Assembly (NCBI RefSeq): GCF_054482525.1
Contig: NZ_JBTHVG010000003.1
DNA: 64,000 nt
Strand: one strand, 5' to 3'
Source of the DNA: a plasmid
Positions 1 to 64,000 of the stretch are shown piece by piece. The position numbers were made by a program, and so were the translations under genes. The number at the start of each line of letters is the position of its first letter. Positions within the stretch are counted from its first letter, which is position 1. Below the pieces are notes generated by a model. The model saw only the letters and a list, made by a program, of their open reading frames with translations, was not told the DNA's origin and did no database searches.

Positions 1-876
1 ATGATTAAAAACAACGAGTTAATCCATCCTTTTGACGTAACCAGTAATGAATCAGGTAAGACTTATCAACTGACGCCTAACTCGTCCAAGTCGGTTCAGC
101 CCGTGGCCCTGTTGAGATTGAGTGTATTTACCCCTGTCGGCACAAAAGAAAACCGCGACCGAAACTTTGAAGTTGATGCCTCTGATGAGCTTTCGTGTAT
201 GGAAATTGCAAGATCGGAGGGTTATGACGACATCAAGATAACTGGTGTCAAACTATCTATGTCTACCGACTTTAAGTGCTGGCTCGGGATCATCATGGCT
301 TTCAGTAAATATGGTTTTACTTCCGAGAAGATTACCCTGACTTTTAACGAGTTTGCGAAGATGTGTGGTATCAGTTCAACAAACATCAACAAACGAACTC
401 GTGCGCGCTTTAAAGAGTCATTAATGAACCTTGCATCGGTAGTGCTTGCCTTCTCAGACTCTCGGAGTGGTCGGTTCACAGTAACGCATCTGGTGCAGAA
501 GGCTATGATTGATCCAAAAAGCGATACTGTTGAGTTGGTTGGGGATCCTTCTATGTGGGAACTGTATCGTTACGACCATAAGACATTGTTAAGCCTTCAG
601 GTTCTATACATTTTGGCTAAAAAAGAAGCTGCGCAATCTCTCTATATTTATTTTGAAGCAATGCCAGCTGGTACGTTGTTCGTTAATATGAAACGGTTGA
701 GGGAAAGGTTGCTTCTTACAACCCCTATTCGTACGCAAAACCAGATAATTCGTAAAGCAATGCGGGAACTTGAATCTATCGGATATCTCGATTATCAAGA
801 AGTTAAGAAAGGTCGCGACATACAATTTCAGATCTTCAAAAGAAGCCCTAAGCTGGCCCTCGCCAAACAAGGTTGA
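1..876 (+). CDS. repA: Plasmid replication initiator RepA, Rep_3 family (RepFIB-like)
   Basis: 291-aa ORF. By-eye similarity to E. coli RepFIB RepA (LTPNSSKSVQPVALLRLSVFTP near N-terminus, IGYLDYQEVKKGR near C-terminus). Followed by iteron-like repeats. ORF begins at window base 1, so completeness of the 5' end cannot be checked. Confidence 0.8.
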   Translation: MIKNNELIHPFDVTSNESGKTYQLTPNSSKSVQPVALLRLSVFTPVGTKENRDRNFEVDASDELSCMEIARSEGYDDIKITGVKLSMSTDFKCWLGIIMAFSKYGFTSEKITLTFNEFAKMCGISSTNINKRTRARFKESLMNLASVVLAFSDSRSGRFTVTHLVQKAMIDPKSDTVELVGDPSMWELYRYDHKTLLSLQVLYILAKKEAAQSLYIYFEAMPAGTLFVNMKRLRERLLLTTPIRTQNQIIRKAMRELESIGYLDYQEVKKGRDIQFQIFKRSPKLALAKQG

Positions 877-1109
877 AAGCTACCAGGTATGCACTGGTTA
901 TAACATGCTGAAAAATAAGTTATTTATCAGTGCTATGCTTAGTGCTTCTTTTACTACTGGTCTTACATCTCGGCTTAATGTGCAAAAAAGTAACTTTTCA
1001 AACGAACTCCTGACTATTCATCTGTATGCCTTTCTGGCTCAAGCGTACATGCTAGCCCATTCATTAAATGCCGTGGAGCAAGATGGTTTCGTGCGCACTC
1101 TATTCACGT

Positions 1110-1600
1110 GAATGCCTTTTGTGGATTACGCCTCTTACATTCATACAAATGCTTTTGATGTCGGTATCCCAAAAAATCATTCATTGAAATGCTTTTGTTT
1201 GCCACTGTATCCCGAGCATAGCTATGCAGTGGTATAAAAAGGCATTTTGGTGAATGGCATTAGGTCGAATGACACACAGTACAGCTTTGTTAAGAGCGAG
1301 AATGGTCCAAGACATCTATGACATTGGGCATCAGAAGGACTATGTGTTTGATATGAGATCAAAAAAATATCAGAAGCATCACAACTCCAATGGCATTCAA
1401 AGAAATGCCTTTGTTTTGTTAGTACACCAAACAACCCAAAATTCATGCAGTTATATCAAAGACTCATTCGCAAAAGGACTCAGCCAGAAAGCATTTGCTT
1501 AAATAGCATTGGCCAAAAGCATTCGAATGAATGATGTTCATATGGACAAGACAAAGTCCCACTCACGCCCAGAGGTGTAAAAGGCATTTAGATGAATGAC
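1110..1600. repeat. Iteron-like repeat cluster downstream of repA (core AATGCCTTTTG / CAAAAGGCATT in both orientations, about 8-9 copies)
   Basis: Repeated motifs seen directly: gtgaatgccttttgtgg, caaatgcttttgatg, gaaatgcttttgttt, aaaaggcattttggtgaatggcatt, gaaatgcctttgttttg, ccaaaagcattcgaatgaatg, taaaaggcatttagatgaatgac. No long ORF with coding character in this stretch. Confidence 0.55.
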
Positions 1601-2024
1601 GCACCGGCCGAGGATTGTATGTAGTTTCTCCAACTGATAGTTGCCGAACCAGGGAGCACAGTGATATGCGGCCTTCTCAGAATCAAGAGATAGATATTAA
1701 GGGAACAAAAAAGATTAGATATGAAGCTTAGTTACCTGCCCGATATCTAGTTAGAGCTTTTCAAACCATCAAAAGTGACTTTTATGCTTGAGGAGTCTCA
1801 TCAGCTTCAGGATTGAGCTTAACGTAATCTTACCCCCTCCCCTCTTTCAAACTTTTACTAAGCGTTCACTGGTACTTTTCAAAGATTATGCTTTAGGCCC
1901 CTTTGCTTAAAAATTCACCAATCGCTAAACGTTAAAAAAAGGGGGTTTATGCGAACGGAAGGATCGGAATAAAAAAGTATTATTCATTCGCGTTTACGTG
2001 AACTCAAATCTACACGGAGTAATT

Positions 2025-2378
2025 ATGGAACTTTCTTTAAATATTGGCCTTAGTGAAAAGAAATCTAACACGGCTGCACTTTTTAAAACAAAAAGCGCAA
2101 AAGTGATTTTGTTTGTTCTGCTGACCGTGCTTTTTTGCGGTCTGGCATATGCGGGTTCAGATGATGGGGCACTGGGAGATATTTGGTCATACATGAGTGA
2201 AAGTATGACTGGAGCTCCGGGCAAAATTCTGGCAGCCGCGATGTTGATCTCAAGCGTATATTTCTCTGTCCTTAAGCCTAACCCGGGCCTGGCACTGGTT
2301 TCATTATTCATGATGCTGGTAATGGCCAACGGCGAGAAAATTATCAGCACCTTTATGGATGCTGGCGTACCGCTGTAA
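2025..2378 (+). CDS. traA: Conjugative pilin precursor (TraA/TrhA-like)
   Basis: Small protein with a long leader, probable cleavage after LAYA, and a mature part with two hydrophobic segments. GGAG ribosome-binding site 7 bp upstream of the ATG at 2025 (the track ORF starts at 1998). Sits at the head of the traL-traE-traK-traB cluster. Confidence 0.5.
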   Translation: MELSLNIGLSEKKSNTAALFKTKSAKVILFVLLTVLFCGLAYAGSDDGALGDIWSYMSESMTGAPGKILAAAMLISSVYFSVLKPNPGLALVSLFMMLVMANGEKIISTFMDAGVPL

Positions 2379-2400
2379 TTTATTGTTAATCATGCATGAG

Positions 2401-2412
2401 GGGGTTCATCCC
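2401..2412. repeat. Target-site duplication (GGGGTTCATCCC), left copy, flanking IS186
   Basis: The identical 12-mer occurs immediately outside both terminal inverted repeats (2401-2412 and 3750-3761). Confidence 0.7.
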
Positions 2413-3749
2413 ATAAGCGCTAACTTAAGGGTTGAACCATCTGAAGAATGCGACGCCTCGGTGCCTCGTTAAGACGATGCCTCGCGTTCTTCAATTGCGT
2501 TTTGTAGGCTGTCAGGGATACTGTCCCACGAATGGCCACCTGTAAGCTCCAGATGACCATTTTTGTTATTCTCCACAACGAGTTAGTTCTTCTTTTCGGA
2601 TCCGGCACTTCTGGGGGGGAAATCCAGCGATGGCTGGATTATGTCGTCAATTAAAAATGCGGCGAGTAGATTAGCAAATATCCACGCTTTCGCGAGTTCA
2701 GGTTCCTTTGCACGCAAAGCATCCAGGTGCAGCAAACTTTTGAGCCGCTTAAAAGCCAGTTCAATTTGCCATCGCAGACGGTAACAATCAGCCACTTGCT
2801 CTGCTGAATATTCATCTTCCGGTAATGATGTTAGCAATAGCACATGGCCCGCTGCTTCCAGCGTTTCCGCCTGAACTACTCGTCCTTTTCGACGATTCTC
2901 GCTGAGCAGTCGGGTTTTACTGATTAATGCTTTTTCGGGAGGAAGTGATACGGCAATGAGACGTGCCGGAAAGGGAGCTCCGGCTTTTTTATTACCTGAA
3001 TTGCCTATCATTACAGTGGTTTCACCGTTCTTACCGCAATCCAGCCCGCGCAGAAAACCCATCATGTCAAAGCGCATTCCTTCTGCAGTTAACCAGCGCA
3101 ATCCTCGCCAGTGAACCCGGACGATATAATCAGCTTCTCCAAAAGCAAGTGAGCGGATACATTCGGGACGCGAACCGAATCCCCGGTCAGCAATGCGTAT
3201 CTCGTCTGCCGTTTGCGCAAATCGGTCCAGCCGTTCAGCGTCTCTGCTGTCGGTTAGCTCAAAATCAGTGAACTGACAGGTATGAGGATCATATCCCATA
3301 TGTAGTCGCCATTCAGCGCTGCCGCCCCCGGGCGCACTGATTGCTGTTCCATCGACAAGACGCAATCTCTTTCCGCTTGTACAACCCGTAACTGCGGCGC
3401 GTACAGCAAGTGTTTGTGCGGCAAGTATGCCAAACCAGTCGGCGGCATTCCGCAGCCGCTTCAGGAGAGCCACGTCAGATAATGTTGCAACGTCATGGAG
3501 CTGAGCCCATGCAGTGACTTCACGTAATGACATCCCCCCGGGGCCGTAAGCCAGCCCCAGACGTAGCAGAGTTGCAGCATCACGAATTTCGCGGCGGCGG
3601 GTTAGAGCCCCGGCATTACGTGCCGAAGTATCCAGTTCTTCGGGCTTACCAATATGGGCCAGAATTGCTGACCAGTTATCGTGAGAGTAATTCATCGGCA
3701 CGTTAAATCATATCAGGCGTAATACCACAACCCTTAAGTTAGCGCTTAT
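2413..3749 (-). mobile_element. IS186-like insertion sequence (IS4 family), about 1337 bp, with terminal inverted repeats ATAAGCGCTAACTTAAGGGTTG
   Basis: Perfect inverted repeats at 2413-2434 and 3728-3749 enclose one transposase ORF. The protein sequence matches my recollection of the E. coli IS186 transposase (MNYSHDNWSAILAHIGKPEE...). Flanked by a 12-bp direct repeat. Confidence 0.85.
2583..3701 (-). CDS. insL: IS186 transposase (DDE, IS4 family)
   Basis: 372-aa ORF filling the IS. Recognised from memory as IS186 InsL-like; the true start may be the third codon (MNYSH...). Confidence 0.85.
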   Translation of the reverse strand: MPMNYSHDNWSAILAHIGKPEELDTSARNAGALTRRREIRDAATLLRLGLAYGPGGMSLREVTAWAQLHDVATLSDVALLKRLRNAADWFGILAAQTLAVRAAVTGCTSGKRLRLVDGTAISAPGGGSAEWRLHMGYDPHTCQFTDFELTDSRDAERLDRFAQTADEIRIADRGFGSRPECIRSLAFGEADYIVRVHWRGLRWLTAEGMRFDMMGFLRGLDCGKNGETTVMIGNSGNKKAGAPFPARLIAVSLPPEKALISKTRLLSENRRKGRVVQAETLEAAGHVLLLTSLPEDEYSAEQVADCYRLRWQIELAFKRLKSLLHLDALRAKEPELAKAWIFANLLAAFLIDDIIQPSLDFPPRSAGSEKKN

Positions 3750-3761
3750 GGGGTTCATCCC
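3750..3761. repeat. Target-site duplication (GGGGTTCATCCC), right copy, flanking IS186
   Basis: Same 12-mer as at 2401-2412, immediately outside the right inverted repeat. Confidence 0.7.
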
Positions 3762-3777
3762 CCTCTCTGGATTTTTA

Positions 3778-4095
3778 ATGAGTAAGCAGAACGACGTTCC
3801 TCAGCATACCTATAGATTCCCTTTCAGGATCAACATGCCTCTACTGATTTTGTTTTGGGATGCAAAAAAAATAGGGCTTGCATTCATTCTGGTTGCATTT
3901 GGGAATATCTTCGAATGCTTCGGGTTTTCTGTTGTAGTAGCGGTTGTATATTGGATTGCGTATAACAAAGCAGCTGAGTCAGGAATAAGAGGATTGCTAA
4001 AACACAGACTCTGGTGGCTCGGTTTTTTGCCAGGTAAAGCAGTTTTTAGTAGCCGTTATTTCAACGATCCATTTATCAGAGATTTGTATTCTTGA
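3778..4095 (+). CDS. traL: T4SS protein TraL-like (VirB3-like)
   Basis: 105 aa. YRFP motif near the N-terminus and a hydrophobic core, resembling F TraL. First gene after the IS186 insertion. The track ORF start at 3748 lies within the target duplication, so the ATG at 3778 is preferred. Confidence 0.55.
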   Translation: MSKQNDVPQHTYRFPFRINMPLLILFWDAKKIGLAFILVAFGNIFECFGFSVVVAVVYWIAYNKAAESGIRGLLKHRLWWLGFLPGKAVFSSRYFNDPFIRDLYS

Positions 4096-4106
4096 TGGAG
4101 CTATGA

Positions 4107-4895
4107 ATGAAAATGCTAAGTGGCATTAACATCCCTTTTTTCAAAAAATCTAAAAAGGATGAAAACGGTGATCTTGAACAGTCATACGTAAAGAAAGATG
4201 AAAGTGCTAAGGGACGTTTTTTGGACATTAAAAAACGATTTAGCCCACAAGCTGAAGCGTCAGGTGCTGGAATTACATACAGCGCCCTGATTAATCGTGA
4301 TACAAAACTTATCCGCATTAATACTGTTTCAATAGCCGTCATTGGGTTATTGGTTGCAAAGATTCTTTTTTTCACTGACCCAGTGACGATTGTTACCCCT
4401 CCAAACATGAATGAAGAGATCACGGTTGTTGGTAACAAAGCATCGGAATCTTATAAAACACAATGGGCTCTCTTTTTTAGTACCCTTTTAGGGAATATTA
4501 ATCCAACTAATATTTCCTTTGTGACGGCCTATGTCCTCGATGCCCTTTCACCTGAACTACAGGCTAAAACGAGTGAGTCTTTACAGGAGCAGATAAATAT
4601 CATGCAGGCTCGTGGTGTTGAGCAGACCTTTAAGCCTAATGATATTTACTTTGATCCAAAAAATGACATGGTCTATGTCTGGGGTACCAAAACGACTCGA
4701 CTTGTAAATGTTCCGGACAAAACTGAATCATCGAAATGGACTTATGAATGGGTTCTCGGGATGAAAAATGGTCGCCCAAGAATTGCATATGTAAATCAAT
4801 ATTCCGGAACACCGAATATTAAAAAAATTACGATAAACGGCAAAGAGCAACTGGCAACGCTGGATAATCCGCCACCGTCTACAGGTAACAAGTGA
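4107..4895 (+). CDS. traE: T4SS protein TraE-like (VirB5/TraE family), N-terminal membrane anchor
   Basis: 262 aa, one N-terminal transmembrane segment then a periplasmic domain. Position between traL and traK. GGAG ribosome-binding site upstream. Confidence 0.55.
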   Translation: MKMLSGINIPFFKKSKKDENGDLEQSYVKKDESAKGRFLDIKKRFSPQAEASGAGITYSALINRDTKLIRINTVSIAVIGLLVAKILFFTDPVTIVTPPNMNEEITVVGNKASESYKTQWALFFSTLLGNINPTNISFVTAYVLDALSPELQAKTSESLQEQINIMQARGVEQTFKPNDIYFDPKNDMVYVWGTKTTRLVNVPDKTESSKWTYEWVLGMKNGRPRIAYVNQYSGTPNIKKITINGKEQLATLDNPPPSTGNK

Positions 4896-6166
4896 TGATT
4901 AAAAAAAAGGGCTTAGGGTTCAACGCAATTACCGCATTGATCATGCTCACGACTTCGAACTGCGTAATCGCTGAAGAATACCAATTGCCAGCAACAATTA
5001 ATAACCCGGTTGTAATGCCAGTTGGTGCTGACGGATTTCAGAATGGAGCTGCAAAAGCCATTATTCCGGGTCAAGCTGGTTCTGAACAGTCAGGTGCACA
5101 AACAAACCTTAGTGAAGCCGGTAATGCGCAGGGACAAAAACCTACAACTGATCTCCCTACCGTGCAACTTTCCCCAGCCAGCAATGCTTCGCCTGCGGTA
5201 AGCGCTATTACTGGAGCATTATCAAATAATCCTAGTCTCCCCGGATTTGACGCACAGACCCGCTCTGGTGCAATTGATAGCTATGGGAGACCAACAGGTA
5301 CCTCTTCCCAGCAGAATGCAACCAATGCGACCGCCACGTCAAAAGCCGATGAACTTTATGTCGAAGCTCGTAACCGATATAAAGAAGTTCAGCGTGTAAA
5401 TGTGCCGCCTGGTGGGAATGTGGTACTGCCAGTTTCACGAGGACTTCAAAACAGAATATCGACCAGCTTCAAGAATGCTTCTGTCAGCACTTCTACCCCT
5501 GCTGAAGAGGCAAGCATATTTGTTAATGGTGGCGATGTCTTTATTTCAACTAATACCGATAAACCAATCGGGATTATGTTGTCGGAAGATCAGGTACCTG
5601 AATCGACCTATAACCTGACCCTGGTACCGCTTGATGTTCCCGGTGCGATGATTTCAGTTACTACATCTTTAAGCCCATCTATGCAAGCCAAACGTGAAAC
5701 CTCATTGGATAAGCAAAACTATGAGGAAATGTTGGCCCGCTCCCAGTCAGAAGAACTGGCTCCATCGGATCCAAAACAAGACGATCATAAACAAAGAATC
5801 ATTGATTTATTGACTCCTGTGGCTCTTGGTGAGGTCCCTTCAGGATTCAGTTTACAACAGGACCGACTTTCTCGTATTCCTGCGTCAGAGCAGTCCCCAT
5901 GTAACTTTAATATGTATGCAAAGCTCGGTCAGAGACTGGTTGGCTCACGTGAACTTATTGATGTAATTCTTGTGAAAAACGATAAACCATACGGTCAAAT
6001 CGTTGCTGATCAGCAGTGTATGGCAGAAGGCGTTATTGCAAGTGCTTTATTTGATAAAGCATACCTGCAACCGGGAGAAGAAACAGAGCTTTACATAGTC
6101 CGGGATAAATTGTTCAAGGAACGCGAGGCCCGGGTTACAACCAGACCAAGTCTAATCAGAAAATAA
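4895..6166 (+). CDS. traK: T4SS protein TraK-like (VirB9/secretin-like) with a long low-complexity N-terminal extension
   Basis: Signal peptide. C-terminus (ELYIVRDK...) resembles F TraK (DVYVIRDG). ATG at 4895 overlaps the traE stop (ATGA). About 424 aa versus about 240 in F; the N-terminal half is rich in A/S/T/Q/N/P. Confidence 0.55.
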   Translation: MIKKKGLGFNAITALIMLTTSNCVIAEEYQLPATINNPVVMPVGADGFQNGAAKAIIPGQAGSEQSGAQTNLSEAGNAQGQKPTTDLPTVQLSPASNASPAVSAITGALSNNPSLPGFDAQTRSGAIDSYGRPTGTSSQQNATNATATSKADELYVEARNRYKEVQRVNVPPGGNVVLPVSRGLQNRISTSFKNASVSTSTPAEEASIFVNGGDVFISTNTDKPIGIMLSEDQVPESTYNLTLVPLDVPGAMISVTTSLSPSMQAKRETSLDKQNYEEMLARSQSEELAPSDPKQDDHKQRIIDLLTPVALGEVPSGFSLQQDRLSRIPASEQSPCNFNMYAKLGQRLVGSRELIDVILVKNDKPYGQIVADQQCMAEGVIASALFDKAYLQPGEETELYIVRDKLFKEREARVTTRPSLIRK

Positions 6167-6167
6167 T

Positions 6168-6629
6168 ATGGGAAAAGTTACTTTGCCTGCTCTGCTTGGG
6201 GCCACCGTGATTGGTTTTGTCGTATTTGCTTTAACCAGCTTTTACTACAGGTCAGAATATATACCAAAAAGGAGTGTATTAATCGTTCCGGACGCACCCA
6301 TTAGTATCGAAGATGGCAGTAACGCTTTTCCCGTTCAGACAGTAATAATGAACGATCCAACTCTTATTGATAAATTTGTAGGAGAGGACAATATTAATGA
6401 GGAGAATGCTTTTGACTATCACAAAAGTAACGTTTTGGAACCTAATTACAAACATGAAATATCTAGAACGAGCCAGATAGATAAAGCTGAAATGAATCAT
6501 CCATCTGTTCGTGAAAACTGGGCCAGAGCAGGTGATCCCTATATCGTTCCTCAGATGTCTGACAGCGAACGAAATCTAAAAATTAAACGATTCCAGAAAC
6601 CTACAAGTGGAGCTAATCATGGACATTAA
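6168..6629 (+). CDS. Hypothetical small membrane protein
   Basis: 153-aa ORF with an N-terminal hydrophobic segment, tightly packed between traK and traB. Confidence 0.3.
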   Translation: MGKVTLPALLGATVIGFVVFALTSFYYRSEYIPKRSVLIVPDAPISIEDGSNAFPVQTVIMNDPTLIDKFVGEDNINEENAFDYHKSNVLEPNYKHEISRTSQIDKAEMNHPSVRENWARAGDPYIVPQMSDSERNLKIKRFQKPTSGANHGH

Positions 6630-7974
6630 AAAGGCCTGGGAAAATAAGACCGTCAGACTTTCTGTTATTGGCGCTCTGCTGGTAGTGATTGTTTATATTA
6701 TTAGCCAGTCTATTTTTTCCACACCAGTTAAGAAAGAAAAGAAAACACAGAAAAAAGACATGCAGACCAATTTGTTGTTAGATGATTCGCAAATGAACAA
6801 ATTGAGTAATGAAGAAAGCCAGAAAGTATATAAGGAAATGGTTAAGCAAAACCGACTTGATCAAAATGCGGCGAAAGAGGACCGCGAAAAAGCAGAAAAA
6901 GCCCAACAGGAAACTAAAGCCCAAGTTGCAAGTTTAACTTCTCAACTTCAGCAACTGTCTCAGCAAATTAATGATATGCAGACTAATCGAAACGGCAATC
7001 GTAACTTGGATGCTGGTAGTTCGCGTAAAACGATTAATGAGCAGGCACCGGCAGCTCCTTATCAGCTTAATGCTAATGCGCCGATTAATGGCGTAAACCC
7101 TAATTACGCGTCTATCACACCTACGCGTAATAGCCCGATGAGAACAATCACACAAAGTTCCATTAAGACTAATGGTACCGATGGTGTCATTCAGGTTATG
7201 CCCGTGTCTGAAAACAGAATCAAGGAAGGCAGAGAGGTCATTGCAGGAGATAAAGCGCCTACTCGGACTGTACGAGGTGATGGTACTGCGCCAGTTGATA
7301 GCAAAGCGCGGCATGCTGCCCGAAAAGATGAAATGTTTCTTCCGGCAACATCTATTATCACTGGTGTTCTGATTACCGGGCTTGAAGCGCCTACAAGCCT
7401 TTCTTCCAAATCAGAACCAATGCCAGTAACAATGCGTATTAAAAAAGATGTCATCATGCCCAATAATTTCACCATGGATTTGCGTGACTGTAACCTTCTG
7501 GGTTCAGCTGTTGGTGATTTGGCGTCACAGCGTGCTTACATACGTGCCACTTCTATCTCTTGTGTTAATTCAAAAGGGAAAGCTTTTGACGTAAAACTGG
7601 AAGCATATGCTGTAAGTGAAAATGACGGAAAAAATGGGATCCGAGGCACGCTTATCAGCCGAAATGGTAACGCAATTGCAGGAGCTGCATTTGCCGGTGG
7701 ACTTTCTTCACTTGCCGGTAGCTTAAGCCCCAGTAAGGTATCTTCACTTAACATCGACCCTAATTCACAGGCTCAGTATCAGTCCCCTAATTTTGGTGCA
7801 CTTGGGGCATTAGCCGGGGCTGGTGCAGCTCAAGGTGGCCTTAATCGACTCGTCGATTACTACACCGCAATTGCAGAACAACAGTGGCCAATCGTAGAAA
7901 TTAGCCCTGGCCGAGCTATTACATTTGTCGTTCAGACCGGAACTACAATTCCAACGAATCTGACCAGTCGCTGA
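6619..7974 (+). CDS. traB: T4SS protein TraB-like (VirB10 family)
   Basis: N-terminal transmembrane segment, Q/K-rich coiled-coil region, glycine-rich C-terminal domain. GGAG ribosome-binding site 6 bp before the ATG at 6619. Gene order traK-traB. Confidence 0.6.
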   Translation: MDIKKAWENKTVRLSVIGALLVVIVYIISQSIFSTPVKKEKKTQKKDMQTNLLLDDSQMNKLSNEESQKVYKEMVKQNRLDQNAAKEDREKAEKAQQETKAQVASLTSQLQQLSQQINDMQTNRNGNRNLDAGSSRKTINEQAPAAPYQLNANAPINGVNPNYASITPTRNSPMRTITQSSIKTNGTDGVIQVMPVSENRIKEGREVIAGDKAPTRTVRGDGTAPVDSKARHAARKDEMFLPATSIITGVLITGLEAPTSLSSKSEPMPVTMRIKKDVIMPNNFTMDLRDCNLLGSAVGDLASQRAYIRATSISCVNSKGKAFDVKLEAYAVSENDGKNGIRGTLISRNGNAIAGAAFAGGLSSLAGSLSPSKVSSLNIDPNSQAQYQSPNFGALGALAGAGAAQGGLNRLVDYYTAIAEQQWPIVEISPGRAITFVVQTGTTIPTNLTSR

Positions 7975-7981
7975 GGTTTAA

Positions 7982-8464
7982 ATGGATAGTTTAGAAAAAA
8001 AAGAATCGACTGAATCAGCTGGACCTGAAATCACTAAAAAAATGGTGCGAGAAAGGACAACAAAAAAAATTACCTTCGAAATTGATATTGAAAAAATATT
8101 GAAGTATTTATTTTTCTTCGCCTTTGCCGTTTTGGTCATTATTTATGGTTATAAAGGCTTTATGAATGTTTACGATTACTTCAATAAACAATCACAGCCT
8201 TCGTACAAGATTGCAGTGCTTGACATGCCTGAATTACGTAAGGAATTTTTCAAGCATCACGGAGGCCGTACTGCTGACAATGATAGAACTCAATTCGAAG
8301 AATATTTCAGAACATTAATGAAGATCTACCGTGACCGTGGCTATTTAATTATTGATGCAACGCTTGCCGTTACTGTACCGGATAGTGTTGAAATCGTCAC
8401 TTATATGGAACTTGAAGATAGCTCTGAAGCGGTACAATCAAGTTCTTATAATGCAAAGAAGTAG
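7982..8464 (+). CDS. Hypothetical membrane-anchored protein
   Basis: 160-aa ORF with one hydrophobic segment (YLFFFAFAVLVIIYGY). Confidence 0.3.
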   Translation: MDSLEKKESTESAGPEITKKMVRERTTKKITFEIDIEKILKYLFFFAFAVLVIIYGYKGFMNVYDYFNKQSQPSYKIAVLDMPELRKEFFKHHGGRTADNDRTQFEEYFRTLMKIYRDRGYLIIDATLAVTVPDSVEIVTYMELEDSSEAVQSSSYNAKK

Positions 8465-9335
8465 AGGGCACCCAATAGTGAAAAAGTTACTTTTCCCTTT
8501 AATGGCGGCTTTCGCCATTATGGCGAATACGGTCACTTATGCTTCAGAGCAGGTCCTAACTAATAGTGATGCTGCTGCGTTAATGGCAAAGGCAAAGGAA
8601 GGCGGCGTTTCACCCAGTCAGATCTCGGGTGCGTTATCAAAAATGAAAGGATATAAACCTAAGGATGCCATATACATTCCTTCTGGTGGGCTATACCTCT
8701 TTCAGGACGAGCGTTCGCAGCTAATGGCAGTAACGACCGATGGCCGATACTCCCTTACTGGGGGAAGCCTTGTTGATGTAATTAAACGTAAACCTGTTCT
8801 GACTGTAGAAGAAATCAGAAATTCCTATTTTATTAGTCTTGATGAGGCCCCCTTCCCTCTGGAAACTGTAGCGTCCATTCATCTGGGAAATTCAAAGCTT
8901 AAGAGACAAGCAGCCATTTTCTTAACACTTGATTGTGACGGTTGCATGGAACTTGTTAAGAAATTTTATGCAGATCGGGACAAGTATCGGATAGATATTG
9001 TTTTAGTTCCCTCACCCGGTGAGCCAAAAGAAGAGCTTAGAAGGCTCTGGTGTAGTAAAGAAAAAGGAAAAATAAACAACCTCGATATTCTTCGTTGGCT
9101 AATGGGAAGCAAATCCGACATTGAAAAAAGATTGCTCTCTCAAAAAGAAGCAGAAGAATGTCCGGCGGAACCTTTGGTAGCGTCATTGATGCTCGCAGGA
9201 ATTTATAAATTGCAGGGTGTACCTTCAGTTGTCAGACAGGATGGTTTGGCTGGTAATGGCATTCCAAAAGATTTCGACTACTGGTTGAACCAAAGCGTTG
9301 AACCTCTCTTAAAAAATCCATTTGAGACAAATTAA
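8451..9335 (+). CDS. Thiol:disulfide interchange protein, DsbC/TrbB-like (CxxC)
   Basis: Signal-peptide-like N-terminus (KKLLFPLMAAFAIMANTVTYA) and a CxxC motif (LDCDGCMELVKK). Location inside a tra cluster, as for DsbC/TrbB homologues. Start is ambiguous: ATG at 8451 or GTG at 8478. Confidence 0.5.
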   Translation: MQRSRGHPIVKKLLFPLMAAFAIMANTVTYASEQVLTNSDAAALMAKAKEGGVSPSQISGALSKMKGYKPKDAIYIPSGGLYLFQDERSQLMAVTTDGRYSLTGGSLVDVIKRKPVLTVEEIRNSYFISLDEAPFPLETVASIHLGNSKLKRQAAIFLTLDCDGCMELVKKFYADRDKYRIDIVLVPSPGEPKEELRRLWCSKEKGKINNLDILRWLMGSKSDIEKRLLSQKEAEECPAEPLVASLMLAGIYKLQGVPSVVRQDGLAGNGIPKDFDYWLNQSVEPLLKNPFETN

Positions 9336-9344
9336 GGCTAGTTT

Positions 9345-10295
9345 ATGAACATCAAAAGATTGGTACTCAGTGCTCTGGTTGTAGGTACATCCTCATATCT
9401 TACGGGGTGCTCCATCGGGAGTTCCGAATCCGAATGTCCAGGCATTGAAAAGGGCGTTATCTGTAAAGGTCCTCGCGAAGTTATGGAGTTAACTAATAAT
9501 CGAGATGATCTGTCTGCACTTGCGGGGGAAGAGTCGGAATCGGGAAAGGAGAAATCGGCTGTCAATGACAGCCGTTATCCAACTGAAATTAGCCCTCCAG
9601 GGGAAGTCAAATATCCACAGTCTACAACCCTTAAAAATCAGCCTGTGGCTTATTCAAAAACCGAAATTAAGCCAGTTGGTCAGTTACCTGTCATGTACGA
9701 TAAAACTTTAAAAATGGGTGCCCCTACTTCATCCATTGGACCACGGCCTATTTCTGGTGTACCGGTTAATTCAAACGTAAGGATGACTAGCAGTTATAGC
9801 ACTGCCTCTTCAGCTGGTAACCCTTTCGTTCATCCGGCTGCGGAAGTCGTTAAACAAACAAGCTATCCGGTTTCTGCTGGAAATGCACCACGCTACGTTG
9901 CACCTAATTCTGATATCAGCCCTGGCAAGGATATGTACTCTCTTTACAATGGCCAGCCCGTTAACCCTACTCTCAACACTGGGCAGATCCAGCAATACCG
10001 TTCGCAAGGTTATAAACAAGCTGTAGTGGCTCCTGAACCACTTGCTGTTCTGCAACAGGGGAAAGTAATGAGAATTACTTTTGCACCTTATACCGATGAT
10101 AACGATGCGCTTAATCTTCCCGGCTACGTTTATGTCAACGTAAAACCGCAAACATGGATTGCTGGCAAGAATTCGACCTCAAACCCAGCTCGCATAGTTC
10201 CTTTAGAAGTACAGGATGCGGCCCGGGAAAATATGCAGCAGCAACAAAAAGCAACTAAAGCTGTCTCTTCGAACGGCATTGTTAGACAACTGTAA
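9345..10295 (+). CDS. traV: Outer-membrane lipoprotein TraV-like
   Basis: Lipobox (LTGC) after a signal peptide, Cys-containing N-terminal region, position immediately upstream of traC. Confidence 0.45.
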   Translation: MNIKRLVLSALVVGTSSYLTGCSIGSSESECPGIEKGVICKGPREVMELTNNRDDLSALAGEESESGKEKSAVNDSRYPTEISPPGEVKYPQSTTLKNQPVAYSKTEIKPVGQLPVMYDKTLKMGAPTSSIGPRPISGVPVNSNVRMTSSYSTASSAGNPFVHPAAEVVKQTSYPVSAGNAPRYVAPNSDISPGKDMYSLYNGQPVNPTLNTGQIQQYRSQGYKQAVVAPEPLAVLQQGKVMRITFAPYTDDNDALNLPGYVYVNVKPQTWIAGKNSTSNPARIVPLEVQDAARENMQQQQKATKAVSSNGIVRQL

Positions 10296-10303
10296 GGTCA
10301 AAT

Positions 10304-12985
10304 ATGGAAGCTATCAATAATTACAATAGCGGTTTAAATCGCCATCAATTAGGTGGGTTTATCCCTGTTTACGATCAATTAGCAGGGACTCACTATTTTT
10401 TGATTGATGGCAACAGATTAGGGTTTATGTTTATCTGTAATCCATCACCTGGAGTTTTTGATAATCAGCAAGATGTTCTTGCTGAAATGTTCAAAATGGA
10501 TTTTCCTACAGATACTGTCTGTCAAATATCTCTGACTGCATTGCCAGACTTGACTTTACAGCTTAGTGCTTGGTCAGCTGTGCGAGGTGGGCGTATGACT
10601 GGGAACGATAAGCTTAAAGCAGATCTGCTTAATGGTTATCAGTTGGACTACTACGACAGAAGTATGCATAAGCCTTTAAAACCTGATCATGATAACCTTA
10701 TGTTGAGGGATTTTCAGGTATGGATCTCGCTATCGATTCCTTTACAGTCTGCCCTTCCTACCGAGCTGGAACATTCGCGTATCGATTCACTTTACTCTGA
10801 ACTTGTAAGTAAGTTAATTACGATTGGACTGCATCCGTTTAAGGTCGATGCAGAAAACTGGCTCTATTGTATAGATAAGGTCGTAAACCCCGGAAAGAAC
10901 TCTCGGTGGGCTGAAGGTTTTATAGACGTTAACACTATGAAAAGGCTTAATGAACAAGTTAACGTTCCCGGCCGTAAGTATACAGTCACAGAAAATCATT
11001 TCTCATCAGTCACACAAAGTGACGACGAATCTGAGCATCGTTACTTCAAACAACTTTCCGTTGTAAAGTTTCCTGAATACGTCAATTTCGGTTGTATGTA
11101 TGAGTTAGTAGTTAACTGGATGCATGGACGTAAGACAATTTTCAGCCCATTTATGATCACTCAGACTGTTCAGTTTGCCGATCCGCTCAAGTTGTCAAAA
11201 GAAAACGTCCGCTACAAAGCAATCACTAATAAACAGGCAAGTATACCTTCAGTTGTCACATTCTGCCCTCGCCTGCGGGATATGGATAATGACTACATGG
11301 CCGTAACTCGCGAGCTTGAGGATGGCGCAAAGCTTTTAAGAGGGTATCTTACTTTCACTGTTATGGGTAGTAATGCCAATTCTGTGCAGACAGCAGCTAA
11401 CGATCTCAAATCCTTTTACCTCGAAAGCCGGGTCAAAGTAGCAGATGATTCCTTTATCGTTTTCCCGTCATTTATGTCATGTCTGCCAATGTGCAATGAC
11501 CCAAAGACAATTTTCGACCTTGACCGATCCGAAGTAGTGAGCAACACCGGAGCGGCTCATATGACGCCGATCTTTGGGCCCTGGAAAGGTAATACAGATA
11601 GACCAGTACTGAGTTTAGTTTCTCGTGAAGGTCAACTCATGGGACTTGATATTTTCAAGACTTCTGCAAGCTATAACATGGTTATTGGTGCAACGTCAGG
11701 TGCAGGCAAGTCATTCTGGACAGCATATCTAATCAATAACTATCTTGGAGCTGGACCGCGATCTAATAACCTCGTTCATTATCGCTCAACATTTAAGCAT
11801 TTTTTAGAAAACGAATACCCAGATGATGATCCTGATGGTGCTCAAGTTTTTGTAGTGGACGTGGGGCGTTCTTACCAGGGGATTGCGGAACAATATACAA
11901 ACAGTCAATTTATTGATTTCGGTAAAACCCCTGACTTCACCCTAAATCCCTTTGCCTTCCTAACTGACATCACTGTTAACGACGATGTATTTAACGAAGC
12001 ACCTGAATTTACCGGTGAATCAACTTCAAACGATGCAGAAAAAGACAAAGTTGCTCAGACCATAATGGTTCTGAATCAGCTAAAAATTATGGCTTCAGAG
12101 AAAGGCCTTATCGATGATTATCAACAATCAGTGATGCTTCAGCTTATTGCAGAAGAGTACCAGGAATCCAGAAAATCAGGTCGGACCGGTTCAATAACCG
12201 GCTTTGCTCTGCGTTGCAAGAAGCATGAAGACAAACGTATAAAGGATATTGGGGAGCAACTCGGAGCATGGTGCGAAGGTGGAATTTATGGGCACCGGTT
12301 TACCGATACGTTGCCTCCAATCAACTTCGACAGCAGATTTATTGTTTTGGAACTGGAGGAGCTAAAAGGCACCCCCCACCTTCAGACAGTTGTTTTAATG
12401 TCTATCATTCAGGCTGCTCAGCATGCAATGTTCATCAAAAAAGATGGGCGTCGTCGCTTGTTCATCCTAGATGAAGCTTGGGAGTACATTCGTCCTGATA
12501 ATTCATCAGGTGCCGGAAATCAATCAAACCAATTCTTCTCTTCCTTCCTCGAAGCGGCATGGCGTAGGTTCAGGAAAACAAACTGCGCTGGCATCTGTAT
12601 CACACAGTCGTTTGAAGATTATTTTACTTCTTCTGTTGGCCGGGCCCTGACTGCTAACTCGCCTTGGAAGATAATCATGAAACAAGAAAAAGAAAGCATT
12701 GAAGCAATGAAGGCTAATAAATATTTTTCTACTTCAGATGCAGAATATGAACGAATGAAAAATATTCGTACAGTCAAAAAGGTGTTTTCAGAGATGTTAG
12801 TCAGGTTCGAAAACTTCCAAGAGATCTGTCGGTTATACGTAGACCGGAAAATGGAGCTTTGTTTTACTACGGATAGTGCTGACAGGAGTAAATTATGGGA
12901 AATTCAAAGCCGCGAGAATTGTAGCTATGGCGAGGCAATAGAAATTCTCTATGCTCAAGAAGTAGCAGCGGGTTTGGCCGCGTAG
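10304..12985 (+). CDS. traC: T4SS ATPase TraC (VirB4 family)
   Basis: 893 aa. Walker A (GATSGAGKSF). Size and position typical of F-type TraC/VirB4. Confidence 0.85.
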   Translation: MEAINNYNSGLNRHQLGGFIPVYDQLAGTHYFLIDGNRLGFMFICNPSPGVFDNQQDVLAEMFKMDFPTDTVCQISLTALPDLTLQLSAWSAVRGGRMTGNDKLKADLLNGYQLDYYDRSMHKPLKPDHDNLMLRDFQVWISLSIPLQSALPTELEHSRIDSLYSELVSKLITIGLHPFKVDAENWLYCIDKVVNPGKNSRWAEGFIDVNTMKRLNEQVNVPGRKYTVTENHFSSVTQSDDESEHRYFKQLSVVKFPEYVNFGCMYELVVNWMHGRKTIFSPFMITQTVQFADPLKLSKENVRYKAITNKQASIPSVVTFCPRLRDMDNDYMAVTRELEDGAKLLRGYLTFTVMGSNANSVQTAANDLKSFYLESRVKVADDSFIVFPSFMSCLPMCNDPKTIFDLDRSEVVSNTGAAHMTPIFGPWKGNTDRPVLSLVSREGQLMGLDIFKTSASYNMVIGATSGAGKSFWTAYLINNYLGAGPRSNNLVHYRSTFKHFLENEYPDDDPDGAQVFVVDVGRSYQGIAEQYTNSQFIDFGKTPDFTLNPFAFLTDITVNDDVFNEAPEFTGESTSNDAEKDKVAQTIMVLNQLKIMASEKGLIDDYQQSVMLQLIAEEYQESRKSGRTGSITGFALRCKKHEDKRIKDIGEQLGAWCEGGIYGHRFTDTLPPINFDSRFIVLELEELKGTPHLQTVVLMSIIQAAQHAMFIKKDGRRRLFILDEAWEYIRPDNSSGAGNQSNQFFSSFLEAAWRRFRKTNCAGICITQSFEDYFTSSVGRALTANSPWKIIMKQEKESIEAMKANKYFSTSDAEYERMKNIRTVKKVFSEMLVRFENFQEICRLYVDRKMELCFTTDSADRSKLWEIQSRENCSYGEAIEILYAQEVAAGLAA

Positions 12986-13012
12986 AGTAAATATCTTCAA
13001 GCAAAAACAATT

Positions 13013-13046
13013 AAACCAGATGTCTCATAAGAATCTGGTTTTTTAT
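13013..13046 (+). terminator. Putative intrinsic terminator after traC
   Basis: aaaccagatgtctcataagaatctggtttttt: hairpin followed by a T-run. Confidence 0.5.
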
Positions 13047-13379
13047 TGTATGCCTTAAGTAAACAAATGAGGTTATGACTTAATGAGTTCATCACTGTGC
13101 TGCAAATTTTGGTTTTATAATTAATATGGCTTAAAAACAGTGACATAATTACAAATCGCATTTAGGTTGTGTACGCATTAAGTAAACAAAATTTATAACA
13201 TCAATACTGACTTTATAAGATGAAATTCACGTAAATTACATTTTTGTTTACCAAAGGTAATCAAAGGAGCGCGGCATTATTAGTGAAAACAGATCACTGG
13301 TGTCATATTGCATACAAAACTTAATATCCTTTAATCATTCTTCTAAAAGTTTAATATTAACGCTTTGGTTTATGAAAAT

Positions 13380-16300
13380 TTATCCAATTTGCTCACCGAA
13401 GACTTTTAACTTATTTAACCCCCTTTATCGCCAATCTGTGATTTTCTAATGTTAGCCTACAGTTCTAGGGCCCTTGCTCCCATGATGCGAATCCTTCCAC
13501 CTAATAAAGATTAACGCCTCATTCCTGTATGCCGGTCTTACGACGCCAGTGCACGGACAATTTTTGGTCATCACAAGGCCAGGCGGGAGATTTAATCAGG
13601 GCGTGGTGTTCCTTAGCAGCAGCTGCGGCACTGTAAGCCGAAGGCGGAATTAACTCCTTTATCGCCATCTGGGGACGTCATTAGGGGTACCCCTTTTAAC
13701 TTGCTCAGGACCATTAAGCTAAAATTCCGGATAGTGATTGACGTAAGATTTAGGCTAAGCAGGTAAAGTGATCCCCGCTCCCGGGGTGACCACTTTATAC
13801 AAAAGGCCGATCGGAAGATTGTCCTTAGGGAAATATTCCTTTAACACAGCACGGGCACTTACTGCCGCTGCCGGATTTAACCCCCTTAATCGCCAAACTG
13901 GGGTACTGTCCTGATGCTGGCCTTCAGTTCTGGGCTGGGTGGCTATCACTTCCTCCCATAATGCGAAATGTAACTGCTGATACAGATTAACGTCATATTC
14001 CTGCGTGCCGGTCTGCCAACACCAGTGCACGGGCTTTTTTCGGTCATCACATTACCGGGCAGGAGATTTTATCAGGGCGTGGTGTGACTGAGCAGAAGCT
14101 GGGGCACTGTCAGCAGCTTGCAGATTTAACCCCCTTAATCGCCAAACTGGGATTCTGGTCTGATATTGACCTTCCGTGCTGGGCGGGGTTCGGTTTGCTA
14201 ACACTTACTCCCATGATACGAAATGTGCCTGCTGATACAGATTAAAATCACATTACTGCATACCGGTCTGCCGACACCGGTGCATGGGCGATTTCCGACG
14301 ATCTCAAGAACATATGGGAGATTATATCAGGGAGAGTAGTATGCCTGAGCAGCATCTGAAGGCACTGTCAGCCGCTGTCAGATTTAACCCCCTTAATCGC
14401 CAAACTGGTGTTCTGTCCTCATGCAGGCCTTCAGTTCTGAGCTGGGTTGCTATCACTTGCTCCCATAATGCGAAATGTACCTGCTGATACAAATTAACGT
14501 CGTATTCCTGTATGCCGGTCTGCCGACACCAGTGCTCGGGCTATTTTCGGTCCTAACAAGACCTGGCGAGAGATTTAATCAGGGCGTGGTGTGACTGAGC
14601 AGCAGCTGGGGCACTGTTATCCGCTTGCAGATTTAACCCCCTTAATCGCCACACTGGGGTTCAGTCCTGATAGTGTCCTTCCGTCCTGGGCTCGGTTGCT
14701 AACACTTGCTCCCATTGCGCCTGCTGATACAGATTAAAGTCACATTACTGCATACCGATCTGCCGACTCCGGTGCATGGCTTTTTCCGATAATCACAAGG
14801 ACGGACGGGTGATTTTATCGTTGCATAGTATGTCTGAGCAGCATCAGAAGGCTCTGTCAGCCACTGGCAGATTTAACCCCCTTAATCTCCAAACTGGGAT
14901 CAGTCCTGATAGTGTCCTTCCGTCCTGGGCAGGGTTGCTAACACTTGCTCCCATGATACGAAATGCGCCAGCTGATACAGATTAACGTCTCATTACTCCA
15001 TGCCGGTCTGCCGAAACTGGTGCATAGCTTTTTTCGATATTCGCATGAACAGACGCTTGATTTTTTCAGGTTGTAATATACCTGAGCAGCATCTGAAGGC
15101 ACTTTCAGTCGCTGTCAGATTTAACCCCCTTAATCGCCAATCTGGGATTTTCTGATGTTAACCTACAGTTCAAGGCCCTTGCTCCCATGATGCGAACCTT
15201 GCAACCTGATAAAGATTTAAGCTTCATTCCTGTATGCCGGTCTTACGACTCTAGTGCACGGGGACTATTTTCGGTCATAATAAGACCTGGCGGGAGATTT
15301 AATCAGGCGTGGTGTGACTGAGCAGAAGCTGGGGCACTGTCAGCCGCTGGCAGATTAAAACCCTTTATTCGCCATCTCAAGACGTCATTATGGGTAGTCC
15401 TTTTAACTTTCTAAGGACCATTAAGCTTAAACTCCGTTTAGAGAATGACGTAAGATTTAGGCTAAGCAGGTTAAGTGATCCCCGCTCCCGGGTTGAACAC
15501 TTTATTCATCGTACGAGCGAAAGATTGTCCTTCGGGAAATATTTCTTATACACCGCTCGGGCACTTACAGCCACTGGCGGATTTAACCCCCTTAATCGCC
15601 AAACTGGGGTACTGTCCTGATGCTGGCCTTCAGTTCTGGGCTGGGTGGCTATCACTTGCTCCCCTAATGCGAAATGTGTCTGTTAATACAGATTAACGTC
15701 ATTTTCCTGCGTGCCGGTCTGCCGACACCAGTGCACGGCCTTTTTTCGGTCATTACATTACCGGGCAGGAGATTTTATCAGGGCGTGGTGTTACTGAGCA
15801 GGAGCTGGGGCACTATCAGCAGCTTGCATATTTAACTCCCTTAATCGCCAAACTGGTGTTCTGTCCTCATGCTGGCCTTCAGTTCTGGGCTGGGTTGCCA
15901 TCTCTTGCTCCCATAATGCGAAATGTATCTGCTGATACAGATTAACGTCATATTCCTGTATGCCGGTCTGCCGACACCAGTGCTTTGGCTATTTTCGGTC
16001 ATAACAAGACCTGGCGAGAGATTTACTCAGGGCGTGGTGTGACTGAGCAGCAGCTGGGGCACTGTCATCCGCTTGCAAATTTAACCCCCTTAATCGCCAA
16101 ACTTGGGTTTTGTCCTGATGCTGGCCTTCCGTTCTGGGCGGGGTTGCTATCACTTGCTCCCATCATGCGAAAAGTGCCTGCTGATACAGATTAACGTCAT
16201 ATTCCTTCATGCCGGTCTGCCGACACCAGTGCTTTGGCTATTTTCGGTCATAACAAGACCTGGCGAGAGATTTACTCAGGGCGTGGTGTGACTGAGCAGC

Positions 16301-16700
16301 AGCTGGGGCACTGTCATCCGCTTGCAAATTTAACCCCCTTAATCGCCAAACTTGGGTTTTGTCCTGATGCTGGCCTTCCGTTCTGGGCGGGGTTGCTATC
16401 ACTTGCTCCCATCATGCGAAAAGTGCCTGCTGATACAGATTAACGTCATATTCCTTCATGCCGGTCTGCCGACACAAATGCACGGGCTTTTTTCGGTCCT
16501 TACAATACCGGGCAGGAGATTTAATCAGGGCGTGGTGTGACTGAGCAGCAGCTAGGACACTGTCAGCCGCTGGCAGATTTAACCCCCTTAATCGCCACAC
16601 TGGGGTTGCCTCCTGAAGTTGGGTTTCAGTTCTGGGCTAGGTTGCTAACTCTGCTCCCATAATTCGTAGTGGGCCTACTCAAGAGATTAACACCTCATAT
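13380..16700. repeat. Tandem direct-repeat array, about 14 units of about 221-259 bp (mostly 249 bp), with higher-order periodicity of about 1.7 kb
   Basis: Recurring block ...CAGATTTAACCCCCTTAATCGCCAAACTGG...GCTCCCATAATGCGAAATG...CTGCTGATACAGATTAACGTCATATTCCTG...GCCGGTCTGCCGACACCAGTGCACGG...GATTTAATCAGGGCGTGGTGTGACTGAGCAGCAGCTGGGGCACTGTCAG. Two adjacent units are identical (identical 69-aa track ORFs at 15985 and 16234, 249 bp apart). Segment 13400-13870 recurs at 15120-15580. Confidence 0.9.
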
Positions 16701-17070
16701 CTTTAGACTGGACTGACGACAACGATTCACAGTTAGGAAACGTAAATCAGCACACCGGTGAGATAGATTTTAGGGTCTAAGCAAGAAATAGGGTAGGCGT
16801 GAAGATTCATTAATGGAGCTCATAACGTCAAAGCGTAGAGAAGTCGACAAGAATCGTGGTTTAAAAAGAATGAGCATTAGGTATGGACTAGAGAGTCTGA
16901 GCTCTCATCTGCAAGTTAAGCTCACAAAAAATCATAAAAAAGTAAACAAACATTAGCTTAGGATTGAAACAAAGGATAGAATTGTACGTATAACAATGAA
17001 ATGGACGCATTATGCGTAAAGTTTACATATATGCGTAAAAGTCGGTTTTCAGTGCAAAAAGGTCATAACC

Positions 17071-18324
17071 ATGAATTTACTTGAAAAGATCGCCCTCGTT
17101 GGTCAGCGCATGAAAAGCGAGCAGATTTCTCTTAAGGAATCTCTGATGGCTTCATCAAGAGTATCTGTTTCTGATGATAGTGTTGATGGTGTTGATAGAC
17201 TGATCTACAACCACTGTTTAAATAAAAAAAATCTCTCTGATTTTTTTGGGAAGTCACGAGTAACGTTCAATAAAATACTTTCGGACTTAGAAGAAAAAGA
17301 AGTTGTTGGTGCACCTATTTATCAAAACAAAAATCATCTTTACACCCGCTGGGATGTTCAAAAAATAATGGATGCCCTGGGTTATCCCAAGTACCGCGAT
17401 CATTACTTTAGCAGAGCTATTGTTACTCAGAATCATAAAGGCGGTACAGGGAAAAGCACTACATCTGTAGCTTTAGCAGTAGCAGCTGCTTTAGATCTAC
17501 AACTGAATGCACGTGTATTAATGATCGAATGGGACCCACAAGGTTCGATTGGAAGCAGCATGATTCAAAGTGTCTCAGAAGATGATGTCTTCCTTACAGC
17601 AATTGATGCAATCCTTGGAATTTATGAAGAAAATTCTGAGTATAAAAAATATTTAGATTCAGGATTCTCTGAAGAAGAAATCATCACTAATATGCCTTTT
17701 TCAACGCATCTGCCAAACTTGGACGTGATAACGGCATTTCCGACAGATGCTCGTTTTAAAGATAAATACTGGCAATGTTCTAGAGAAGAACGAACGTCTT
17801 TGTTACTACGTTTCAAGGAAGTTATCTTACCGGTACTGAAGCAGAACTATGATTTGATTATTATAGACACTCCACCTGAAGATTCACCTTTGATCTGGGC
17901 TGCTGACGAAGCGGCCGATGGGATTCTTGTCGCAGTGTCACCACGTGAATATGATTACGCCTCTACTACAGACTTCATGCTTACAATAAGTGAAAGGTTT
18001 AAACAATCACCAAGTAAGGGCGATAATTTAAAATGGTTCAAAGTTCTTGCTGTCAATGTTGATGACAAAAGTCCATATGAAAGAATAGTTTTGGATAAAT
18101 TAATCAGAACTGTTCAGGACCTTTTGATGTCCGCTAACATAAAAAATTCTGAAGCATTTAAGGCAGCTGCTTCCAAAGGGCGTACAGTGCTTGATATCAA
18201 AAAATCAGAGGAACTTTGTTCCGCAAAGCAACTTGATGTCGCAGAAGAATCTGTATTACAGGTATATCAACAATTTATAAATGAAATAAAAAGTTTTTCA
18301 GCTAAGCAAGGAGTTAACGCATGA
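17071..18324 (+). CDS. parA: Partition ATPase ParA (type Ia, with N-terminal HTH extension)
   Basis: 417 aa. Deviant Walker A (KGGTGKSTT). Size and N-terminal extension as in P1 ParA / F SopA. Stop overlaps the parB start. Confidence 0.85.
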   Translation: MNLLEKIALVGQRMKSEQISLKESLMASSRVSVSDDSVDGVDRLIYNHCLNKKNLSDFFGKSRVTFNKILSDLEEKEVVGAPIYQNKNHLYTRWDVQKIMDALGYPKYRDHYFSRAIVTQNHKGGTGKSTTSVALAVAAALDLQLNARVLMIEWDPQGSIGSSMIQSVSEDDVFLTAIDAILGIYEENSEYKKYLDSGFSEEEIITNMPFSTHLPNLDVITAFPTDARFKDKYWQCSREERTSLLLRFKEVILPVLKQNYDLIIIDTPPEDSPLIWAADEAADGILVAVSPREYDYASTTDFMLTISERFKQSPSKGDNLKWFKVLAVNVDDKSPYERIVLDKLIRTVQDLLMSANIKNSEAFKAAASKGRTVLDIKKSEELCSAKQLDVAEESVLQVYQQFINEIKSFSAKQGVNA

Positions 18325-19325
18325 GCGATGAGCAACATATCGGGAATGATAAATCTCGATATTTAAACGCACCAAAGCGGACAGAAGTCGGTCACCGTTC
18401 AGGTCTTGCGGGTTTGAAAACAGCACCTCGCATAAAAAAGTTATTCACTCTTCATAAGGGCCGAAGACTTGAAGCGGAACATGTGATTGTTCCAGCCCAG
18501 AGAGTGGAGAAGGAGACCTTAGTCCATCCAGCAAACCCACGAAATCAAGAAGCCCTTACAGATTATTCTGTTAGAGATATTCTTAAGCAGATTGAAGAAA
18601 GAGGGGTCGATACCGAAGGGATCGCTGTAAAAAGAGATGGGGTTTATTTATTAATAGAAGGAAGTCGCAGACGTTTCTGCTGTATAAAGGCAGAAAAGGA
18701 TCTCCCCCTGTGGGTACTACCGGATGAACTAACCGAAGATGATATAAATTCAATTATATCCGCAGCACAAACATCTCGAAAATTTTCATATAGAGAAGTT
18801 GGGTTTCAATTTATCAAGAAAATGGAAGAAAAGGGATTTTCTACTAATGAAGAACTCGCAGCATATCTTGGGATTAGTCATGTATCGGTAGCCAAAAGAA
18901 TCCAGGCGGCACGTATTGACGAAACATTGATCTCTTTATTCCCGGATTATGAAGGAATACCGAACTCCTATTATAGTCGCTTGTCTCGTTTACAGAAATA
19001 TGTGCAAAAAAATCTATTTCCTTTAGATGAAGTAATAGATAATGTTAAAGAGGAAACAAAAGATTTAGACATTGGAGATCTCCAAGTTGCCCAAAAAGTT
19101 GTAATGGAGAAAATCACACAATCTGTGGAAAGTGTTTGTGAAAAATCTTATTCCACAAAATGGGAAACAAGTGATCTTATTACTTTTGATAACAAAGATA
19201 AGTATGCAAGAATCAGTAAAAACAATACTGGAAGAAAAATTCGCATTGAATTCAATAGGATAAGTGCGGGTTTTATTAAGGAGCTAGAGGAGTTCATAAA
19301 AGAAAAATTAAAAGTATCAGAATAA
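18321..19325 (+). CDS. parB: Partition protein ParB-like
   Basis: 334 aa. ParB-box-like GSRRRF motif (LLIEGSRRRFCCI). ATGA overlap with parA. Confidence 0.65.
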   Translation: MSDEQHIGNDKSRYLNAPKRTEVGHRSGLAGLKTAPRIKKLFTLHKGRRLEAEHVIVPAQRVEKETLVHPANPRNQEALTDYSVRDILKQIEERGVDTEGIAVKRDGVYLLIEGSRRRFCCIKAEKDLPLWVLPDELTEDDINSIISAAQTSRKFSYREVGFQFIKKMEEKGFSTNEELAAYLGISHVSVAKRIQAARIDETLISLFPDYEGIPNSYYSRLSRLQKYVQKNLFPLDEVIDNVKEETKDLDIGDLQVAQKVVMEKITQSVESVCEKSYSTKWETSDLITFDNKDKYARISKNNTGRKIRIEFNRISAGFIKELEEFIKEKLKVSE

Positions 19326-19386
19326 ATATTGAACTGCATCTTTATGATGCAGTTCATATGATTTATATTTTTAATTTCTTGTTATA

Positions 19387-19776
19387 TTAATATGGGGTGT
19401 GCGCAGGTTCAGACATATAAGGTCTTAGTTCTATATGAACAGAAGCGCCATTCCCATCATTTACTACGTTTAAAGGTGCTTTGCCCGGCAATGACATAGT
19501 TGCAACGTCAGGTCCAGAAACAGCAAAATTATTTTCTGCTGAAGGCATTACTGTAAAAATCTTTATAGCAACATTTTCATGTCTAAATAAAGAAATCCCA
19601 AAAGTAGAACCAGCTTCGGTATTGCTCACGTCCACAACCACAGGGGTTTTTCCTAGATATTCATTAGTTAGTATGTTTTTTACTAATGCCCCTTCCGGGA
19701 CAGTATAGATACGGTATGGATATGCTAAAACTGAGTGACAAAAACATAATAAAATAACAATTAATGTTTTTTTCAT
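19387..19776 (-). CDS. Hypothetical secreted protein
   Basis: 129 aa with a signal peptide (MKKTLIVILLCFCHSVLA). Last gene of a four-gene minus-strand operon. Confidence 0.4.
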   Translation of the reverse strand: MKKTLIVILLCFCHSVLAYPYRIYTVPEGALVKNILTNEYLGKTPVVVDVSNTEAGSTFGISLFRHENVAIKIFTVMPSAENNFAVSGPDVATMSLPGKAPLNVVNDGNGASVHIELRPYMSEPAHTPY

Positions 19777-20294
19777 AGATTATCCTCATTCAAAAATAAA
19801 AGATATAACTCTTGAAAATCGTGGTTATTAATTAGGTCCGCTTTTCCGGGAAAATCGTAACTAACAGAAAATAAAAGAGAAAGAGAATCTTTTCCTTTTG
19901 CTTTGGGAGAGATTCTGCTAAAAGCACGGTTAATAAACATAAGTTGATCTTCATTGTTGAAGCAAAGTCCAAGCATTCCAACCGTAGGAACTACGAATGT
20001 GCTTACGCTGCCTGGGGGCAAAAGTTGCTTACTACGGGCATTGTAAGCACAACGACTACCACCTAGCGTTAGGCCTGAAAGCTCAATAAAACTTCTGGTT
20101 CCATTCTTGGCGACAAGCCAAACATCAGTTCCTGAACTTTCGACACGTAAAGTAACTTTTCCGTCAGTAAAGGCCTCACTTTTATTGTATAGAATAGGGT
20201 CAAAACCAACTGTCGGGAGTTCTTCGATTTTACTTTCTACTGACTGACAACCAGTCAGTAATGCAAACAATAAAAGTGTGATAACTTTAATCAT
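19773..20294 (-). CDS. Hypothetical lipoprotein
   Basis: 173 aa, lipobox LLTGC. Overlapping start/stop with both neighbours. Confidence 0.4.
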   Translation of the reverse strand: MIKVITLLLFALLTGCQSVESKIEELPTVGFDPILYNKSEAFTDGKVTLRVESSGTDVWLVAKNGTRSFIELSGLTLGGSRCAYNARSKQLLPPGSVSTFVVPTVGMLGLCFNNEDQLMFINRAFSRISPKAKGKDSLSLLFSVSYDFPGKADLINNHDFQELYLLFLNEDNL

Positions 20295-21123
20295 CCCGCT
20301 TCCTTAGATTGTTTTTGGCGCTGGTTATAAAAGATAATGATTCACCGGGGTAGAGAATTGTTTCTTTCGTCCAATAACGATAACCACCGAGGATATCTTT
20401 TCTTTTCTCAATATAAACCGGTTCAGAAAATTCTAAATGTTGATATTTCGGAAGAGATAAGATTTTATATTTTACTTGTCCAACTAAGAGGTAATTCTTC
20501 TCTTTAGGATTGATGGTTACTGAATTACCAACACTTTGAGGTATGTTAAGTTTTTTTATATTTAGATCAGAATCGTCAGGAACGGACACTTGATCATTAG
20601 ATGTCTTTCCGGGAAGAGTAAACCCTTTACCCTGATCCGGTCCAAAGATGGCAATTACATCTTTGTTGTTTCTTGTGATCGAAACGATAGCCTGAAGGGG
20701 CGTATTAGCAAGGTCATTTATAAACGATATAGTTATACTTGATTTAGGCTCGACCCAAATAATGCTTTTTCCGGATGTGCCTTCGCTTAATGCAATTTTT
20801 TCATTTAGTAAGATTTTATTTTTGGCAATGATATTATACTCAAGTTTCGGTATCACCATAAAAAGTGATTCTTTATTTGAAACATTCATGATTTCTAAGA
20901 AATTGGTTTTGGTCATGCTGGTCTTTAGAACAGGCCTATATTTACCATTTATAAACCACCTTCCGTTTATAAGCTCCGCTTTAGCAGATATAAGTGAATC
21001 ACTTTTCTGAGCGGCAGAAGAAAAAGCATCTTTTCTTTGCTCTTTCTCTTGATGTGGTGCAGCTGCTGCGTGAAGATGCAAAAGTAATGTTGAAATTGAG
21101 ATAATCTTCCATTTTATCTTCAT
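20287..21123 (-). CDS. Hypothetical secreted protein
   Basis: 278 aa, N-terminal signal peptide. Overlaps both neighbours. Confidence 0.4.
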   Translation of the reverse strand: MKIKWKIISISTLLLHLHAAAAPHQEKEQRKDAFSSAAQKSDSLISAKAELINGRWFINGKYRPVLKTSMTKTNFLEIMNVSNKESLFMVIPKLEYNIIAKNKILLNEKIALSEGTSGKSIIWVEPKSSITISFINDLANTPLQAIVSITRNNKDVIAIFGPDQGKGFTLPGKTSNDQVSVPDDSDLNIKKLNIPQSVGNSVTINPKEKNYLLVGQVKYKILSLPKYQHLEFSEPVYIEKRKDILGGYRYWTKETILYPGESLSFITSAKNNLRKRDD

Positions 21124-22067
21124 CTTGTTACCTCAATGTTGTTTTCAATCGAATCGAGTTCTAACGGATAGGTTTTAAGTGAATAAAACTTGTTTGTTGT
21201 TTGTATTAGCTGATGACACAATAAAACTGGATTGTTCTTCATGATTATTTCTACTAATGTAAGTGCTGGTGAGTCAGTTGGCGGTATACCCGGAGCAACT
21301 ATTACCTGGTCTTCTAATTTTGACATATAGAGTGATCCAGTATTTATATGTAAACAATTACCGATCAGTACTGGAAGATTGTTTTGAGTACGACCATGGG
21401 CTTTTCGAATGCTGTTTACAGGATTCCTACCTAGGACCATAAGGTTGACGTCATTTATCATCATTGGTATTACGGCATGGTCCATACCGAATAGAAACTG
21501 GCTCTGAAAAATATTCACATTGGCATAGTTGAATGCTTGAAGCGCATTATAAGTATCAGTGAATGATGTGCGGATAGGGGCGTAATCAGAAGGGCAAACC
21601 CCAATTTTTATATCGCCTTTGAGTAAAATCTGCATCATCGTACCAAGCTGGGTATTAAGAAGTTTTTTTATCTCTTCCTCTAAATAGTAACGATTTACAG
21701 CTTTATGCCACTTTCCGCCCATTACACACCATCTCTCATTGAGGTATGTGCTGGGGTAAAATGTTCTCCGGTCTTTGTTTAATGGTAACAATTTTTTTAA
21801 CATTTCTTCTCCGGCTCCGGCAGCTGAGAAATGCCTCACAAAACGTCCATCGAAAAAGCCACTGTTTATCGCCTTCATCAACTCTATGGGTTCCGGCCCA
21901 TAGTCAAACAAATTTCCAGTAGAGAAAATTACTATCTCTTCTTCTGGCTTTGTAACTGATTGAATCAAGTTGCACAGCGCAGAGTAATGTCCATGAGGAT
22001 CTGCCAGAAAGAAAATCCTTCCCGAGAAGTTTGTAAGGTCTATAGTTTGGACGTGCTCAGCTGCCAT
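21120..22067 (-). CDS. Calcineurin-like (PPP-family) phosphoesterase homologue, possibly catalytically degenerate
   Basis: 315 aa. N-terminal FFLADPHGHY aligns by eye to the GDxHG motif of lambda-type PPP phosphatases. The GDxVDRG and GNHE equivalents look substituted (GNLFDYG; AGAGEE). Confidence 0.45.
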   Translation of the reverse strand: MAAEHVQTIDLTNFSGRIFFLADPHGHYSALCNLIQSVTKPEEEIVIFSTGNLFDYGPEPIELMKAINSGFFDGRFVRHFSAAGAGEEMLKKLLPLNKDRRTFYPSTYLNERWCVMGGKWHKAVNRYYLEEEIKKLLNTQLGTMMQILLKGDIKIGVCPSDYAPIRTSFTDTYNALQAFNYANVNIFQSQFLFGMDHAVIPMMINDVNLMVLGRNPVNSIRKAHGRTQNNLPVLIGNCLHINTGSLYMSKLEDQVIVAPGIPPTDSPALTLVEIIMKNNPVLLCHQLIQTTNKFYSLKTYPLELDSIENNIEVTR

Positions 22068-22430
22068 AAATTCCTCTACGTATGTTTACATCGATGATAC
22101 GGTATTTCGAGCTATGATTTTTTTACATAAAGGCGTCATTTTGGATTCTAAGCCTAAGGACCTTTGTTACTTACTGGTAAAGGCTCCAGTCCTGGCTCTC
22201 AAACAGTTCATACTTAGGATGCAAAGTAACTTTCTGATTATAATTGGCTCCTTTATAAACATGTTTACTTCATGAATACAGGATATTTAACGGTAATGTA
22301 TTTAAAATGGAAGGATGCTGAAATAACATAGAGTTACGTATTTTTTTAATAGTGTTGATGTTGATAATAGGTCACCATTAATGTATAAAGTTAATATCTA
22401 ATATGGTCCTATTAATAAAAGAGAGTTTTT

Positions 22431-23468
22431 ATGGCTGAACTATTAAAATCTGAAAGTCCTGTTTCACAATCATTGCAGGATATCACTGAAGCTTTAAAAA
22501 TCGTTGTCGATGATGGAAGTAAAGCTGCAAAACTGGTTTGTCTTAATGAAAGAAACGAATTAGTTCCCTTGCTCACACAAAATAGTTTTGTTCCAGATTT
22601 CCGTGTTCGCCATGAGGGTCTCAATCCTTTTAACTATCTTATTGATGGGCTGGAAAGGTTTTCGCATCACAGCGAATCTAGTAACTCACTGGAATCGACT
22701 GATGTATCTCACCAATACGATGAAATTAGCCGGTTAAATGTTCACCATGCACTTCATGCTTCTGGTTTAGTTCCTCAGGATGTTCACCTCTTTGTTACTT
22801 TACCTCTTAGCCAGTTCTATACTGCTTTAGGGGAAACGAATATTGAAAATATTCAGAGAAAAAAAGATAACCTGATGAAACCAGTTGAGCGTTATCTTGA
22901 CGGTAAACGCTATTCTTTCAACGTTTTGTCTGTGACTGTTTTCCCTGAATCTTTACCAGCTGTGACCCGGGCAGATGAAATTGAGGATATTGCTTCATTT
23001 GAATCAAGTTTGGTAATTGATCTTGGTGGTACTACTCTTGATGTTGCAAGTATTACTGGGCAATTAGAACAGATTTCGAAAGTAAAAGGTTTTGACCGTA
23101 TTGGTTGTTCTATTGTTTACGATGAGATCAGCAGGTATCTTGAATCTGAGAAACTGAATACGAGTAATGCTTACATTCATCATCTTGTTGATAATCGTCA
23201 TGATAAATCAGCTTTGAAGGTTGCAGAGGACAAGCGTGACGGTGTTTTTGATGCGGTAAACTCTGCGGTACAGAAGTTGCAAAGTAAAGTAATCAGAGCG
23301 GTTACACAAGTCGAAGAGAGGCCTCATAATGTTTTCCTTGTTGGGGGAGGTTCATATCTCATCGAAACAGCTATTCGTAAACATTTTGAAACGGCTAAAG
23401 TTATCATGGTAGACAATCCGCAGTTCGCATTATCTTTGGCAATTGCTGATACTATTTATTCAGAATAA
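22431..23468 (+). CDS. parM: Actin-like segregation ATPase ParM/StbA (type II partition)
   Basis: 345 aa. Actin-fold phosphate motifs (IDLGGTTLD; VFLVGGGSY). Followed by a small putative adaptor gene. Confidence 0.75.
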   Translation: MAELLKSESPVSQSLQDITEALKIVVDDGSKAAKLVCLNERNELVPLLTQNSFVPDFRVRHEGLNPFNYLIDGLERFSHHSESSNSLESTDVSHQYDEISRLNVHHALHASGLVPQDVHLFVTLPLSQFYTALGETNIENIQRKKDNLMKPVERYLDGKRYSFNVLSVTVFPESLPAVTRADEIEDIASFESSLVIDLGGTTLDVASITGQLEQISKVKGFDRIGCSIVYDEISRYLESEKLNTSNAYIHHLVDNRHDKSALKVAEDKRDGVFDAVNSAVQKLQSKVIRAVTQVEERPHNVFLVGGGSYLIETAIRKHFETAKVIMVDNPQFALSLAIADTIYSE

Positions 23469-23479
23469 TGAGCTAGAAC

Positions 23480-24118
23480 ATGGCTAAAAACCCTATCTCA
23501 AATAAGGCAGATAACGACCGGATTCAGATCCGGTCTTTCTGGATATCCGAAAGAAAAGCACCCTATGTTTATAGTTTCTTGAAAAAAACAGAACTTTCTC
23601 ATAGGGGTGACCAACTGGATTTAATTAGGTCGGCTATTAGTACCGGGTTGGTATTGAATAATTTATTTCCTGACTTGGCAAATTTTATAAATGGTTTAAA
23701 CGAAAGATTAACACTTGCAGATCTTAATAGGTTTCTGAATGATGGAAATACTATAGATACTGAACCTAAGCCTCCTATTAATGTATTGCTAGAGAATGTC
23801 TTAGATCAAAAGTTTAAGGAGTATTTAACACCTCTACAATTAGATAATTCAAAGCAGGATTCTGTTTCTGTAAAAGAAACCTTCCTTGTACAAAAGGAAC
23901 ATGCCTGCTTTGGTGTGAAGATTGAAAATGAGGGAAGCGATACCTCTATACCATCTGAAAGCCCACTTTCTTCAGATGCATCCAAAATTTCAAAAGAAAA
24001 GTCCATTTCCGCTGTGGTGCCAGTGCTAGAAAAAGTATCGGATGAAAATCAAACCGCCTCCATAAGCATAAAATCTAAAGCTAAGGCAAACAAGCGACTG
24101 GCAACTTTGGCAAGATAG
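23480..24118 (+). CDS. parR: Putative ParR-like centromere-binding adaptor
   Basis: 212-aa ORF immediately downstream of parM with a K/S-rich tail. Assignment by position only. Confidence 0.4.
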   Translation: MAKNPISNKADNDRIQIRSFWISERKAPYVYSFLKKTELSHRGDQLDLIRSAISTGLVLNNLFPDLANFINGLNERLTLADLNRFLNDGNTIDTEPKPPINVLLENVLDQKFKEYLTPLQLDNSKQDSVSVKETFLVQKEHACFGVKIENEGSDTSIPSESPLSSDASKISKEKSISAVVPVLEKVSDENQTASISIKSKAKANKRLATLAR

Positions 24119-24166
24119 GTGAGAGACAGTACAATCGACTTCTGAGTTCCAACTTGTCTTACCAGG

Positions 24167-24196
24167 AAAGCCAGCATACTTGCTGGCCTTTTTTTT
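24167..24196 (+). terminator. Putative intrinsic terminator after parR
   Basis: gccagcatacttgctggc hairpin followed by a T8 run. Confidence 0.5.
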
Positions 24197-24521
24197 GTTA
24201 TAATAATTTCAGGCTTCACCTGGGTATGTAAAATTACTGTTAATGAAACGGTATTTTAGGTTAATTTGGGTGCTGTTACAGGAAGTGCGGATTTTTCCTA
24301 AATTTGTAAAAAACCTAAGAATTATCTTAATAAATCTGGTACTTAATTATTATTTTACTTATAAAGTCTCTGTGCTTTAATGGTTATGTAAGGATTTTTT
24401 GATACCCTTATACCCGATGGACCTAAGGTCACTGACAACGATGTTCATGTAGAATCTTCGTTTCTGTAATCCCTTTTGTTCTTGTCCCAAATGTTTGATT
24501 ATTATAATAAAGGCTGATCGA

Positions 24522-24974
24522 ATGCTATCTCGCAACTCACTAATACATGGTTTACGCCGAGACCAGTTAATCGGAGTTCTGACTATTTCAGAGTTTCCGG
24601 TAGTTATGGTAGAAAGCCACTTCATTCAGTCTGAGGTTATGGGAATAAAACCCGTAATTTTTAATATTGATGAGCTTCTTGTTTCTATATCCCCAATTTC
24701 CTCTCTTAAGTTCGATTGGGAGTGGGCCCCAGTTGATACAATACTCATTGAAGTTATCATTCCACCTGTAGAGTCAGACCTTGTAAGTGCAGAAAATGAC
24801 TTCCTCCGTGATTCTGGTATCGGCCATATCCAGTGCGAGCCTGGCGGAGCATCAATACGACGTACAGTTACCTTCGTTGGTGGAATAACCGCTGATAACT
24901 TACTGTATCAGTTGAGGCTTATGTGCGTAAGTGCGTTAAAACTTTTAGGAGAGGAACTGGGGGATGAAGTCTAA
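24522..24974 (+). CDS. Hypothetical protein
   Basis: About 150-aa ORF; start chosen at the internal ATG with an upstream AAGG. Confidence 0.3.
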   Translation: MLSRNSLIHGLRRDQLIGVLTISEFPVVMVESHFIQSEVMGIKPVIFNIDELLVSISPISSLKFDWEWAPVDTILIEVIIPPVESDLVSAENDFLRDSGIGHIQCEPGGASIRRTVTFVGGITADNLLYQLRLMCVSALKLLGEELGDEV

Positions 24975-25389
24975 GATTAGATATGTTTTATCTGGTTTTG
25001 TTGTGATATGTGCATTTGCTGGAGTTTATAAAATCCTAAACAATGTTCCGGTTAAACCTGACCTTTTGGACTTCACTGGAAACACATTTAAAAAGACATC
25101 ACTCTTCCTGCCATGTGATAAAAGCTCGCCTTCTTTAAACATTAAAATTGCTGATAACGAGAAAATCGTGATCAACGGCATCGCTTCAAAAGTAACTTTT
25201 GTTGAAAAGGCTGACCCCGTCAAAAGCCCTGGTTTTTGTGATGATCTTGATCTAAACAATTCTCGCCTTGTACATACGGCATCTTACAGCATGGTGATTT
25301 CTGAAACCAAAACAGGATATACACTCTCAAATTTCAAGCATCTTGCCGATGATGAATCATTAGGTGGTATGTGGTTTTATCAAAAGTGA
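24964..25389 (+). CDS. Hypothetical secreted protein
   Basis: 141 aa with an N-terminal hydrophobic signal-like segment. Confidence 0.3.
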   Translation: MKSKIRYVLSGFVVICAFAGVYKILNNVPVKPDLLDFTGNTFKKTSLFLPCDKSSPSLNIKIADNEKIVINGIASKVTFVEKADPVKSPGFCDDLDLNNSRLVHTASYSMVISETKTGYTLSNFKHLADDESLGGMWFYQK

Positions 25390-25397
25390 CTTTTTAT

Positions 25398-25952
25398 ATG
25401 GCAACTTCAGACTTCTCTCTTAAAAACCATAATGTAAAAGCTTTTGGTCAGGATGCAGCACTTGTCATTGAGATGAACAATGAAGATGTTAGCTCATCAA
25501 AACCTTCACCTTTTTCAAATGAGATTGATAATTATTATCTTACATTGCACGTCGCTCCGAGGAACGCCAAAAAAGATTATGACTGGGGCTCAAACCGTTC
25601 TGTACTTCTAAAATTGTCGACGAATGAAGTTATGCAGATGGCATCTGTATTTCTTAGAATCATGCATACTTTAAAAATTGATAAGAGGAAAACCTCACAT
25701 CATGGCCACGTCGTATACAAAAATATAAGCGTTACCCCAAACGAGAGGGGCGGTTTGTTGTTATCAGCAGGGATAGTTCCAGTCGATAAAGACGGCTTAA
25801 AACCCTTCATGCACATGGTCCCCGTCTCACAAATGGACTGCGTTAAAATTGGCCTCTACATACTTGGATATCTTGCTCAAAAAACGCCTTGGGTAAGCTC
25901 CGAGTCTATAATTACCGCGCTTCGCTTATCTGAAGCCAAGAATTCAAAATAG
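25398..25952 (+). CDS. Hypothetical protein
   Basis: About 184-aa ORF. Confidence 0.3.
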   Translation: MATSDFSLKNHNVKAFGQDAALVIEMNNEDVSSSKPSPFSNEIDNYYLTLHVAPRNAKKDYDWGSNRSVLLKLSTNEVMQMASVFLRIMHTLKIDKRKTSHHGHVVYKNISVTPNERGGLLLSAGIVPVDKDGLKPFMHMVPVSQMDCVKIGLYILGYLAQKTPWVSSESIITALRLSEAKNSK

Positions 25953-26071
25953 CGTATTAACATACGGAATACATGGAAAAATACAGGTTTTTTTAAATAT
26001 TATACGAACGGATATTTCTGTTTTTCATCGTAAAGTGAGTTTAATTTTGCTCAGAAAAACAGGTATTCGTC

Positions 26072-29000
26072 ATGAGAAAATCAGGTTTAGGTTTAGCCCT
26101 GTTGTTTTCTTTAATTGCTCCGATTAAAGCGGTCTATGCCGAAGCGATTATGATTTCAGGAAAGCTACAGGCTGATTTGCCAGCCGTATCCTTTGACCCG
26201 GGGCCGGGCGACTTTGTTGCATACGTTAATTCTAACACTATCACTGCCTCAGGTGCAGGCACAGCCTGTAATGTAACGGTTGATGATCGAGCGACTTCCT
26301 CTGTTGATAACCTCGTTTGTTTTTTTGAGTGGTTACCCAATACCTTGGGATTTACTTCTAACGGTTTCACTCTTTCAGGCGTTCCCAACACCACCGGTGA
26401 TTTAAAACTACCTTACAAGATTTCTTACTTCTCTGGTTCTGAACGGAAAAAAGTTGAAATAGTAAAAGGTGAATATTCAATCAAAAGTGTGGCACCGGTA
26501 AAACCTACTATCACCGGTCTTAAATCATCCCTGAACGGATTAGTCTATGACGGCTTTTCTTTCAAATCGTATTTAAAGGATGAAGCGATCAAAGATATCG
26601 CTGTTTCTGTTGAGCCCCGCAATTATATTCAATACATCTCAATAGGTTCAGGCTCCGCCTGTGAAGTTCCTATTGGCGGAACTTCCTGTACCATTGAAGT
26701 TGGAAGCATTAAGGCCAGTGATACAGATGAACTTTTGGGTTCACGTGATATCACAATTACAGCAAACTCTAAGAATAATTATTTCGCACCTCCTGAATCC
26801 AAAAAGCTTGTTGTTAACTGGGATTATCGGCCTCCTGTAGTAGACCATACACTTTGGAATTTTACCGATGAGGCTAAAACAATCAAAGTAGGTGGCCAGG
26901 ACATCTATACCGGAGCCAAAACCGTTGCTGTGGCCGTTAAGGTACCCCAGCAAGAAACAGAAGGTGAATGGTGGCTCCCAACAGCTATGTCGCTCACTAT
27001 GACTCCGGATGGCGTGTTTAAACCGACGACTAAAGTGACTTTAGATGATGGCACTGAGATTGATTTCAAACAGTCCTGGGCAACCCCTTTACGTAGAACT
27101 TTACAGCCGGTAAGTGGACCTCAAAAAGTCGGTGATGAGTACCTCTATATCTTCGACTTAACGGATCTTATAAACGGGTCCTACGCAGCGACTTTTACAG
27201 TAGAAAATACGAGCAAAAACTCTTCTACGTACACTGAGCCTGAAAGCAAACTGATGCTGTCTGATAACCCAACGCTTATGGTTCTCAAAGATGGGCAGGT
27301 ATTAACTAAACGAGCACCCGTATACTTCCTGAACGAGATTATCGTTGCAGCTTTCCAGGGGCAGGCTGGGGTTGCTGACATAAAATCAGTAACAATAGAC
27401 AACAAAGTAGTTTCGTTAACACCTACAAATTATAGAGGTATTTACTACCTGCCGGTTGGAGACGATTTAGCAGTTAATTCGGATCACGAGATTACTGTGG
27501 TGGCTGAAAACCTTTATGGAAAAAACGTTAATTTCAGTACCGTTTTCACTTATCAACCTACTGGATTCACTCTCAAGAATCTGGAAAAAAACGTAACTCT
27601 TTACTCGCGTGTACGTCAGTATACGGACCTGCTTAGTCAAACAGCTGGTGATAAATGCACTCTGTTTACCACAGAGGAAAATGCGAATGCTTACCTCGCC
27701 TGGTATGGGGAAAAATCAGATGTTACAGCATGCTACCCTCAGTGGAACAATGTCCCTGATGGGTTGGAGTTCTATTTTAAAGGACGTACCCCGGGTCTAA
27801 CTGGATTCTTTAATAAAACAGGTGAGAATCTGCTCGACTATCAAGTCTATATGATTAACGGGAAGGGCTCTAAAGCGGTATCCGCAAGGAATCGCCGTAC
27901 TCTGACCACACAATTACCATACAACCCGATCATCTCTTACAAAAAGAATAAAGTCATAGCTGGCATCAATCCGAACACTGCTCTGGCTTATACGACCGGG
28001 GGGGAGGCCGCTCGAATATTAGCGAAGGTGGTACCAGCTGACGTTACGATGATCGTCTCTCAAAACGGCTCTGAGGCTGTCAAAACGTCATTTAAAAATC
28101 GTTCCTCAAACAACGATGCAACGACCTTTGTACAAAGGGTTAAGGTTGCTGCTGCACCATTGTGGACAAAGAACGTCTTTGACATAGCTGTAGAATACTC
28201 AAAGGATCCAGAATTAAGAACTACAGACACACTCAACGTATATACGGTGCCTGATTTCAATATTCGAGCATCGATGGAAGTGGATGACAGAAAAACAGCC
28301 ACATCTCTTGAAGTGCCCTTAAAGGTAACAGTGGGGCGTTATAACAACTCCACACGTAAAAGTGCATTTGACCGTAAAACAATGGGAGAATGGGACGTCA
28401 CGATATACTCGCAAAAAAGTGTATACGGCAAAGATCCAGAAACAGGCCGTTATAAAACTACATACGAAAGAACTGCGCTGACTGAAGCATTGCCGGTCAA
28501 TGATGCGGGCATTGTCGAAACCAAGATTAAAATTGAAAATATGGATCTGGGTAATATGCGTCTGGTTGGTGTGGCTAAGGTCAGATCGCCATTCTCTGAT
28601 TTTGAAATGAAACGTGAGACCAGTGCTGTAGGCATTCGAATCTATAAAGGTGAGGAACTGGAGGGTAACCTGTCGAAAAGCCTTATTATCGGAAGGATCC
28701 CACTTAGTACTCTGGTAAGCTTCAAATCTGCCAGTACTGCTAACTCTGACGCACTTGCCCCCACCGAATGGCAGCAGTCCTCTGATAATGGTCAAACCTG
28801 GAATATGCTTTCCGACATGACCGGAAAGAGAAGTGTAAGTATCAAAAAGACAGAAGTAGGAAAGTGGCTTTATAGGGCAAAAATGACCAATAAATTCACA
28901 TCTAAGGTTTCCTACACAGATGCCTTAACGGTAGTTACCTACAAGCAGCCTAAGCTCAGTATAGATGTGACAGACATTCTTCAGGGCTCAGATGTACCTG

Positions 29001-30376
29001 TAACCCTGCTTGATAACGATGAGCCTATACCAGCAGGCACCGCTGAGGTTCTCTGGTCAGAGGATAAAGTCAACTGGGTGCAGGGAGATACAACTTACAC
29101 TGTGGCTTCAGCTGATACCCTACCGTCTACGATTTATGCCCGGATGCGTTACCTTGATTCCGATGAACTGGCAGAGGAGTCTTCATGGAAGGAAACGTCT
29201 GCTCGGTTGGCAGCCGCAAAACCCAAGCGCCTTTCTGTCTCGGTAACGGGGGTTTCTAAGGTAGAGGTTGGTCAAAAAGTTACTTTGGAAGGTAAGTTCA
29301 CGAACCCTAACAGTAAGTACCAGAATGGTAATAACGTAGTTGAAGAATGGAAAACACCGGATGGCCAGACATTTAAAGGCTCTACACTGTCTGTTACCCT
29401 TACTGAGCAAATGTTGGATAAACAGGGATATGCTGCTTTTGAATACAGTGCATGGTTAGCGGACAATAAGGAGAATACGGTTTCTACCCGTAGAGTTTCT
29501 GTCAAATCGTGGGTTTATAAATTCCCCGAAATGAAAATAAGCTCCAAACTTAAATACGACATGGCACCGACCACCCTACGCGTTGCGTTGAGCGGTATTA
29601 AGGATGGAGACTATCCTGGTGTTACTTATTCCCGAGAATGGATTTACGACAAAGAGAATCTGGTAATCACTAAAGATGAAGGTGACACCAAAGAATTTAC
29701 AATTGAAAATCCTGGCAAATATACATTGATGGTTGTTTTCAAAGATAACCGCAACAATGAACAGCGTATCGAAAATACCTTTGTTGTCGATGAACAAACG
29801 CCAATGAACGTTGAGATGACACCCAAGTTCTCTAACAAATATATGAGAGCTCCACTCGATGTAACCTTAAGGTCAAACATCAAGCTATCTCATTCGGCGG
29901 ACTCGATAGATACGGTCACATACAAGGTGAACGGTGAGGTAATACCCAGCGGCAAAAATTATTGGGCTCAACTGATTTCGGGTTTAAAAGAAAAGAAATA
30001 CGAGATCACAATTGATGTTGTTAGTAAACTTGGACAGAGAGGTTCAGCATCTGTTGAGTTTGATGTCGTTAAAAACGCAGTGCCTAATTGTACATTGAGC
30101 TACACGGAAACCAACCTAAGCTGGAGCTTTACCAATAAATGTGATGATACTGATGGAAAAATGGTTAGATATGAATGGTTCATCAACGGCGAATTAAGGA
30201 ACGTTTTCGGTAGTACGGCTACACTTTCTAAAAACCTTAACCGTGGTAAGCAGGACATAAAAGTAATTGCTTATGATGATAGTGGAGACTTTGCAACGCA
30301 GCACGTGACAGTTTTCGGACCGGCTGAAGAGGCAAGTAAGTCTGAAAACACTGTATCAATACCAAGCAGTGAGTAA
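26072..30376 (+). CDS. Large secreted beta-rich repeat protein (bacterial Ig-like; resembles the large RSP-type proteins of IncHI plasmids)
   Basis: 1434 aa. Signal peptide (MRKSGLGLALLFSLIAPIKAVYA). T/S/V/N-rich composition typical of Ig-like/adhesin repeats. Strong hairpin terminator downstream. Confidence 0.5.
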   Translation: MRKSGLGLALLFSLIAPIKAVYAEAIMISGKLQADLPAVSFDPGPGDFVAYVNSNTITASGAGTACNVTVDDRATSSVDNLVCFFEWLPNTLGFTSNGFTLSGVPNTTGDLKLPYKISYFSGSERKKVEIVKGEYSIKSVAPVKPTITGLKSSLNGLVYDGFSFKSYLKDEAIKDIAVSVEPRNYIQYISIGSGSACEVPIGGTSCTIEVGSIKASDTDELLGSRDITITANSKNNYFAPPESKKLVVNWDYRPPVVDHTLWNFTDEAKTIKVGGQDIYTGAKTVAVAVKVPQQETEGEWWLPTAMSLTMTPDGVFKPTTKVTLDDGTEIDFKQSWATPLRRTLQPVSGPQKVGDEYLYIFDLTDLINGSYAATFTVENTSKNSSTYTEPESKLMLSDNPTLMVLKDGQVLTKRAPVYFLNEIIVAAFQGQAGVADIKSVTIDNKVVSLTPTNYRGIYYLPVGDDLAVNSDHEITVVAENLYGKNVNFSTVFTYQPTGFTLKNLEKNVTLYSRVRQYTDLLSQTAGDKCTLFTTEENANAYLAWYGEKSDVTACYPQWNNVPDGLEFYFKGRTPGLTGFFNKTGENLLDYQVYMINGKGSKAVSARNRRTLTTQLPYNPIISYKKNKVIAGINPNTALAYTTGGEAARILAKVVPADVTMIVSQNGSEAVKTSFKNRSSNNDATTFVQRVKVAAAPLWTKNVFDIAVEYSKDPELRTTDTLNVYTVPDFNIRASMEVDDRKTATSLEVPLKVTVGRYNNSTRKSAFDRKTMGEWDVTIYSQKSVYGKDPETGRYKTTYERTALTEALPVNDAGIVETKIKIENMDLGNMRLVGVAKVRSPFSDFEMKRETSAVGIRIYKGEELEGNLSKSLIIGRIPLSTLVSFKSASTANSDALAPTEWQQSSDNGQTWNMLSDMTGKRSVSIKKTEVGKWLYRAKMTNKFTSKVSYTDALTVVTYKQPKLSIDVTDILQGSDVPVTLLDNDEPIPAGTAEVLWSEDKVNWVQGDTTYTVASADTLPSTIYARMRYLDSDELAEESSWKETSARLAAAKPKRLSVSVTGVSKVEVGQKVTLEGKFTNPNSKYQNGNNVVEEWKTPDGQTFKGSTLSVTLTEQMLDKQGYAAFEYSAWLADNKENTVSTRRVSVKSWVYKFPEMKISSKLKYDMAPTTLRVALSGIKDGDYPGVTYSREWIYDKENLVITKDEGDTKEFTIENPGKYTLMVVFKDNRNNEQRIENTFVVDEQTPMNVEMTPKFSNKYMRAPLDVTLRSNIKLSHSADSIDTVTYKVNGEVIPSGKNYWAQLISGLKEKKYEITIDVVSKLGQRGSASVEFDVVKNAVPNCTLSYTETNLSWSFTNKCDDTDGKMVRYEWFINGELRNVFGSTATLSKNLNRGKQDIKVIAYDDSGDFATQHVTVFGPAEEASKSENTVSIPSSE

Positions 30377-30392
30377 TAAATTTTTAAATATA

Positions 30393-30422
30393 AAGCCGGG
30401 ACATTTTGTCCCGGCTTTTTTA
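30393..30422 (+). terminator. Intrinsic terminator after the large secreted-protein gene
   Basis: aaagccgggacattttgtcccggctttttt: 9-bp GC-rich stem plus T-run. Confidence 0.7.
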
Positions 30423-30653
30423 TGCCCAACAATTGGACCTTTGAAAAATTAATACCGGAAAGTAACTTTGCTACAAAGGTATCTTTCATGGCCGCTAACA
30501 AGGCTGCGTCTACATGCTGAGAAATTAACATCCTTATAGGTTAATATTAGGTTAGTTTGCAGACTTCCGAGCGTTGAAAAACATGGATAATAGTTACTTG
30601 GATAGAGGTGTATCTACTTAGTAAAAATATTCTTCAGTGCTAGTGAGAAAAAT

Positions 30654-31166
30654 ATGAGCGACTACATACCTAAAAAGAGAGGGCTGCTTATACTGGATTG
30701 GTATGTCCCCATTAATATTTTATTGCTGATTCTCGTTATGTGTGTCTTTTTCACCCGTTATACATTTGGATACGGTTTATTGAATGGGTGCCTGCCTGCT
30801 GATTTTTATATGATTGATCATTCGGATAAAACTATTAAAACTGGTGAACTCATAGCTTTCAACATGCCGAAATCGGTTCGTTTTATCCCAGAAAATGAAC
30901 GAGTCATAAAAATTGTTGCCGGTGTGGGCGGTGACAAACTCAAAGTAACAATGGATGGGGTTTATAACGGGGACAAATTTTTTGAAGCTAATGCACGTCG
31001 TATTTCAAAGAAATACAGTATTCCGTCCATTTTGATTGAAAAAGAATTGATAATTCCTGAAGGCGAAGTTTTCCTAATTGGGCAAACCGATCACTCATGG
31101 GATTCCCGTTTTTGGGGAACAGTAAAGCTGAATTCAGTAATTGGGAAAACATATGCGATCTTTTAA
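30654..31166 (+). CDS. Signal peptidase I-like (S26 family) protein, TraF/TrhF-like pilin-maturation peptidase
   Basis: 170 aa, N-terminal transmembrane segment, S26 box-E-like motif (DSRFWG) and a KIVAGVGGD segment. Location in the tra cluster. Confidence 0.55.
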   Translation: MSDYIPKKRGLLILDWYVPINILLLILVMCVFFTRYTFGYGLLNGCLPADFYMIDHSDKTIKTGELIAFNMPKSVRFIPENERVIKIVAGVGGDKLKVTMDGVYNGDKFFEANARRISKKYSIPSILIEKELIIPEGEVFLIGQTDHSWDSRFWGTVKLNSVIGKTYAIF

Positions 31167-32664
31167 TGTAAATAAAAAATATTTACCAATACTTCCTGGA
31201 CTTGCGTTATGTGCAGTTTTAAGTAATACAAATGCAAGCACTGAGTATCAACATGATGCTGACCTAATCGCTCAGCAAGCAAAAGGGCTTGGCGCTCAGG
31301 CTAAAGGTGCACAGCAGCCAGATGGGGCTCTTAGCCTTGATGCTACGCTAAATTCACCAGATGTGCAGAAGTACATTGCGCAAGCTGAAGCACTCAAAAA
31401 AAACCAGGACCTGAGCAGGCAAACAAACCGTGGTTACGTGCCCGGTATGAATGCGGATAGTGTTCAAGCAGTTATAGACCATACCCAGGCTATAAGGGCC
31501 CAAAGTAATAACTCTGATGCTGTCAACGATATAATTAGAAGACGTGATGAAATTCAGGAAAACGCCAGCCTTAATGAAGCGGCTCTGAAAGCTGTGGAAA
31601 ATAAGCCGGAAGTCATGCGAGGACAATCTAAAAATATCGAAAAATTGTTTGGTTCCTCGGGCATCACAGCTGCTGACTTCGAAAGAAAAATGGATAGCAC
31701 ACGTGAAGAAGCACTATCAACTGAAAATGGTATAACGATCTTTGCTTCATTTAGCTTACCGGATTATGTACTGGAAGACCTTTTACGTACGGCCTCAGAG
31801 CATAAAGCTCGTGTAGTTTTCAATGGTCTAAAGAAAGGAACTACTCGGCTACCAGAGACACAGGCAGCAATAAACCAAATGATTGTCAAAGGAAAATTTG
31901 AATCTCCTTTGATTACAATTGATCCTGATAGCTTCAGTCAGTATCAAGTAACTCAAGTACCGACAATTATTTCTCGGGAGCAAGCTCGTTTTGCAAAAAT
32001 GGTAGGGTCCTTCAACGTTGAGTTTTTTCAGCGAGAACTTGCTAAAAAACCCGATCAGGACATTTTTCCTGTTGCTGGTACGATTTATCCCGTTGAAGAA
32101 AAGAGCATCATTAAAGAACTGGAAGAACGCGCACAAAAATATGACTGGGAAGGTGCAAAAAAAAGGGCCGTTGCGGACACCTGGAAAAATCAATGGATGG
32201 TCGATCTCCCTCCTGCCCAGGAACACAAAGAATTTTTAATTGACCCTACAGTGAGGGTCACTCAGGACGTAAAAGATAAGCAGGGCCGTGTAATAGCTTC
32301 CGCCGGTGAGTTGATTAATCCACTTTCGAGATTTCCTCAAAACCTGACGATGATAATTTTCGATCCACTCAATCCGGGCCAGCTGGTATGGGCTGAGCAG
32401 CAGTATCGACAACGTCTGGGTAGTGGAAAAGTAATGCCAATGTTTACCCGTATCCAAAAAGATAATGGATGGGATCACCTAAATGATTTACGTGAAAAAT
32501 TTAACGGTAAGGTGTTTAAAGTAAACGAACAGATTATCTCACGCTTTCAGATTAAAAATACACCTGCGCTTATAACTACTGACCAAGATAAATTCCGGAT
32601 CACCCTGTTTAGCGAGGCAGAAGTCCGTGGAATCGGAGCCCCAAATCTTTCAGAGGAAAAATAA
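31153..32664 (+). CDS. traW: T4SS periplasmic protein TraW/TrbC-like
   Basis: About 500 aa, signal peptide, positioned before traU. Larger than F TraW, consistent with a TraW-TrbC fusion. The track start at 31141 is TTG; the ATG at 31153 is preferred. Confidence 0.45.
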   Translation: MRSFNVNKKYLPILPGLALCAVLSNTNASTEYQHDADLIAQQAKGLGAQAKGAQQPDGALSLDATLNSPDVQKYIAQAEALKKNQDLSRQTNRGYVPGMNADSVQAVIDHTQAIRAQSNNSDAVNDIIRRRDEIQENASLNEAALKAVENKPEVMRGQSKNIEKLFGSSGITAADFERKMDSTREEALSTENGITIFASFSLPDYVLEDLLRTASEHKARVVFNGLKKGTTRLPETQAAINQMIVKGKFESPLITIDPDSFSQYQVTQVPTIISREQARFAKMVGSFNVEFFQRELAKKPDQDIFPVAGTIYPVEEKSIIKELEERAQKYDWEGAKKRAVADTWKNQWMVDLPPAQEHKEFLIDPTVRVTQDVKDKQGRVIASAGELINPLSRFPQNLTMIIFDPLNPGQLVWAEQQYRQRLGSGKVMPMFTRIQKDNGWDHLNDLREKFNGKVFKVNEQIISRFQIKNTPALITTDQDKFRITLFSEAEVRGIGAPNLSEEK

Positions 32665-32665
32665 T

Positions 32666-32800
32666 ATGAAACTCGGATTTATTATAGGCGCTCTCTTTGC
32701 AACATGGCTGACGCTAAATTATCCGGACCAGATGAGAAGTTATTTTACCAAAGCCGTCGACTATATCGAAAGTGTTGCAACATTTATTACATCCAAGTGA
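32666..32800 (+). CDS. Putative 44-aa small membrane protein (not in the supplied ORF track)
   Basis: ATG at 32666 preceded by GAGGA. Encodes MKLGFIIGALFATWLTLNYPDQMRSYFTKAVDYIESVATFITSK. Fills the gap between the traW stop and the traU start. Confidence 0.3.
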   Translation: MKLGFIIGALFATWLTLNYPDQMRSYFTKAVDYIESVATFITSK

Positions 32801-32802
32801 GC

Positions 32803-33864
32803 ATGATGGTGAAAAAATTCAAAAAGTTACTTTTAGAGTTCATTGTAGCAGTTATGCTTTCGCTTTCTATACCTGGTATGGCTATGGCAGCAGATGCTGG
32901 AGTCCCTGGGGCTATGTGTCAGTCAGCTGGAGTGTGGCAGGGCTTGATTAAGAATATCTGTTGGAGCTGCATTTTTCCCATGAGGATAATGGGCATAGGG
33001 GCTGCTCCAGAAGGCGCTGCACCTTCACGTCCGGGTTGCTACTGCACAGATCAGAACGGCGTACCGGAAATAGGTTGGCAATTGAGCTTCTTTCAGCCGG
33101 TGAAGATTGTAGAAGTTGTAAAGAGCCCCTGGTGCAGCCCCTTTCTTGAAGGCACGATGCTTCAAAAATCGCAGTTTGATATTGGTAAAAGCAACACTAA
33201 TCAGCCAATGACAGCAACTGAAGCCGGATTTTACGATGTTCATCTTTGGGAGTTCCCAATCATGACAATGCTCAAATTACTGATTATTGGCGAGTGCACT
33301 GCTGAACCCTATATAGATGCCAGCCTGACCTATATAAGCGAAGTGGACCCTATGTGGGAAAGTGATCTGCTTACACTCGTCCTGAATCCCGAGGCAGTAG
33401 TTTTTGCAAACCCAATTGCCTCAATGGTGTGCGCTGCTGACTGTGTAGCAGTAACAGCAGGAAAGGATAATCTCGCTGCATACTTTTGTGCCGGATGCGA
33501 TGGCAACCTTTACCCATTAACCGGCCACATTTACGCAAATGATGACGCTGTAAGGACGAGTTCACTGATTACCCAGCGTCTTCTGACAAAACTACATCGC
33601 CAAGGCATGCTGATGCGAACGATGGGAGCAGACGCAATGTGTGAGAAAACGTGGGAATACTTTACACCACGTTCCCAGTATCGGCTTTCAATGCTTTTCC
33701 CTACTCCTGAGGCGAAGGGACCGGATTGCTGTCATCGTCTTGGTGATTCGGTACACGACTGGTCAACCCTTAAAGGTGGGCGCAAAAAAATAGGCAACGA
33801 TAATTATGTCTATATGTTGTGGCGTTACAATGACTGTTGTGTTCGCTACGTTCCAGGCGTTTGA
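32803..33864 (+). CDS. traU: T4SS protein TraU-like
   Basis: Signal peptide (MMVKKFKKLLLEFIVAVMLSLSIPGMAMA) and a Cys-rich periplasmic domain. Position between traW and traN. Confidence 0.6.
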   Translation: MMVKKFKKLLLEFIVAVMLSLSIPGMAMAADAGVPGAMCQSAGVWQGLIKNICWSCIFPMRIMGIGAAPEGAAPSRPGCYCTDQNGVPEIGWQLSFFQPVKIVEVVKSPWCSPFLEGTMLQKSQFDIGKSNTNQPMTATEAGFYDVHLWEFPIMTMLKLLIIGECTAEPYIDASLTYISEVDPMWESDLLTLVLNPEAVVFANPIASMVCAADCVAVTAGKDNLAAYFCAGCDGNLYPLTGHIYANDDAVRTSSLITQRLLTKLHRQGMLMRTMGADAMCEKTWEYFTPRSQYRLSMLFPTPEAKGPDCCHRLGDSVHDWSTLKGGRKKIGNDNYVYMLWRYNDCCVRYVPGV

Positions 33865-33882
33865 TTTCTAAGGAGAAAATAA

Positions 33883-36800
33883 GTGAAACTTAGAAAAACA
33901 ATCACCTCAGCGATTATTGCATCAATGGTTGCCAATACTATGAGTTGGGCTTTTTATGTCACACTCATAAACATGGTAATGACACCACGTGTTTACGCTG
34001 CTGACGCTATATTTGACCAGCTCGAAAATAATTTTAACCTTGCAAATCCTAACGCAAATCGCAATGCAACCACCAGTGCTCAGGACATTGTGGAGAAATA
34101 CAAGAACGCGGATTCAGGCGAGAATGTCAGTGGGAAGATCACCGAGAAATACGTGGGTAAAGCCGAATCCGCTAATCTTAATCTCGGGAAGTATGGGGCA
34201 GGGAACTCTAATGAAAGTGTCATGAAAAATGCCGCATCCGATGGAAAGTCTATTGGTAGCGCCGTACAACTGCCGAGTATGTCTGGAGGGACAATCAATT
34301 CAAACTACACCAAGGAAGGGGCAAAGCTGCTCTCTCGTGATGCTAATGGCAACATTGGTATAAGCAGTAATCCCAATACTACTCCTGGAACCAAAACAAA
34401 TACGGGAGAGATTTTCAGCTCAGAGCAAAAGCACAGCGATATAAAGTTCAACGCCGCAGATCGTTATGGGGATGAGGATGGCTTTGTTAACGATATAAAG
34501 AATCGGAAAAGCCAGTTATTTGATGCTCAAAGTTATGATGGCGTTGCCTACCGCACCCTCGTAAATGCTAACAAGGACAACCCGGCATCGTCTGTAAAGC
34601 CTAACGATCCCATGTTTACTGCGGGGAGAAATGAGATAACCAATGCTGTTGCTGGTACTGGAAACTGGCTTCAGAACTGTAATGTTGAGACCTCCAAAAA
34701 AACAGTAACCACACACTATCCTGATTACAAAGAGTTCTACTGTAACTCGCCTAAGCAAGATAACTTCAGCAGCTGCACGATAACTCGTGACTTCTCTGTT
34801 CCTGTATACATTTCAGGCGGAAACGGAGACATGTCGATGTGCGGCGATAATTGTGTGCGTATATGGTTTGGTCGCCGTGATGACAACTACTGGAGTGACG
34901 GGGTATTTGATAACGAACTGACATTAAAATTCCATCCGGATGCAAAATTGGCCTCAGCAAAGATTGTTAACGCGGAGTGGGATGACCACATGCGGGTAAC
35001 ACTTGATGGCACGCAGATTTTTGCTCACATAGATGGTGCATATCGAGAAAGTGACTATCCGGCTCCAAAGGGATCTTGGGAGTTAAAAAAATCGTGGAAA
35101 CTCGACAAAGTATACGATGTAACTGAAAAGGTCAGAAAATCAGTTTATGAAGAACCTGATCGTGAAGTGACAATGGCATCCAGAGTCTGGGTTGGTGGGG
35201 GAGGTGAAGGGTACTTTGAGGTTGAGCTGACGTTTGAAAATATGAAGCTCGAAGATAAGCACGTCCAGGAACCAGCTGGTTGTTACGATGCTGTACAAAC
35301 ACCAAATACATTCTGCCGTTTCGATCGGTTTAAAGATATGGATGTTGGCACGAAGCGGCTTCCGGAAAGCGTGCTTTCTATGGCAAAGCCGCTGTATGAA
35401 GGCGATAAAGGCTTTCTTACCTGGAAGACTAACCTTGAAGGCTATTTTTGTGATCCATTGGCTAAAGACAAGATTTGCTCTTATGACGCCAGTGGGAAAA
35501 TTATGAAAGACGCTAATGGAAAGGACCTCTGTTACAACTACGAAGAAATTAAGAGTATGCCTGATGCATGTAGTTCTTATAAAAATGATGCAGCATGTGT
35601 ACTCGATAAACAAACATGTGCAGAGGGTTGGTTCGATGAGGGCACTAACAGCTGCTACATGTATGAACAGAAATACACCTGTGACAGAGGTAAGGATGTA
35701 GTTCGTGAGGTTGAATCTTCTACAAATGCCTGTGTTGGCATGATCCCATGTTCTGGAGGAACATGCGAAACTGGGCCAAAGGAAGAGAACAACGATTTTG
35801 GAAAAGTTGCGGCTTATTCAAACATGGTTCAGTACATGCAGGGCGAAGCCAAATGCGAAGACCCTAACGATGCCAATTCCTGTTCTGTCTTTGAAGGAAA
35901 ACCTGAATGGTGTGGTCGTTCAGTAGGCTTTGTAAATGGCCTGGCAAAGACGGACTGCTGCGAAGCACCGCAGGGAACCGCAGGAGCACTTGAAGGTATC
36001 ATGCTTGCCGGATCTATGATCAGAAACACTAACTGGACCAGAGTTAATGCTCAGCTAATAAAATGGACCGGCGGTGATACAGGTACATGGGCTTCTATGT
36101 CCAATGCGGTCGGTGAGTGGACTGCATCAGCTGGTAAAACAGTAGGGCAAATGTGGAACAATGTCACGAGCTCCTTAACGAGCGTATATGAAAACGTCGC
36201 TGGTAATCTAAGCAGGGCAGTTGGGTCTTCCGCAACTTCTGGAGGGGCAGGAGGTGCTGGCCAGTTGGCACAGGAAACAATGTCCAGCTTCGGTATAGGT
36301 CAGCTTAAGCAGATGGCAATGAAGAAAGCCTACGAATTGCTACCAGATACAGTTCGAGACTTTGTCTTTAAGAACGTTGCTACTACCGGAGGAGAGGTTG
36401 TCTTCTCGGCTGCGGTTCAAAACTTTATGCTTGCATTAAACGTGATCGGTTGGATTTATACAGCCTATCAGGTCACTAAAATGCTTTTAGAAATGTTGGT
36501 AGCATGCGACCAGAAAGAGATGGAAGCTTCTATTCATAAGAATCAAAAATCCTGTTTTACATTAGATACGGAACGATGCGTCAAATATCTGAATGTTGGT
36601 TTCACAAAGAAATGCGTTAAAAAAGCAACAGACATGTGCTGTTATAATTCCATGTTGTCACGCGTTATTATGCAACAAGCTTATCCGCAATTAGGAATAG
36701 ACCCTGTCGCCTCTAATTGCGTGGGGCTATCAATAAAGCAAATACAGCAACTGGATTTCGATAAAATTGATCTGACGGAGTGGATTAATGATGCAGTTCA

Positions 36801-37071
36801 GGTAGGAGAAGTTCCTGATCAATATTCAAAATTCTCCGAAGAATCAATTGTGGAAAACTTACCATTCCAGAATGAGAACTATCAACTTCCATCAGAACGT
36901 ACCAAGGAAGCAATGGGCGGTGAAGAAAATATGATAAAGGCCAGACAAGAAAATGCTCAGGCTATAAAAGAGGAAAATGTAGATTGTAGCTATTTACCTC
37001 GACCGGCCATATGTGAGGTAGGTTCAACTACGCTGGATCCGGTTACGGGCAAGCAGTTGCCGAAATATTGA
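33883..37071 (+). CDS. traN: Mating-pair stabilisation outer-membrane protein TraN-like
   Basis: 1062 aa with a Cys-rich central/C-terminal region. GTG start with an AAGGAG ribosome-binding site. Follows traU. Confidence 0.6.
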   Translation: MKLRKTITSAIIASMVANTMSWAFYVTLINMVMTPRVYAADAIFDQLENNFNLANPNANRNATTSAQDIVEKYKNADSGENVSGKITEKYVGKAESANLNLGKYGAGNSNESVMKNAASDGKSIGSAVQLPSMSGGTINSNYTKEGAKLLSRDANGNIGISSNPNTTPGTKTNTGEIFSSEQKHSDIKFNAADRYGDEDGFVNDIKNRKSQLFDAQSYDGVAYRTLVNANKDNPASSVKPNDPMFTAGRNEITNAVAGTGNWLQNCNVETSKKTVTTHYPDYKEFYCNSPKQDNFSSCTITRDFSVPVYISGGNGDMSMCGDNCVRIWFGRRDDNYWSDGVFDNELTLKFHPDAKLASAKIVNAEWDDHMRVTLDGTQIFAHIDGAYRESDYPAPKGSWELKKSWKLDKVYDVTEKVRKSVYEEPDREVTMASRVWVGGGGEGYFEVELTFENMKLEDKHVQEPAGCYDAVQTPNTFCRFDRFKDMDVGTKRLPESVLSMAKPLYEGDKGFLTWKTNLEGYFCDPLAKDKICSYDASGKIMKDANGKDLCYNYEEIKSMPDACSSYKNDAACVLDKQTCAEGWFDEGTNSCYMYEQKYTCDRGKDVVREVESSTNACVGMIPCSGGTCETGPKEENNDFGKVAAYSNMVQYMQGEAKCEDPNDANSCSVFEGKPEWCGRSVGFVNGLAKTDCCEAPQGTAGALEGIMLAGSMIRNTNWTRVNAQLIKWTGGDTGTWASMSNAVGEWTASAGKTVGQMWNNVTSSLTSVYENVAGNLSRAVGSSATSGGAGGAGQLAQETMSSFGIGQLKQMAMKKAYELLPDTVRDFVFKNVATTGGEVVFSAAVQNFMLALNVIGWIYTAYQVTKMLLEMLVACDQKEMEASIHKNQKSCFTLDTERCVKYLNVGFTKKCVKKATDMCCYNSMLSRVIMQQAYPQLGIDPVASNCVGLSIKQIQQLDFDKIDLTEWINDAVQVGEVPDQYSKFSEESIVENLPFQNENYQLPSERTKEAMGGEENMIKARQENAQAIKEENVDCSYLPRPAICEVGSTTLDPVTGKQLPKY

Positions 37072-37072
37072 A

Positions 37073-37097
37073 GAAGGGGCCGTTAGGCCCCTTTTTT
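37073..37097. terminator. Bidirectional intrinsic terminator between convergent traN and the lipoprotein gene
   Basis: ggggccgttaggcccc hairpin flanked by a T-run on the plus strand and an A-run upstream. Confidence 0.6.
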
Positions 37098-37099
37098 AA

Positions 37100-37972
37100 T
37101 TACTTGGCTTTCAATGTTTTTTCTGGGAAGCCTTTTTTACCGTATTCACCGGTAAAGAGGTAATAATCTTTTCCGTTGATGGAGGCTGCAACACCCCCTG
37201 GAGTTGTTGTATTTGGGCTATCAGAACGGAAAATGATACCCGAAAAATCAGCGCTTGTTTCGTTTCCTTTAAATGGGATGAACACATAACGAATTACAGC
37301 GTAATCACCAGCGGGAAGGTTTAGCTGAGGAATTTCGGTTCCTGTTGCGGGGCGAATCGCCTGAAAGCTGTACATTGAATCTGTAGGGAAAACATCAGCA
37401 TCAGGCTTAGAGGGCAGATCACAGGTACTCCATTTATTGACGACTGCCATATCAATTTTACATGTGGCCAGAGCTGCTTTCTGTTTTTCAGGGTTGTATC
37501 CAAATGAGGCCTGAGTTGCTTTTGTATGCTCAAAAACATACTTAGCTCCTTCACGTACCAAACTTTCATCATTGTAAGGCAATTTTTTTGGATTGGGGAC
37601 GAACACTAGGTATTGATTGACCTGGATGTATTCGGCGTCAGAAGAACTGTACAAAGAGCCGAGGCTCATGATCCCAAAACCTTTTAGACCGCCTGTTACG
37701 TAGCCCATCGAACTATTGATGAGATACTTAGAAAGAAAGTTGTCGGCATCCCCTCCAGGAGTAACCTCTTGCTCCTTAAAATTAACGTCGAAACCAGCAA
37801 ACGAATAGGCATTCTTGGCGACAGAATCATTTGCTTTAGCATGCCAGTACTGGCCGTGACTGTACGCATTCAGAGCGGTGCCTGGCGTAGTGCCGGTGTC
37901 ACCGGCACAACCCGATAGGGAAAAACCAATGACGACAGAAGAGACCAGAGATACTAAACGTAAAAGTTTCAT
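37100..37972 (-). CDS. Hypothetical lipoprotein
   Basis: 290 aa, lipobox LSGC after a signal peptide. Confidence 0.4.
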   Translation of the reverse strand: MKLLRLVSLVSSVVIGFSLSGCAGDTGTTPGTALNAYSHGQYWHAKANDSVAKNAYSFAGFDVNFKEQEVTPGGDADNFLSKYLINSSMGYVTGGLKGFGIMSLGSLYSSSDAEYIQVNQYLVFVPNPKKLPYNDESLVREGAKYVFEHTKATQASFGYNPEKQKAALATCKIDMAVVNKWSTCDLPSKPDADVFPTDSMYSFQAIRPATGTEIPQLNLPAGDYAVIRYVFIPFKGNETSADFSGIIFRSDSPNTTTPGGVAASINGKDYYLFTGEYGKKGFPEKTLKAK

Positions 37973-38151
37973 TTAAAGCCCTTTTTGTAATGTCTTTTGG
38001 AGATGGAACCATTATTCCATAGTCACGCGTTTCACAAACAACCTGATTGCATAAAAAAGGAAAAAAAGTGATTTCCAGTAGAACCAGCAGTACACAAGAA
38101 AAGCGCTTTTATAAAAATGTATAATTATTAAAACGAAGTAATGAGGTTGAA

Positions 38152-39936
38152 ATGGGTAAGCCAACAGAAGAGCAAAGACCTGTTATCGAGAATGCTAGCG
38201 CAAACAATATGGTGATAGCAGCGCCTGGATCAGGCAAATCATTCACCATGATAGAAGCGGTTATATCGATTCTCAAAAAGTATCCATATGCAAGAATCGG
38301 GATGGTGACCTTTACTCGCGCTGCAACAAACGCACTTGCAGCAAAGTTACAAAAGCGATTGAGCAAGAAGGATCTTGACCGGGTGCTGGTGGATACTTTT
38401 CACGGACTCGTTAAGAAGCAACTGGACATGATTCGCTGGCCGGGAAAGATGTTGATAGGGCCAGCACAGAGATCTGTCATTCACCGGGCTTTGAAAGAAT
38501 CCGGTGTAACGATGAAGTTTGCTGAAGCTGAATTCGTTATTGATGCTATCGGCAGAGAAATGGATACGGATGTGATTTCAGTTCGGCATAACAGACAACA
38601 GATCCATTTATTTAATACCTATCAGGCGTTATGCCAGAAAGACCATGTGGCGGACCTCAATGCTCTTTCAAAATTTGTTGTCGGTCAAATGCATTCGGGA
38701 AAAATGCGCACGTTAGATTTGACACATTTGATAGTAGACGAAGTTCAGGATACTGACTCTATACAATTCTCATGGATAGCATTGCATACAAGAGCTGGAG
38801 TCTATACGAGTATAGTTGGAGACGATGATCAGGCCATCTACTCCTTCAGATCCTCAGGAGGAGTCAAAATATTTCAACAGTTTGAAAAACACTTCAGACC
38901 TAACATATTTTACTTAAACACATGCTTTAGGTGTGAACCTGAAATTTTAGAGGTGGCCGGAGCACTGATAGGAAAGAATGTTTACCGTTATGCCAAAGAG
39001 TTACGCTCGGCAAAAAAGGGAGGAGGAAAGGTCACTTTTCGTTCATATGTAGATATGGAGGAACAGATACAGGGTATTTTAAGCCTTATAAATCAGGATC
39101 CACATGGATGGGCAATTCTAAGCCGCAATAATGCTCACTTGGATGAGCTAGAAAGTTTGATCGAACAGCCAGTAATTCGTTACGGAGGTAAATCATTCTG
39201 GGATGAAAAAGAAACAAGCGATGTGTTAAGCCTTATGGCCTTTTTCCGACAATCAAATGATCCTCGCTTAATGAAGAGAGTATTGGCATTGTTTGGAGAA
39301 CAGGAATCAGTTTTGGATGATGTGGCATTGAGTATGAGAGGAAGAAAAGTTACTTTTGGCGACCTTGCCATCCCGGAGGACAGTTCTCTCGAAACAAAAA
39401 CATTACATTCAAACTTCGTGCGCTTTACCCAGGAAAGTACTGATAAAGTTGAGATAGCAAAACGTTTCGCCAACCTTACGAAATGGATGGAATCGTCGTC
39501 AATCAAGATGAGGAGTAATAAAGGTACAGCAACCTTAACAAAAATTGCTTTAGACACTTGTAAACAGTGGGCAGAAAAGACTGGTTGGATGAATATGATC
39601 AATCGTGCTGCTGCAATGTCATTAGGCCCTAGGAAGAAGGACGAGGAATACAGCCCAGAGAAAGTAGTCCTATCAACCTTGCATGGTTCAAAGGGTCTTG
39701 AGTGGAATAAAGTAATAATAATGAGTTGTAATGCGGATCAGATACCAAGTAAAAGATCAGTTGGGGAGGAGGCAATAGAAGAAGAAAGACGTTTGCTTTA
39801 TGTTGGATTTACGCGTGCAGAAAAGCAACTTTTTGTAATGTGGTATGGTGACCCTTCTTTCTTTTTAAGAGAATGCAGTGAAGAAAAGATAAAAGAAGCA
39901 GCTAATATTCGAATTTCTCCAGTTTATACAGAATAA
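38152..39936 (+). CDS. UvrD/PcrA-like superfamily I DNA helicase (short form)
   Basis: 594 aa. Motif I AAPGSGKSF, motif II VDEVQD, motif III GDDDQAIYSFR, C-terminal LSTLHGSKGLEW. GAGG ribosome-binding site. Confidence 0.85.
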   Translation: MGKPTEEQRPVIENASANNMVIAAPGSGKSFTMIEAVISILKKYPYARIGMVTFTRAATNALAAKLQKRLSKKDLDRVLVDTFHGLVKKQLDMIRWPGKMLIGPAQRSVIHRALKESGVTMKFAEAEFVIDAIGREMDTDVISVRHNRQQIHLFNTYQALCQKDHVADLNALSKFVVGQMHSGKMRTLDLTHLIVDEVQDTDSIQFSWIALHTRAGVYTSIVGDDDQAIYSFRSSGGVKIFQQFEKHFRPNIFYLNTCFRCEPEILEVAGALIGKNVYRYAKELRSAKKGGGKVTFRSYVDMEEQIQGILSLINQDPHGWAILSRNNAHLDELESLIEQPVIRYGGKSFWDEKETSDVLSLMAFFRQSNDPRLMKRVLALFGEQESVLDDVALSMRGRKVTFGDLAIPEDSSLETKTLHSNFVRFTQESTDKVEIAKRFANLTKWMESSSIKMRSNKGTATLTKIALDTCKQWAEKTGWMNMINRAAAMSLGPRKKDEEYSPEKVVLSTLHGSKGLEWNKVIIMSCNADQIPSKRSVGEEAIEEERRLLYVGFTRAEKQLFVMWYGDPSFFLRECSEEKIKEAANIRISPVYTE

Positions 39937-40330
39937 TTCGATATGGGCATTTACTTATGCTTAAAGCTATAGTATAAAAACAATGAGCTTAAATATCAGC
40001 TCCCAAATTTGAGTAACTTTGCTTAAAGTTACTTTCGCGTTAAGCGTTGATTTAGCCGTGAAAAGCGGCCAGCTTAAACAAGCTGTAAGACACCACCGGC
40101 AAAATGTCACCTTTGTCGCTGGTGCACTTCCCATGCCTGAAAAAGGCAATCTGAATTTACCAAACCGTAACTAATTTAGCTCCTCCTGGAGCTATTTTTG
40201 TTGCGTACTTCTAATGCCAGATAGTATAAATCAGGCGGTTCATAGCTTACGGGAGATGAATGACAGGCTTTGCCTTCGTGTTGAAACAAAAAATTGTTTC
40301 TTCCTTCTTACTATATATAGGTGACCCCAA

Positions 40331-41203
40331 ATGTCTAAAAATAAAGCTCGCAGTAAAGCCCTTCATCAAACCTTTAGTGAAATTATTCCAGAGATGGATA
40401 AGGCGCTAAACAAACAGCTCTTAGAAGTTCTGATGAAATATACAGAACGTGATAATGAACTGATTGTTATTTTGAATGAGGACGGCCCAAATATCATTGA
40501 ACTTAAGTCTCTTAAGCCTGTGTCGTTGTTGGCCGAAAAGCTTTCTGCTTATTCAAGCTATTATCATGTGGATGTTGTGGAGCTCGTGGTCAAGAAAATT
40601 GATTTCGAAGGAGCTTATAAGCTTCTTAAAGCTTCCCCAGATGTACCACTTTTTAAAAGCTTAACTGAACTGGATAAATATCTTGTTGAGGAGTTTGAAA
40701 AATACGGATTAAATTCATTTCTTGACGTGGATAATCTGGATTACTCACTTGAAAAAGCCAGTGAACTCAAAAATGAGCAGTTAATAAATTGGGTTTCGGA
40801 CATCATTTGCAAACGTGAAAAATTAACTTTACGTAAGCGTTTTGATGTCGCAGTAAAGGCCCACTACGAAAATGTAGAAAAAATGTATGATACCATTCGT
40901 CCGTTAATGAAAAAACTGGGTTTCCCAGAAGATCTCATGACGCACACCTTTAGTGAGTTAAGCGTTTTTGAAACTAAAGGATGGGACCATGCAATAAAAT
41001 CGAAAATTGAGACTCTCGCTAAGCGTGAAACTCAATATTTAGATGATGCGGCTAAAGCAGAGAATCGACGTCTTGTAACAGAGAAGTTGGAGAACTCTTT
41101 AGCGATTGCACCAACTAAACCAACAAGAAATTGGTTACATATTGCCGGAATTGCCTGTTTGGTAGTCTGCACGTTCATGTATGTAACTAATAAATTTATT
41201 TAA
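40331..41203 (+). CDS. Hypothetical protein with C-terminal transmembrane anchor
   Basis: 290 aa, hydrophobic tail (WLHIAGIACLVVCTFMYV). Confidence 0.35.
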   Translation: MSKNKARSKALHQTFSEIIPEMDKALNKQLLEVLMKYTERDNELIVILNEDGPNIIELKSLKPVSLLAEKLSAYSSYYHVDVVELVVKKIDFEGAYKLLKASPDVPLFKSLTELDKYLVEEFEKYGLNSFLDVDNLDYSLEKASELKNEQLINWVSDIICKREKLTLRKRFDVAVKAHYENVEKMYDTIRPLMKKLGFPEDLMTHTFSELSVFETKGWDHAIKSKIETLAKRETQYLDDAAKAENRRLVTEKLENSLAIAPTKPTRNWLHIAGIACLVVCTFMYVTNKFI

Positions 41204-41260
41204 TCCTGTTAAGGGGGAACCCTAACGGGGCTTCTCTTTGAACAAATCGAGGAGCGGAAA

Positions 41261-41638
41261 ATGTCATATCTTGAATATATCAATGAAGTAAAAGTGTCCG
41301 GGATAGTTATCAGTGCTGTGGAGAAAAAAATGACTGACCAGAGTATAGGTTTGTTAATAAAGCTCAAAAATAGGATGAAGACAGAAGTTGATGGTGAAAT
41401 CACTGAGAGAGAATTTTCAGTTCAAATCAAGGTGTCGCCTGAAATGTATTCAACCTGTTTCACTGGTATAAATCAGGGTGATGAGTTGATGGTCTCCGGT
41501 TATATTGTTGTCGATACTATTATGATTGAAGGGAGAGAACATCCTCTTGACTACATGAGAGTGGTAGCAACAAGTAAGTTGGCTCACATACCTAAACCTC
41601 TAAAAGGTTTTGGACAAAGTAGCTTTAATCAGATCTGA
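41261..41638 (+). CDS. Putative OB-fold ssDNA-binding protein (SSB/PriB-like)
   Basis: 125 aa. Beta-strand pattern (NEVKVSGIVISAV ... ELMVSGYIVVDT) resembles PriB/SSB OB-folds by eye. Weak call. Confidence 0.3.
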   Translation: MSYLEYINEVKVSGIVISAVEKKMTDQSIGLLIKLKNRMKTEVDGEITEREFSVQIKVSPEMYSTCFTGINQGDELMVSGYIVVDTIMIEGREHPLDYMRVVATSKLAHIPKPLKGFGQSSFNQI

Positions 41639-41644
41639 CATTAA

Positions 41645-41690
41645 ACCCACCCTAAAGGGGAGAAATCCCTTCATGGGATTTCTCCTTTTG
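41645..41690. repeat. Conserved palindromic intergenic element (GGGAGAAATCCC / GGGATTTCTCC arms)
   Basis: cccaccctaaaggggagaaatcccttcatgggatttctccttttgg. Same arms as the element at 51784-51823. Confidence 0.6.
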
Positions 41691-41698
41691 GAGTCCCC

Positions 41699-42676
41699 AT
41701 GAAACAAAAATTTAGGGCTACTGCAATAAGTAGTAATCAACTTAGTTTTTTTTCTATACTCGATATAGATGAAGATGAAATAACGCAAATAGTTGATTCA
41801 CCCAAAGAGCATTTAAATGATGCTTACACGTCCGGATTAAACTTTAAATCAGAAGAAAGTAACATTTCTGAGATAAATTATGATTCTGAAAGGCGTGAAA
41901 ATCACCTTTATGAAAAATCCAAATTACTTAAAAATCAGATTTTGCATACAATTAATTTTGCAGCAGAAACAGATTATCTATATACGGTTGAAGAATATAA
42001 CCCAGATTTGGGTGGTCTGGTAATAGAATGGACCCCTGAGGATGTGTATGTTGTTTTTCTATCCGCTATGGAAGAGTCTTTGGAAATCATTAAAGAACTA
42101 GTGTTGAGGAGAAAGTTATTCTTCAAAGATGACAATGGTAATATCACAGTGAATCCACTTTTAGAAGCTGAAACACGGTGGTATATGTCAAAATCATTTG
42201 AATACACTTGTTTATGTCATGGACTTGATGCATGTGAATTTAGAGCGGAATTAAAATCATGGCTCTATTATCATTCGCATCGTTCGATTAGTGAAAACAC
42301 GAAATTAGCTGAATGCAGGAATGATGATGAAATCATTTTGCATGATTGCAATGACGATATGGGCTGGGACATCTTCTTTGATCAGGATTATTTAATGTCA
42401 GAAAAAAAACTGGCTGTTAAATGGACTGACAGGGAAATTATGGATGTTTACATAAAAGCTTTTAAATCCACATTAGAGTTGTTTGACGAGCTTGTTTCAT
42501 GTGATCTGTTAACTAAACGAAACGCTTTTGGCAAGTTAGAAATCAATCCAATATTCGAAAATCATTTTGAATGGATCATGTCTGAAGCTTTTGAAATAGT
42601 GGGAAATCATCTTGGTTATAATGTGCCTCAAATCAGGAAACTGATGGCAACTATTTGCCAAATGAATCTCAAATAA
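41699..42676 (+). CDS. Hypothetical protein
   Basis: 325-aa ORF, acidic. Confidence 0.35.
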   Translation: MKQKFRATAISSNQLSFFSILDIDEDEITQIVDSPKEHLNDAYTSGLNFKSEESNISEINYDSERRENHLYEKSKLLKNQILHTINFAAETDYLYTVEEYNPDLGGLVIEWTPEDVYVVFLSAMEESLEIIKELVLRRKLFFKDDNGNITVNPLLEAETRWYMSKSFEYTCLCHGLDACEFRAELKSWLYYHSHRSISENTKLAECRNDDEIILHDCNDDMGWDIFFDQDYLMSEKKLAVKWTDREIMDVYIKAFKSTLELFDELVSCDLLTKRNAFGKLEINPIFENHFEWIMSEAFEIVGNHLGYNVPQIRKLMATICQMNLK

Positions 42677-42733
42677 AATGCCACTGGCAAACATCTGCCA
42701 GAGGGCGGTGTTTGCATTTTACCGGAGTTAAAA

Positions 42734-43792
42734 ATGTCTAATGCCGCTATGAAGTTAAATGAAACATCTTCTGATGCTTATGAAAAATTAGAAGCTCTTC
42801 TTTCCCCGGATGTTATAAAGTTAAAACATTATGTGGATAAAGGTGAGTATCTTTTAGTTCTAGCAAAGGACCTTTTTGGTATTCCAGAAATGGATCCAAA
42901 GATGGCTGTGCCTGTTTTCAAAACTAAAACCTCGTATCGAGCTCCGCTGAACAAAGACTACATACCAAATCCCCGAATACTTGAACAAGTGGTTAAACTG
43001 CTTATCAGTCCGGATATAGATTTAAGTGTGTGTCTTAAAGGTGAGTCCGGTTCTGGCAAGACTGAAATGGTAATGTACATTAGCCACATGATGAATTGGC
43101 CGCTGACAATTAAGCAGATCAACAGCAATATTCGAGTTGATGAGCTTGAAGGTGAGCGCAGTCTTAATGGTGGTAATACAGGTTTTGTACACAGCGATTT
43201 GGTAACGGGATTTCGTAATGGTCACCTCATTCTTCTGGATGAAGTGGACAAAATCGATCCTGATACGGCAGCAAAACTTCACATGCCCATTGAACGTAAG
43301 CCCTGGTCACTCAGTGCTAATGGTGGTGAGGTTATAACTGCTAATGGCTACACGCGATTTATTGGTACTGCAAACACAAACATGAGTGGAGGCGCTCGCC
43401 GGTTCGTTTCTTCTCAACGTCAAGATGCAGCTTTTATAAAGCGGTTCTTGATAGTTGAAATGGAGAAGCCCGACAAAGTTGCTTTAACCAATGTGCTTAC
43501 TAAACGATATAGCTCTTTGCCTTTTCAGGTCATTGAGAAGTTCGTAAGAGTAGCGATTGCAGTAAATGACTCTGGTACAGAAGACAGTGTGATGGATATT
43601 CGTCAATTAGTAGCTTGGGTTGGCACGTCGATGACGTTAAAAACCTTTAGTCTTCTTGACACTTTCAAAATAGCTTTTGCTTCTGCTTTACCTTTACATG
43701 TGGTCGATCTTGTTCTTCAAGCTATAGATCTTTCTCTTGGCGAAGACAAGGATAAATCGCTGGAGTATTTCACAGCAAAAAAGTCGAGTTAG
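42734..43792 (+). CDS. MoxR/CbbQ/CobS-like AAA+ ATPase
   Basis: 352 aa. Walker A GESGSGKT, Walker B LILLDEVDK. Partner vWA gene two genes downstream. Confidence 0.8.
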   Translation: MSNAAMKLNETSSDAYEKLEALLSPDVIKLKHYVDKGEYLLVLAKDLFGIPEMDPKMAVPVFKTKTSYRAPLNKDYIPNPRILEQVVKLLISPDIDLSVCLKGESGSGKTEMVMYISHMMNWPLTIKQINSNIRVDELEGERSLNGGNTGFVHSDLVTGFRNGHLILLDEVDKIDPDTAAKLHMPIERKPWSLSANGGEVITANGYTRFIGTANTNMSGGARRFVSSQRQDAAFIKRFLIVEMEKPDKVALTNVLTKRYSSLPFQVIEKFVRVAIAVNDSGTEDSVMDIRQLVAWVGTSMTLKTFSLLDTFKIAFASALPLHVVDLVLQAIDLSLGEDKDKSLEYFTAKKSS

Positions 43793-44101
43793 ATGGGATT
43801 TGTTATGAAACCTCTGATATTTGTATCTCAGAGTTATCCCATCTTGAATTTAGTGCGTTTTTAAGTACGGATGGTGCTGCTACCATTGCTATAGCAAAAA
43901 ACGGAACTAATTTTACTGGACTTATGCAACTGAATAACGACTATTCTTTATTGTTTTATCATGATGGTAAAATAAATATGGAAGGTCTGATTAAACAAAT
44001 GGAATTAAAAGGTTATATGTATCAGGGAGCAATGGGCAATGATGATGTTGTTGCTGAGTTTCCCGGTATTCTTTTAATTTCACCAGAGAAGCTTTAATAT
44101 C

Positions 44102-44150
44102 AACCCTATCGGGAAATCTTTCCCGTTGGGGAGGGTTTCCCCTTTTTTTT
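44102..44150. repeat. Conserved palindromic intergenic element / putative terminator
   Basis: aaccctatcgggaaatctttcccgttggggagggtttcccctttttttt. Confidence 0.5.
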
Positions 44151-44160
44151 GGAGAAACCC

Positions 44161-45288
44161 ATGACTTTAAATACTTCAATGCTTAACAAAGTATCTGCAA
44201 AACAAATCTCTGAGAATTTTGCAAAATCATATCCAGATTTACTGGAAGGTGCAGTTATAACAAAAATTGAAATAAGTGGCTGTCAAGGATCGCGTCGAAC
44301 CGATAAAATCGATTTGTCTTATGATGGAGATGATATTACGGATCAAAAAAGCGTATCTAAAAGCGAAGTACGCTGGATTGACATAAAAGCCCTTAGCTTC
44401 AAAAGTACGATTACCAGCAGAATATCAACTCTTTGCTCACGCTTGTGCATCCGCTATAGCAATATGTGGATTTTACCAGTATCCAGTATGGAAGAGTTTC
44501 TGGAAGGGGCCCAAGAGATTGAACGAGAGTTTCAGGCAGGTATTCAAAACGTTGTAGACAATTATGAGATGCATATTGAGGCTGAAAAAAATAGAAGCCC
44601 AAGAATGTCTTCTTTGATTGATCAGTTGAAATTAACTAAAGATGATTTCATAAAATCCTTTAGATTTAATATTGCTCACTTTATTCCTTTTACGCCTATT
44701 AGCGTTGAAGGTGATGAAACCCAGGACTACTATCAGGAACAATTGATAACAGATCTGGCAGAAGAAGCAATGAAGGTTTATGAAAAAATTAGCAAAAATA
44801 ACAATTTGCGCTCAAGTACTATTGACCGACTGAAGCAAATGCAAAATAAGATCATTAGCTTCATGTTTATACATAAAGAGGCGGCAGTACTTGCAGAAGC
44901 TATAAAACACATAATGAATAATTTACCTAAAGGTGCCATTTCTGAACCTCGCGACGTTGCGGTGTTACAGCAGTGGTTTTATTTCATGAGTGATGCTTCA
45001 ATGTTAAAGCGTATTATTTCAGGAGAGCAAAAGGTTACTGACTGGTTGGAATCTATTACCAGATCATTTAATCAAAGCTCACAAACAGAACCGAACGCGC
45101 TACAGAACACAGGTATTGAAGCTATTTTAGATTCAACAAATGTGTTCCAGGTTGAACCTGTCGTAGAGAACGATATAAATAACAGCACGTTTTCAAACAC
45201 TGATCCTGTAGCTGAACCTGAGAAATCAGTTTCGCAACAGGAAGACAATGTTGAAAATGGTTTTGATATCGAGCTCAAAGGCTGGTAA
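44161..45288 (+). CDS. Hypothetical protein
   Basis: About 375 aa; ATG at 44161 with a GGAG ribosome-binding site. Lies between the AAA+ and vWA genes. Confidence 0.35.
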   Translation: MTLNTSMLNKVSAKQISENFAKSYPDLLEGAVITKIEISGCQGSRRTDKIDLSYDGDDITDQKSVSKSEVRWIDIKALSFKSTITSRISTLCSRLCIRYSNMWILPVSSMEEFLEGAQEIEREFQAGIQNVVDNYEMHIEAEKNRSPRMSSLIDQLKLTKDDFIKSFRFNIAHFIPFTPISVEGDETQDYYQEQLITDLAEEAMKVYEKISKNNNLRSSTIDRLKQMQNKIISFMFIHKEAAVLAEAIKHIMNNLPKGAISEPRDVAVLQQWFYFMSDASMLKRIISGEQKVTDWLESITRSFNQSSQTEPNALQNTGIEAILDSTNVFQVEPVVENDINNSTFSNTDPVAEPEKSVSQQEDNVENGFDIELKGW

Positions 45289-45306
45289 CTGTTTGCTTTA
45301 TTAAAA

Positions 45307-45350
45307 ACCCCAGATGGGTACTTCACCATCTGGGTGAGTACCCCTTTTTT
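45307..45350. repeat. Conserved palindromic intergenic element / putative terminator
   Basis: cccagatgggtacttcaccatctgggtgagtacccctttttt. Confidence 0.5.
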
Positions 45351-45365
45351 ATAAAGAGGTATTCT

Positions 45366-47378
45366 ATGAAATTAGATCTTAAATCATCACCGCGCCATAT
45401 TAAGCGTTTACAGAATATAGCAAAAGTCATTAGCGGCTTAGGCGATGTAAGAGTTGTAATAGACGACAATACCAAAGGACCGTATTTTGATCCTGTAAAT
45501 AAAGTTTGTGTTTTACCAAACGGCGATTATAGCGATGATGACTTTGTCAGTCTGATTGAAGGTTTTACCTGTCATGAAGCTGGTCATGGTCGCTATACCG
45601 ACAGCGAGGTTTACAGTGACGCCTTTAATAGTGTTCTCAAGTCATCTGAAGGGTTTACACGCTTCGATGACGGAATGAATGCAGAGTTTGAGAGCCTCGC
45701 TGAGAAACGTAAAGCTTATAGCAGGGCAAAACGTCTTACCGGGCTTATAAATCTGTTCGATGATGTACAGATGGAAGAGAAGGTTGGTAACGATTATCCG
45801 GATGCAAAGCGGCGGCTTGCAGCCACTTACGCACTGATGGTTAAAGCCGGAAGGATGACTCCTGATATATCTTCTCGTCCGGAAAATCCTGTCCTATTTA
45901 TTGAGTGGTATCTGCTTAACTCATTGCGAGTAAAAGTCCTTCAGCAGGCAGGTCACAAAGAAACACTCGATCCGTTTTTTGACTATGCCCAAAAGATACT
46001 TTCTCCAGTAATTTCTGATGTTGAGGAAATTTTTCATGATGCTCTTGGTTGTGAAAATACTCAGGGCTGTGAATCCCTTGCTCGTAAGACCCTGGCTCTT
46101 TTAGAGAGACTGCGGGATGAGGCAAGGGAACAACAGCAGCAGACAGAGCAGGAGGAGCAGGAGGCATATGATGAATCCGAGACCGATACCGATACCGATA
46201 CCGAATCAGAAGATAAATCGCTTGAGTCGACTGATAGTCGTGAGGATGATTCTGAGGACGATAGTGAAGGTCAGGCAGATACTTCCGATAACTCTGATCT
46301 TGCTCAAGAGGGATGTTCTGAGCCTTCAGAACTTGCTGAAGATAACGAGGGAAATAATGAACCCACCGGTGGCAATCCCACAGGTGATAACATTATTGAA
46401 GACGATACTGATGCGATTAACCCTTCCGAGAGTGAATCAGATGAAGCCAGTTCGACTAACGTTGAAGATGAAAGTAACTTTTCATCGGCTCAATGGGAGA
46501 TACTGGCAGATTTGTTGGATGCCTTTCTTGGCAGTGATGAGGATAGCGAAGATTATCACGATGCTTTGGCTAAAGAGATTGAAGGTATTGCATCAAAAGT
46601 ATCCGATGACGTGAAAGCCGAATTCGGTGCTTCTGAATGGGATATCCCTGATCTCCTTATCGATTTGAATGTTTACAATGAGGCTTTGTCTCTGAGTCAT
46701 TCAATCGGTAGCGACTTGTCTGTTTTACAGCAGGTTAAAATGCGTGGCCGAAACAAAACTCATGAGCGTGGAATTACCTTCGATGGAAATCGATTAATTC
46801 TGTCACCAATGGGAGTTCGTGATGTCTTCAGAGCTCAAAGCGAATCTAAAAATAGAGGGCATGTTGGCCTCGTATTAGTTCGTGATATTTCAGCGTCAAT
46901 GGCTAATGATGAAAGATATATTCATGCCATTAAGTCAGATCTTGCTTTATCGATGGCCGCTGAAAGTTTGTCAAAAATGCATGTCTCCAATATAGTCTTT
47001 CCCTTCAAGGAAAGTGAATTTGAGATTATCAAAACGTTTGATCAAAGCGTTGAGGAATCTCTATCGAAATTCACTCTTGGATGTAAGGGTTATTATACCC
47101 CTACGGGATCGGCTTTAATGGCAGCTGTTGATCTGTTACTTGACAGCCAATTCGATAGGAAAATAATTTTTCTTATAACTGATGGTTATCCGAATAAATC
47201 GGAATTTACTATCGGCGAAGTTATGGAAAAGGCTAAGTGTAATGGAATAGAAATCGTTGGTGTTGGTATTAAGACTGATGAAATAATTGGTTTTGAAACG
47301 GACACTTTCGTAACAGTTGATGATACTTCTTTATTGTCTATTGAAGTCAGTAAGCTAGTTCATCAAATACTTTCTTAA
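45366..47378 (+). CDS. von Willebrand factor A (vWA/MIDAS) protein, CobT-like, with a highly acidic low-complexity linker
   Basis: 670 aa. MIDAS DxSxS (VRDISASM). Central acidic tract (EQEEQEAYDESETDTDTDTESEDKSLESTDSREDDSEDDSE). Paired with an upstream MoxR-type ATPase. Confidence 0.7.
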   Translation: MKLDLKSSPRHIKRLQNIAKVISGLGDVRVVIDDNTKGPYFDPVNKVCVLPNGDYSDDDFVSLIEGFTCHEAGHGRYTDSEVYSDAFNSVLKSSEGFTRFDDGMNAEFESLAEKRKAYSRAKRLTGLINLFDDVQMEEKVGNDYPDAKRRLAATYALMVKAGRMTPDISSRPENPVLFIEWYLLNSLRVKVLQQAGHKETLDPFFDYAQKILSPVISDVEEIFHDALGCENTQGCESLARKTLALLERLRDEAREQQQQTEQEEQEAYDESETDTDTDTESEDKSLESTDSREDDSEDDSEGQADTSDNSDLAQEGCSEPSELAEDNEGNNEPTGGNPTGDNIIEDDTDAINPSESESDEASSTNVEDESNFSSAQWEILADLLDAFLGSDEDSEDYHDALAKEIEGIASKVSDDVKAEFGASEWDIPDLLIDLNVYNEALSLSHSIGSDLSVLQQVKMRGRNKTHERGITFDGNRLILSPMGVRDVFRAQSESKNRGHVGLVLVRDISASMANDERYIHAIKSDLALSMAAESLSKMHVSNIVFPFKESEFEIIKTFDQSVEESLSKFTLGCKGYYTPTGSALMAAVDLLLDSQFDRKIIFLITDGYPNKSEFTIGEVMEKAKCNGIEIVGVGIKTDEIIGFETDTFVTVDDTSLLSIEVSKLVHQILS

Positions 47379-47386
47379 TAAACTCT

Positions 47387-47423
47387 ACCCAATCGGGGCA
47401 AAAGGCCCCGGTGGGTCTTTTTG
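47387..47423. repeat. Palindromic intergenic element / putative terminator
   Basis: cccaatcggggcaaaaggccccggtgggtctttttgc. Confidence 0.5.
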
Positions 47424-47449
47424 CTCCATGAAGGAATAAGGAGCAAAAT

Positions 47450-47671
47450 ATGACTCAGATAAAAACTTACCGTGTAGAACATGAAAAAGTCGGTGCGATG
47501 CATAAAGTCCGTATTTTCGGACGTGTTGGTGAAGTTATAAGCAATGATAGCCCTCAGGAAAGAATCTTCCGCGAAGTCACTATAGCGGAGGGTAATAGCC
47601 AGCAGGCTGCGTTACTTGTAGATAACTACATACAGTGTCTTGAGAATAATGGCTTCACGACTGAAGCATAA
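47450..47671 (+). CDS. Hypothetical small protein
   Basis: 73-aa ORF flanked by two palindromic elements. AGGAG-like ribosome-binding site (aaggagcaaaatatg). Confidence 0.35.
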   Translation: MTQIKTYRVEHEKVGAMHKVRIFGRVGEVISNDSPQERIFREVTIAEGNSQQAALLVDNYIQCLENNGFTTEA

Positions 47672-47676
47672 ATGTT

Positions 47677-47700
47677 GAGGGCCCCCGGGCCCTCTTTCTT
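47677..47700. terminator. Putative intrinsic terminator (GAGGGCCCCCGGGCCCTC palindrome)
   Basis: Perfect GC palindrome followed by a T-rich run. Confidence 0.55.
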
Positions 47701-47784
47701 AAATTCTGCGTTGTGGGTTTCTCCCTGTCTTCTGCACCGCAGAAGGCATTGAGAAACTCACAATGCCAGATAAGAGAGATCATC

Positions 47785-49017
47785 ATGACTTATGCATCCC
47801 CGGCTCTTCGTCGTAATCCACAGGAAGTATCTGAACACTTTATTAAACTCGTTCATGCTCGAATTGCTGAAGTGTCTGGCTGGAAGTATATATTCGAAAG
47901 AATACCTGCTTTCAAAGACGCTTGTGCAAAAGCCCCGAGCCAGGTTCCTTGCCCGTTTACTGGCGCAGGGAAATCGAAGTTTCGTTTCCGACAAAAAGAC
48001 CTTTATACCGGATGTGCGATCCATAATGACTTTCCGGTAAATGAGTTTTGCGACGGAATTGATGTTCTGGCGAAATATTATGAATTAAGTAAAACGCAGA
48101 CTTGCAAAAAGATTCTCTCAGATTTTTTCGGGATGGATCTGCATGCTCCGTTAACTGACGCCGACATTGAAAATGAACGACGCTATAAATCAGCAGTTCG
48201 TGCCACAGAAACTCTTGACCGAGAGGAAGTGGCAAAGCGAATGCGAAAACTTGATGTGATGTATCACTATACCGGTGAAATCAAGCCTAATACTCCTGTT
48301 GCTTTGTACCTCCGTAATCGTGGGATCTCCCGCTTACTGAGTCACTTACCAAAGGATTTAGGCTTTAATAACCGGATCTACTATTGGGATAAAGATAAGC
48401 AGAAATCGATTATCTATCCGGGAATGATTGCGATCTATCGTGACACCCGAGGTCGGCCTCTGACTATTCATAGAACATACGTAGACAAAAATGGTGATAA
48501 GGCACCTGTAGAAAATCCAAAGCTGATGATGAAGCCTCCTGCCGATATGACAGGTGGCTCAATTCAGTTGTTTGACCCTCACTATGATTCAGGTAGTTCG
48601 ACCTGGACACTGGGAGTGGCTGAAGGGATCGAGAACGCGCTTTCTGTTGTAGAAGCGACTTCAACACCATGCTGGGCAGCCAGCTCCGCATGGTGCCTTG
48701 AAAACGTTACTGTTCCTGATTTTTTACTGCCTCCGCCGGATGTAAAATCTATAAACTTTTATATCTGGGCGGATAAGGATATTGCTAACTCACAAGGCAC
48801 TCGTGCCGGTATTGAAGCTGCTCAGCGACTTCAAAGCCGCATGGTTGAGTTTTTGGCTAAACGATATCCCGCATCAAAGCTGACAATTGAAGTCTTCGAA
48901 CCAGCACAAGATATTCCTGATGGGAAAAAGGGTATCGACTGGAACGATGTTCTCCAGTTAACAGGGCAGGATGGATTCCCGATTCACTGGGCTCCTGAAT
49001 GTCTTAATCAGCTGTAA
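47785..49017 (+). CDS. Primase-like protein (degenerate primase zinc-ribbon-like segment plus Toprim-like domain)
   Basis: PCPFTGAGKSKFRF resembles the CPxCGGxDRF primase zinc-ribbon motif. Toprim-like acidic motifs (LGVAEGIENA; IWADKDIANSQG). ATG at 47785 with an AGAGAG ribosome-binding site. Confidence 0.55.
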   Translation: MTYASPALRRNPQEVSEHFIKLVHARIAEVSGWKYIFERIPAFKDACAKAPSQVPCPFTGAGKSKFRFRQKDLYTGCAIHNDFPVNEFCDGIDVLAKYYELSKTQTCKKILSDFFGMDLHAPLTDADIENERRYKSAVRATETLDREEVAKRMRKLDVMYHYTGEIKPNTPVALYLRNRGISRLLSHLPKDLGFNNRIYYWDKDKQKSIIYPGMIAIYRDTRGRPLTIHRTYVDKNGDKAPVENPKLMMKPPADMTGGSIQLFDPHYDSGSSTWTLGVAEGIENALSVVEATSTPCWAASSAWCLENVTVPDFLLPPPDVKSINFYIWADKDIANSQGTRAGIEAAQRLQSRMVEFLAKRYPASKLTIEVFEPAQDIPDGKKGIDWNDVLQLTGQDGFPIHWAPECLNQL

Positions 49018-49028
49018 CAACGATAACT

Positions 49029-49052
49029 CCCCCGCTTTTTGCGGGGGGGGTT
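49029..49052. terminator. Putative intrinsic terminator after the primase-like gene
   Basis: cccccgctttttgcggggggg hairpin. Confidence 0.55.
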
Positions 49053-49287
49053 ATCTTATCAATATTATATTTTAAAATTGTATTGATAAGATAACCGCTT
49101 TCCTTCGTGATAATTACCTGCCTTTAAGGTCTTTTCACGGCTGAGATGCTTGCTCAGTTAAATAAATGTGCGGTACTACTGGCTATGGTCGGTTGTATGA
49201 CATGGTTATTCCATAAACTATTAAAACCCATAACGGGAGTATTACCGTTATGGTGATGCTCGTCGTTTTACATCGGAGAGCATTTTA

Positions 49288-49809
49288 ATGAATTTTCAAA
49301 TTAACGAAGTTTTTAATAAATTTGCTGCTGTTATAAAATCGCGCATCGTCAATGAACCATCGTCATGCTATTTGCTGCATGATAATGAGATAGATATAAC
49401 GATTTTGAAACATAGCATATTAGAAAATGACAGAAACCTGTTGTACGTAGTTCGTCCTTCAGGAACGTGTTTGTTGCGTTGTGACAAATATTTCTATCCG
49501 AAATATTATCTTCGTTGCCGTGGAGATTATAAGTCATTCATATATGTCCATCTTGATCTACATAGTGGTGAAGCTAAAGAAATCACATGGGAGCAAGCAG
49601 ACGATATGCTGTCTAGTCCAGGAAAACCCCCATTAAAAGGGAATCTTGGACGATTTGAGTATATAAAAGTTGTGGTTGAGGACCTTCGTATTCGAGGTTA
49701 CGCTGATTATCTTCCTGCGTATAATCTTGATGACCTTCGCCGTTTTGCCTTACAGGACGACCGCCCATCCCTTGTCAGATACATTGACAATGTCATGGCA
49801 ACGGTCTGA
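49288..49809 (+). CDS. Hypothetical protein
   Basis: 173-aa ORF. Confidence 0.3.
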   Translation: MNFQINEVFNKFAAVIKSRIVNEPSSCYLLHDNEIDITILKHSILENDRNLLYVVRPSGTCLLRCDKYFYPKYYLRCRGDYKSFIYVHLDLHSGEAKEITWEQADDMLSSPGKPPLKGNLGRFEYIKVVVEDLRIRGYADYLPAYNLDDLRRFALQDDRPSLVRYIDNVMATV

Positions 49810-49887
49810 TTGATTGCTAATTGATTTACATATTTTCCCTGATGGCCAACCTGCATCAGGGAGGCCTCAATAACGAATGGAGGCTGT

Positions 49888-50766
49888 ATGAAGTTAGCTA
49901 CGGACCTGGTAAAAGCTATTTTGATTAGAAATGGCGTTGAACCAGTAAATATAAGCGAATCATCTAAGTTATCTTTGAAACAACCACTGACAGAACTTAA
50001 ATTCAGTTTATATTTGCGAACTGAGCATTTATCTCACTTCCTACCCGGTTATGTTTATTCTATAAAAGAATGTCCACTGTCATATGACATCGGGATCGAA
50101 ATTCAGAAAATCTTCGAAAGTTTACATTTGTTAAACGAAGAATTTGAATCCCTCGGTTTTGTTTCTGTATGGATAGAAATGCATCAAAGCATTTTTGAAC
50201 AAAGTCGGTTTAAGAAAAGTAACTTTACTTTTCGGGAGGAAGAGGTCGAGCTTGCTAAAGGGCTTGTTTGTTCTCACAATTCACAAATAAGTAATGCGGC
50301 TTATTTCTGGCTTCAGCACTTTGAGGAGTTTATGATTTATGTTCGTAATAAGCTTATCGACCTCTTTCGAGAGGCCTATGACCTGATCCTTGGAATGCAG
50401 CAAGTATTTTTCATTCGGGAAAAGGAAGAGCTGTTGAAAACTATAAGTTATGGCGATGAGCTGTATGAGGTGAAATTCATGGCGGCTGAGCTTTACTCTA
50501 TCGAACAGAACTTAAAGTGTTCTGAATCGATAAGTACAAAATCTCAAGCTTCGGCATATATTAACCGCATCCGTGAGTTTGTGCGTTCGGGGTGGAGGCA
50601 GGGCTATATAGTCTGCCATCATAAGCGAAGTAATCAAATTTCATCATTGTCATTACCGATGTACTTGAAAGATACGTCAGGCCGAAGTGCTCGAAAGCGA
50701 GTAAAACGTCTTATATCTTCTACAGTTTGTGGTAGAAATAAAGATTTAGGTCTTACAGATTTTTAA
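49888..50766 (+). CDS. Hypothetical protein, paralogue 1 of a five-gene tandem family
   Basis: 292 aa. N-terminal pattern (MKLATDLVKAILIRNGVEP...) shared with the next four ORFs. Confidence 0.4.
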   Translation: MKLATDLVKAILIRNGVEPVNISESSKLSLKQPLTELKFSLYLRTEHLSHFLPGYVYSIKECPLSYDIGIEIQKIFESLHLLNEEFESLGFVSVWIEMHQSIFEQSRFKKSNFTFREEEVELAKGLVCSHNSQISNAAYFWLQHFEEFMIYVRNKLIDLFREAYDLILGMQQVFFIREKEELLKTISYGDELYEVKFMAAELYSIEQNLKCSESISTKSQASAYINRIREFVRSGWRQGYIVCHHKRSNQISSLSLPMYLKDTSGRSARKRVKRLISSTVCGRNKDLGLTDF

Positions 50767-50776
50767 TTAAATTATA

Positions 50777-50820
50777 CCCATGTGGGGATCACACCCCATA
50801 TGGGAGTGATCCCTTTTTTT
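50777..50820. repeat. Conserved palindromic intergenic element / putative terminator
   Basis: cccatgtggggatcacaccccatatgggagtgatcccttttttt. Confidence 0.6.
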
Positions 50821-50836
50821 ATTGAGAGAGGATCAC

Positions 50837-51772
50837 ATGAAAATTATCGAAAAAATCATTAATGCCTTTTTGGTTGTTCAACATAAAAAAATACAGGTTA
50901 AAAACATTACATTTTTAGACAATGGGCAGGGCATGTTCTCTGGTATGTCTTTTGATGCTGATGTTTCACTGGAGTTTATGTATGAATCAGCAAAAGCATA
51001 TAGTTCTTGTTTCTGTGATATTCCCTTTCCAGGTTTTGAAGATGCAAATCTGGAGGAAATTACGAAATTTCAATTAGATGCTTTGAAGCAAAGAAAGAAT
51101 CATTCTTTCTTTGTTAACCATTTGAGGTTTCCTATAGTTTTAAGGGAAGGGTGCAAAATCGAAAGAGGAGAAGTCTATTCAATTTCGAATTGCACTTATA
51201 ATAAAGAAAGATTGCAGTATCTTTTTTCTCAGGATATTTACGGTAAGTTGTATAATTCCTTAGAGAAAGAATTAAGCTCGTTTTTCTCATTTATCAATGT
51301 TGAGGTGCACGAGTTGTTAAAAGATGCTGTATGCTTTGCATTAAAAATCCTGAATAAGATATCTTTGGATACACCTGAAAGACTTATTAAAGCTTTTAAT
51401 TATCGTGACTGGTATTGTAGTTACGATGTTGAGCTTTTTAGGAAAGGCTTACCTGGTCATATTCTGGAAGAGCTCATTGCTCCAGATATCTTACTTTCAG
51501 ACCTTAACGGTTGTAGAAAAATACTTAGAAATGCAAAACGATTTCTAAATGGACATACACAAACCAATTGTGTTTATATTAAATATGAATGGTGGTTGGG
51601 GCCTGTTGATACCTCACACTCAGCTAAGTTGATGTCTGACAAAGAAATTAATAACCGAAGTGACTTGAAGAATTTTTCAAAGGTCTTTTTCAAAGAGTGT
51701 TTAAGTTCTGGTAAGTCGGAATATGAAAACCATCTTAGTGAAAAAGAACATGCGCTTCGCTATAATTATTAA
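50837..51772 (+). CDS. Hypothetical protein, paralogue 2 of the tandem family
   Basis: 311 aa; ATG at 50837 after GAGAGAGGA; N-terminus MKIIEKIINAFLVVQ... Confidence 0.4.
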   Translation: MKIIEKIINAFLVVQHKKIQVKNITFLDNGQGMFSGMSFDADVSLEFMYESAKAYSSCFCDIPFPGFEDANLEEITKFQLDALKQRKNHSFFVNHLRFPIVLREGCKIERGEVYSISNCTYNKERLQYLFSQDIYGKLYNSLEKELSSFFSFINVEVHELLKDAVCFALKILNKISLDTPERLIKAFNYRDWYCSYDVELFRKGLPGHILEELIAPDILLSDLNGCRKILRNAKRFLNGHTQTNCVYIKYEWWLGPVDTSHSAKLMSDKEINNRSDLKNFSKVFFKECLSSGKSEYENHLSEKEHALRYNY

Positions 51773-51783
51773 TTAAAATTATT

Positions 51784-51823
51784 TTCTCCCATAGGGATTT
51801 CTCCCTATGGGAGAAATCCCTCT
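51784..51823. repeat. Conserved palindromic intergenic element (GGGATTTCTCCC / GGGAGAAATCCC arms)
   Basis: ttctcccatagggatttctccctatgggagaaatccctc. Perfect 12-bp arms with a 3-nt loop; same arms as the element at 41645-41690. Confidence 0.65.
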
Positions 51824-51840
51824 ATTAAGAGGGTATTGAA

Positions 51841-52761
51841 ATGAATGCTATACAAAAGTTAGTTGAATCTATTCTTGTTAAAATGGGTTTTGTTGGCGCT
51901 GTAGTGGAAAATATATATTTGGATTCAAAACCATTTCGGCATATTCGATTTGTGGCTGATATTCCAGTAATATCTTTTCTACCTCATTTGGTGAAATATC
52001 TTAAGGGTGCAGACCATCTTTACAGTGGTAACGATGATTTGCATCCTCTTTTCATTTATTTTTCCGAAGCGGCTACATTAAAAGCAGGTCCTGTAAATCT
52101 CGCGAACTTTCGTTTTGAAGTTTCTATAGCTTCAACTCATTTACGACTGGTCTCAGAGCAGCCTGATTTGCTTTTCAAAGGATTTAACCGGGATAATCTA
52201 GAATACGTTTATTACCGCTCAGATTTGGCCTCTAAGGATCTTATACTAGGCCTTGTTGAACACGGTTCTCCTTTCATAAAACATCTACATGGACTTATAC
52301 AAAAGCGAATTTTAAACGAGTTCTCTCTGATTTTTTCTGTTCTTGAAAAGATTTTAGAAAGCGCGAAGCCACAAATTCTTGCTTGCTTCCATAGTGTTGA
52401 TTATGAAATGAACGTAAAAATAATAGCCGAAGCTATACCTGAAACTGTATCTAATCAGATAGTCACATCTGATTATATAGTTAATTCTATATCAGATGCG
52501 GACAAGTTTATAAATCATGTTCGTCGCTATTTAGCAGGCAGGGTAATGAAGAGGCGGATATACGCTGAATTAGATGTTTGTGAAGAAACATCAAGTATTT
52601 CACTAGTGAACTTAGGATGCTTTACGTCTCCTCTGCTCGTTACGGAATATCAAATGTTTAAGCCACACTCTTCAGGGTTATATCGAAAAGCTATAAACAA
52701 CTCCTTAAAACAGTTCAAACCAGAAATGCATGTACCTTCTGAAGAACTCTTTTATAATTAA
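51841..52761 (+). CDS. Hypothetical protein, paralogue 3 of the tandem family
   Basis: 306 aa; N-terminus MNAIQKLVESILVKMGF... Confidence 0.4.
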   Translation: MNAIQKLVESILVKMGFVGAVVENIYLDSKPFRHIRFVADIPVISFLPHLVKYLKGADHLYSGNDDLHPLFIYFSEAATLKAGPVNLANFRFEVSIASTHLRLVSEQPDLLFKGFNRDNLEYVYYRSDLASKDLILGLVEHGSPFIKHLHGLIQKRILNEFSLIFSVLEKILESAKPQILACFHSVDYEMNVKIIAEAIPETVSNQIVTSDYIVNSISDADKFINHVRRYLAGRVMKRRIYAELDVCEETSSISLVNLGCFTSPLLVTEYQMFKPHSSGLYRKAINNSLKQFKPEMHVPSEELFYN

Positions 52762-52766
52762 TCTAA

Positions 52767-52810
52767 CCCATCCGGGAACCTGCTTCCCGGTGGGAAGCAC
52801 TTCCTTTTTA
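52767..52810. repeat. Conserved palindromic intergenic element
   Basis: cccatccgggaacctgcttcccggtgggaagcacttccttttta. Preceded by ATCTAACCCA, as is the element at 53879. Confidence 0.55.
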
Positions 52811-52827
52811 GTCATGAGGTAGTGTAA

Positions 52828-53766
52828 ATGTTTAAAGAATCTGACCACGTGGAATTTGTTAGTGCCTTTCTTTATCAAAATTTAGGCCTTAATGTTTCCG
52901 CTGACGATATAACCGTTCAATTATCTGATACTTCGTTCGACAAAGTAACCTTTGATTACGATGTAGATATCGATAATTTAAATTGTATGTTGGATCTCTA
53001 CATATCTGAGCTAATAAAGCACAACGCATCTTACTCCGATTCTATTCTTTTGAAACAAAAAATAATTTATTTTCTTGGAGTATTTAAGAATTTCGGATTT
53101 TTTACGTTTGATATTCGCGGATATAGTAATACTTTAAGCCCAGTTAAAGTTATTGATATTGTTTCAATGATTATTAATGACTGTGAAGAGTTATCTAAAG
53201 CTAATTCTTCTACTGATGCTATAAGAAATCTTTATCTCGATAAAATGAAGGTGGATGGGAAAGTGTTAGTTGCGAAATTTGCACTTAAACAGTTTTTTCA
53301 TTCCGACTTTGGTGACTTTATCTCATTTGTCGAGAAAAGAATTACAGATTGTCTTAATGAAACTTTAAGGATTATCAAAGCTGTTGAACATGGCTTTGTA
53401 CGTGTAGGGCAGCATAAGATTAATCGCCGTATTAATGATGACTTAAAGTTATGCATTGATTTCAATACTGATGATTATCCGGCAAATATGCCAGATATAT
53501 ATATTAAGTTTAACGATACATTTGATGGGAACGGGGCGTTATATTGTGACAATGATGCCCTCATATCCCTCTATACCGATGTTGCTTCAATTATCAATGT
53601 GCCGGTGATGATGGAAGTAAGATTGATCAATAAAAGAGGGCGTGTTGTCTGTGATTCTTCGCATTCAACTTACGTATCTCTCGAAAGTAATGACCGATAC
53701 AGAGTAACTGATCGCACATTACTAATAACTGAAGCTTTTGACGATTTTCGTAACGCGTCTCAATGA
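52828..53766 (+). CDS. Hypothetical protein, paralogue 4 of the tandem family
   Basis: 312 aa. Clearly paralogous to the next ORF (VDGKVLVAKFALKQFFHSDF versus VDGQVMIARFALQQFWDTHF; C-terminal DRTLLITEAFDDFRN versus DRNDLVSEVFDNLRN). Confidence 0.45.
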   Translation: MFKESDHVEFVSAFLYQNLGLNVSADDITVQLSDTSFDKVTFDYDVDIDNLNCMLDLYISELIKHNASYSDSILLKQKIIYFLGVFKNFGFFTFDIRGYSNTLSPVKVIDIVSMIINDCEELSKANSSTDAIRNLYLDKMKVDGKVLVAKFALKQFFHSDFGDFISFVEKRITDCLNETLRIIKAVEHGFVRVGQHKINRRINDDLKLCIDFNTDDYPANMPDIYIKFNDTFDGNGALYCDNDALISLYTDVASIINVPVMMEVRLINKRGRVVCDSSHSTYVSLESNDRYRVTDRTLLITEAFDDFRNASQ

Positions 53767-53878
53767 TCCTTTTGCTTCAGTCCAAAAAAGTAACTTTGGT
53801 TGGCTGAAGACACTTGTCTATGACAATGTAAAATCTGTCGCTGGCATCTTCTTTTAGCTTAACCAAATTTTTATCTAA

Positions 53879-53919
53879 CCCAGTGGGGAAGTCGCTTCCC
53901 TTCTGGGGCACTTCCTCTC
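53879..53919. repeat. Conserved palindromic intergenic element
   Basis: cccagtggggaagtcgcttcccttctggggcacttcctctc. Downstream ribosome-binding context GAGGTAGTGTA is shared with the 52828 gene. Confidence 0.55.
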
Positions 53920-53931
53920 AAATTCGAGGTA

Positions 53932-54894
53932 GTGTATATGACACATTCATCTGATGATAAAAACTATGTCCGAGCAGTTCTGAGTTATCTTGGCATAGAT
54001 TTTGATGAGGCGGATATAGTATTAAGTGTTTGCCATTGTCAAAGTGACGAGCTTTCTTTTACCTGTAATATCAAAGCTATTGAACTCAAGAATGTTGTTG
54101 ATTTATATGTCGATAGTATCTCTGAGAATGAAATAGAAGCTTTAAACAGAGAATCTTTAAAATCGCGACTCTGTTACTTTCTTGAGGTGTTTGACGCAGT
54201 CTCTGGTCAGTACCTTGAAATTTCAGGAAAACACTTTGCAACTAGTCGTTTTGAATATGATGATGTTTGTAGTGAAGTTCTTAGCATGTCTAATGATGTT
54301 TCTCAGTCGAAAGGTTATGACCGGGATGAATATAACAGACTGATGCAGGTTGATGGTCAGGTTATGATTGCCCGTTTTGCTTTGCAACAGTTCTGGGATA
54401 CTCATTTTATTGGACTAATAACATTTGTATCTGAGTCTATAACATCGAGCCTCTATAAAGCTTATGAAACTTTTAGTGATATTAGTTTGGCTTGCTATAA
54501 ACTGAGTGAATATTCTTATTCACGCTCTATCAACAGTGAATTGACCCTTAATATTTCACTTAAAGAAAATGACTTCTGTGAGGACCTATCTGATTGCTAT
54601 ATGGAAGATGAGGCTTTACCTTCTGGTAGGGTAATTTCTCGACGCAACAATGACTCCATAATAAGTATTTATGAGAGCTATGCTGCGGCTTCTTATATTC
54701 CGATGATTGCATCTTTGGAAGTCGTTGATGAATACGGCGAAGTGGTTACTGACCTCTGCCATACCGTTTATGTTTCAGAGTTAACCGGTGGGCGGATTAA
54801 AATCCACGACCGTAATGACTTAGTATCTGAAGTTTTCGATAACCTAAGAAATTTAAATCTTGCAGTTGGAGATTCAGTTTCACAAGCTGCTTGA
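53932..54894 (+). CDS. Hypothetical protein, paralogue 5 of the tandem family
   Basis: 320 aa; paralogous to the 52828 ORF. Confidence 0.45.
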   Translation: MYMTHSSDDKNYVRAVLSYLGIDFDEADIVLSVCHCQSDELSFTCNIKAIELKNVVDLYVDSISENEIEALNRESLKSRLCYFLEVFDAVSGQYLEISGKHFATSRFEYDDVCSEVLSMSNDVSQSKGYDRDEYNRLMQVDGQVMIARFALQQFWDTHFIGLITFVSESITSSLYKAYETFSDISLACYKLSEYSYSRSINSELTLNISLKENDFCEDLSDCYMEDEALPSGRVISRRNNDSIISIYESYAAASYIPMIASLEVVDEYGEVVTDLCHTVYVSELTGGRIKIHDRNDLVSEVFDNLRNLNLAVGDSVSQAA

Positions 54895-55157
54895 TTCTTT
54901 CCCTGATTTTGATTTTTTCTCACATACTCTTATGGCACGGTTTCCGTGCCTTTTTTTTGCCTCGCTTACAAGCGTCTACTCCTCTTCTACCTATCCCACC
55001 TTACATCACCACTTAAAATCTATCTTTCTAATTCCATTATCCTTTTCGTAGCCTCTAATGCTCTGGTATGAACATACTCTTTAAACTCAAAAAAGTGCTA
55101 TTAACGAAAAAAAATCCCTAAAGAGATTTGTATACTGTTCTCAACCAAGGAGAGCTC

Positions 55158-55433
55158 ATGAATGAACTAAAATCCAAAAACGAGAACAGTACCAAAAGCA
55201 ACTTTCCCCCGGTTGATAATCAGTTTTGCTTTTACCATGTTGATTTCAGCATAGAACGACTACTTTCTACGGCCGAGGATCTCCAGCTTGAGTACATCTT
55301 CCAGAAACCTGGAAGTGAAGTAAGAAAGGATTTGGTTGAGCGATTCGAACGTGGAGAGCGCTTTGTTACAGCTTCACACTGTGACAATTTCTGTGAAATC
55401 CTTGGTTGTCAAGGCCATCAGGAAAATGCATAA
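55158..55433 (+). CDS. Hypothetical small protein
   Basis: About 91 aa from the ATG at 55158, with an AAGGAG ribosome-binding site. Confidence 0.3.
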   Translation: MNELKSKNENSTKSNFPPVDNQFCFYHVDFSIERLLSTAEDLQLEYIFQKPGSEVRKDLVERFERGERFVTASHCDNFCEILGCQGHQENA

Positions 55434-55477
55434 ACCCATAAACCTACATTTCCACTTTTAAGGATGTTCACTAAAGA

Positions 55478-56068
55478 ATGATTGGAGAAAGTATTTTTGA
55501 CTGGGTAATTTACGGAATATCCATTTTGATATTTGCCTCAGCACTAATTGAAGGAAAGACAACTCGCTACCCAGCACTTTTTTTCTATGGGAGTTTAATT
55601 TTAATGTTAATCCTGATAGTTGCTGGAGGCCTTAACTGGTGGTTCTACAGGTCAAAATATGGCGCAGTAATCGTTATCTTCACAGTGGTTTCTTTACTGA
55701 TGACTCGATTCCGCCTGGTCATATATAAATTAAGATTAAGAAAGTTAGTTTCAGAGATCAGATTTCGTATAAAAACGGGTTTTCGTATAATTCTTGTTTT
55801 GTCGGATAATGAGGATGAGCGTAATGTTCTGCTGTCTATGCTTAGCAACGTATTGCCAGAGCAAACGCTTATTCACACGCGTGATGCTCTCGGACCTCAT
55901 TCAGGGCCTATCCTAAAAGCTCTTGAGCTACATCATCAACAGGGAACAGGTTACATACTCGTCTGTGAACAACAAATCTCAGCGCGTACGTGGTTGAGTA
56001 TCGTAGAAAATGGGAAACCTGATACATCTATAGCTGTTAATTTTCATTCGATCCCAGAAATGGAGTGA
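55478..56068 (+). CDS. Hypothetical membrane protein
   Basis: 196 aa, hydrophobic N-terminal segments then a soluble C-terminal domain. Confidence 0.35.
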   Translation: MIGESIFDWVIYGISILIFASALIEGKTTRYPALFFYGSLILMLILIVAGGLNWWFYRSKYGAVIVIFTVVSLLMTRFRLVIYKLRLRKLVSEIRFRIKTGFRIILVLSDNEDERNVLLSMLSNVLPEQTLIHTRDALGPHSGPILKALELHHQQGTGYILVCEQQISARTWLSIVENGKPDTSIAVNFHSIPEME

Positions 56069-56075
56069 TTTTTCA

Positions 56076-56333
56076 ATGAGTAGAACCGTTTCACAAAGTG
56101 TCACAGAAGATTGTCTTTTTGATACCCGCACACAAGTCAGATTACAACTAAGTCGAAGCGTTCATAAAACGCTGGCATCTGCTAAAGAAATTTTACAGGG
56201 AAGGGGGGTTGATTCGGTCTCTATTGAAGATCTTGTGCGAGCCTGTCTTGAAGAGAACCAGCCAATTGATCTCGCCTCACTTTACCTTGAAAATCTCTTA
56301 AAACAGAAAGGTACCAGCATTTGCGATTTTTAG
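56076..56333 (+). CDS. Hypothetical small protein
   Basis: 85-aa ORF tightly following the previous gene. Confidence 0.3.
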   Translation: MSRTVSQSVTEDCLFDTRTQVRLQLSRSVHKTLASAKEILQGRGVDSVSIEDLVRACLEENQPIDLASLYLENLLKQKGTSICDF

Positions 56334-56406
56334 TGTTTTCAAACCTATTAGATAAAATGCCGGTTGTGTTTATATAACATCAATAATTTCATGCAACAGG
56401 TAAAAC

Positions 56407-56943
56407 ATGAGTACTCAAAAGCAACTTTCCAGAACAACCGGCACTGAACGTATGTTTAAGGAAGAGCTGGCGTTATCCTTAATTTGTTGGGTTTTCACCA
56501 GTCCATTTACCAACTGGACCGATAAAGTCTTCAGTGGTATTGAAGTTCCGTCTGAAGGACCGTCAACATTACTGGGTGAGGCTGAAAAATTCTTTCGTTT
56601 TGTCGTTAATGAAGAAGGCTACGACGCAGGAAGGGCTGCTCTTGGTCTTGACCTATGTTGTTTTTCACTTCCGTCGTGTTTGTTCCCGGACGCTGCCCTG
56701 TCTGAGGAAGAGGTTATGAGTAAGTTAACCGGAGAAGTTATCCATGGGATTCTTCTTTCCTTACCTGAATTTATTGATATGCCAGAAGTGCTCGCTTACC
56801 AGGTCAGGGATGAAATTCTTGCTTTTAACACTCGCTGTGGAGACGGGATCTTTCATGGTTGGAACACGGCTTCAGAATTGTGGAAGTTTGAAATCTTTCC
56901 CCGCACCACCATCATGATGCAGCATACTTCGGCAATACATTAA
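56407..56943 (+). CDS. Hypothetical protein
   Basis: 178-aa ORF. Confidence 0.35.
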   Translation: MSTQKQLSRTTGTERMFKEELALSLICWVFTSPFTNWTDKVFSGIEVPSEGPSTLLGEAEKFFRFVVNEEGYDAGRAALGLDLCCFSLPSCLFPDAALSEEEVMSKLTGEVIHGILLSLPEFIDMPEVLAYQVRDEILAFNTRCGDGIFHGWNTASELWKFEIFPRTTIMMQHTSAIH

Positions 56944-56959
56944 AATTAGGCGGGGCAGA

Positions 56960-57406
56960 ATGCATAAAAAACTTTTTCTTCTCGAATGGAAACCCTGTCA
57001 GAGCCGCGTATGGGCCGGTTGGATGGCCCTGTGGTTGACTATCAGTTTTCTGATGTTATCTGCCTTGCTTATGACAGATCATCTCCTGAACAAAGTCATC
57101 CTGCCGCCAACATGGTTGTTGATCTGGTTTTCGCCAATGCTGGGGTTTTTGATAAAAGTTCGCGTCGTCGAAACTCAACATTTCCTGGAGCATGACCTCT
57201 GTGTTGCAGGTTTCTCTTTTTACCGCTGGAAGAGGTTAGTTTCTCCCGGGCTTTGGTCAGTTGACTGTATAAATGGTCGTTTTCGCCTCAATCGGATCAC
57301 CCAGGTGGGTAAGACTATCCACTATCCATGGCGTCTCCATTATCATCCTTTGTTCATGAGCCCTATCGAACATAAATCGCATGCTGTGAAAGCTGTTTCA
57401 AAATGA
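56960..57406 (+). CDS. Hypothetical membrane protein
   Basis: 148 aa with two hydrophobic segments. Confidence 0.3.
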   Translation: MHKKLFLLEWKPCQSRVWAGWMALWLTISFLMLSALLMTDHLLNKVILPPTWLLIWFSPMLGFLIKVRVVETQHFLEHDLCVAGFSFYRWKRLVSPGLWSVDCINGRFRLNRITQVGKTIHYPWRLHYHPLFMSPIEHKSHAVKAVSK

Positions 57407-57478
57407 CTTCTTTAGAGGTTTACATGACATTTATGTTCTGCAAGGTCAGCCAGGGCAGCAAAATTGATTTGAAATAAC

Positions 57479-58459
57479 ATGAGCCTGGAGAAACGTATGA
57501 GTTATGACGATTTGCCCTATTTTCGTGACCAGATTCTGGAACGTATCGACTCGCTTAAGTGTTTTCTTTCGAACACCCCCCCGCTGATGGCAAACCTGAT
57601 GACTGTCTCCACCGTATCTCGAACAGAAGAGCGACTGAAGCAGGTTAAACCCATCAGGGTTAGTGTTAAAGACGATGCTTCGGTTGAGGAAATTATTCAG
57701 GCACTTACTGACATCTGTGTGGATGACATAGAGTCATTAAGTCATGATTCCACCAAAGTGACCACTAAATACCCGGGTCTTATCATTGTCCCAGAAAGAG
57801 CAGATCTTCTCGAAAGCTTGATCACATCTATAAATGAAGCAAAAAATGATTTTGCTGCGGCAATGAGGCGTATCGATAATAAAAAGAATGTCCGTTTTGA
57901 TAAAGTGCACAAGAAGCTCCCGGGCCTTGTCGCTATGCACTCAACAAGAAATGTCCTTTTCATCAAGTCCCAGCTTAAAAAAGTTACTTTTTCATGGCGG
58001 CTAAACCGAAACCAGGAAGTTAAAACAGCAGAGCAACTTGTGAGTTTGTTGGAGCGCAGGAGAGCCTCAGAAGTAAAAAATGTAGCAACTACCAATTTGA
58101 ATGTCGTGTCTAATATCGATAAGGCTTTACACCGTCTTGAATTTCACCCACTGAAGCAGGGCGAATCTTATCGCCTTTGTCGAACTAACTCTTTCCCTGT
58201 TCCGATTGCTCACATTTTTGCATTTAGGCCTGAAGGCCAGGAACGAAACGGGAATAAATATGCTGAGACTGATTATTCAGTAGTAAAAGCATCCTTGCCC
58301 ATTTTCGCAGCAGGCAACATACCTCAATTAAAAACGCTCTCTGACTGGGCTCCTGAAAACAGCCAGGGCCCGTCCAACCAACGGAAGCTGAGCCTGAAAT
58401 ATACAGAACTCGTGCCGGGGGCTGAGCTGGGCATTTTCATTGTCAGCCCCGAAAATTAA
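57479..58459 (+). CDS. Tus-like protein (replication terminus site-binding protein homologue)
   Basis: 326 aa. By-eye alignment to E. coli Tus in its signature region (FDKVHKKLPGLVAMHSTRNV versus [20 protein letters not shown]; FSW versus FGW). Similar length to Tus (309 aa). Confidence 0.45.
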   Translation: MSLEKRMSYDDLPYFRDQILERIDSLKCFLSNTPPLMANLMTVSTVSRTEERLKQVKPIRVSVKDDASVEEIIQALTDICVDDIESLSHDSTKVTTKYPGLIIVPERADLLESLITSINEAKNDFAAAMRRIDNKKNVRFDKVHKKLPGLVAMHSTRNVLFIKSQLKKVTFSWRLNRNQEVKTAEQLVSLLERRRASEVKNVATTNLNVVSNIDKALHRLEFHPLKQGESYRLCRTNSFPVPIAHIFAFRPEGQERNGNKYAETDYSVVKASLPIFAAGNIPQLKTLSDWAPENSQGPSNQRKLSLKYTELVPGAELGIFIVSPEN

Positions 58460-58468
58460 GGAACAACA

Positions 58469-59374
58469 ATGCAATGGATTTCCACAGCCAGCCAGAAAAT
58501 CGATGAGCGTCTCTATCGTGTCTGCGTCTGGGTAAAAAAATATCACGCTGATGCGATTAACCGCGTTGTGCTTACCGTTGATCTAAGTAAAGCCCGACAT
58601 GACCCTGACGAGGACCAGGTAAGAGCAGAGCTGCTGTGCGGCCATTATTTTTTGCTTCGTAAGGAAAACGCTTCGAACTCTGCGCCTGACGATCAAAAGT
58701 TTGCTTTCCTGCCTGACGGGCGCAATCTGTGTTGGCAGACCGCAACCCCGGTGCTTCAGCATCTCCTGCTCAATAAAAACGTTCCTGAGTCGCTGAGGTT
58801 GCTTACGGACTACATACATATGCGTCTGGCCAGGCTGACAATGGTACCAATGTCCGGAACCATCATGAACGAGGCTCTGCTGGACAGCATCAGCTGGGTT
58901 AAGGTGGATTTGACCTACTTCTGGCAGTACGAACAGCTCAGCTCTCATCTGGGACCCATCCAGATAACCCACAAGGCACTAGTACGCTTCGGGCATCTGG
59001 CAAAGAATGATGAAAACTCCAGTGCCATAAGAATCCTGCGTCAGCGTCTGTCTTCAGAATTCTTACAAGAATTTCAGATGGCTGAGGATGAGCTAAAGCG
59101 CAAACAGTCGTTGATGGGCACCATGGACGTGAAAATGCTGTTTCATGCTCATTACCCCAGCCAGAAGATGCTGGTGGCTCGATATAAAAATGGTTGGGTA
59201 ATGGTGGATTGTTTTCTGTTTCATCATACCAAACCTAAGAAAAAAGCAAAAAACAAAACTACTGTGGCTAAGCCTCAACTTAAAGAGACTAAAAGAGAAG
59301 GGAGTGAAAATGGAACTGGGCATTATGGTGTGCATCGTGTTGTTACTCTCCGTGGCGGCGGCGTGGATCAGTAA
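58469..59374 (+). CDS. Hypothetical protein
   Basis: 301-aa ORF with a lysine-rich C-terminal tail. Confidence 0.35.
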   Translation: MQWISTASQKIDERLYRVCVWVKKYHADAINRVVLTVDLSKARHDPDEDQVRAELLCGHYFLLRKENASNSAPDDQKFAFLPDGRNLCWQTATPVLQHLLLNKNVPESLRLLTDYIHMRLARLTMVPMSGTIMNEALLDSISWVKVDLTYFWQYEQLSSHLGPIQITHKALVRFGHLAKNDENSSAIRILRQRLSSEFLQEFQMAEDELKRKQSLMGTMDVKMLFHAHYPSQKMLVARYKNGWVMVDCFLFHHTKPKKKAKNKTTVAKPQLKETKREGSENGTGHYGVHRVVTLRGGGVDQ

Positions 59375-59654
59375 TAAGACAGTTGATTTGCTCGAAAGAT
59401 TCTATTTCAAGCGTCCGCTGAGCATGGAGTACGCGGCATGGCTACGTGTAATGTGTGCAGGCTTGTTATTGGTTTTTATTCAGGTTGCTCCACAATTTAC
59501 ACTTCTGTATACCCTTAAACTTGTCACGCTTATTAATCTTGGAATCCAGACAATGAAATTAAATGGCGTGTACAAATATAAAAGAACGGGAATTTTGCCT
59601 CCGGGAGGGGCACTCTCTAATCTCACCAGACTTAACCCGTTCAAGAAAAAATAA
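59310..59654 (+). CDS. Hypothetical small membrane protein
   Basis: About 114 aa from the ATG at 59310 (GGGAG ribosome-binding site); two hydrophobic segments; overlaps the end of the previous ORF. Confidence 0.3.
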   Translation: MELGIMVCIVLLLSVAAAWISNKTVDLLERFYFKRPLSMEYAAWLRVMCAGLLLVFIQVAPQFTLLYTLKLVTLINLGIQTMKLNGVYKYKRTGILPPGGALSNLTRLNPFKKK

Positions 59655-59675
59655 AGTTATGCGCCCGTGAGGGCG

Positions 59676-60860
59676 CTATTCATCAAAGGCATTTCGCATA
59701 AGCTTGATCATTGCTTTTTTACCAGCTTCAATATTACGAATGTAGCGCATAACCATTTCTTCATTCGACCAGTTCCCCATTTCCATAATCTGTGGTAGCG
59801 AGTAACCTTCAATATTTAGCTGTATCGCTCCGCCTACACGAACGCTGTGCCCTGTCCAGTAACGAGTTTTAGTCTCATTTGGATAAAGCTCATTCCACAT
59901 CTCTTTAAATGCTCGTAAAAGGGAATTTTTGCTGAGCATACCGGCATCGTCCACAGTGTCTTCTTCATCTTCATCGTTCAGAAGACTTTGCTTAGCACGA
60001 TAGGGTAGGTTATGCCTTTTAAGAAGTTCAGATAGCTCATTCCCCTTACTCCGAAGCTTCCAGCCGGGTGGCATATAGCCTGTATCATGGAAATTTACGG
60101 CCTGGAAAAGGAATTCATCCGGATGACTGTGCTGATCCATTTTCACGAGGTTCATCAATCTCAAGAGGCAGTTAGTTAACTGACGTGTCAGCCGGTAGGT
60201 AAGAAGTGTACTAATGTTCGTTTTTGTACGGTATACCGTCAGGTTAAATTCACCGGTCATACTATCCAGAGACAGATCTTTCAGACGTATACGTCGAATT
60301 TCGGATGAACGGAGCAGTGTTTCAAAGCCTGTCCAGATCAGGCACAGGTCACGAAGTTTACGAACTGAGTTTGTAGTACTGCGTAACTTTATCAGAGCCT
60401 TGAGATCGCCAATAAGAAAGGGAGTTGCCTGTTTAGTCGTCTTTCGCTTCCGGGCTTCCGATTGTTTTAAGGCTTCCAGCATGTACCATGCTTCAGACGT
60501 AATAATCCCGGGCAGGTTAAGCCCTTTTTTATGGATACTATTTAAGGCCTGAAGACAGCTGTTTATGCTGCTTCGTGACAATTTGCCTTCAAGATGCCCC
60601 ATAAACGCAAGCAGAGCGTCCTCAGACACGGGGAGCGAACTTACTGGCCAGTCTGTATGCAACCGGGCATTCGCCAGATACCATTCGTTCCATACTCGTA
60701 GCCAGTGCAGATAGGTTTTAGCAGTGTTGTATCTCAGATGGGAAAAGTAACGGATCAAGCGTGAAAGCTGTTTATCATGGTTGCCGAACGTTTCCAGCTG
60801 CTGATGCAATTCGCTTTCCGAAAACTGTCTGATCACTGATTGATTCTTCATCCTGCTCAC
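59676..60860 (-). CDS. Tyrosine site-specific recombinase (phage-integrase / XerC-D-like family)
   Basis: 394 aa. C-terminal catalytic region with a conserved His-x-x-Arg (HSVRVGGA) and a terminal Tyr (MRYIRN). N-terminal SAM-like core-binding region. Confidence 0.75.
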   Translation of the reverse strand: MSRMKNQSVIRQFSESELHQQLETFGNHDKQLSRLIRYFSHLRYNTAKTYLHWLRVWNEWYLANARLHTDWPVSSLPVSEDALLAFMGHLEGKLSRSSINSCLQALNSIHKKGLNLPGIITSEAWYMLEALKQSEARKRKTTKQATPFLIGDLKALIKLRSTTNSVRKLRDLCLIWTGFETLLRSSEIRRIRLKDLSLDSMTGEFNLTVYRTKTNISTLLTYRLTRQLTNCLLRLMNLVKMDQHSHPDEFLFQAVNFHDTGYMPPGWKLRSKGNELSELLKRHNLPYRAKQSLLNDEDEEDTVDDAGMLSKNSLLRAFKEMWNELYPNETKTRYWTGHSVRVGGAIQLNIEGYSLPQIMEMGNWSNEEMVMRYIRNIEAGKKAMIKLMRNAFDE

Positions 60861-61021
60861 CGGGATACACTGGTTTTAATTACAGGTCATTTTAGCACTC
60901 ATGTACCTGGTTATGAACAGGGTGGAAACAACGAAAAAGGTTGTGAAATCGTTAGGCTTAAGTGAAAAATGATATTAAGATTATCCTTGGCCAGTTGAGG
61001 CCTGTCTAAAGAAGGTTGATT

Positions 61022-61234
61022 ATGTCTGACACAAAGCAGTCTTATTTAATGAAATTCCGTAAGTGTAGTTCGTTCGAAACGCTCGAAAAAGTATTTGAAA
61101 GGTTATGTGAAAAAAACTCGGGTGTCGCCTCTCTTGAAATTTCTGGTGCTTATGATCATCGTAAAGCCGAACTGACAATGAAAAAGTTATATGACAAAGT
61201 TCCTGCGAGTGTGTGGACCTTTGTTCGCGAGTAA
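61022..61234 (+). CDS. hha: Hha/YmoA-family nucleoid-associated modulator
   Basis: By-eye match to E. coli Hha ([22 protein letters not shown] versus [44 protein letters not shown] versus [21 protein letters not shown]). Confidence 0.8.
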   Translation: [70 protein letters not shown]

Positions 61235-61594
61235 TTATTAATATTGGCACAACAAAAAGACTGTGCCTAGATTTGAAAATAGTTTATGCCCCTTTCGGGG
61301 CTAAAGGCATTGTAATAGCCTGTCTTTTAAAGTTGTTTATTAAGTTCGGAGAAAAACTTTAATCATAAGCCAAGCCCACTGCTAAATACATCCGATATTC
61401 TCCTTCATTTTATTAGAAGTGATAAAAGTTACTTTACCTAAACTTCTCTCTCAATATTTGTAAGGCTCTCATTTGATTTTTGTCAAACATTAATCTGGAA
61501 GACGGAAAAATCATTTCTTTTAATACGTTTTACAGAAATCCTCCTCCGTTATTTCGGATATAGTTTGAATCATTATCAAAAACGGGGTGCAGCC

Positions 61595-62677
61595 ATGCGT
61601 AAGAGTTATACATTTGGTATTCCATTTGGACTCCAGCGAGAATCAGGACTCTTTTTAGATATTACAGAGGTCAGCCGGGGTATTGACTGTAACTGCATCT
61701 GCCCCGCTTGCAAAACTGATCTGTTAGCAAAGCAGGGGGAGGTCAAGCTTTGGCATTTCTCACACAGTACAGCTGTAGCCGGTGACTGTGATGGTCTGAT
61801 GGAAGCCATCCGGGGAAAGATTATTGAAGTCATCAACGAGCACCAGGTTCTTGGTTTCCCAAATCTTCTCGCTGGCGACGATGGTGGGCCGGTTTCACTG
61901 AATGAGGTTAGTGGAAGCGGCAGTATGTTCGGAGGCACAGCTGATCTGTTCGTAAAGGTTAATGATTTATGTGTGGCCGTCTTTCTGGACAGGGATCGCA
62001 GCATTTCAGAGAAGTTAACCTTTGACCATCTTCATCCTTCCGAAAGAGTTGCCGCATTGCGTATCGATCTTCCTGATATTGAATATGAAATCAGTCAGGT
62101 GCAGCTCGGGCGACGTAAAACAACATACAGTGAGTGCATTGAAAGCCTGATCATTGATGAGACCAGTTCCCGGGAATGGCTATATCATCCATTAATGCAT
62201 GAACTTGAATCTGAACCTCTTCAGGAGTATCGGGGACGGGAGCCTTCAGAGGAAGGGCCTCTTCTTCAGCGCCTTGCTGACTGTAAGATGAAATTGCCTG
62301 ATATCCTTCCGGGCAGTCATAACGCGCTAGTCAGGTTACAGCAGGATACGATTGTATGTCTGTGTCGGTTAACGGTTCGGGCTTATGACATCGCTCAGAC
62401 CGATGAATTTCCTTTGTTCCTTCGCTATTTCAGGTTGCACTGCCTGGAAAACAGCGAACATGTCAGTTACGAAAGACTGATCTGCTGGCAGGAAATGATT
62501 TCAAAAACCCAGGAAGGCCAGTCCTTGACACAAAACGAACTTGAATATCTTCATGAGATTGTCCGCATCGCCTTTTACAATCACCGGCTTAACAATGTCA
62601 GTATTTCAGATGTTAAAAACCATGACACTGGAAAGAAGAGCGGCAGGGTAGAGTCACAAAATTATTCACTTTTATAA
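61595..62677 (+). CDS. CoiA-like protein (competence protein CoiA family, putative nuclease)
   Basis: N-terminal CxxC...G...HFSH motif (CICPACKTDLLAKQGEVKLWHFSHS), characteristic of the CoiA family. About 360 aa from the ATG at 61595. Confidence 0.45.
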   Translation: MRKSYTFGIPFGLQRESGLFLDITEVSRGIDCNCICPACKTDLLAKQGEVKLWHFSHSTAVAGDCDGLMEAIRGKIIEVINEHQVLGFPNLLAGDDGGPVSLNEVSGSGSMFGGTADLFVKVNDLCVAVFLDRDRSISEKLTFDHLHPSERVAALRIDLPDIEYEISQVQLGRRKTTYSECIESLIIDETSSREWLYHPLMHELESEPLQEYRGREPSEEGPLLQRLADCKMKLPDILPGSHNALVRLQQDTIVCLCRLTVRAYDIAQTDEFPLFLRYFRLHCLENSEHVSYERLICWQEMISKTQEGQSLTQNELEYLHEIVRIAFYNHRLNNVSISDVKNHDTGKKSGRVESQNYSLL

Positions 62678-62843
62678 ATAACTTGGGCTTTGCGCATTAA
62701 ACCCTTGCCGCAGGCGGTGTACCGCATATCCGGCACAGACAGTCAGTTTTTTCTGGCAGCTTAAATTTGACACTGCTTAATATAGTGATTCATTAAACAG
62801 GTTCAGTATGCTGCCAGAACGTTTTAGTCGTAATGGGCGTCCG

Positions 62844-64000
62844 TTAGTTTTCAACTAACTGAACGACGACCAGCCTGCCGCCTTCCTCCTTTGACAGAAC
62901 AAACTGAGCGTTATTCGTCAGTTCAATTTTTTCCCCAATGGCAATCTGTCGTTTATCCGGTAATGACATAAGCCCATTTATGCCTTCATTTACTAACCAC
63001 CACTGATCGTTATGGAAAACAAAATACCCAACTCGTTTCCTTTGTGCATCGGTTGTGCGCTCATTTGGCGCAATGAGGCGATTCACATGCCACGCATAGA
63101 TTGACTGCCCGCTCCACACCATCAACCGGTGGTCGTCAGGACGATAACTGCCTTCCTTTCGGGATGAATATAAATTTAGAACCGGTAATTTACCCTTGTA
63201 TGGCGTACCGCAGTAGGGACAAACCGGCTTTGTCTTACCTGAGAAAACGTACCATTTCTGTTCACACGCCTTGTTCTGGCAGGGCTGTATCAGATCGACT
63301 GTTTTAACCAGGGCACTTTCCCACTCATCGGCGGTCGGGCGTTTATTGGCATCGTGTAAGCCATCAATAAAGGCGCGTTCAAACAAAGGCGTCAAATAAG
63401 GGCCCATGATGGTGTAAGGAATTTTCTCCGGGTCAGCCCAGGGCAGTGAAAAGGAGGATAGCTGACTGACTTTGACTGCATTGCTTTTGTCTGTCGGATG
63501 TTCAATGAAGAGTGCCTTCTCACCCATAGATAAGGTCTCATCACGTACTTCATCCGACATGTCATGTATTTTTCCGCCACGTAGCGGATGACGGAAGAAC
63601 AGATACATGTAGATAAGCACCGACAGCGCATGACGGTCAGTAGAAATGCTTGGCAATACGCGGTTCGGATCCTCTTTGGAAAGATGGCTGGTTTTCACCA
63701 CTTCCGGAGCGATAAAATCCGGGGTGCCCACGACGTCGGGAGGATACTTTCCAGGGACAACCAGGCCGTCTACGTCAATGATGCAGGCATGTCCCATTTC
63801 TGGATCGATAAGCACGTTTTTATAGCTTAGATCGCTGTGACAGAGACCTGCCGCATGCATCCTTCTGACGGCTCTTGTTAGCAGCAGACAGACCTTGAGA
63901 TAGGTAAGCGTATTGCCTCGTTCACGTAGGTCGAGAAATTTATTCTGGTTGCTGGCGCTGGCAAACCATTTGCCTTCCTTTTCACGGCCTTTTATGCCAA
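62844..64000 (-). CDS. Eukaryotic-like Ser/Thr protein kinase with C-terminal zinc-ribbon and FHA-like region; N-terminus lies beyond the window end
   Basis: Catalytic loop HSDLSYKNVL (HRDLKxxN-like), DVDG (DFG-like), FIAPEVV (APE). The reading frame stays open upstream of the first Met to position 64000. C-terminal CQNKAC...CPYCG zinc ribbon. Confidence 0.7.
   Translation of the reverse strand, partial: GIKGREKEGKWFASASNQNKFLDLRERGNTLTYLKVCLLLTRAVRRMHAAGLCHSDLSYKNVLIDPEMGHACIIDVDGLVVPGKYPPDVVGTPDFIAPEVVKTSHLSKEDPNRVLPSISTDRHALSVLIYMYLFFRHPLRGGKIHDMSDEVRDETLSMGEKALFIEHPTDKSNAVKVSQLSSFSLPWADPEKIPYTIMGPYLTPLFERAFIDGLHDANKRPTADEWESALVKTVDLIQPCQNKACEQKWYVFSGKTKPVCPYCGTPYKGKLPVLNLYSSRKEGSYRPDDHRLMVWSGQSIYAWHVNRLIAPNERTTDAQRKRVGYFVFHNDQWWLVNEGINGLMSLPDKRQIAIGEKIELTNNAQFVLSKEEGGRLVVVQLVEN

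Follow-up and report, generated by a model that had tools for sequence, protein, structure and literature searches.

Ancient paralogues of an undescribed protein family form a five-gene array in a long operon of an IncHI2 plasmid

This study analyzed a 64-kb window (the whole stretch of DNA under consideration) that represents the backbone of an IncHI2 (R478-type) plasmid, a widespread resistance plasmid, and identified five consecutive genes as ancient paralogues that encode soluble proteins of approximately 300 aa and belong to a single undescribed family. The array constitutes the promoter-distal third of a 15-gene operon of approximately 15 kb that begins after trhI, and its genes are not autonomous cassettes. 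We consider it probable on balance that these operon-distal paralogues are non-enzymatic, serve a process tied to conjugation, and have their translation gated by a module of two hairpins, HP1 and HP2.

Homology and predicted fold of the five proteins

The five open reading frames announced in a preliminary description of the sequence were all present on the plus strand: O1 (49,888–50,766; 292 aa, near-neutral pI), O2 (50,837–51,772; 311 aa), O3 (51,841–52,761; 306 aa), O4 (52,828–53,766; 312 aa, net charge −14), and O5 (53,938–54,894; 318 aa, net charge −30, pI 4.3). The frames of O2 and O5 open earlier, at TTG 50,822 and GTG 53,932, respectively; the starts ATG 50,837 and ATG 53,938 were preferred because RefSeq and the position of the Shine–Dalgarno (SD) hairpin favor both.

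The paralogy of O4 and O5 across their length was borne out by BLASTP (E = 3e-37, 27% identity, full length). This was the sole pair that BLASTP found within the window, with no paralogue match for O1–O3, and an HMM of O4/O5 did not retrieve O1–O3 from 1.84 billion proteins. Both results would fit five unrelated hypothetical genes of similar size separated by ordinary terminators, a reading that we regard as barely credible and that is contradicted by the comparison of profiles. The membership of O1–O3 had been flagged as needing such a comparison, and we built profiles of class A (O1), class B (O2 and O3), and class C (O4 and O5) from six plasmid lineages and compared them pairwise by using hhalign. 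Class A matched class B with 96.7% probability (E = 4e-10, 237 columns) and class C with 89.6% probability (E = 2e-6, 220 columns), whereas the 33 control pairs with flanking genes all yielded E values of at least 0.006, most of them at least 0.09, over short stretches. The match between classes B and C is weak alone (41% probability, E = 3e-4, 235 columns), and its support therefore comes from transitivity through class A and from the common fold. All three alignments were collinear, and O2 and O3 were joined both by hhalign (91.6%, E = 8e-7) and by BLAST through intermediates. All five genes are thus homologous and fall into these three classes.

The structure prediction that had been proposed as a further check also contradicts unrelated origins. 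The AlphaFold2 models of O1 (pLDDT 83.8) and O4 (pLDDT 86.7, pTM 0.80) present their secondary-structure elements in identical order. The predicted fold begins with an alpha/beta domain, continues with a helix of approximately 45 residues in the center, and closes with a beta-sheet domain at the C terminus. In Foldseek searches, each model reciprocally matched AlphaFold database (AFDB) entries of the other classes (probability 1.00, TM 0.5–0.65), including hits of O1 to class C. The family moreover shares a conserved core: among 25 members, 47 columns are conserved over the whole length, and because 46 of these are hydrophobic and the remaining one is D/E, the proteins were read as non-enzymatic. 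The absence of transmembrane segments from the five proteins indicates that they are soluble. O1–O3 are near neutral in charge, and O5 is strongly acidic, a property kept in six of six lineages (net −21 to −31).

No match for the array proteins was found in Pfam, PADLOC, or PHROG, and the family was found solely in IncHI-type (MOBH, MPF_F) contexts. The preliminary description had not recognized the family, and the genes indeed proved to be diverged paralogues of an undescribed family on a conjugative plasmid. Uncharacterized AFDB proteins of approximately 260–310 aa from Enterobacterales and Pasteurellaceae, some labeled "NgrC", resemble the array proteins over most of their length (Foldseek probability 1.00, TM 0.4–0.65), but their sequence identity to them is merely 8–14%. 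NgrC is a name without a described function, and our literature search for it found nothing.

Conservation and selection across plasmids

The genes had been proposed to form a variable cassette under diversifying selection, and the comparison across plasmids supports neither part of this proposal. The dN/dS values of the array genes (0.14–0.24) were in the range of those of the flanking backbone genes (0.06–0.22; one 73-codon ORF was an outlier at 0.83), and the array genes are under purifying selection. The 6-kb block showed 99% identity or more in 1,113 of 1,126 plasmids. Gene order and number were fixed in more than 1,100 IncHI2 plasmids and in IncHI1A and IncHI1B, and the orthologues corresponded one to one with nearly no change in length across the three groups. 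Arrays of two (A-C), four (A-B-C-C or B-B-C-C), and five genes occupied the same syntenic position in different deep lineages. The expansion of the array is therefore ancient, and copy number differs between deep lineages only.

Plasmids survive without individual members: some IncHI2 plasmids carry an IS element in O3 or O4, and O5 is interrupted by one in R27, on which the conjugation and microarray experiments of PMC7366339 were carried out. The existence of lineages without class A or without class B argues against an obligate five-subunit complex.

Operon context and the HP1/HP2 modules

According to the annotation, the upstream part of the operon (40,331–49,809, plus strand) comprises three hypothetical genes, an AAA_5 ATPase gene, a 57-aa ORF, genes for DUF3150 and VWA proteins, a 73-aa ORF, a gene for a primase-like Toprim_3/DUF7146 protein, and a 173-aa ORF. 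The operon is closed after O5 by a canonical intrinsic terminator at 54,934–54,958 on the plus strand (GGCACGGTTTCCGTGCC followed by T8), and an equivalent terminator lies 3' of the last array gene in six of six lineages. This hairpin is the sole canonical terminator; the internal hairpins have no directly adjoining T-run, which also speaks against their being the ordinary terminators of unrelated genes. Promoter-like sites were not in excess (21 found versus 29.9 expected).

Expression data were taken from the parts of PMC7366339 that treat R27, an IncHI1 plasmid, whereas the window belongs to an IncHI2 plasmid; the R numbers map to genes with a precision of about one ORF. Gibert et al. (2020, PMC7366339) described a "cluster of 9 genes, R0204 to R0002" downstream of trhI (R0003) that is induced at low temperature and has no known function, and this cluster belongs to the same operon. 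Their account of the cluster concerns IncHI1 and apparently makes no mention of paralogy, a protein family, or RNA modules. It ends at R0204 because the distal ORFs were under the detection limit in the wild type. R0002–R0204 were reported to be induced at 25 °C, and the htdA mutant showed derepression of these genes. In R27, the operon is thus part of the HtdA/TrhR-TrhY conjugation regulon, being silent at 37 °C and only weakly active at 25 °C (PMC7366339). The array ORFs R0198–R0203 were derepressed 38–115-fold in the htdA mutant at 25 °C and not at 37 °C, together with the upstream genes. An IS2 insertion was polar on the distal fragment (R0198 = 3955 versus R0194 = 116), and ORFs 3' of the terminator (R0192 and lower, to within about one ORF) were constitutive. 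These reported values and the single canonical terminator speak against the suggestion that each gene is insulated and independently expressed; the internal hairpins, moreover, leave the co-derepression of the distal ORFs intact, contrary to what ordinary terminators between unrelated genes would suggest. The alternative suggestion of attenuated expression agrees with the data, since every gene has a sequestered SD and the reported signal, which declines along the operon, drops from R0204 to R0203, just 5' of the array or at its start (PMC7366339).

Each array gene had been described as having its own ribosome-binding site and a terminator-like palindrome. The former was found as GAGG or AGGA 5' of each start, within HP2. 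Regarding the latter, conserved hairpins do separate the genes, but each junction holds a pair of adjacent hairpins where one palindrome had been described, and such modules also lie outside the array. HP1, a GC-rich stem-loop, begins 2–28 nt 3' of the upstream stop in most array junctions (39–116 nt in longer spacers); HP2 follows after 0–4 nt, pairs with the SD of the downstream gene, and stops 0–7 nt 5' of its start codon. Folding and a module scan placed HP1 and HP2, all on the plus strand, at 49,836–49,862 and 49,863–49,885 before O1 (pairing the SD GAGG), 50,777–50,804 and 50,806–50,836 before O2, 51,783–51,816 and 51,818–51,833 before O3, 52,767–52,794 and 52,797–52,825 before O4, and 53,879–53,907 and 53,908–53,935 before O5. 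The scan placed further plus-strand modules before the starts at 41,261, 44,161, 45,366, 47,450, and 49,288. The window thus contains 10 modules between 41.2 and 53.9 kb, so that, from the second gene to O5, most cistrons have one upstream. No module was found elsewhere in the window, the sole other match being on the minus strand without an ORF behind it, and the restriction to one strand of one operon recurred in five other lineages.

All 24 junctions folded as HP1 plus HP2, with 3–4 of the 4 SD nucleotides paired. The inter-gene hairpins had folding energies between −23 and −36 kcal/mol per 65 nt (mean shuffle z −4.7), and the median probability that the SD in HP2 is unpaired was 0.01–0.03, compared with approximately 0.55 for Tra2 control genes. 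The arm sequences vary freely between junctions and lineages while the pairing is kept, as in HP2 before O2, where compensatory changes separate IncHI2 from IncHI1 (GTGATCC/GGATCAC versus GTAATCC/GGATTAC); this excludes a mobile repeat as well as protein binding to a conserved sequence. A conserved 270-nt spacer between the toprim and 173-aa genes (49,018–49,287, plus strand) is also highly structured (z = −7.8), with 53 consensus pairs, 11 of which showed compensatory changes across six lineages. The step-down in R27 expression may coincide with this spacer, here or one junction further on.

Hairpins that sequester the SD mediate translational coupling and control in many operons, such as phage MS2 coat-replicase, and act as RNA thermometers of the ROSE and fourU types. 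The array modules resemble these in that the SD is paired in a local hairpin ending just 5' of the start, but they are repeated before at least 10 consecutive cistrons, always with HP1 upstream. HP2 does not act like an RNA thermometer: unlike ROSE and fourU, the hairpins are so stable that they stay closed from 25 to 42 °C. In contrast to coupling hairpins, a simulated terminating ribosome freed the SD in merely 4–5 of the 24 junctions, the upstream stop usually being too distant. Intercistronic stem-loops are known to stabilize upstream mRNA segments, and HP1 resembles them and REP/BIME elements in being stable, GC-rich, and close behind most stops in an operon whose signal falls along its length; it differs from both in that it shows no repeat conserved in sequence, is confined to a single operon in a single orientation, and always has HP2 behind it. 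That the hairpins act instead as DNA or selfish repeats, such as REP-like palindromes or single-strand sites that the adjacent primase recognizes or primes from during transfer, without a role in translation, appears quite improbable to us: many strong palindromes do adjoin a primase-like gene, the nearby spacer is likewise extremely structured, and the modules match no Rfam family, but in all 24 junctions their position is fixed relative to the SD and start codon, they lie on the coding strand alone, and G·U pairs (51 among 490 pairs) made the sense strand more stable than the antisense strand in 20 of 24.

Possible functions of the array

Among the functions initially suggested, entry exclusion conflicts with the lack of transmembrane segments and with its reported assignment in R27 to the Z operon (PMC7366339), and the idea of anti-defense decoys was weakened. 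If each paralogue countered a different defense system of the donor or recipient and duplication widened the range, the array would resemble ArdA, KlcA/ArdB, and Ocr-type DNA mimics in being plasmid-borne, non-enzymatic, and transfer-linked, with a strongly acidic O5 class. The broad host range of the conjugative plasmid, co-expression with the transfer regulon, the variation of the gene set between deep lineages, the loss of single members, and the lack of conserved catalytic residues, which suits binders, would fit this function. We nevertheless judge it unlikely, since the selection is purifying at backbone level, more than 1,100 IncHI2 plasmids show no turnover, IncHI1 and IncHI2 orthologues correspond one to one with conserved lengths, O1–O3 are near neutral, and the database searches, PADLOC included, gave no match. 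The expectation of a leading-region location was likewise not borne out, as the relaxosome genes of R27 are given as R0121–R0126 and the array as R0198–R0203 (PMC7366339).

A role as adaptors or chaperones that carry plasmid proteins, for example the primase-like one, to the coupling protein of the conjugative type IV secretion system for delivery to the recipient seems less likely still. Other plasmids export primases to the recipient (Sog, TraC), the array adjoins the Toprim protein gene and is co-regulated with tra genes, and the proteins are soluble, partly acidic, and conserved in their hydrophobic core alone. However, the fold similarity is weak and only partial, approximately 300 aa is twice the typical size of a secretion chaperone, and members are dispensable in R27.

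Our best guess for the array proteins is that they are non-enzymatic subunits or binding modules in conjugation, and they do not appear to be fast-evolving decoys. The proteins are paralogous, come from a gene set that is fixed, differ in charge, and are co-expressed, which suggests that they may form hetero-oligomers; they would probably act jointly, with A and C as the minimal pair. The HP1/HP2 module would hold each cistron at a low or conditional level of translation, and HP1 probably stabilizes upstream RNA or serves as a weak terminator. The process that the proteins serve would be tied to conjugation and may be DNA processing or plasmid establishment, together with the ATPase, VWA, and primase-like proteins encoded in the operon.

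Relationship and conservation of the array genes

The five + strand ORFs of the array, O1 (49888-50766), O2 (50822/50837-51772), O3 (51841-52761), O4 (52828-53766), and O5 (53932/53938-54894), were confirmed where a preliminary description had placed them, and all five are labelled "hypothetical protein" in RefSeq. RefSeq and the placement of the hairpin at the Shine-Dalgarno (SD) sequence favoured ATG 50837 as the start of O2 and ATG 53938 as that of O5. The Tra2 transfer genes and trhI lie upstream; trhI is followed by three hypothetical genes and by genes for an AAA ATPase, a DUF3150 protein, a VWA protein, a 73-aa ORF, a toprim-domain protein, and a 173-aa ORF, after which the array begins. 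Several small ORFs, a Tus-like terminus-binding protein, an integrase, and Hha are encoded 3' of it. In Salmonella, E. coli, and Enterobacter, plasmids of the IncHI1 and IncHI2 groups rank among the major vehicles of multidrug, mcr, and heavy-metal resistance. The 6-kb block 49200-55200 matched at least 1,126 plasmid-collection records (1,113 of 1,126 at ≥99% identity), which came mostly from Escherichia, Salmonella, and Enterobacter and were in the majority typed as conjugative; the representative record NZ_CP024143.1 was typed IncHI2A, MOBH, and MPF_F.

BLASTP within the window supported the paralogy of O4 and O5 (E = 3e-37, 27% identity over the full length) and revealed no other link among O1-O5. 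All-against-all BLAST of the members from all lineages resolved three classes, namely A (O1-type), B (O2/O3-type), and C (O4/O5-type), in which O2 and O3 were joined through intermediates such as L013_g1, a member from the comparison set that matched O2 at 5e-38 and O3 at 7e-7. The class profiles were collinear in every comparison: A and B matched with a probability of 96.7% (E = 4e-10, 237 columns), A and C at 89.6% (E = 2e-6, 220 columns), and B and C at 41% (E = 3e-4, 235 columns). Earlier three-sequence profiles had exhibited the same trend. As negative controls, 33 profile pairs made with flanking genes of the same lineages yielded E ≥ 0.006, most of them ≥ 0.09, and aligned over short stretches. 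The preliminary description had left the membership of O1-O3 to profile comparison, and the collinear similarity over most of their length, above that of the controls, places them with O4 and O5. O1-O5 are one ancient paralogous family. Candidate members elsewhere in the operon were ruled out at E ≥ 0.05, namely the genes of approximately 300 aa at 40331-41203 and 41699-42676, the 125-aa gene (41261-41638), and the upstream 173-aa gene.

None of O1-O5 matched any family in NCBIfam, PHROGs, PADLOC, or Pfam, and word-indexed searches with O4, O2, and O1 recovered near relatives only (18, 10, and 3 clusters, respectively). An exhaustive HMMER search of 1.84 billion proteins with an O4+O5 profile returned 40 matches, all of O4/O5 type except one weak, repeat-summed match to an LPXTG protein; O1-O3 were not recovered by this profile. 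The exception, P0055, is a Gram-positive LPXTG surface protein of 2078 aa in which nine repeats match class C profile positions 194-293 (summed E = 7e-9) and weakly resemble Antigen_C or Cna-B-like domains of Pfam; these repeats either give a weak hint about the C-terminal beta domain or reflect a chance motif. A 'TTC39/IML2' match (H65) was rejected because it is in fact a truncated O5 remnant. On L005, an IncHI2-derived plasmid (NC_021819.1), a 170-aa C-terminal O5 remnant at 4-516 bears the RefSeq name 'TTC39/IML2 family protein', which looks like a spurious automatic name.

We compared the folds predicted by AlphaFold2 for O4 of class C (pLDDT 86.7, pTM 0.80) and O1 of class A (pLDDT 83.8, pTM 0.77). 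Both models had the same element order, H-E-E-H-H-E-H-H followed by a 45-residue helix, a beta-rich C-terminal domain, and a final helix. In Foldseek searches of AFDB50, the O4 model matched its own family and A0A379Y271, the R27 orthologue of O1 (E = 1e-4), together with proteins of approximately 300 aa from other Enterobacterales at 9-14% identity. The O1 model in turn retrieved class C entries that had topped the O4 list, A0A381KN38 (E = 1e-6, TM 0.60) and A0A2L0W1W3, as well as the 306-aa A0AAN1A8B6 (E = 4e-11, TM 0.65), which probably belongs to class B. These reciprocal cross-class matches, obtained by the structural check that the preliminary description had proposed, agree with the profile comparison. 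Sequence-profile searches of the PDB revealed no match for the family, which is undescribed and has a confidently predicted fold without a solved relative. Three structural neighbours at 10-12% identity (AFDB A0A4R8FL14, A0A759MCE3, and A0AAN2CGC7) are named 'NgrC', and we found nothing in the literature that explains this name.

The IncHI1A (L003) and IncHI1B (L004) plasmids carried an identical five-gene set in the same order and with nearly the same lengths. Between IncHI2 and IncHI1, identity was 46-64% for the five array genes and 56-81% for most flanking genes. The contigs with the most diverged members retained the synteny (AAA_5, DUF3150, VWA, a 72-aa ORF, Toprim_3/DUF7146, a gene of approximately 180 aa, the array, small genes, Ter, integrase, and Hha), with arrays of two genes (L006/L007) or four (L010/L013 and L011/L012); the lineage compositions were A-C, A-B-C-C, B-B-C-C, and A-B-B-C-C. 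Array size thus differed between deep lineages (two, four, or five genes), and no turnover was found among close relatives, which does not fit the variable cassette that had been suggested. Diversifying selection was not borne out either: gene-wide dN/dS between IncHI1A and IncHI1B was 0.14-0.24 for the array genes, in the range of the flanking genes (0.06-0.22, apart from one 73-codon ORF at 0.83). The gene set is kept by purifying selection, which, with the near-invariance of the IncHI2 block, does not fit a fast-evolving decoy cassette.

Within IncHI2, the rare exceptions to this invariance were IS insertions. In four plasmids (L017-L020; CP100014.1, NZ_CP043034.1, NZ_CP098184.1, and NZ_OU015329.1), IS1 lies in the O4-O5 spacer, IS903B truncates O3, or IS21 and IS3 disrupt O4, and three of the four retained conjugative typing. 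In R27, the prototype IncHI1 plasmid (L016, NC_002305.1), O5 (11238-13530) is split by IS2 into a 183-aa N-terminal and a C-terminal fragment. Given these insertions in O3, O4, and O5, single members are dispensable for plasmid survival.

Position of the array in an HtdA-repressed operon

The ORF numbering of R27 runs opposite to the window; because R0003 is trhI, the genes downstream are R0002, R0001, R0210, R0209, and so on. Gibert et al. 2020 (PMC7366339) reported 5-23-fold higher expression of R0204 to R0002 at 25 °C than at 37 °C and assigned these ORFs no function. According to the microarray signals in the supplementary table of that study, the ORFs covering the array increased at 25 °C from the wild type to the htdA mutant as follows: R0203 from 49 to 5679 (115-fold), R0202 from 27 to 2740 (102-fold), R0201 from 32 to 3378 (107-fold), R0200 from 129 to 6669 (52-fold), R0199 from 33 to 3245 (97-fold), and R0198 from 104 to 3955 (38-fold). 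At 37 °C, the wild-type signals of these ORFs in the table were 9-61 (approximately 10 in four of the six), and they showed no derepression. The upstream R0204-R0210 and R0001-R0002 reached about 10,000-25,000 in the htdA mutant at 25 °C, and R0194, beyond IS2, had a signal of 116 in the mutant compared with 3955 for R0198; R0192 and lower-numbered ORFs were constitutive (PMC7366339). R numbers can be assigned to individual genes with a precision of about one ORF, and because R0198-R0203 all behave alike, the conclusion for the array does not depend on this uncertainty.

All six lineages have a canonical intrinsic terminator, a GC-rich hairpin with a U-tract, behind the last gene of the array (54934-54958 in the window, after O5). 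We found no excess of promoter-like sites, and the IS2 insertion in R27 O5 was polar on the distal fragment. These three observations fit one transcript that begins upstream of R0002 and finishes at the end of O5. The array thus makes up the distal third of an operon that belongs to the HtdA/TrhRY conjugation regulon. By the signals tabulated in PMC7366339, this operon ranks with the R27 units that HtdA represses most strongly, at about 100-fold derepression. The independent, insulated expression of each gene that had been proposed is not supported, given this co-derepression with the upstream genes. The small ORFs past the O5 terminator (54895-55127, with genes to approximately 58460) apparently form a separate unit; R0192 to R0185 were constitutive in the same table, at 635-2562 units at both temperatures. 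No mention of the array ORFs was found in PMC6764697.

A repeated hairpin module before gene starts

The conserved hairpins reported between the genes were present at all 24 junctions analysed across six lineages, as two adjacent hairpins (HP1 and HP2) separated by 0-4 nt. The 3' arm of HP2 paired three or four of the four SD nucleotides in all 24, and HP2 ended 0-7 nt before the ATG, with one junction running 2 nt into it. Because arms of unequal length do not align in register, the 24-junction statistics were obtained from per-element folding. The mean shuffle z of junction folding was -4.7. Arm sequences varied between junctions and lineages with pairing retained, as in HP2 of IncHI2 (GTGATCC/GGATCAC) versus IncHI1 (GTAATCC/GGATTAC). 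The sense strand folded better than the antisense strand in 20 of the 24 junctions, an effect of the G·U pairs (51 of 490 pairs), and this G·U-driven stability points to a role of the module in mRNA.

A structural scan of the whole window identified ten modules, all on the + strand and each before a real gene, with starts at 41261, 44161, 45366, 47450, 49288, 49888, 50837, 51841, 52828, and 53938; an eleventh match, on the - strand, was spurious. The modules were distributed alike in the other lineages, where the 40 kb upstream (Tra2 and partition genes) contained a single module, located at the operon's second gene. No Rfam family matched the hairpins. REP/BIME-type repeats were rejected because the arm sequences differ between junctions and the modules occur on the + strand only and in this operon only. 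Nor do the hairpins between the genes fit the terminator-like palindromes of the preliminary description: a U-tract directly follows a GC-rich hairpin only at 54934-54958, and the T-run of the internal spacers, where present, lies inside the HP2 loop, 3' of the HP2 5' arm.

In silico, the median unpaired probability of the SD was 0.008 at 25 °C, 0.016 at 37 °C, and 0.026 at 42 °C; in Tra2 control genes it was about 0.55. Because the SD stays paired from 25 to 42 °C, a simple RNA thermometer is unlikely, and we rejected it on this in silico basis. With translational coupling in view, in which a ribosome completing the upstream cistron would open the hairpin, a simulated stalled ribosome (16 nt masked from the upstream stop codon) freed the SD in only 4-5 of 24 junctions, and the distance from stop codon to HP1 ranged from 2 to 116 nt. 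The module most likely would limit translation or make it conditional, with a possible contribution of HP1 to RNA stability or to partial termination.

Two further structures were observed near the toprim gene. A long hairpin at 47706-47765 (-36.6 kcal/mol) lies just 5' of the toprim RefSeq start (47785), within a longer ORF opening at GTG 47713, and this junction is without the standard HP1/HP2. Between the toprim and 173-aa genes, the 270-nt spacer 49018-49287 had a minimum free energy of -99.8 kcal/mol (z = -7.8) and was conserved in six lineages: of its 53 consensus pairs, 11 showed compensatory changes, and the spacer retained long invariant blocks. It matched no family in Rfam. Within the one-ORF precision of the mapping, the drop in expression from R0204 to R0203 may fall at this spacer, for which partial termination, a small RNA, and a priming site are candidate functions.

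Possible roles of the array proteins

A joint alignment of 25 members contained 47 conserved columns over the whole length, of which 46 were hydrophobic and one was D/E; the core is kept, and no catalytic constellation was found among these columns. Our best guess, with moderate confidence, is that the array proteins act in a conjugation-linked process as non-enzymatic subunits or binding modules. An anti-defence role, as suggested in the preliminary description, is possible. The O5 class is strongly acidic, as DNA mimics are, with a net charge of -21 to -31 in every lineage; O4 varies from +6 to -14 across lineages, and O1-O3 are near neutral. Pfam, NCBIfam, PHROG, and PADLOC searches matched none of the array proteins to an anti-restriction family such as ArdA, Ocr, or KlcA. 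Because the R27 relaxosome/Tra1 genes are R0121-R0126, the array (R0198-R0203) is, judged by R27 ORF numbers, not in the oriT-adjacent leading region, so that leading-region reasoning for anti-defence is not supported; a Nature 2024 paper on leading regions did not cover IncH or MOBH plasmids.

Entry exclusion, another role proposed at the outset, is not favoured: none of the five proteins has a transmembrane segment (maximum 19-residue hydropathy 0.7-1.5), and the R27 account in PMC7366339 assigns entry exclusion to the Z operon. A secretion-adaptor role is possible. The preliminary description was partly supported: its paralogy is real, whereas its diversifying selection and insulation found no support, and neither did leading-region logic. 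Returning to non-enzymatic subunits or binding modules as the preferred reading, a fuller version appears improbable to us: the trhI-distal operon of IncHI plasmids would encode a conjugation-tied machine in which a hetero-oligomeric A/B/C scaffold of new fold serves to establish or protect the plasmid together with the AAA_5, VWA, and primase-like proteins, and HP1/HP2 would form a new kind of gate on translation throughout the operon, which a specific RNA-binding protein, helicase, or RNase would open.

The five genes are one ancient family, the array stands at the end of an HtdA-repressed operon, and an SD-sequestering RNA module is repeated along it; together, these findings make the region testable. 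Should deletion give no phenotype, the array would stand as a well-described family without an assigned function. If the RNA gate is true, it would add a post-transcriptional layer to the control of IncHI transfer. Should the proteins or the RNA gate prove important in transfer or establishment, they would disclose a further level at which IncHI conjugation is controlled and would offer IncHI-specific targets.

Follow-up and report, generated by a model that had tools for sequence, protein, structure and literature searches.

A Tus-family protein on the backbone of IncHI2 plasmids with an apparently retained lock pocket and a probably changed sequence specificity

The stretch of DNA that was analysed (the window, 64,000 nucleotides) comes from an IncHI2 (R478-like) plasmid, of which it covers the first 64 kb. 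Its collinearity with IncHI2 plasmids begins at base 1, and a RepHI2A-type initiator gene lies at 1-876; this bears out the original prediction in so far as it described the protein discussed here as plasmid-encoded. The first 25 kb correspond to the beginning of the IncHI2 records; compared with R478, they contain an IS421-type insertion. The list of open reading frames contains an intact ORF of 326 aa at 57479-58459 on the plus strand. The true start of this tus homologue is likely the ATG at 57497 (57497-58459, plus strand, 320 aa), because that codon is preceded by GGAG at 57487-57490 (six bases 5' of the ATG) and is used in the PGAP annotation (WP_000119427.1, 'DNA replication terminus site-binding protein'), whereas no Shine-Dalgarno sequence or ribosome-binding site was found upstream of the in-frame ATG at 57479. 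The assignment of the gene draws on the ORF, the PGAP coding sequence, the GGAG, a match to PF05472 and a predicted fold. The 6.5 kb around tus occur with 100% identity in hundreds of plasmids, which come from Escherichia, Salmonella, Enterobacter and Klebsiella.

The tus homologue is the sixth gene of a unit of eight ORFs (55,128-59,654). We let the unit begin after an intrinsic terminator-like hairpin at 54934-54960 (plus strand, GGCACGG TTT CCGTGCC followed by T8), because this hairpin closes the preceding array of paralogues; it is conserved in R27 and lies at 53330-53354 in R478. The five small ORFs upstream of tus (101, 196, 85, 178 and 148 aa, 55128-57406, plus strand) have no known domains and gave no match in NCBIfam or PHROGs, and they occur in the same order in the loci of IncHI1 plasmids, Photorhabdus and Lelliottia. 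Tus is followed by an ORF of 301 aa (58469-59374, plus strand) with a predicted RNase H-like fold and a disordered basic tail, at a distance of 9 nt in the window and with a 4-nt start/stop overlap in distant lineages. This partner ORF had no sequence-family match in Pfam, NCBIfam, PHROGs, PADLOC or the PDB sequences; it was also considered as a member of the upstream paralogue family, to which it turned out to be unrelated. Its residues E48, D49 and E155 are near-invariant and may belong to an acidic cluster of the DEDD type. The last gene of the unit, an ORF of 114-116 aa (59304-59654, plus strand, also a PGAP coding sequence) with a sequence predicted to be membrane-like, stands after the partner gene in all lineages examined.

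The wider order of genes is conserved as well. Tus is preceded by genes encoding a DUF3150 protein, a VWA protein, a toprim-domain protein, several paralogues of ~300 aa and the small ORFs, and followed by an ORF of 260-301 aa, an ORF of 106-116 aa, a recombinase gene on the opposite strand, hha and a CoiA-like gene. The order from the DUF3150 gene to the CoiA-like gene was found in IncHI1 plasmids, a Photorhabdus contig, a Lelliottia plasmid and lineages in which the identity between the Tus proteins is 36%, 24% and 21%. A minor variation is an ORF of ~202 aa that overlaps the start of tus in other lineages and is absent from IncHI2. The presence of an intact, syntenic tus gene in IncHI2, IncHI1, Photorhabdus and Lelliottia plasmids and in Klebsiella-type relatives down to 21% identity implies long-term selection. 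Insertions near tus (mcr-1/ISApl1, IS21 and IS10-like) were located in a neighbouring ORF or in a spacer and not in tus itself. A cluster of 214-aa 'truncated Tus' proteins was considered as a case of disruption and set aside, for the truncation traces back to a frameshift; the assembly concerned has a further broken ORF close by, and the frameshift is probably a sequencing error.

The recombinase gene next to the unit (59676-60860, minus strand) encodes a tyrosine recombinase with a Phage_integrase domain (PF00589, E=8.7e-12), an N-terminal SAM-like domain and a match to the integrase family phrog_1. Its score against the XerC model TIGR02224 was only 17.1 bits at a cutoff of 335, which places it far from XerC/D. 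The recombinase gene and the tus unit lie on opposite strands with converging ends at 59654/59676 and are not co-transcribed. Thus, the neighbourhood of unknown genes and a tyrosine recombinase that had been described is indeed present, but the recombinase is convergent and no operon partner, and the suggestion of a joint module for termination and dimer resolution is not supported, given the convergent orientation and the score of 17 bits against a cutoff of 335. The locus of tus and the recombinase is a conserved neighbourhood rather than a demonstrated functional unit. Upstream of the recombinase gene, between it and hha, lies a block of ~34 bp, ATACACTGGTTTTAATTACAGGTCATTTTAGCACT (60865-60899), that is kept across four lineages (91% identity between R478 and R27 in an otherwise diverged spacer) and has weak dyad symmetry. 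This block may be a promoter/operator or a recombination site.

The relation of the ORF to Tus is clear from profile searches. The Pfam family Ter (PF05472) matched residues 20-217 (model positions 10-208 of 296) with E=6.5e-19 and 68.5 bits, and a precomputed PF05472 match exists for all close homologues of the IncHI2 protein. The NCBIfam models NF002810 (E=2.6e-14, 53.1 bits) and TIGR02648 (20.9 bits) were matched below their cutoffs (323 bits, an equivalog cutoff, and 178.3 bits, respectively), and the plasmid protein is on these profile scores a member of the Tus family and not an equivalog of chromosomal Tus. The original prediction had proposed an alignment to Tus by pairwise or HMM comparison, based on a similarity seen by eye in a signature region. 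The pairwise comparison (phmmer against the 1ECR sequence) was weak, with E=0.084 over 88 residues (89-176, the very region noticed before), and this is the one observation that would fit a chance resemblance over a short motif in an ORF unrelated to Tus. Such a chance resemblance has practically no probability left: the profile E-values range from 1e-14 to 1e-19 across about 200 residues, a structural match (below) covers the full length, and a continuous family connects the ORF to chromosomal Tus, which together refute it. That family was collected with a profile of 13 close relatives searched against 1.84 billion representative proteins; it consists of 191 clusters, is continuous between the plasmid ORF and chromosomal Tus and includes several distant members that align end to end. 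In an alignment of 104 members including E. coli Tus (identical in sequence to 1ECR_A), the identity between the plasmid protein and E. coli Tus is 16.9%. The sizes of the two proteins are similar as predicted (320-326 aa versus 309 aa).

An AlphaFold2 model generated from the alignment of 104 members (pLDDT 94.1, pTM 0.88) has a predicted two-domain alpha+beta fold with interdomain beta-strands over its full length. A Foldseek search of this model against the PDB gave significant matches to Tus entries only (E=9e-20, TM-scores of 0.75 and 0.78 relative to query and target, about 326 aligned columns with 16% identity), a match that is not fully independent as the structure is a predicted one, E. 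coli Tus is part of the alignment and AlphaFold2 was trained on 1ECR. Since the match spans the full length, the C-terminal domain, which was missed by the HMMs, is Tus-like as well. The ORF is the tus homologue of the IncHI2 backbone and encodes a full-length, two-domain DNA-binding protein of the Tus family. The claimed similarity to Tus is thereby confirmed and extended beyond the signature region.

The gene is not a new one. A tblastn search found Tus homologues in 2770 of the 72556 plasmids in PLSDB, nearly all of them already named 'DNA replication terminus site-binding protein'. These comprise ~1130 near-identical sequences (IncHI2), an IncHI1 group with ~59% identity and ~1600 sequences, mostly from Klebsiella, with ~25% identity; the tus gene of the window is identical in >1000 plasmids. 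In the literature, tus and a potential ter site were named on the IncHI2 plasmid pSTM6-275 (PMC5923156), and Galli et al. 2019 described plasmid-borne 'mobile' tus genes and put forward domestication from plasmids as the origin of chromosomal tus (PMC6549158; discussed in PMC10331603). The IncHI2 tus gene is thus already known, given the thousands of records that annotate it and its mention in PMC5923156 and PMC6549158, and the novelty implied by the original prediction does not hold; as an observation by itself, the gene amounts to routine annotation and adds little. The genes in the two papers belong to the same class as the one studied here, and neither paper gives a biochemical or genetic test, a target site, a conserved operon or a partner gene. 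Our literature search yielded no experimental study of an IncHI Tus protein.

A plasmid-borne Tus had been expected to arrest forks at Ter-like sites with the core GTTGTAAC, either on the plasmid or by interference with termination in the host. We searched the window and the whole of R478 and R27 for such sites with the exact core, a degenerate 16-mer and a 23-bp position weight matrix built from TerA to TerJ, and compared the results with those for shuffled sequences. In the window, GTTGTAAC was matched twice (1.6 expected), in neither case with Ter-like flanks, and a degenerate 16-mer with at most 3 mismatches was matched four times (2.6 expected). We also assembled the whole of R478 (274,762 bp) and scanned it with the same matrix. 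The sole notable site was GATATTTAAGTTGTAACTAATAT at 188,981 on the plus strand, which matches E. coli TerJ exactly from position 8 to position 21, is located in a 590-bp AT-rich intergenic spacer of Tra1 and is oriented such that it would block a clockwise fork. Together with the 'potential ter site' published for an IncHI2 plasmid (PMC5923156), this site speaks in favour of recognition of E. coli-type Ter sequences by the plasmid Tus, with arrest of plasmid forks or interference with the host as the outcome. On the other hand, it has T at positions 5 and 6 and thereby A·T instead of G·C at position 6, and E. coli Tus no longer causes permanent arrest once this pair is changed in that way (PMC4499146); its score of 17.6 falls inside the range of the shuffles (14.9 +/- 2.7, maximum 21.7). 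The site lies ~30 kb beyond the maximum of the GC skew; it is kept within IncHI2 and not convincingly present at the syntenic position of IncHI1 or IncHI1A, where the IncHI1 sequence TTTTGTAGTTAAC has only a loose likeness to it. In the whole of R27 (180,461 bp) no site scored above chance (best 15.3, shuffles 13.6 +/- 2.9).

The surroundings of tus were likewise devoid of Ter-like sequences. The 72-90 bp upstream of the gene contain nothing of the kind, unlike in E. coli, where TerB lies just upstream of tus and serves autoregulation. Alignment of the spacer upstream of tus and the spacer between the recombinase gene and hha in four lineages, carried out in search of the footprint of a new Ter sequence, gave no Ter-like element, and neither did the short non-coding matches between R478 and R27, which consisted of par repeats, oriT repeats, terminators, origin iterons, one 34-bp block and a palindrome (see below). 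With matches at chance level in the window, a single marginal A·T(6) site in R478 and none in R27, canonical Ter sites are not a conserved feature of IncHI replicons, and fork arrest at GTTGTAAC-type sites as originally envisaged is not borne out. Two outcomes had been named beforehand as speaking against a plasmid Tus system: a similarity limited to a short chance motif, which was not found since the homology is real, and a lack of Ter-like sites on the replicon, which for canonical sites is what we observed.

The pocket in E. coli Tus that holds the flipped cytosine C(6) is reportedly formed by I79, F140, H144 and G149, as attributed to the 2006 work of Mulcair et al. In the alignment of 104 sequences, the corresponding residues of the plasmid protein are V, F, H and G (V75, F134, H138 and G143 in the numbering of the 320-aa form), of which F, H and G are invariant among 10 sequences of the IncHI clade and the position of I79 is occupied by V or I. 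The equivalents of E49, K89, R139 and R232 are kept likewise, and the columns of H144 (conserved in 91/104) and E49 (85/104) are among the best conserved of the family. A different picture emerged for eight positions on the interdomain strands that we take to be base-contacting in E. coli Tus, all of which are changed in the plasmid protein (A173->R, K175->N, I177->N, R198->V, V234->N, Q237->V, Q250->R and Q252->V), with the reservation that, at 17% identity, the C-terminal domain cannot be aligned with certainty. Published work describes the mousetrap mechanism and shows that it depends on GC(6) (PMC4499146, PMC8707476); for the roles of the individual pocket residues we found no confirmation in the open-access papers searched. 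The lock apparatus thus appears to be retained, and the sequence specificity has probably changed. The changed positions fit the absence of canonical Ter sites. They also make interference with host termination unlikely and, together with the A·T(6) site in R478, the loose IncHI1 counterpart and the lack of any site above chance in R27 and the window, leave recognition of E. coli-type Ter sequences an improbable reading.

In summary of the relation to E. coli Tus (1ECR/2I06; PF05472, TIGR02648/NF002810), the two proteins are of the same family, predicted two-domain fold and similar size and share the equivalents of E49, K89, R139, F140, H144, G149 and R232. They differ in an identity of only ~17%, a score of 53 versus 323 bits and the presumed base-reading positions. 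Moreover, unlike its E. coli relative, the IncHI gene is plasmid-borne, part of an operon and coupled to a gene for a protein of RNase H-like fold, and it has no adjoining Ter site on a replicon without conserved GTTGTAAC-type Ter.

In R478, the initiator genes are located at 1-876 and 260,265-261,353 and tus at 55,875-56,855, so that tus lies 56 kb from RepHI2A on a circle of 275 kb and not opposite the replicons. The cumulative GC skew of R478 has its minimum at ~160 bp and its maximum at ~159 kb. For R27, calculated in 10-kb steps, the minimum within the plasmid body was at ~60-70 kb, near RepHI1B, and the interior maximum at ~140-160 kb, with tus at 162 kb and thus roughly 10-20 kb away from the latter. 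On mosaic plasmids the skew follows gene orientation and acquired DNA, and with inconsistent results for R478 and R27 and these confounding effects we dropped the skew as a means to locate the terminus. What is clear is that the tus unit closes a run of co-oriented genes of ~40 kb (roughly 22-59.6 kb), itself a continuation of the Tra2 region, and that gene orientation flips at 59,654/59,676.

This arrangement relates to a different view on the function of the protein, namely that the Tus fold serves DNA transfer or establishment and not vegetative replication, for instance by stopping a helicase or an RNA polymerase on DNA that has been transferred, or by acting as a roadblock to transcription or a regulator, in concert with the RNase H-like partner and the products of the toprim, VWA and DUF3150 genes. 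The location of tus in a long co-oriented array contiguous with Tra2 and downstream of a gene for a toprim-domain protein, its invariable coupling to a protein of RNase H-like fold and its non-antipodal position relative to the origins would all be in line with such a role. We nevertheless consider such a role rather unlikely, as the kept positions of the lock pocket point to helicase-driven strand separation as the continuing trigger, for which replication forks are the most fitting setting, and as the neighbouring genes match no PADLOC or PHROG family.

The best explanation of the data as a whole, to which we assign roughly even chances, is that the Tus of the IncHI2 backbone forms a polar fork barrier at one or more sites of its own that differ from those of E. 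coli. The protein would bind one or a few sites on the plasmid as a monomer and would act as a polar barrier to the replicative helicase through the cytosine-flip 'mousetrap' known from E. coli Tus, and its target sequence would be another than the E. coli Ter core. It would serve to set the course or the direction of forks that start at the IncHI replicons, without reliance on host Tus and possibly together with the RNase H-like partner. The fork-barrier explanation is supported by the homology, the fold, the kept lock pocket, the synteny and the changed base-reading positions. Against it stand the lack of a candidate cognate site in our searches and, in R478, a position of tus that is not opposite the replicons. 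Furthermore, the conserved coupling to the RNase H-like protein has no counterpart in E. coli and may indicate a different activity. A more far-reaching, and in our view unlikely, version is that IncHI plasmids possess a self-contained system of fork control, made up of a mousetrap Tus, a new Ter sequence and an obligatory RNase H-like partner, that is ancestral to chromosomal Tus-Ter.

Barriers of this kind on plasmids have precedents. The plasmids R6K and R1/R100 carry Ter sites that work with the Tus protein of the host and thus shape their own replication by Tus-Ter barriers. They rely on canonical Ter sites and a host protein, whereas the IncHI plasmids have a diverged protein of their own and no conserved canonical sites; plasmid R1 is mentioned in this connection in PMC10331603. 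Similarly, a Tus homologue is found on another plasmid-derived replicon, the secondary chromosome of Pseudoalteromonas, where tus adjoins the origin and a ter site is only inferred (PMC6549158, PMC10331603). The location beside the origin suggests enforced unidirectional replication in Pseudoalteromonas, whereas IncHI2 tus is ~56 kb away from the nearest initiator gene. The tus gene may bear on the question of how multi-replicon IncHI plasmids of 200-300 kb, which play a major part in the carriage of mcr-1, ESBL and metal-resistance genes, finish their replication. Should the plasmid Tus have a Ter specificity of its own and a partner protein, it would offer an experimental handle on the proposed domestication of chromosomal Tus-Ter from plasmids, and it could provide an orthogonal Tus-Ter pair as a fork-barrier tool.

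Among the sequences that R478 and R27 have in common outside long ORFs, an 11-bp palindrome recurs, AAAGTNACTTT, usually within AAAAGT[A/T]ACTTTT. It was found 19 times in the window (0.12 expected), 54 times in R478 (0.38 expected) and 46 times in R27 (0.30 expected), which is an enrichment of more than 100-fold. It is the sole strongly enriched palindrome of its class, and few copies lie in the accessory DNA of R478. Twenty-six copies in R478 can be aligned with R27, and 24 of them are perfectly kept in flanks with 65-85% identity, where ~1 would be expected by chance. About half of the copies in the window are intergenic or located at gene starts. A copy within tus (57980-57990) covers the codons for K-V-T-F (AAA GTN ACT TTY), and the motif is present at the homologous codons in six lineages, which use synonymous codons compatible with it. 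With N=A the palindrome holds GTAACT, which equals positions 13-18 of the Ter core.

The enrichment, the perfect conservation of 24 of the 26 alignable copies in diverged flanks and the copy at the same codons of tus in six lineages could be taken to mean that IncHI Tus reads the ~50 conserved palindromes and acts plasmid-wide rather than at a terminus; a more radical variant of the self-contained fork control would have these palindromes as its targets. We hold this to be highly improbable. Tus binds asymmetric sites as a monomer, whereas a perfect palindrome suggests a dimeric reader; ~50 barriers would obstruct replication, and there is no conserved G/C where Ter position 6 would fall. The copy within tus encodes an invariant beta-strand, so that constraint on the protein could explain its conservation. 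Diverged lineages were compared as well: in the one with a 24%-identical Tus (L027) the motif is unchanged (5 copies versus 0.05 expected) although the DNA-binding strand has changed from SWRLNRNQ to YWHVPQVT, and the one with 21% identity (L028) has no copies of the motif. As the motif does not co-vary with Tus, a link between the two is unlikely, and the fork barrier at a site of its own remains our preferred explanation for the protein.

The palindromes are in their own right the more surprising result than the tus gene. We found no mention of the AAAGTNACTTT motif in the papers searched. KorB sites form an operator network on IncP plasmids, and the palindromes of the IncHI backbone (13 bp, one per ~5 kb) may be seen as analogous to these operators in architecture and density. 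They may be the trace of a global DNA-binding system on the IncHI backbone that has yet to be described.

A palindrome, AAAGTNACTTT, mostly in the form AAAAGT[A/T]ACTTTT, recurs on IncHI backbones at more than 100 times the expected frequency and is rare in accessory DNA. The window carries 19 copies against 0.12 expected (11-mer starts at 987, 1772, 6174, 8483, 20149, 22223, 25189, 25383, 27032, 29276, 30459, 32823, 39346, 40025, 46471, 50216, 53787, 57980 and 61425), the IncHI2 plasmid R478 has 54 (0.38 expected) and the IncHI1 plasmid R27 has 46 (0.30 expected). About half of the copies are intergenic. Their positions are conserved as well: 24 of the 26 R478 copies that could be aligned are intact in R27, at a flank identity of 65-85%. 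A literature search for the palindrome gave no match, and the palindrome does not co-vary with Tus.

R478 contains a sole site resembling TerJ of E. coli, GATATTTAAGTTGTAACTAATAT (38981-39003 of locus L010, a part of R478; NC_005211 188981-189003), which lies in an AT-rich spacer of Tra1 and, judged by its orientation, would block the clockwise fork. Its base pair at position 6, however, is A·T, and conservation of the site does not extend to IncHI1.

Five tandem paralogous ORFs of ~290-320 aa each (window 49888-54894), in which no known domains were detected, precede the tus unit; the array has the same number and order of copies in the IncHI1 and Lelliottia loci and fewer copies in more distant lineages. 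Closer to tus, a 16-nt inverted repeat (window 57368-57383 and 57423-57438, arms 88% complementary and 39 nt apart) spans in IncHI2 the end of a 148-aa ORF and the tus leader. At this position IncHI2 lacks an ORF of ~202 aa; in every other lineage compared this ORF is present and overlaps the start of tus (9403-10032 in the region of loci L002, L004 and L005, which represent other lineages), and in one lineage it gave a weak match to DUF2913.

Several insertions were found around tus in other plasmids. In other IncHI2 plasmids, the 301-aa ORF directly downstream of tus carries insertions in its 3' end (corresponding to window ~59340-59375), namely an ISApl1-mcr-1-pap2 cassette and an IS21-family element, and an IS10-like element is located between the tyrosine recombinase gene and hha; tus itself is undamaged in these insertion-bearing plasmids (loci L020, L022 and L021 were examined). 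In R27, an IS1-flanked RepFIA (repE) replicon interrupts the interval between hha and a CoiA-like gene (6848-7603 of locus L019, a part of R27; NC_002305 156848-157603), only ~4.4 kb from tus. The spacer between the recombinase gene and hha also holds a block of ~34 bp (window 60865-60899) that is conserved in four lineages, with 91% identity between R478 and R27, and that may be a promoter/operator or a site of the recombinase.

A 21-bp repeat, ATTTAACCCCCTTAATCGCCA, occurs in 12 copies at a spacing of ~249 bp (window 13413-16597), with a TraC-family gene on one side of the array and parA on the other. R27 has this repeat too, spaced there by ~52 bp, and the array presumably represents the partition or incompatibility repeats of the Par1 module. 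Finally, relative to R478 the window has an IS421-type insertion in the origin-proximal spacer, recognizable by an IS4-family (IS421-type) transposase ORF (window 2583-3701, minus strand), and because of this insertion the coordinates of the window and R478 are offset by 1349 bp.

Follow-up and report, generated by a model that had tools for sequence, protein, structure and literature searches.

The recombinase gene at 59676–60851 (minus strand, stop codon included) of the window, by which is meant the whole 64-kb stretch of DNA analysed, encodes a protein of the tyrosine recombinase family that is Cre-like by sequence and predicted fold, and a conserved LexA-type box, apparently unreported, lies on its promoter. 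It is divergent from an Hha/YmoA-family gene at 61022–61234 (plus strand, stop codon included). A previous reading made from the sequence alone had described a stand-alone tyrosine recombinase beside an Hha/YmoA-family gene on the opposite strand, and both open reading frames are present where that sequence-only reading placed them. Both are ordinary backbone genes of IncHI2 resistance plasmids, and Hha is a known silencing cofactor. The locus as a whole is best explained as a maintenance and regulation module conserved among IncHI-type megaplasmids, in which a Cre-like recombinase under predicted LexA control would serve as a back-up for dimer resolution and an Hha-family protein would be a cofactor in silencing. 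This is considered probable, though well short of certain. Systems of this kind are known, the regulatory twist is a modest one, and current understanding is not overturned.

The window consists of backbone from an IncHI2 plasmid. Many IncHI2 plasmids match the region at 100% identity, and 1083 plasmid records cover 80% or more of positions 57400–63900. The order tus, two to three open reading frames, recombinase, hha and a CoiA_N-like gene is conserved, and is retained in lineages where recombinase identity is as low as 36%. The tus homologue (57479–58459, plus strand; Pfam Ter, E 4.6e-19), which predicts a replication terminus-binding protein, is on the same side of the recombinase gene in 9 lineages. 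The open reading frame with a CoiA_N domain (61565–62677, plus strand; Pfam CoiA_N, E 6.3e-08) is usually the next gene after hha in the block, and adjoins hha in loci L007, L008, L012 and L014 as well as in IncHI1/R27. Cumulative GC skew is flat at approximately 56–63 kb, beside the tus homologue, which fits a terminus-proximal location; a search of the window for E. coli-type Ter sites found none above chance. The entire block is conserved IncHI-type backbone across lineages, and not the boundary of an acquired module as had been suggested. Likewise, what had been taken for AT-rich accessory genes upstream are backbone genes common to R27. Linkage of the recombinase and hha genes is conserved backbone synteny and does not speak for a joint mechanism.

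The recombinase open reading frame extends over 59676–60860 on the minus strand. The true start is likely the ATG at 60851, predicting a protein of 391 aa, because the RefSeq protein WP_000795947.1 and homologues begin there. The product belongs to Pfam Phage_integrase (PF00589; E 1.8e-13, 51 bits against a cut-off of 27.1 bits), and the assignment also draws on matches to Cre and on orthology with R0183 of R27. Catalytic residues R181, K210, H335, R338, W361 and Y370 do not vary across an alignment of 11 sequences that includes Cre; the Cre equivalents are R173, K201, H289, R292, W315 and Y324. The catalytic tetrad, the loss of which would have spoken against a recombinase, is therefore intact. 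The fifth catalytic position is occupied by Trp rather than His, as expected of Cre-type enzymes, and the full R-K-H-R-W-Y set is shared with Cre of P1.

P1 Cre is the best solved relative by sequence (phmmer E 2e-23), matching in two stretches (residues 40–256 and 332–390) that span both the N-terminal and the catalytic domains, although identity is only 26%. Compared with Cre, the family is extended at the N-terminus and carries an insertion of approximately 55 aa after Cre residue ∼246, which is conserved in sequence but modelled with low confidence. In a Foldseek search with the predicted fold, the top 33 matches were all Cre (E 8e-18 to 6e-11; TM 0.76 normalised to Cre), and XerH was found at 2e-7. 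The NCBIfam XerC model TIGR02224 gave 17.1 bits against a cut-off of 335 bits, and no match to the XerD model was reported at E values up to 0.1 in the NCBIfam search. With the XerC model so far below its cut-off and P1 Cre closest by both sequence and fold, the label XerC/D-like first given to this protein does not hold. XerC and XerD, with dif, cer and xrs, are likewise tyrosine recombinases that resolve replicon dimers, and IncHI plasmids use them at an xrs (Xer recombination site). However, the Xer enzymes are host-encoded and work as a pair, whereas the IncHI2 recombinase is single and structurally 10 orders of magnitude closer to Cre.

The gene is found in approximately 3,800 sequenced plasmid records, which include mcr-1 IncHI2 plasmids, IncHI1 typhoid plasmids and large Klebsiella MOBH plasmids. 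Its product is 64% identical to that of R0183 of the IncHI1 plasmid R27, in which R0183 and R0182 are adjacent [NC_002305] and R0182 is hha (PMC4853401). R27 shares with IncHI2 the divergent arrangement, the neighbours (tus homologue and CoiA_N-like gene), the promoter and the LexA-type box, but carries an IS1-RepFIA-IS1 segment just beyond hha, between hha and the CoiA_N-like gene, that IncHI2 does not have. R0183 gives R27 a pathway for dimer resolution that is redundant with XerCD/FtsK of the host, and its deletion makes R27 unstable only when the host is mutated in xerC, xerD or the ftsK ATPase, while the xrs sites of R27 and R478 recombine in a XerCD/FtsK-dependent manner (PMC11724359, 2025). 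The proposal that the recombinase may serve multimer resolution thus matches published experiments on the R27 orthologue. By orthology, the IncHI2 enzyme would act at a plasmid site to convert dimers to monomers, as the plasmid's own back-up to host XerCD/FtsK at xrs. P1 Cre likewise keeps a low-copy plasmid monomeric (PMC2409434).

A resolution site was sought near the gene, within the gene and among the dyads conserved over the 50 kb in common with R27, and was not found in any of these. Scans for lox-like sites used 13-bp arms with 6–10 bp spacers, a relaxed form in which 9 or more of 13 positions had to match, and the half-site signature of Cre-type enzymes (T at position 7 and K-A-K-A beside the spacer). 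No 13-8-13 palindrome with two or fewer mismatches occurs within 2.5 kb of the recombinase gene. In P1, loxP is ∼420 bp upstream of cre, whereas there is no lox-like 13-8-13 arrangement within 1 kb of the IncHI2 gene. The best nearby candidate, 61240–61273, has 3 mismatches, which is at chance frequency (25 per 64 kb), is not conserved and does not carry the half-site signature. A search for a 28-bp dif-like site with the XerD arm TTATGTTAAAT gave a single match in 64 kb, with 2 mismatches, where 5.2 would be expected by chance, and the xrs of R27 is absent from the window. A site inside the recombinase gene or hha was rejected, as there is no excess conservation at synonymous positions.

The two intervals that had been put forward for a res- or dif-like site have other contents. 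The first, 60861–61020, holds the recombinase promoter and the LexA-type box. The second, 59655–59675, when extended slightly to 59662–59677, holds a GC-rich hairpin (GCGCCC-GTGA-GGGCGC) that overlaps the recombinase stop codon and is followed by a T-run on the minus strand, and this probably serves as a terminator between the convergent genes. A hairpin is present at the recombinase stop codon in each lineage. Several are GC-rich, some are then followed by a T-run, and the one in Klebsiella formally fits 13-8-13 with 2 mismatches. They are near-identical in the close IncHI group but unrelated in sequence in distant lineages, which argues for terminators and not for recombination core sites.

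Further from the gene, three palindromes were considered. The one at 58836–58868 is conserved in four lineages but is coding (TMVPMSGTIM), and synonymous positions do not keep the symmetry. A perfect 13-8-13 palindrome at 51783–51816 is one of a set of intergenic hairpins, and its R27 counterpart keeps structure but not sequence. The inverted repeat at 40091–40124 is identical to R27 at 34 of 34 positions and fits 13-8-13 with 2 mismatches. It is within a 390-bp non-coding block of multiple hairpins 20 kb from the recombinase gene, and nothing links the two. The top and length of its stem differ in the Klebsiella lineage, making a core site of fixed geometry unlikely.

That no target site was found is consistent with a main role other than dimer resolution, such as a switch for inversion or deletion of a segment or processing after conjugative entry, with the R27 phenotype a side effect. 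The ∼55-aa insertion absent from Cre would also fit this, as would SOS control, which could serve a role on entry into a recipient, and the co-regulation of recombinase and hha by temperature in R27, where both were ∼2.4-fold higher at 37°C than at 25°C in array experiments (PMC7366339). However, neither the 64-kb window nor the compared regions of R27 yielded a matching pair of sites in inverted or direct orientation, and the only experimental phenotype is the loss of stability of R27 in Xer/FtsK-deficient hosts. A different main role is therefore considered unlikely, and dimer resolution is retained as the preferred function.

The predicted sigma-70 promoter of the recombinase gene (60889–60917, minus strand) consists of a -35 element TTCATA, a 17-nt spacer and an extended -10 element TGcTAAAAT, and was called in the promoter scan with 9 of 12 matches and the TG present. 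The TGnTAnnAT element is kept in 11 of 12 lineages, and apart from the promoter no non-coding block close to the gene can be aligned between IncHI2 and IncHI1. A second promoter-like site is upstream of the box, at 60980–61008 on the minus strand. The LexA-type SOS box ACCTGTAATTAAAACCAGTG (CTG-N10-CAG; 60868–60887, minus strand), identified by weight matrix and conservation, begins 1 nt past the -10 hexamer and ends 17 nt before the recombinase ATG. The matrix was built from approximately 20 E. coli SOS boxes, and the box scores 15.1–15.5 (training sites 13–25), the second best score in the 64-kb window. Shuffled windows gave best scores of 13.3 (sd 2.2), which 15.1 barely exceeds, and the case for LexA therefore rests on conservation. 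An equivalent box is in the same place in all 12 lineages, which represent about 8 groups whose flanks no longer align, and in 10 of them it is the top matrix match of its locus. The CAG is invariant and the CTG is kept in 11 of the 12, while the flanks have otherwise diverged. Scores reach 17–21 in several lineages, equal to those of genuine SOS boxes.

From this arrangement we infer that the recombinase may be SOS-inducible via the predicted LexA operator. The start site of transcription from the extended -10 promoter would be covered by the putative operator, and expression would be low in undamaged cells and rise on RecA activation. RecA is activated during recombinational repair, which is when dimers form, and also on arrival of the plasmid as single-stranded DNA in a new host. 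The R0183 signal in R27 arrays was sizeable without DNA damage (PMC7366339), so any LexA repression must be incomplete or bypassed. A literature search found no report linking LexA to an IncHI recombinase. A parallel is the integron integrase gene intI, where a conserved LexA box overlaps the promoter, LexA binding has been demonstrated and recombination is SOS-inducible (PMC3108266). Both are tyrosine recombinase genes on mobile DNA with a conserved LexA-type box at the promoter, to which LexA is predicted to bind in IncHI2; IntI belongs to a different subfamily (fold E 1e-7, against 8e-18 for Cre) and its reaction is cassette capture.

The CTG-N10-CAG motif could instead be a site for the recombinase itself, in autoregulation or as the crossover core, or for a plasmid regulator other than LexA. 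Read as CTGT-N8-ACAG, it has an 8-bp AT-rich centre resembling a lox spacer, and resolution sites in other systems often overlap recombinase promoters. In P1, a LexA site is 28 bp from lox. However, dyad symmetry in the 12 lineages is confined to the 20-bp box and falls to 23%, the random level, outside it, so that there are no 13-bp arms. Conservation falls on exactly the positions of the LexA consensus, with the high scores in several lineages given above, and one would not expect a site that co-evolves with a recombinase of only 36% identity across lineages to retain the host LexA consensus. A recognition site for something other than LexA is thus quite improbable, and a LexA operator remains the preferred assignment. 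The P1 case had raised the possibility that SOS control is ancestral to the Cre family, as P1-like elements have a strong LexA box 28 bp from loxP. This was abandoned since the P1 reference record places that box on the opposite-strand promoter P2coi, which reads away from cre, whereas the IncHI2 box is on the recombinase's own promoter.

Direct LexA control of the Cre-family recombinase in the ∼3,800 plasmid records, with dimer resolution or another rearrangement thereby switched by damage, is a serious possibility that falls a little short of an even chance. If true, the recombinase would be switched on by DNA damage, SOS-inducing antibiotics or conjugative entry, and with its target site would make a new, naturally orthogonal Cre-type pair. 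Among the resistance genes for which IncHI2 plasmids are major carriers is mcr-1, and the persistence of these plasmids rests on their stability. Should the conserved box be functional, a plasmid recombinase would be expressed more strongly under SOS-inducing drugs such as quinolones. To our knowledge, a link of this kind between stress and plasmid genome dynamics has been shown only for integron integrases and a few mobile-element functions. A Cre-like self-encoded resolvase also tells experimenters which kind of site and assay to seek.

It is very improbable that the recombinase is of the integrase or excisionase type, marking the edge of an acquired module or moving a segment or the whole plasmid between replicons, for although insertions cluster near the locus (the IS1-RepFIA-IS1 segment of R27, a Tn3-family element beside hha in Photorhabdus, an insertion between recombinase and hha in Rahnella, and ISApl1-mcr-1 ∼300 bp past the recombinase stop codon, with other insertion sequences, in IncHI2 relatives), these are ordinary transposition of different elements at different points, backbone genes are conserved on either side in every lineage, searches around the gene gave neither flanking direct repeats nor att-like sites, no tRNA-type target is present and the R27 genetics point to dimer resolution.

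The divergent gene encodes a 70-aa protein of the Hha/YmoA family, assigned from Pfam HHA (E 8.6e-19, 68 bits against a cut-off of 25, covering profile positions 1–56 of 57), from solved structures (Hha, E 4e-16; YmoA, E 5e-15) and from orthology with R0182 of R27. The TTG at 61016, listed as the start by the ORF finder, is probably not used. The protein scores 75.6 bits with the NCBIfam Hha subfamily model, below the 90-bit cut-off, and is a family member but not Hha proper. It is 90% identical to the IncHI1 homologue R0182 and 51% identical to E. coli Hha. It shares the Pfam family, length and an equivalent of the acidic D48 with Hha of E. coli, YmoA of Yersinia and YdgT (Cnu), but in contrast to these it is a plasmid-encoded paralogue. 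Residues D45-H46-R47, which are nearly invariant in 12 sequences, align with D48-H49-R50 of Hha, where D48 is the acidic residue that contacts H-NS (4ICG complex). The open reading frame, whose lack of conservation would have spoken against the reading, is conserved in 10 of the 11 lineages where the flank is present.

Plasmids of IncHI2 size carry an H-NS homologue 81% identical to that of R27. By analogy with R27, for which this is published, the Hha-family protein would bind host H-NS or the homologue encoded by the plasmid, and together they would help to silence AT-rich plasmid genes, including transfer genes at 37°C. The earlier remark on silencing by Hha and H-NS agrees with the published R27 work, in which H-NS/Hha repression of conjugation was reported (Forns 2005, as cited in PMC7366339). 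The higher array signals of hha and R0183 of R27 at 37°C than at 25°C also fit the proposed maintenance and regulation module. A candidate -10 hexamer for hha, TAAGAT (60976–60981, plus strand), is of low confidence and was not called in the promoter scan. IncHI2, IncHI1, Pantoea and Photorhabdus have the motif AATCTTA/TAAGATT in common, ∼40 nt before the start of hha.

The window is IncHI2 plasmid backbone, and the segment from 57400 to 63900 matches many IncHI2A/MOBH conjugative plasmids, e.g. pNB4833-1, at 100% identity, with at least 80% of it covered in 1083 plasmid records. Two divergent genes lie at the positions first read from the sequence. A minus strand ORF from an ATG at 60851 to 59676 encodes a 391 aa tyrosine recombinase [RefSeq WP_000795947.1], and a plus strand ORF (ATG 61022 to 61234) encodes a 70 aa Hha/YmoA-family protein. 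The ORFs and the Pfam matches to Phage_integrase (51 bits) and HHA (68 bits), with cut-offs of 27.1 and 25 bits respectively, agree with the sequence-only reading of a tyrosine recombinase beside an Hha homologue. The ATG at 60851, rather than a GTG at 60860, is likely the recombinase start because it is the RefSeq start and the position where homologues begin.

The same divergent pair is present in R27, the IncHI1 archetype [NC_002305], with hha at 159190-159402 and the tyrosine recombinase gene at 159617-160798. Identity to the R27 proteins is 64% for the recombinase and 90% for Hha and, by sequence, the locus is closely orthologous to R27 genes that have been studied by experiment. R0182 has been named as hha (PMC4853401), and R0183, termed a potential Y-recombinase, has been deleted from R27 (PMC11724359). 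R27 lacking R0183 was stable in wild-type E. coli and readily lost in the absence of XerC, XerD or FtsK ATPase activity. According to that study, R27 therefore resolves dimers by two redundant systems, one being the recombinase that it encodes and the other an XerCD site, xrs, that depends on FtsK (PMC11724359). In R478, an IncHI2 plasmid, xrs is also active (PMC11724359). Orthology to R0183, with its published genetics, bears out the earlier suggestion of a role in multimer resolution, and this predicted role of the IncHI2 protein is well founded.

The recombinase had been described as XerC/D-like, but it scores 17 bits against the NCBIfam XerC equivalog (cut-off 335) and its nearest relative is Cre. 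P1 Cre and engineered Cre variants were the only sequence matches among all solved structures (E 2e-23), in two stretches that together span both domains. With an AlphaFold model built from 11 family members (mean pLDDT 76), the top 33 Foldseek matches were all Cre (E 8e-18 to 6e-11; TM ∼0.75 normalised to Cre), followed by integron integrase (1e-7) and XerH (2e-7). Residues R181, K210, H335, R338, W361 and Y370, corresponding to R173, K201, H289, R292, W315 and Y324 of Cre, are invariant across ten family members aligned with one P1-type Cre. The active site is thus intact, and the possibility that catalytic residues are missing, which would have counted against a recombinase, falls away. Like Cre, the recombinase has Trp at the fifth catalytic position (W361), where most other tyrosine recombinases, Xer among them, have His. 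Identity to Cre is only 26%, and the family differs from Cre in an insertion of ∼55 residues (roughly 258-312), a low-confidence part of the model that includes a conserved YMPxxWxxRSxG motif and an acidic stretch. The assignment to the Cre family is clear from sequence and modelled fold, and exceeds the current annotation.

A search of 60861-61020 for a res or dif-like site had been suggested. Only 60861-60940 can be aligned between IncHI2 and IncHI1, and this part holds instead a predicted minus strand sigma-70 promoter for the recombinase (TTCATA, 17 nt, extended -10 TGcTAAAAT), with a LexA-type box, ACCTGTAATTAAAACCAGTG (60868-60887, minus strand), directly after the extended -10. The box fits CTG-N10-CAG with an AT-rich centre. 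Against a weight matrix built on an informally compiled set of about 20 E. coli SOS boxes, for which the training sites score 13-25, it scores 15.1-15.5 compared with a mean of 13.3 (sd 2.2) for the best match in shuffled windows. It is the second-best match in the 64 kb, and this score by itself is weak evidence for a LexA site. However, all 12 lineages compared around the recombinase, comprising about 8 groups by flanks that no longer align, have a CTG-N10-CAG box that begins 0-3 nt after a -10 hexamer and ends 7-27 nt 5′ of the start codon. In 10 of the 12 loci (5-13 kb each), no other 20-mer scores higher than the box; one of these (L014) counts after correction of an over-long annotated start. 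In a box-anchored alignment, CAG and the first two bases of CTG are invariant and the extended -10 nearly so, with almost no conservation beyond them. Photorhabdus tasmaniensis has CTA in place of CTG. A 34-bp lox-like site that includes the box is ruled out because dyad symmetry outside the 20 bp is 23%, the random value. We infer that the recombinase promoter is LexA-repressed and SOS-induced; such a deeply conserved candidate operator exceeds the current annotation. The top LexA-type 20-mer of the window, CGCTGTATGTAATTCCAGCA (4265-4284, score 18), is probably a chance match as it lies inside an ORF (4107-4895) of the transfer region.

Predicted SOS control of the recombinase makes biological sense, since RecA-mediated recombination generates plasmid dimers, the SOS response is chronically on in xer and ftsK mutants, and it is also triggered when a plasmid enters as single-stranded DNA. 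Against LexA control are a second promoter-like site 5′ of the box and the clear array signal of R0183 without DNA damage (PMC7366339). In arrays, the signals of R0183 and hha both rose about 2.4-fold from 25°C to 37°C (PMC7366339). No report of a LexA box on an IncHI recombinase was found in the searchable literature, though it may be mentioned elsewhere, and the nearest precedent is the LexA control of integron integrases (PMC3108266). P1-type elements carry a strong LexA box 28 bp from loxP (46-65 in the P1 record NC_005856; 1922-1941 in another such element, L015). As the P1 record gives this site to promoter P2coi, from which transcription crosses lox in the direction away from cre, no shared ancestry of regulation is claimed.

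The alternative that the recombinase marks the boundary of an acquired module does not fit the gene order, which is conserved across lineages with scattered insertions. A Tus homologue, two or three small ORFs, the recombinase, divergent hha and usually an ORF with a CoiA_N domain (61565-62677 in the window) are found in this order in IncHI1, a Pantoea IncHI1B plasmid, Photorhabdus, Rahnella, a Klebsiella MOBH plasmid and several metagenomic contigs. Since this order is kept down to 36% recombinase identity, and relatives of the recombinase occur in 3781 plasmid records (tblastn), the recombinase-hha block is assigned to the backbone. Insertions near the pair include IS1-RepFIA-IS1 in R27, Rep genes in two other lineages and a Tn3-family element in Photorhabdus, and in Rahnella an insertion separates the recombinase from hha. 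These differ in element and position and thus represent ordinary transposition.

The AT-rich, non-conserved spacer 3′ of hha (61235-61564) is the site of replication genes in other lineages, with the R27 unit at 1167-4276 of its locus (L002), a Rep3 gene in L008 (3803-4885) and a RepB gene near this slot in the Klebsiella plasmid (L004, 2117-3016). The slot appears to host replicons repeatedly. In mcr-1 IncHI2 plasmids such as pLD91-1-MCR1, an ISApl1-mcr-1-pap2 unit (1945-5650 of locus L016) lies ∼300 bp past the recombinase stop codon, at the 3′-end of a 301 aa ORF (58469-59374; window about 59340-59375). Other IncHI2 relatives have ISVsa5, IS66 or IS21 somewhere inside 57400-63900. The kinase gene at 62844-63860, annotated as an InaA-family kinase in pNB4833-1, is the first of a PP2C, TerY, VWA cluster leading to the tellurite-resistance region.

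The Tus homologue (57479-58459; Pfam Ter, E 4.6e-19) is 1.2 kb past the 3′-end of the recombinase gene and conserved near it in 9 lineages. The cumulative GC skew climbs along the window until it flattens at about 56-63 kb, where gene orientation switches. Together these weakly suggest a replication-terminus neighbourhood, as described for R27 (PMC11724359). No E. coli-type Ter sites were found in the window.

The Hha protein shares 51% identity with E. coli Hha and retains the D-H-R motif, including the equivalent of D48, which contacts H-NS. It scores 75.6 bits against the NCBI model for Hha proper (cut-off 90), and is therefore a family member rather than Hha itself. A lack of conservation would have counted against the sequence-only reading, but the ORF is conserved, adjoining the recombinase gene in 10 of 11 lineages with that flank present. 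Photorhabdus tasmaniensis (L006, 5561-5755) is the only lineage found with a degenerate hha, N-terminally truncated and frameshifted after about 38 residues, near a Tn3-family transposon. Conjugation of R27 is repressed at 37°C by H-NS and Hha (Forns 2005, as cited in PMC7366339), and an H-NS homologue on IncHI2-size plasmids shares 81% identity with that of R27. The proposed silencing of AT-rich accessory genes by Hha and H-NS matches the R27 publications as to Hha, but the upstream genes (35-38% GC) are backbone common to R27 and not accessory. As the whole window is AT-rich (35-49% GC), such silencing is plausible for the plasmid at large; nothing in the analysis points to Hha acting on the recombinase specifically.

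The usual Cre-type target is a 13-8-13 palindrome less than 1 kb away (PMC10250229). None with two or fewer mismatches occurs within 1 kb of the recombinase, and the best nearby candidate (61240-61273) has 3 mismatches, is not conserved and is expected by chance (25 such sites per 64 kb). The 64-kb window has no xrs or dif-like site; xrs in R27 is 24 kb from the recombinase gene. At the recombinase 3′-end, where a search for a res or dif-like site had also been suggested, a hairpin (59662-59677) overlaps the stop codon. A hairpin occupies this position in every lineage, varying little within the close IncHI group and of unrelated sequence in distant lineages. This, with the T-run that follows, led to its rejection as a recombination site, and it is a probable terminator. 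A palindrome at 58836-58868, conserved in four lineages, is coding sequence in which synonymous positions do not keep the symmetry, and no hidden constraint was detected at synonymous positions of the recombinase gene and hha.

When all window dyads were compared with the syntenic 95 kb of R27, one was striking, a 13-8-13 repeat at 40091-40124 with 34/34 positions identical. The non-coding DNA around it, downstream of trhI, is a 390-bp block of multiple hairpins, and the repeat was rejected as the target because its geometry is altered in a Klebsiella lineage and nothing ties it to the recombinase. This block (39940-40330), a hairpin series, is the most conserved non-coding DNA of the window, 86% identical to R27 compared with 73% for the shared backbone overall. 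It has no Rfam match, and includes a promoter-like sequence, TTCTAATGCCAGATAGTATAAAT, that can still be made out in a Klebsiella lineage. Possible roles of the block are as a structured RNA, as a single-strand DNA element, or as the regulatory region of the downstream AAA-ATPase/DUF3150/VWA/toprim operon. Further stem-loops lie between same-strand genes at 41655-41689, 44102-44142, 45305-45345, 49224-49257, 50774-50815 and 51783-51823, several only 1-3 mismatches from their R27 counterparts, and may be terminators, attenuators or RNA-processing signals. The last contains two overlapping hairpins with perfect 13-bp stems, and its arm, GGGAGAAATCCC, is found again at 41658.
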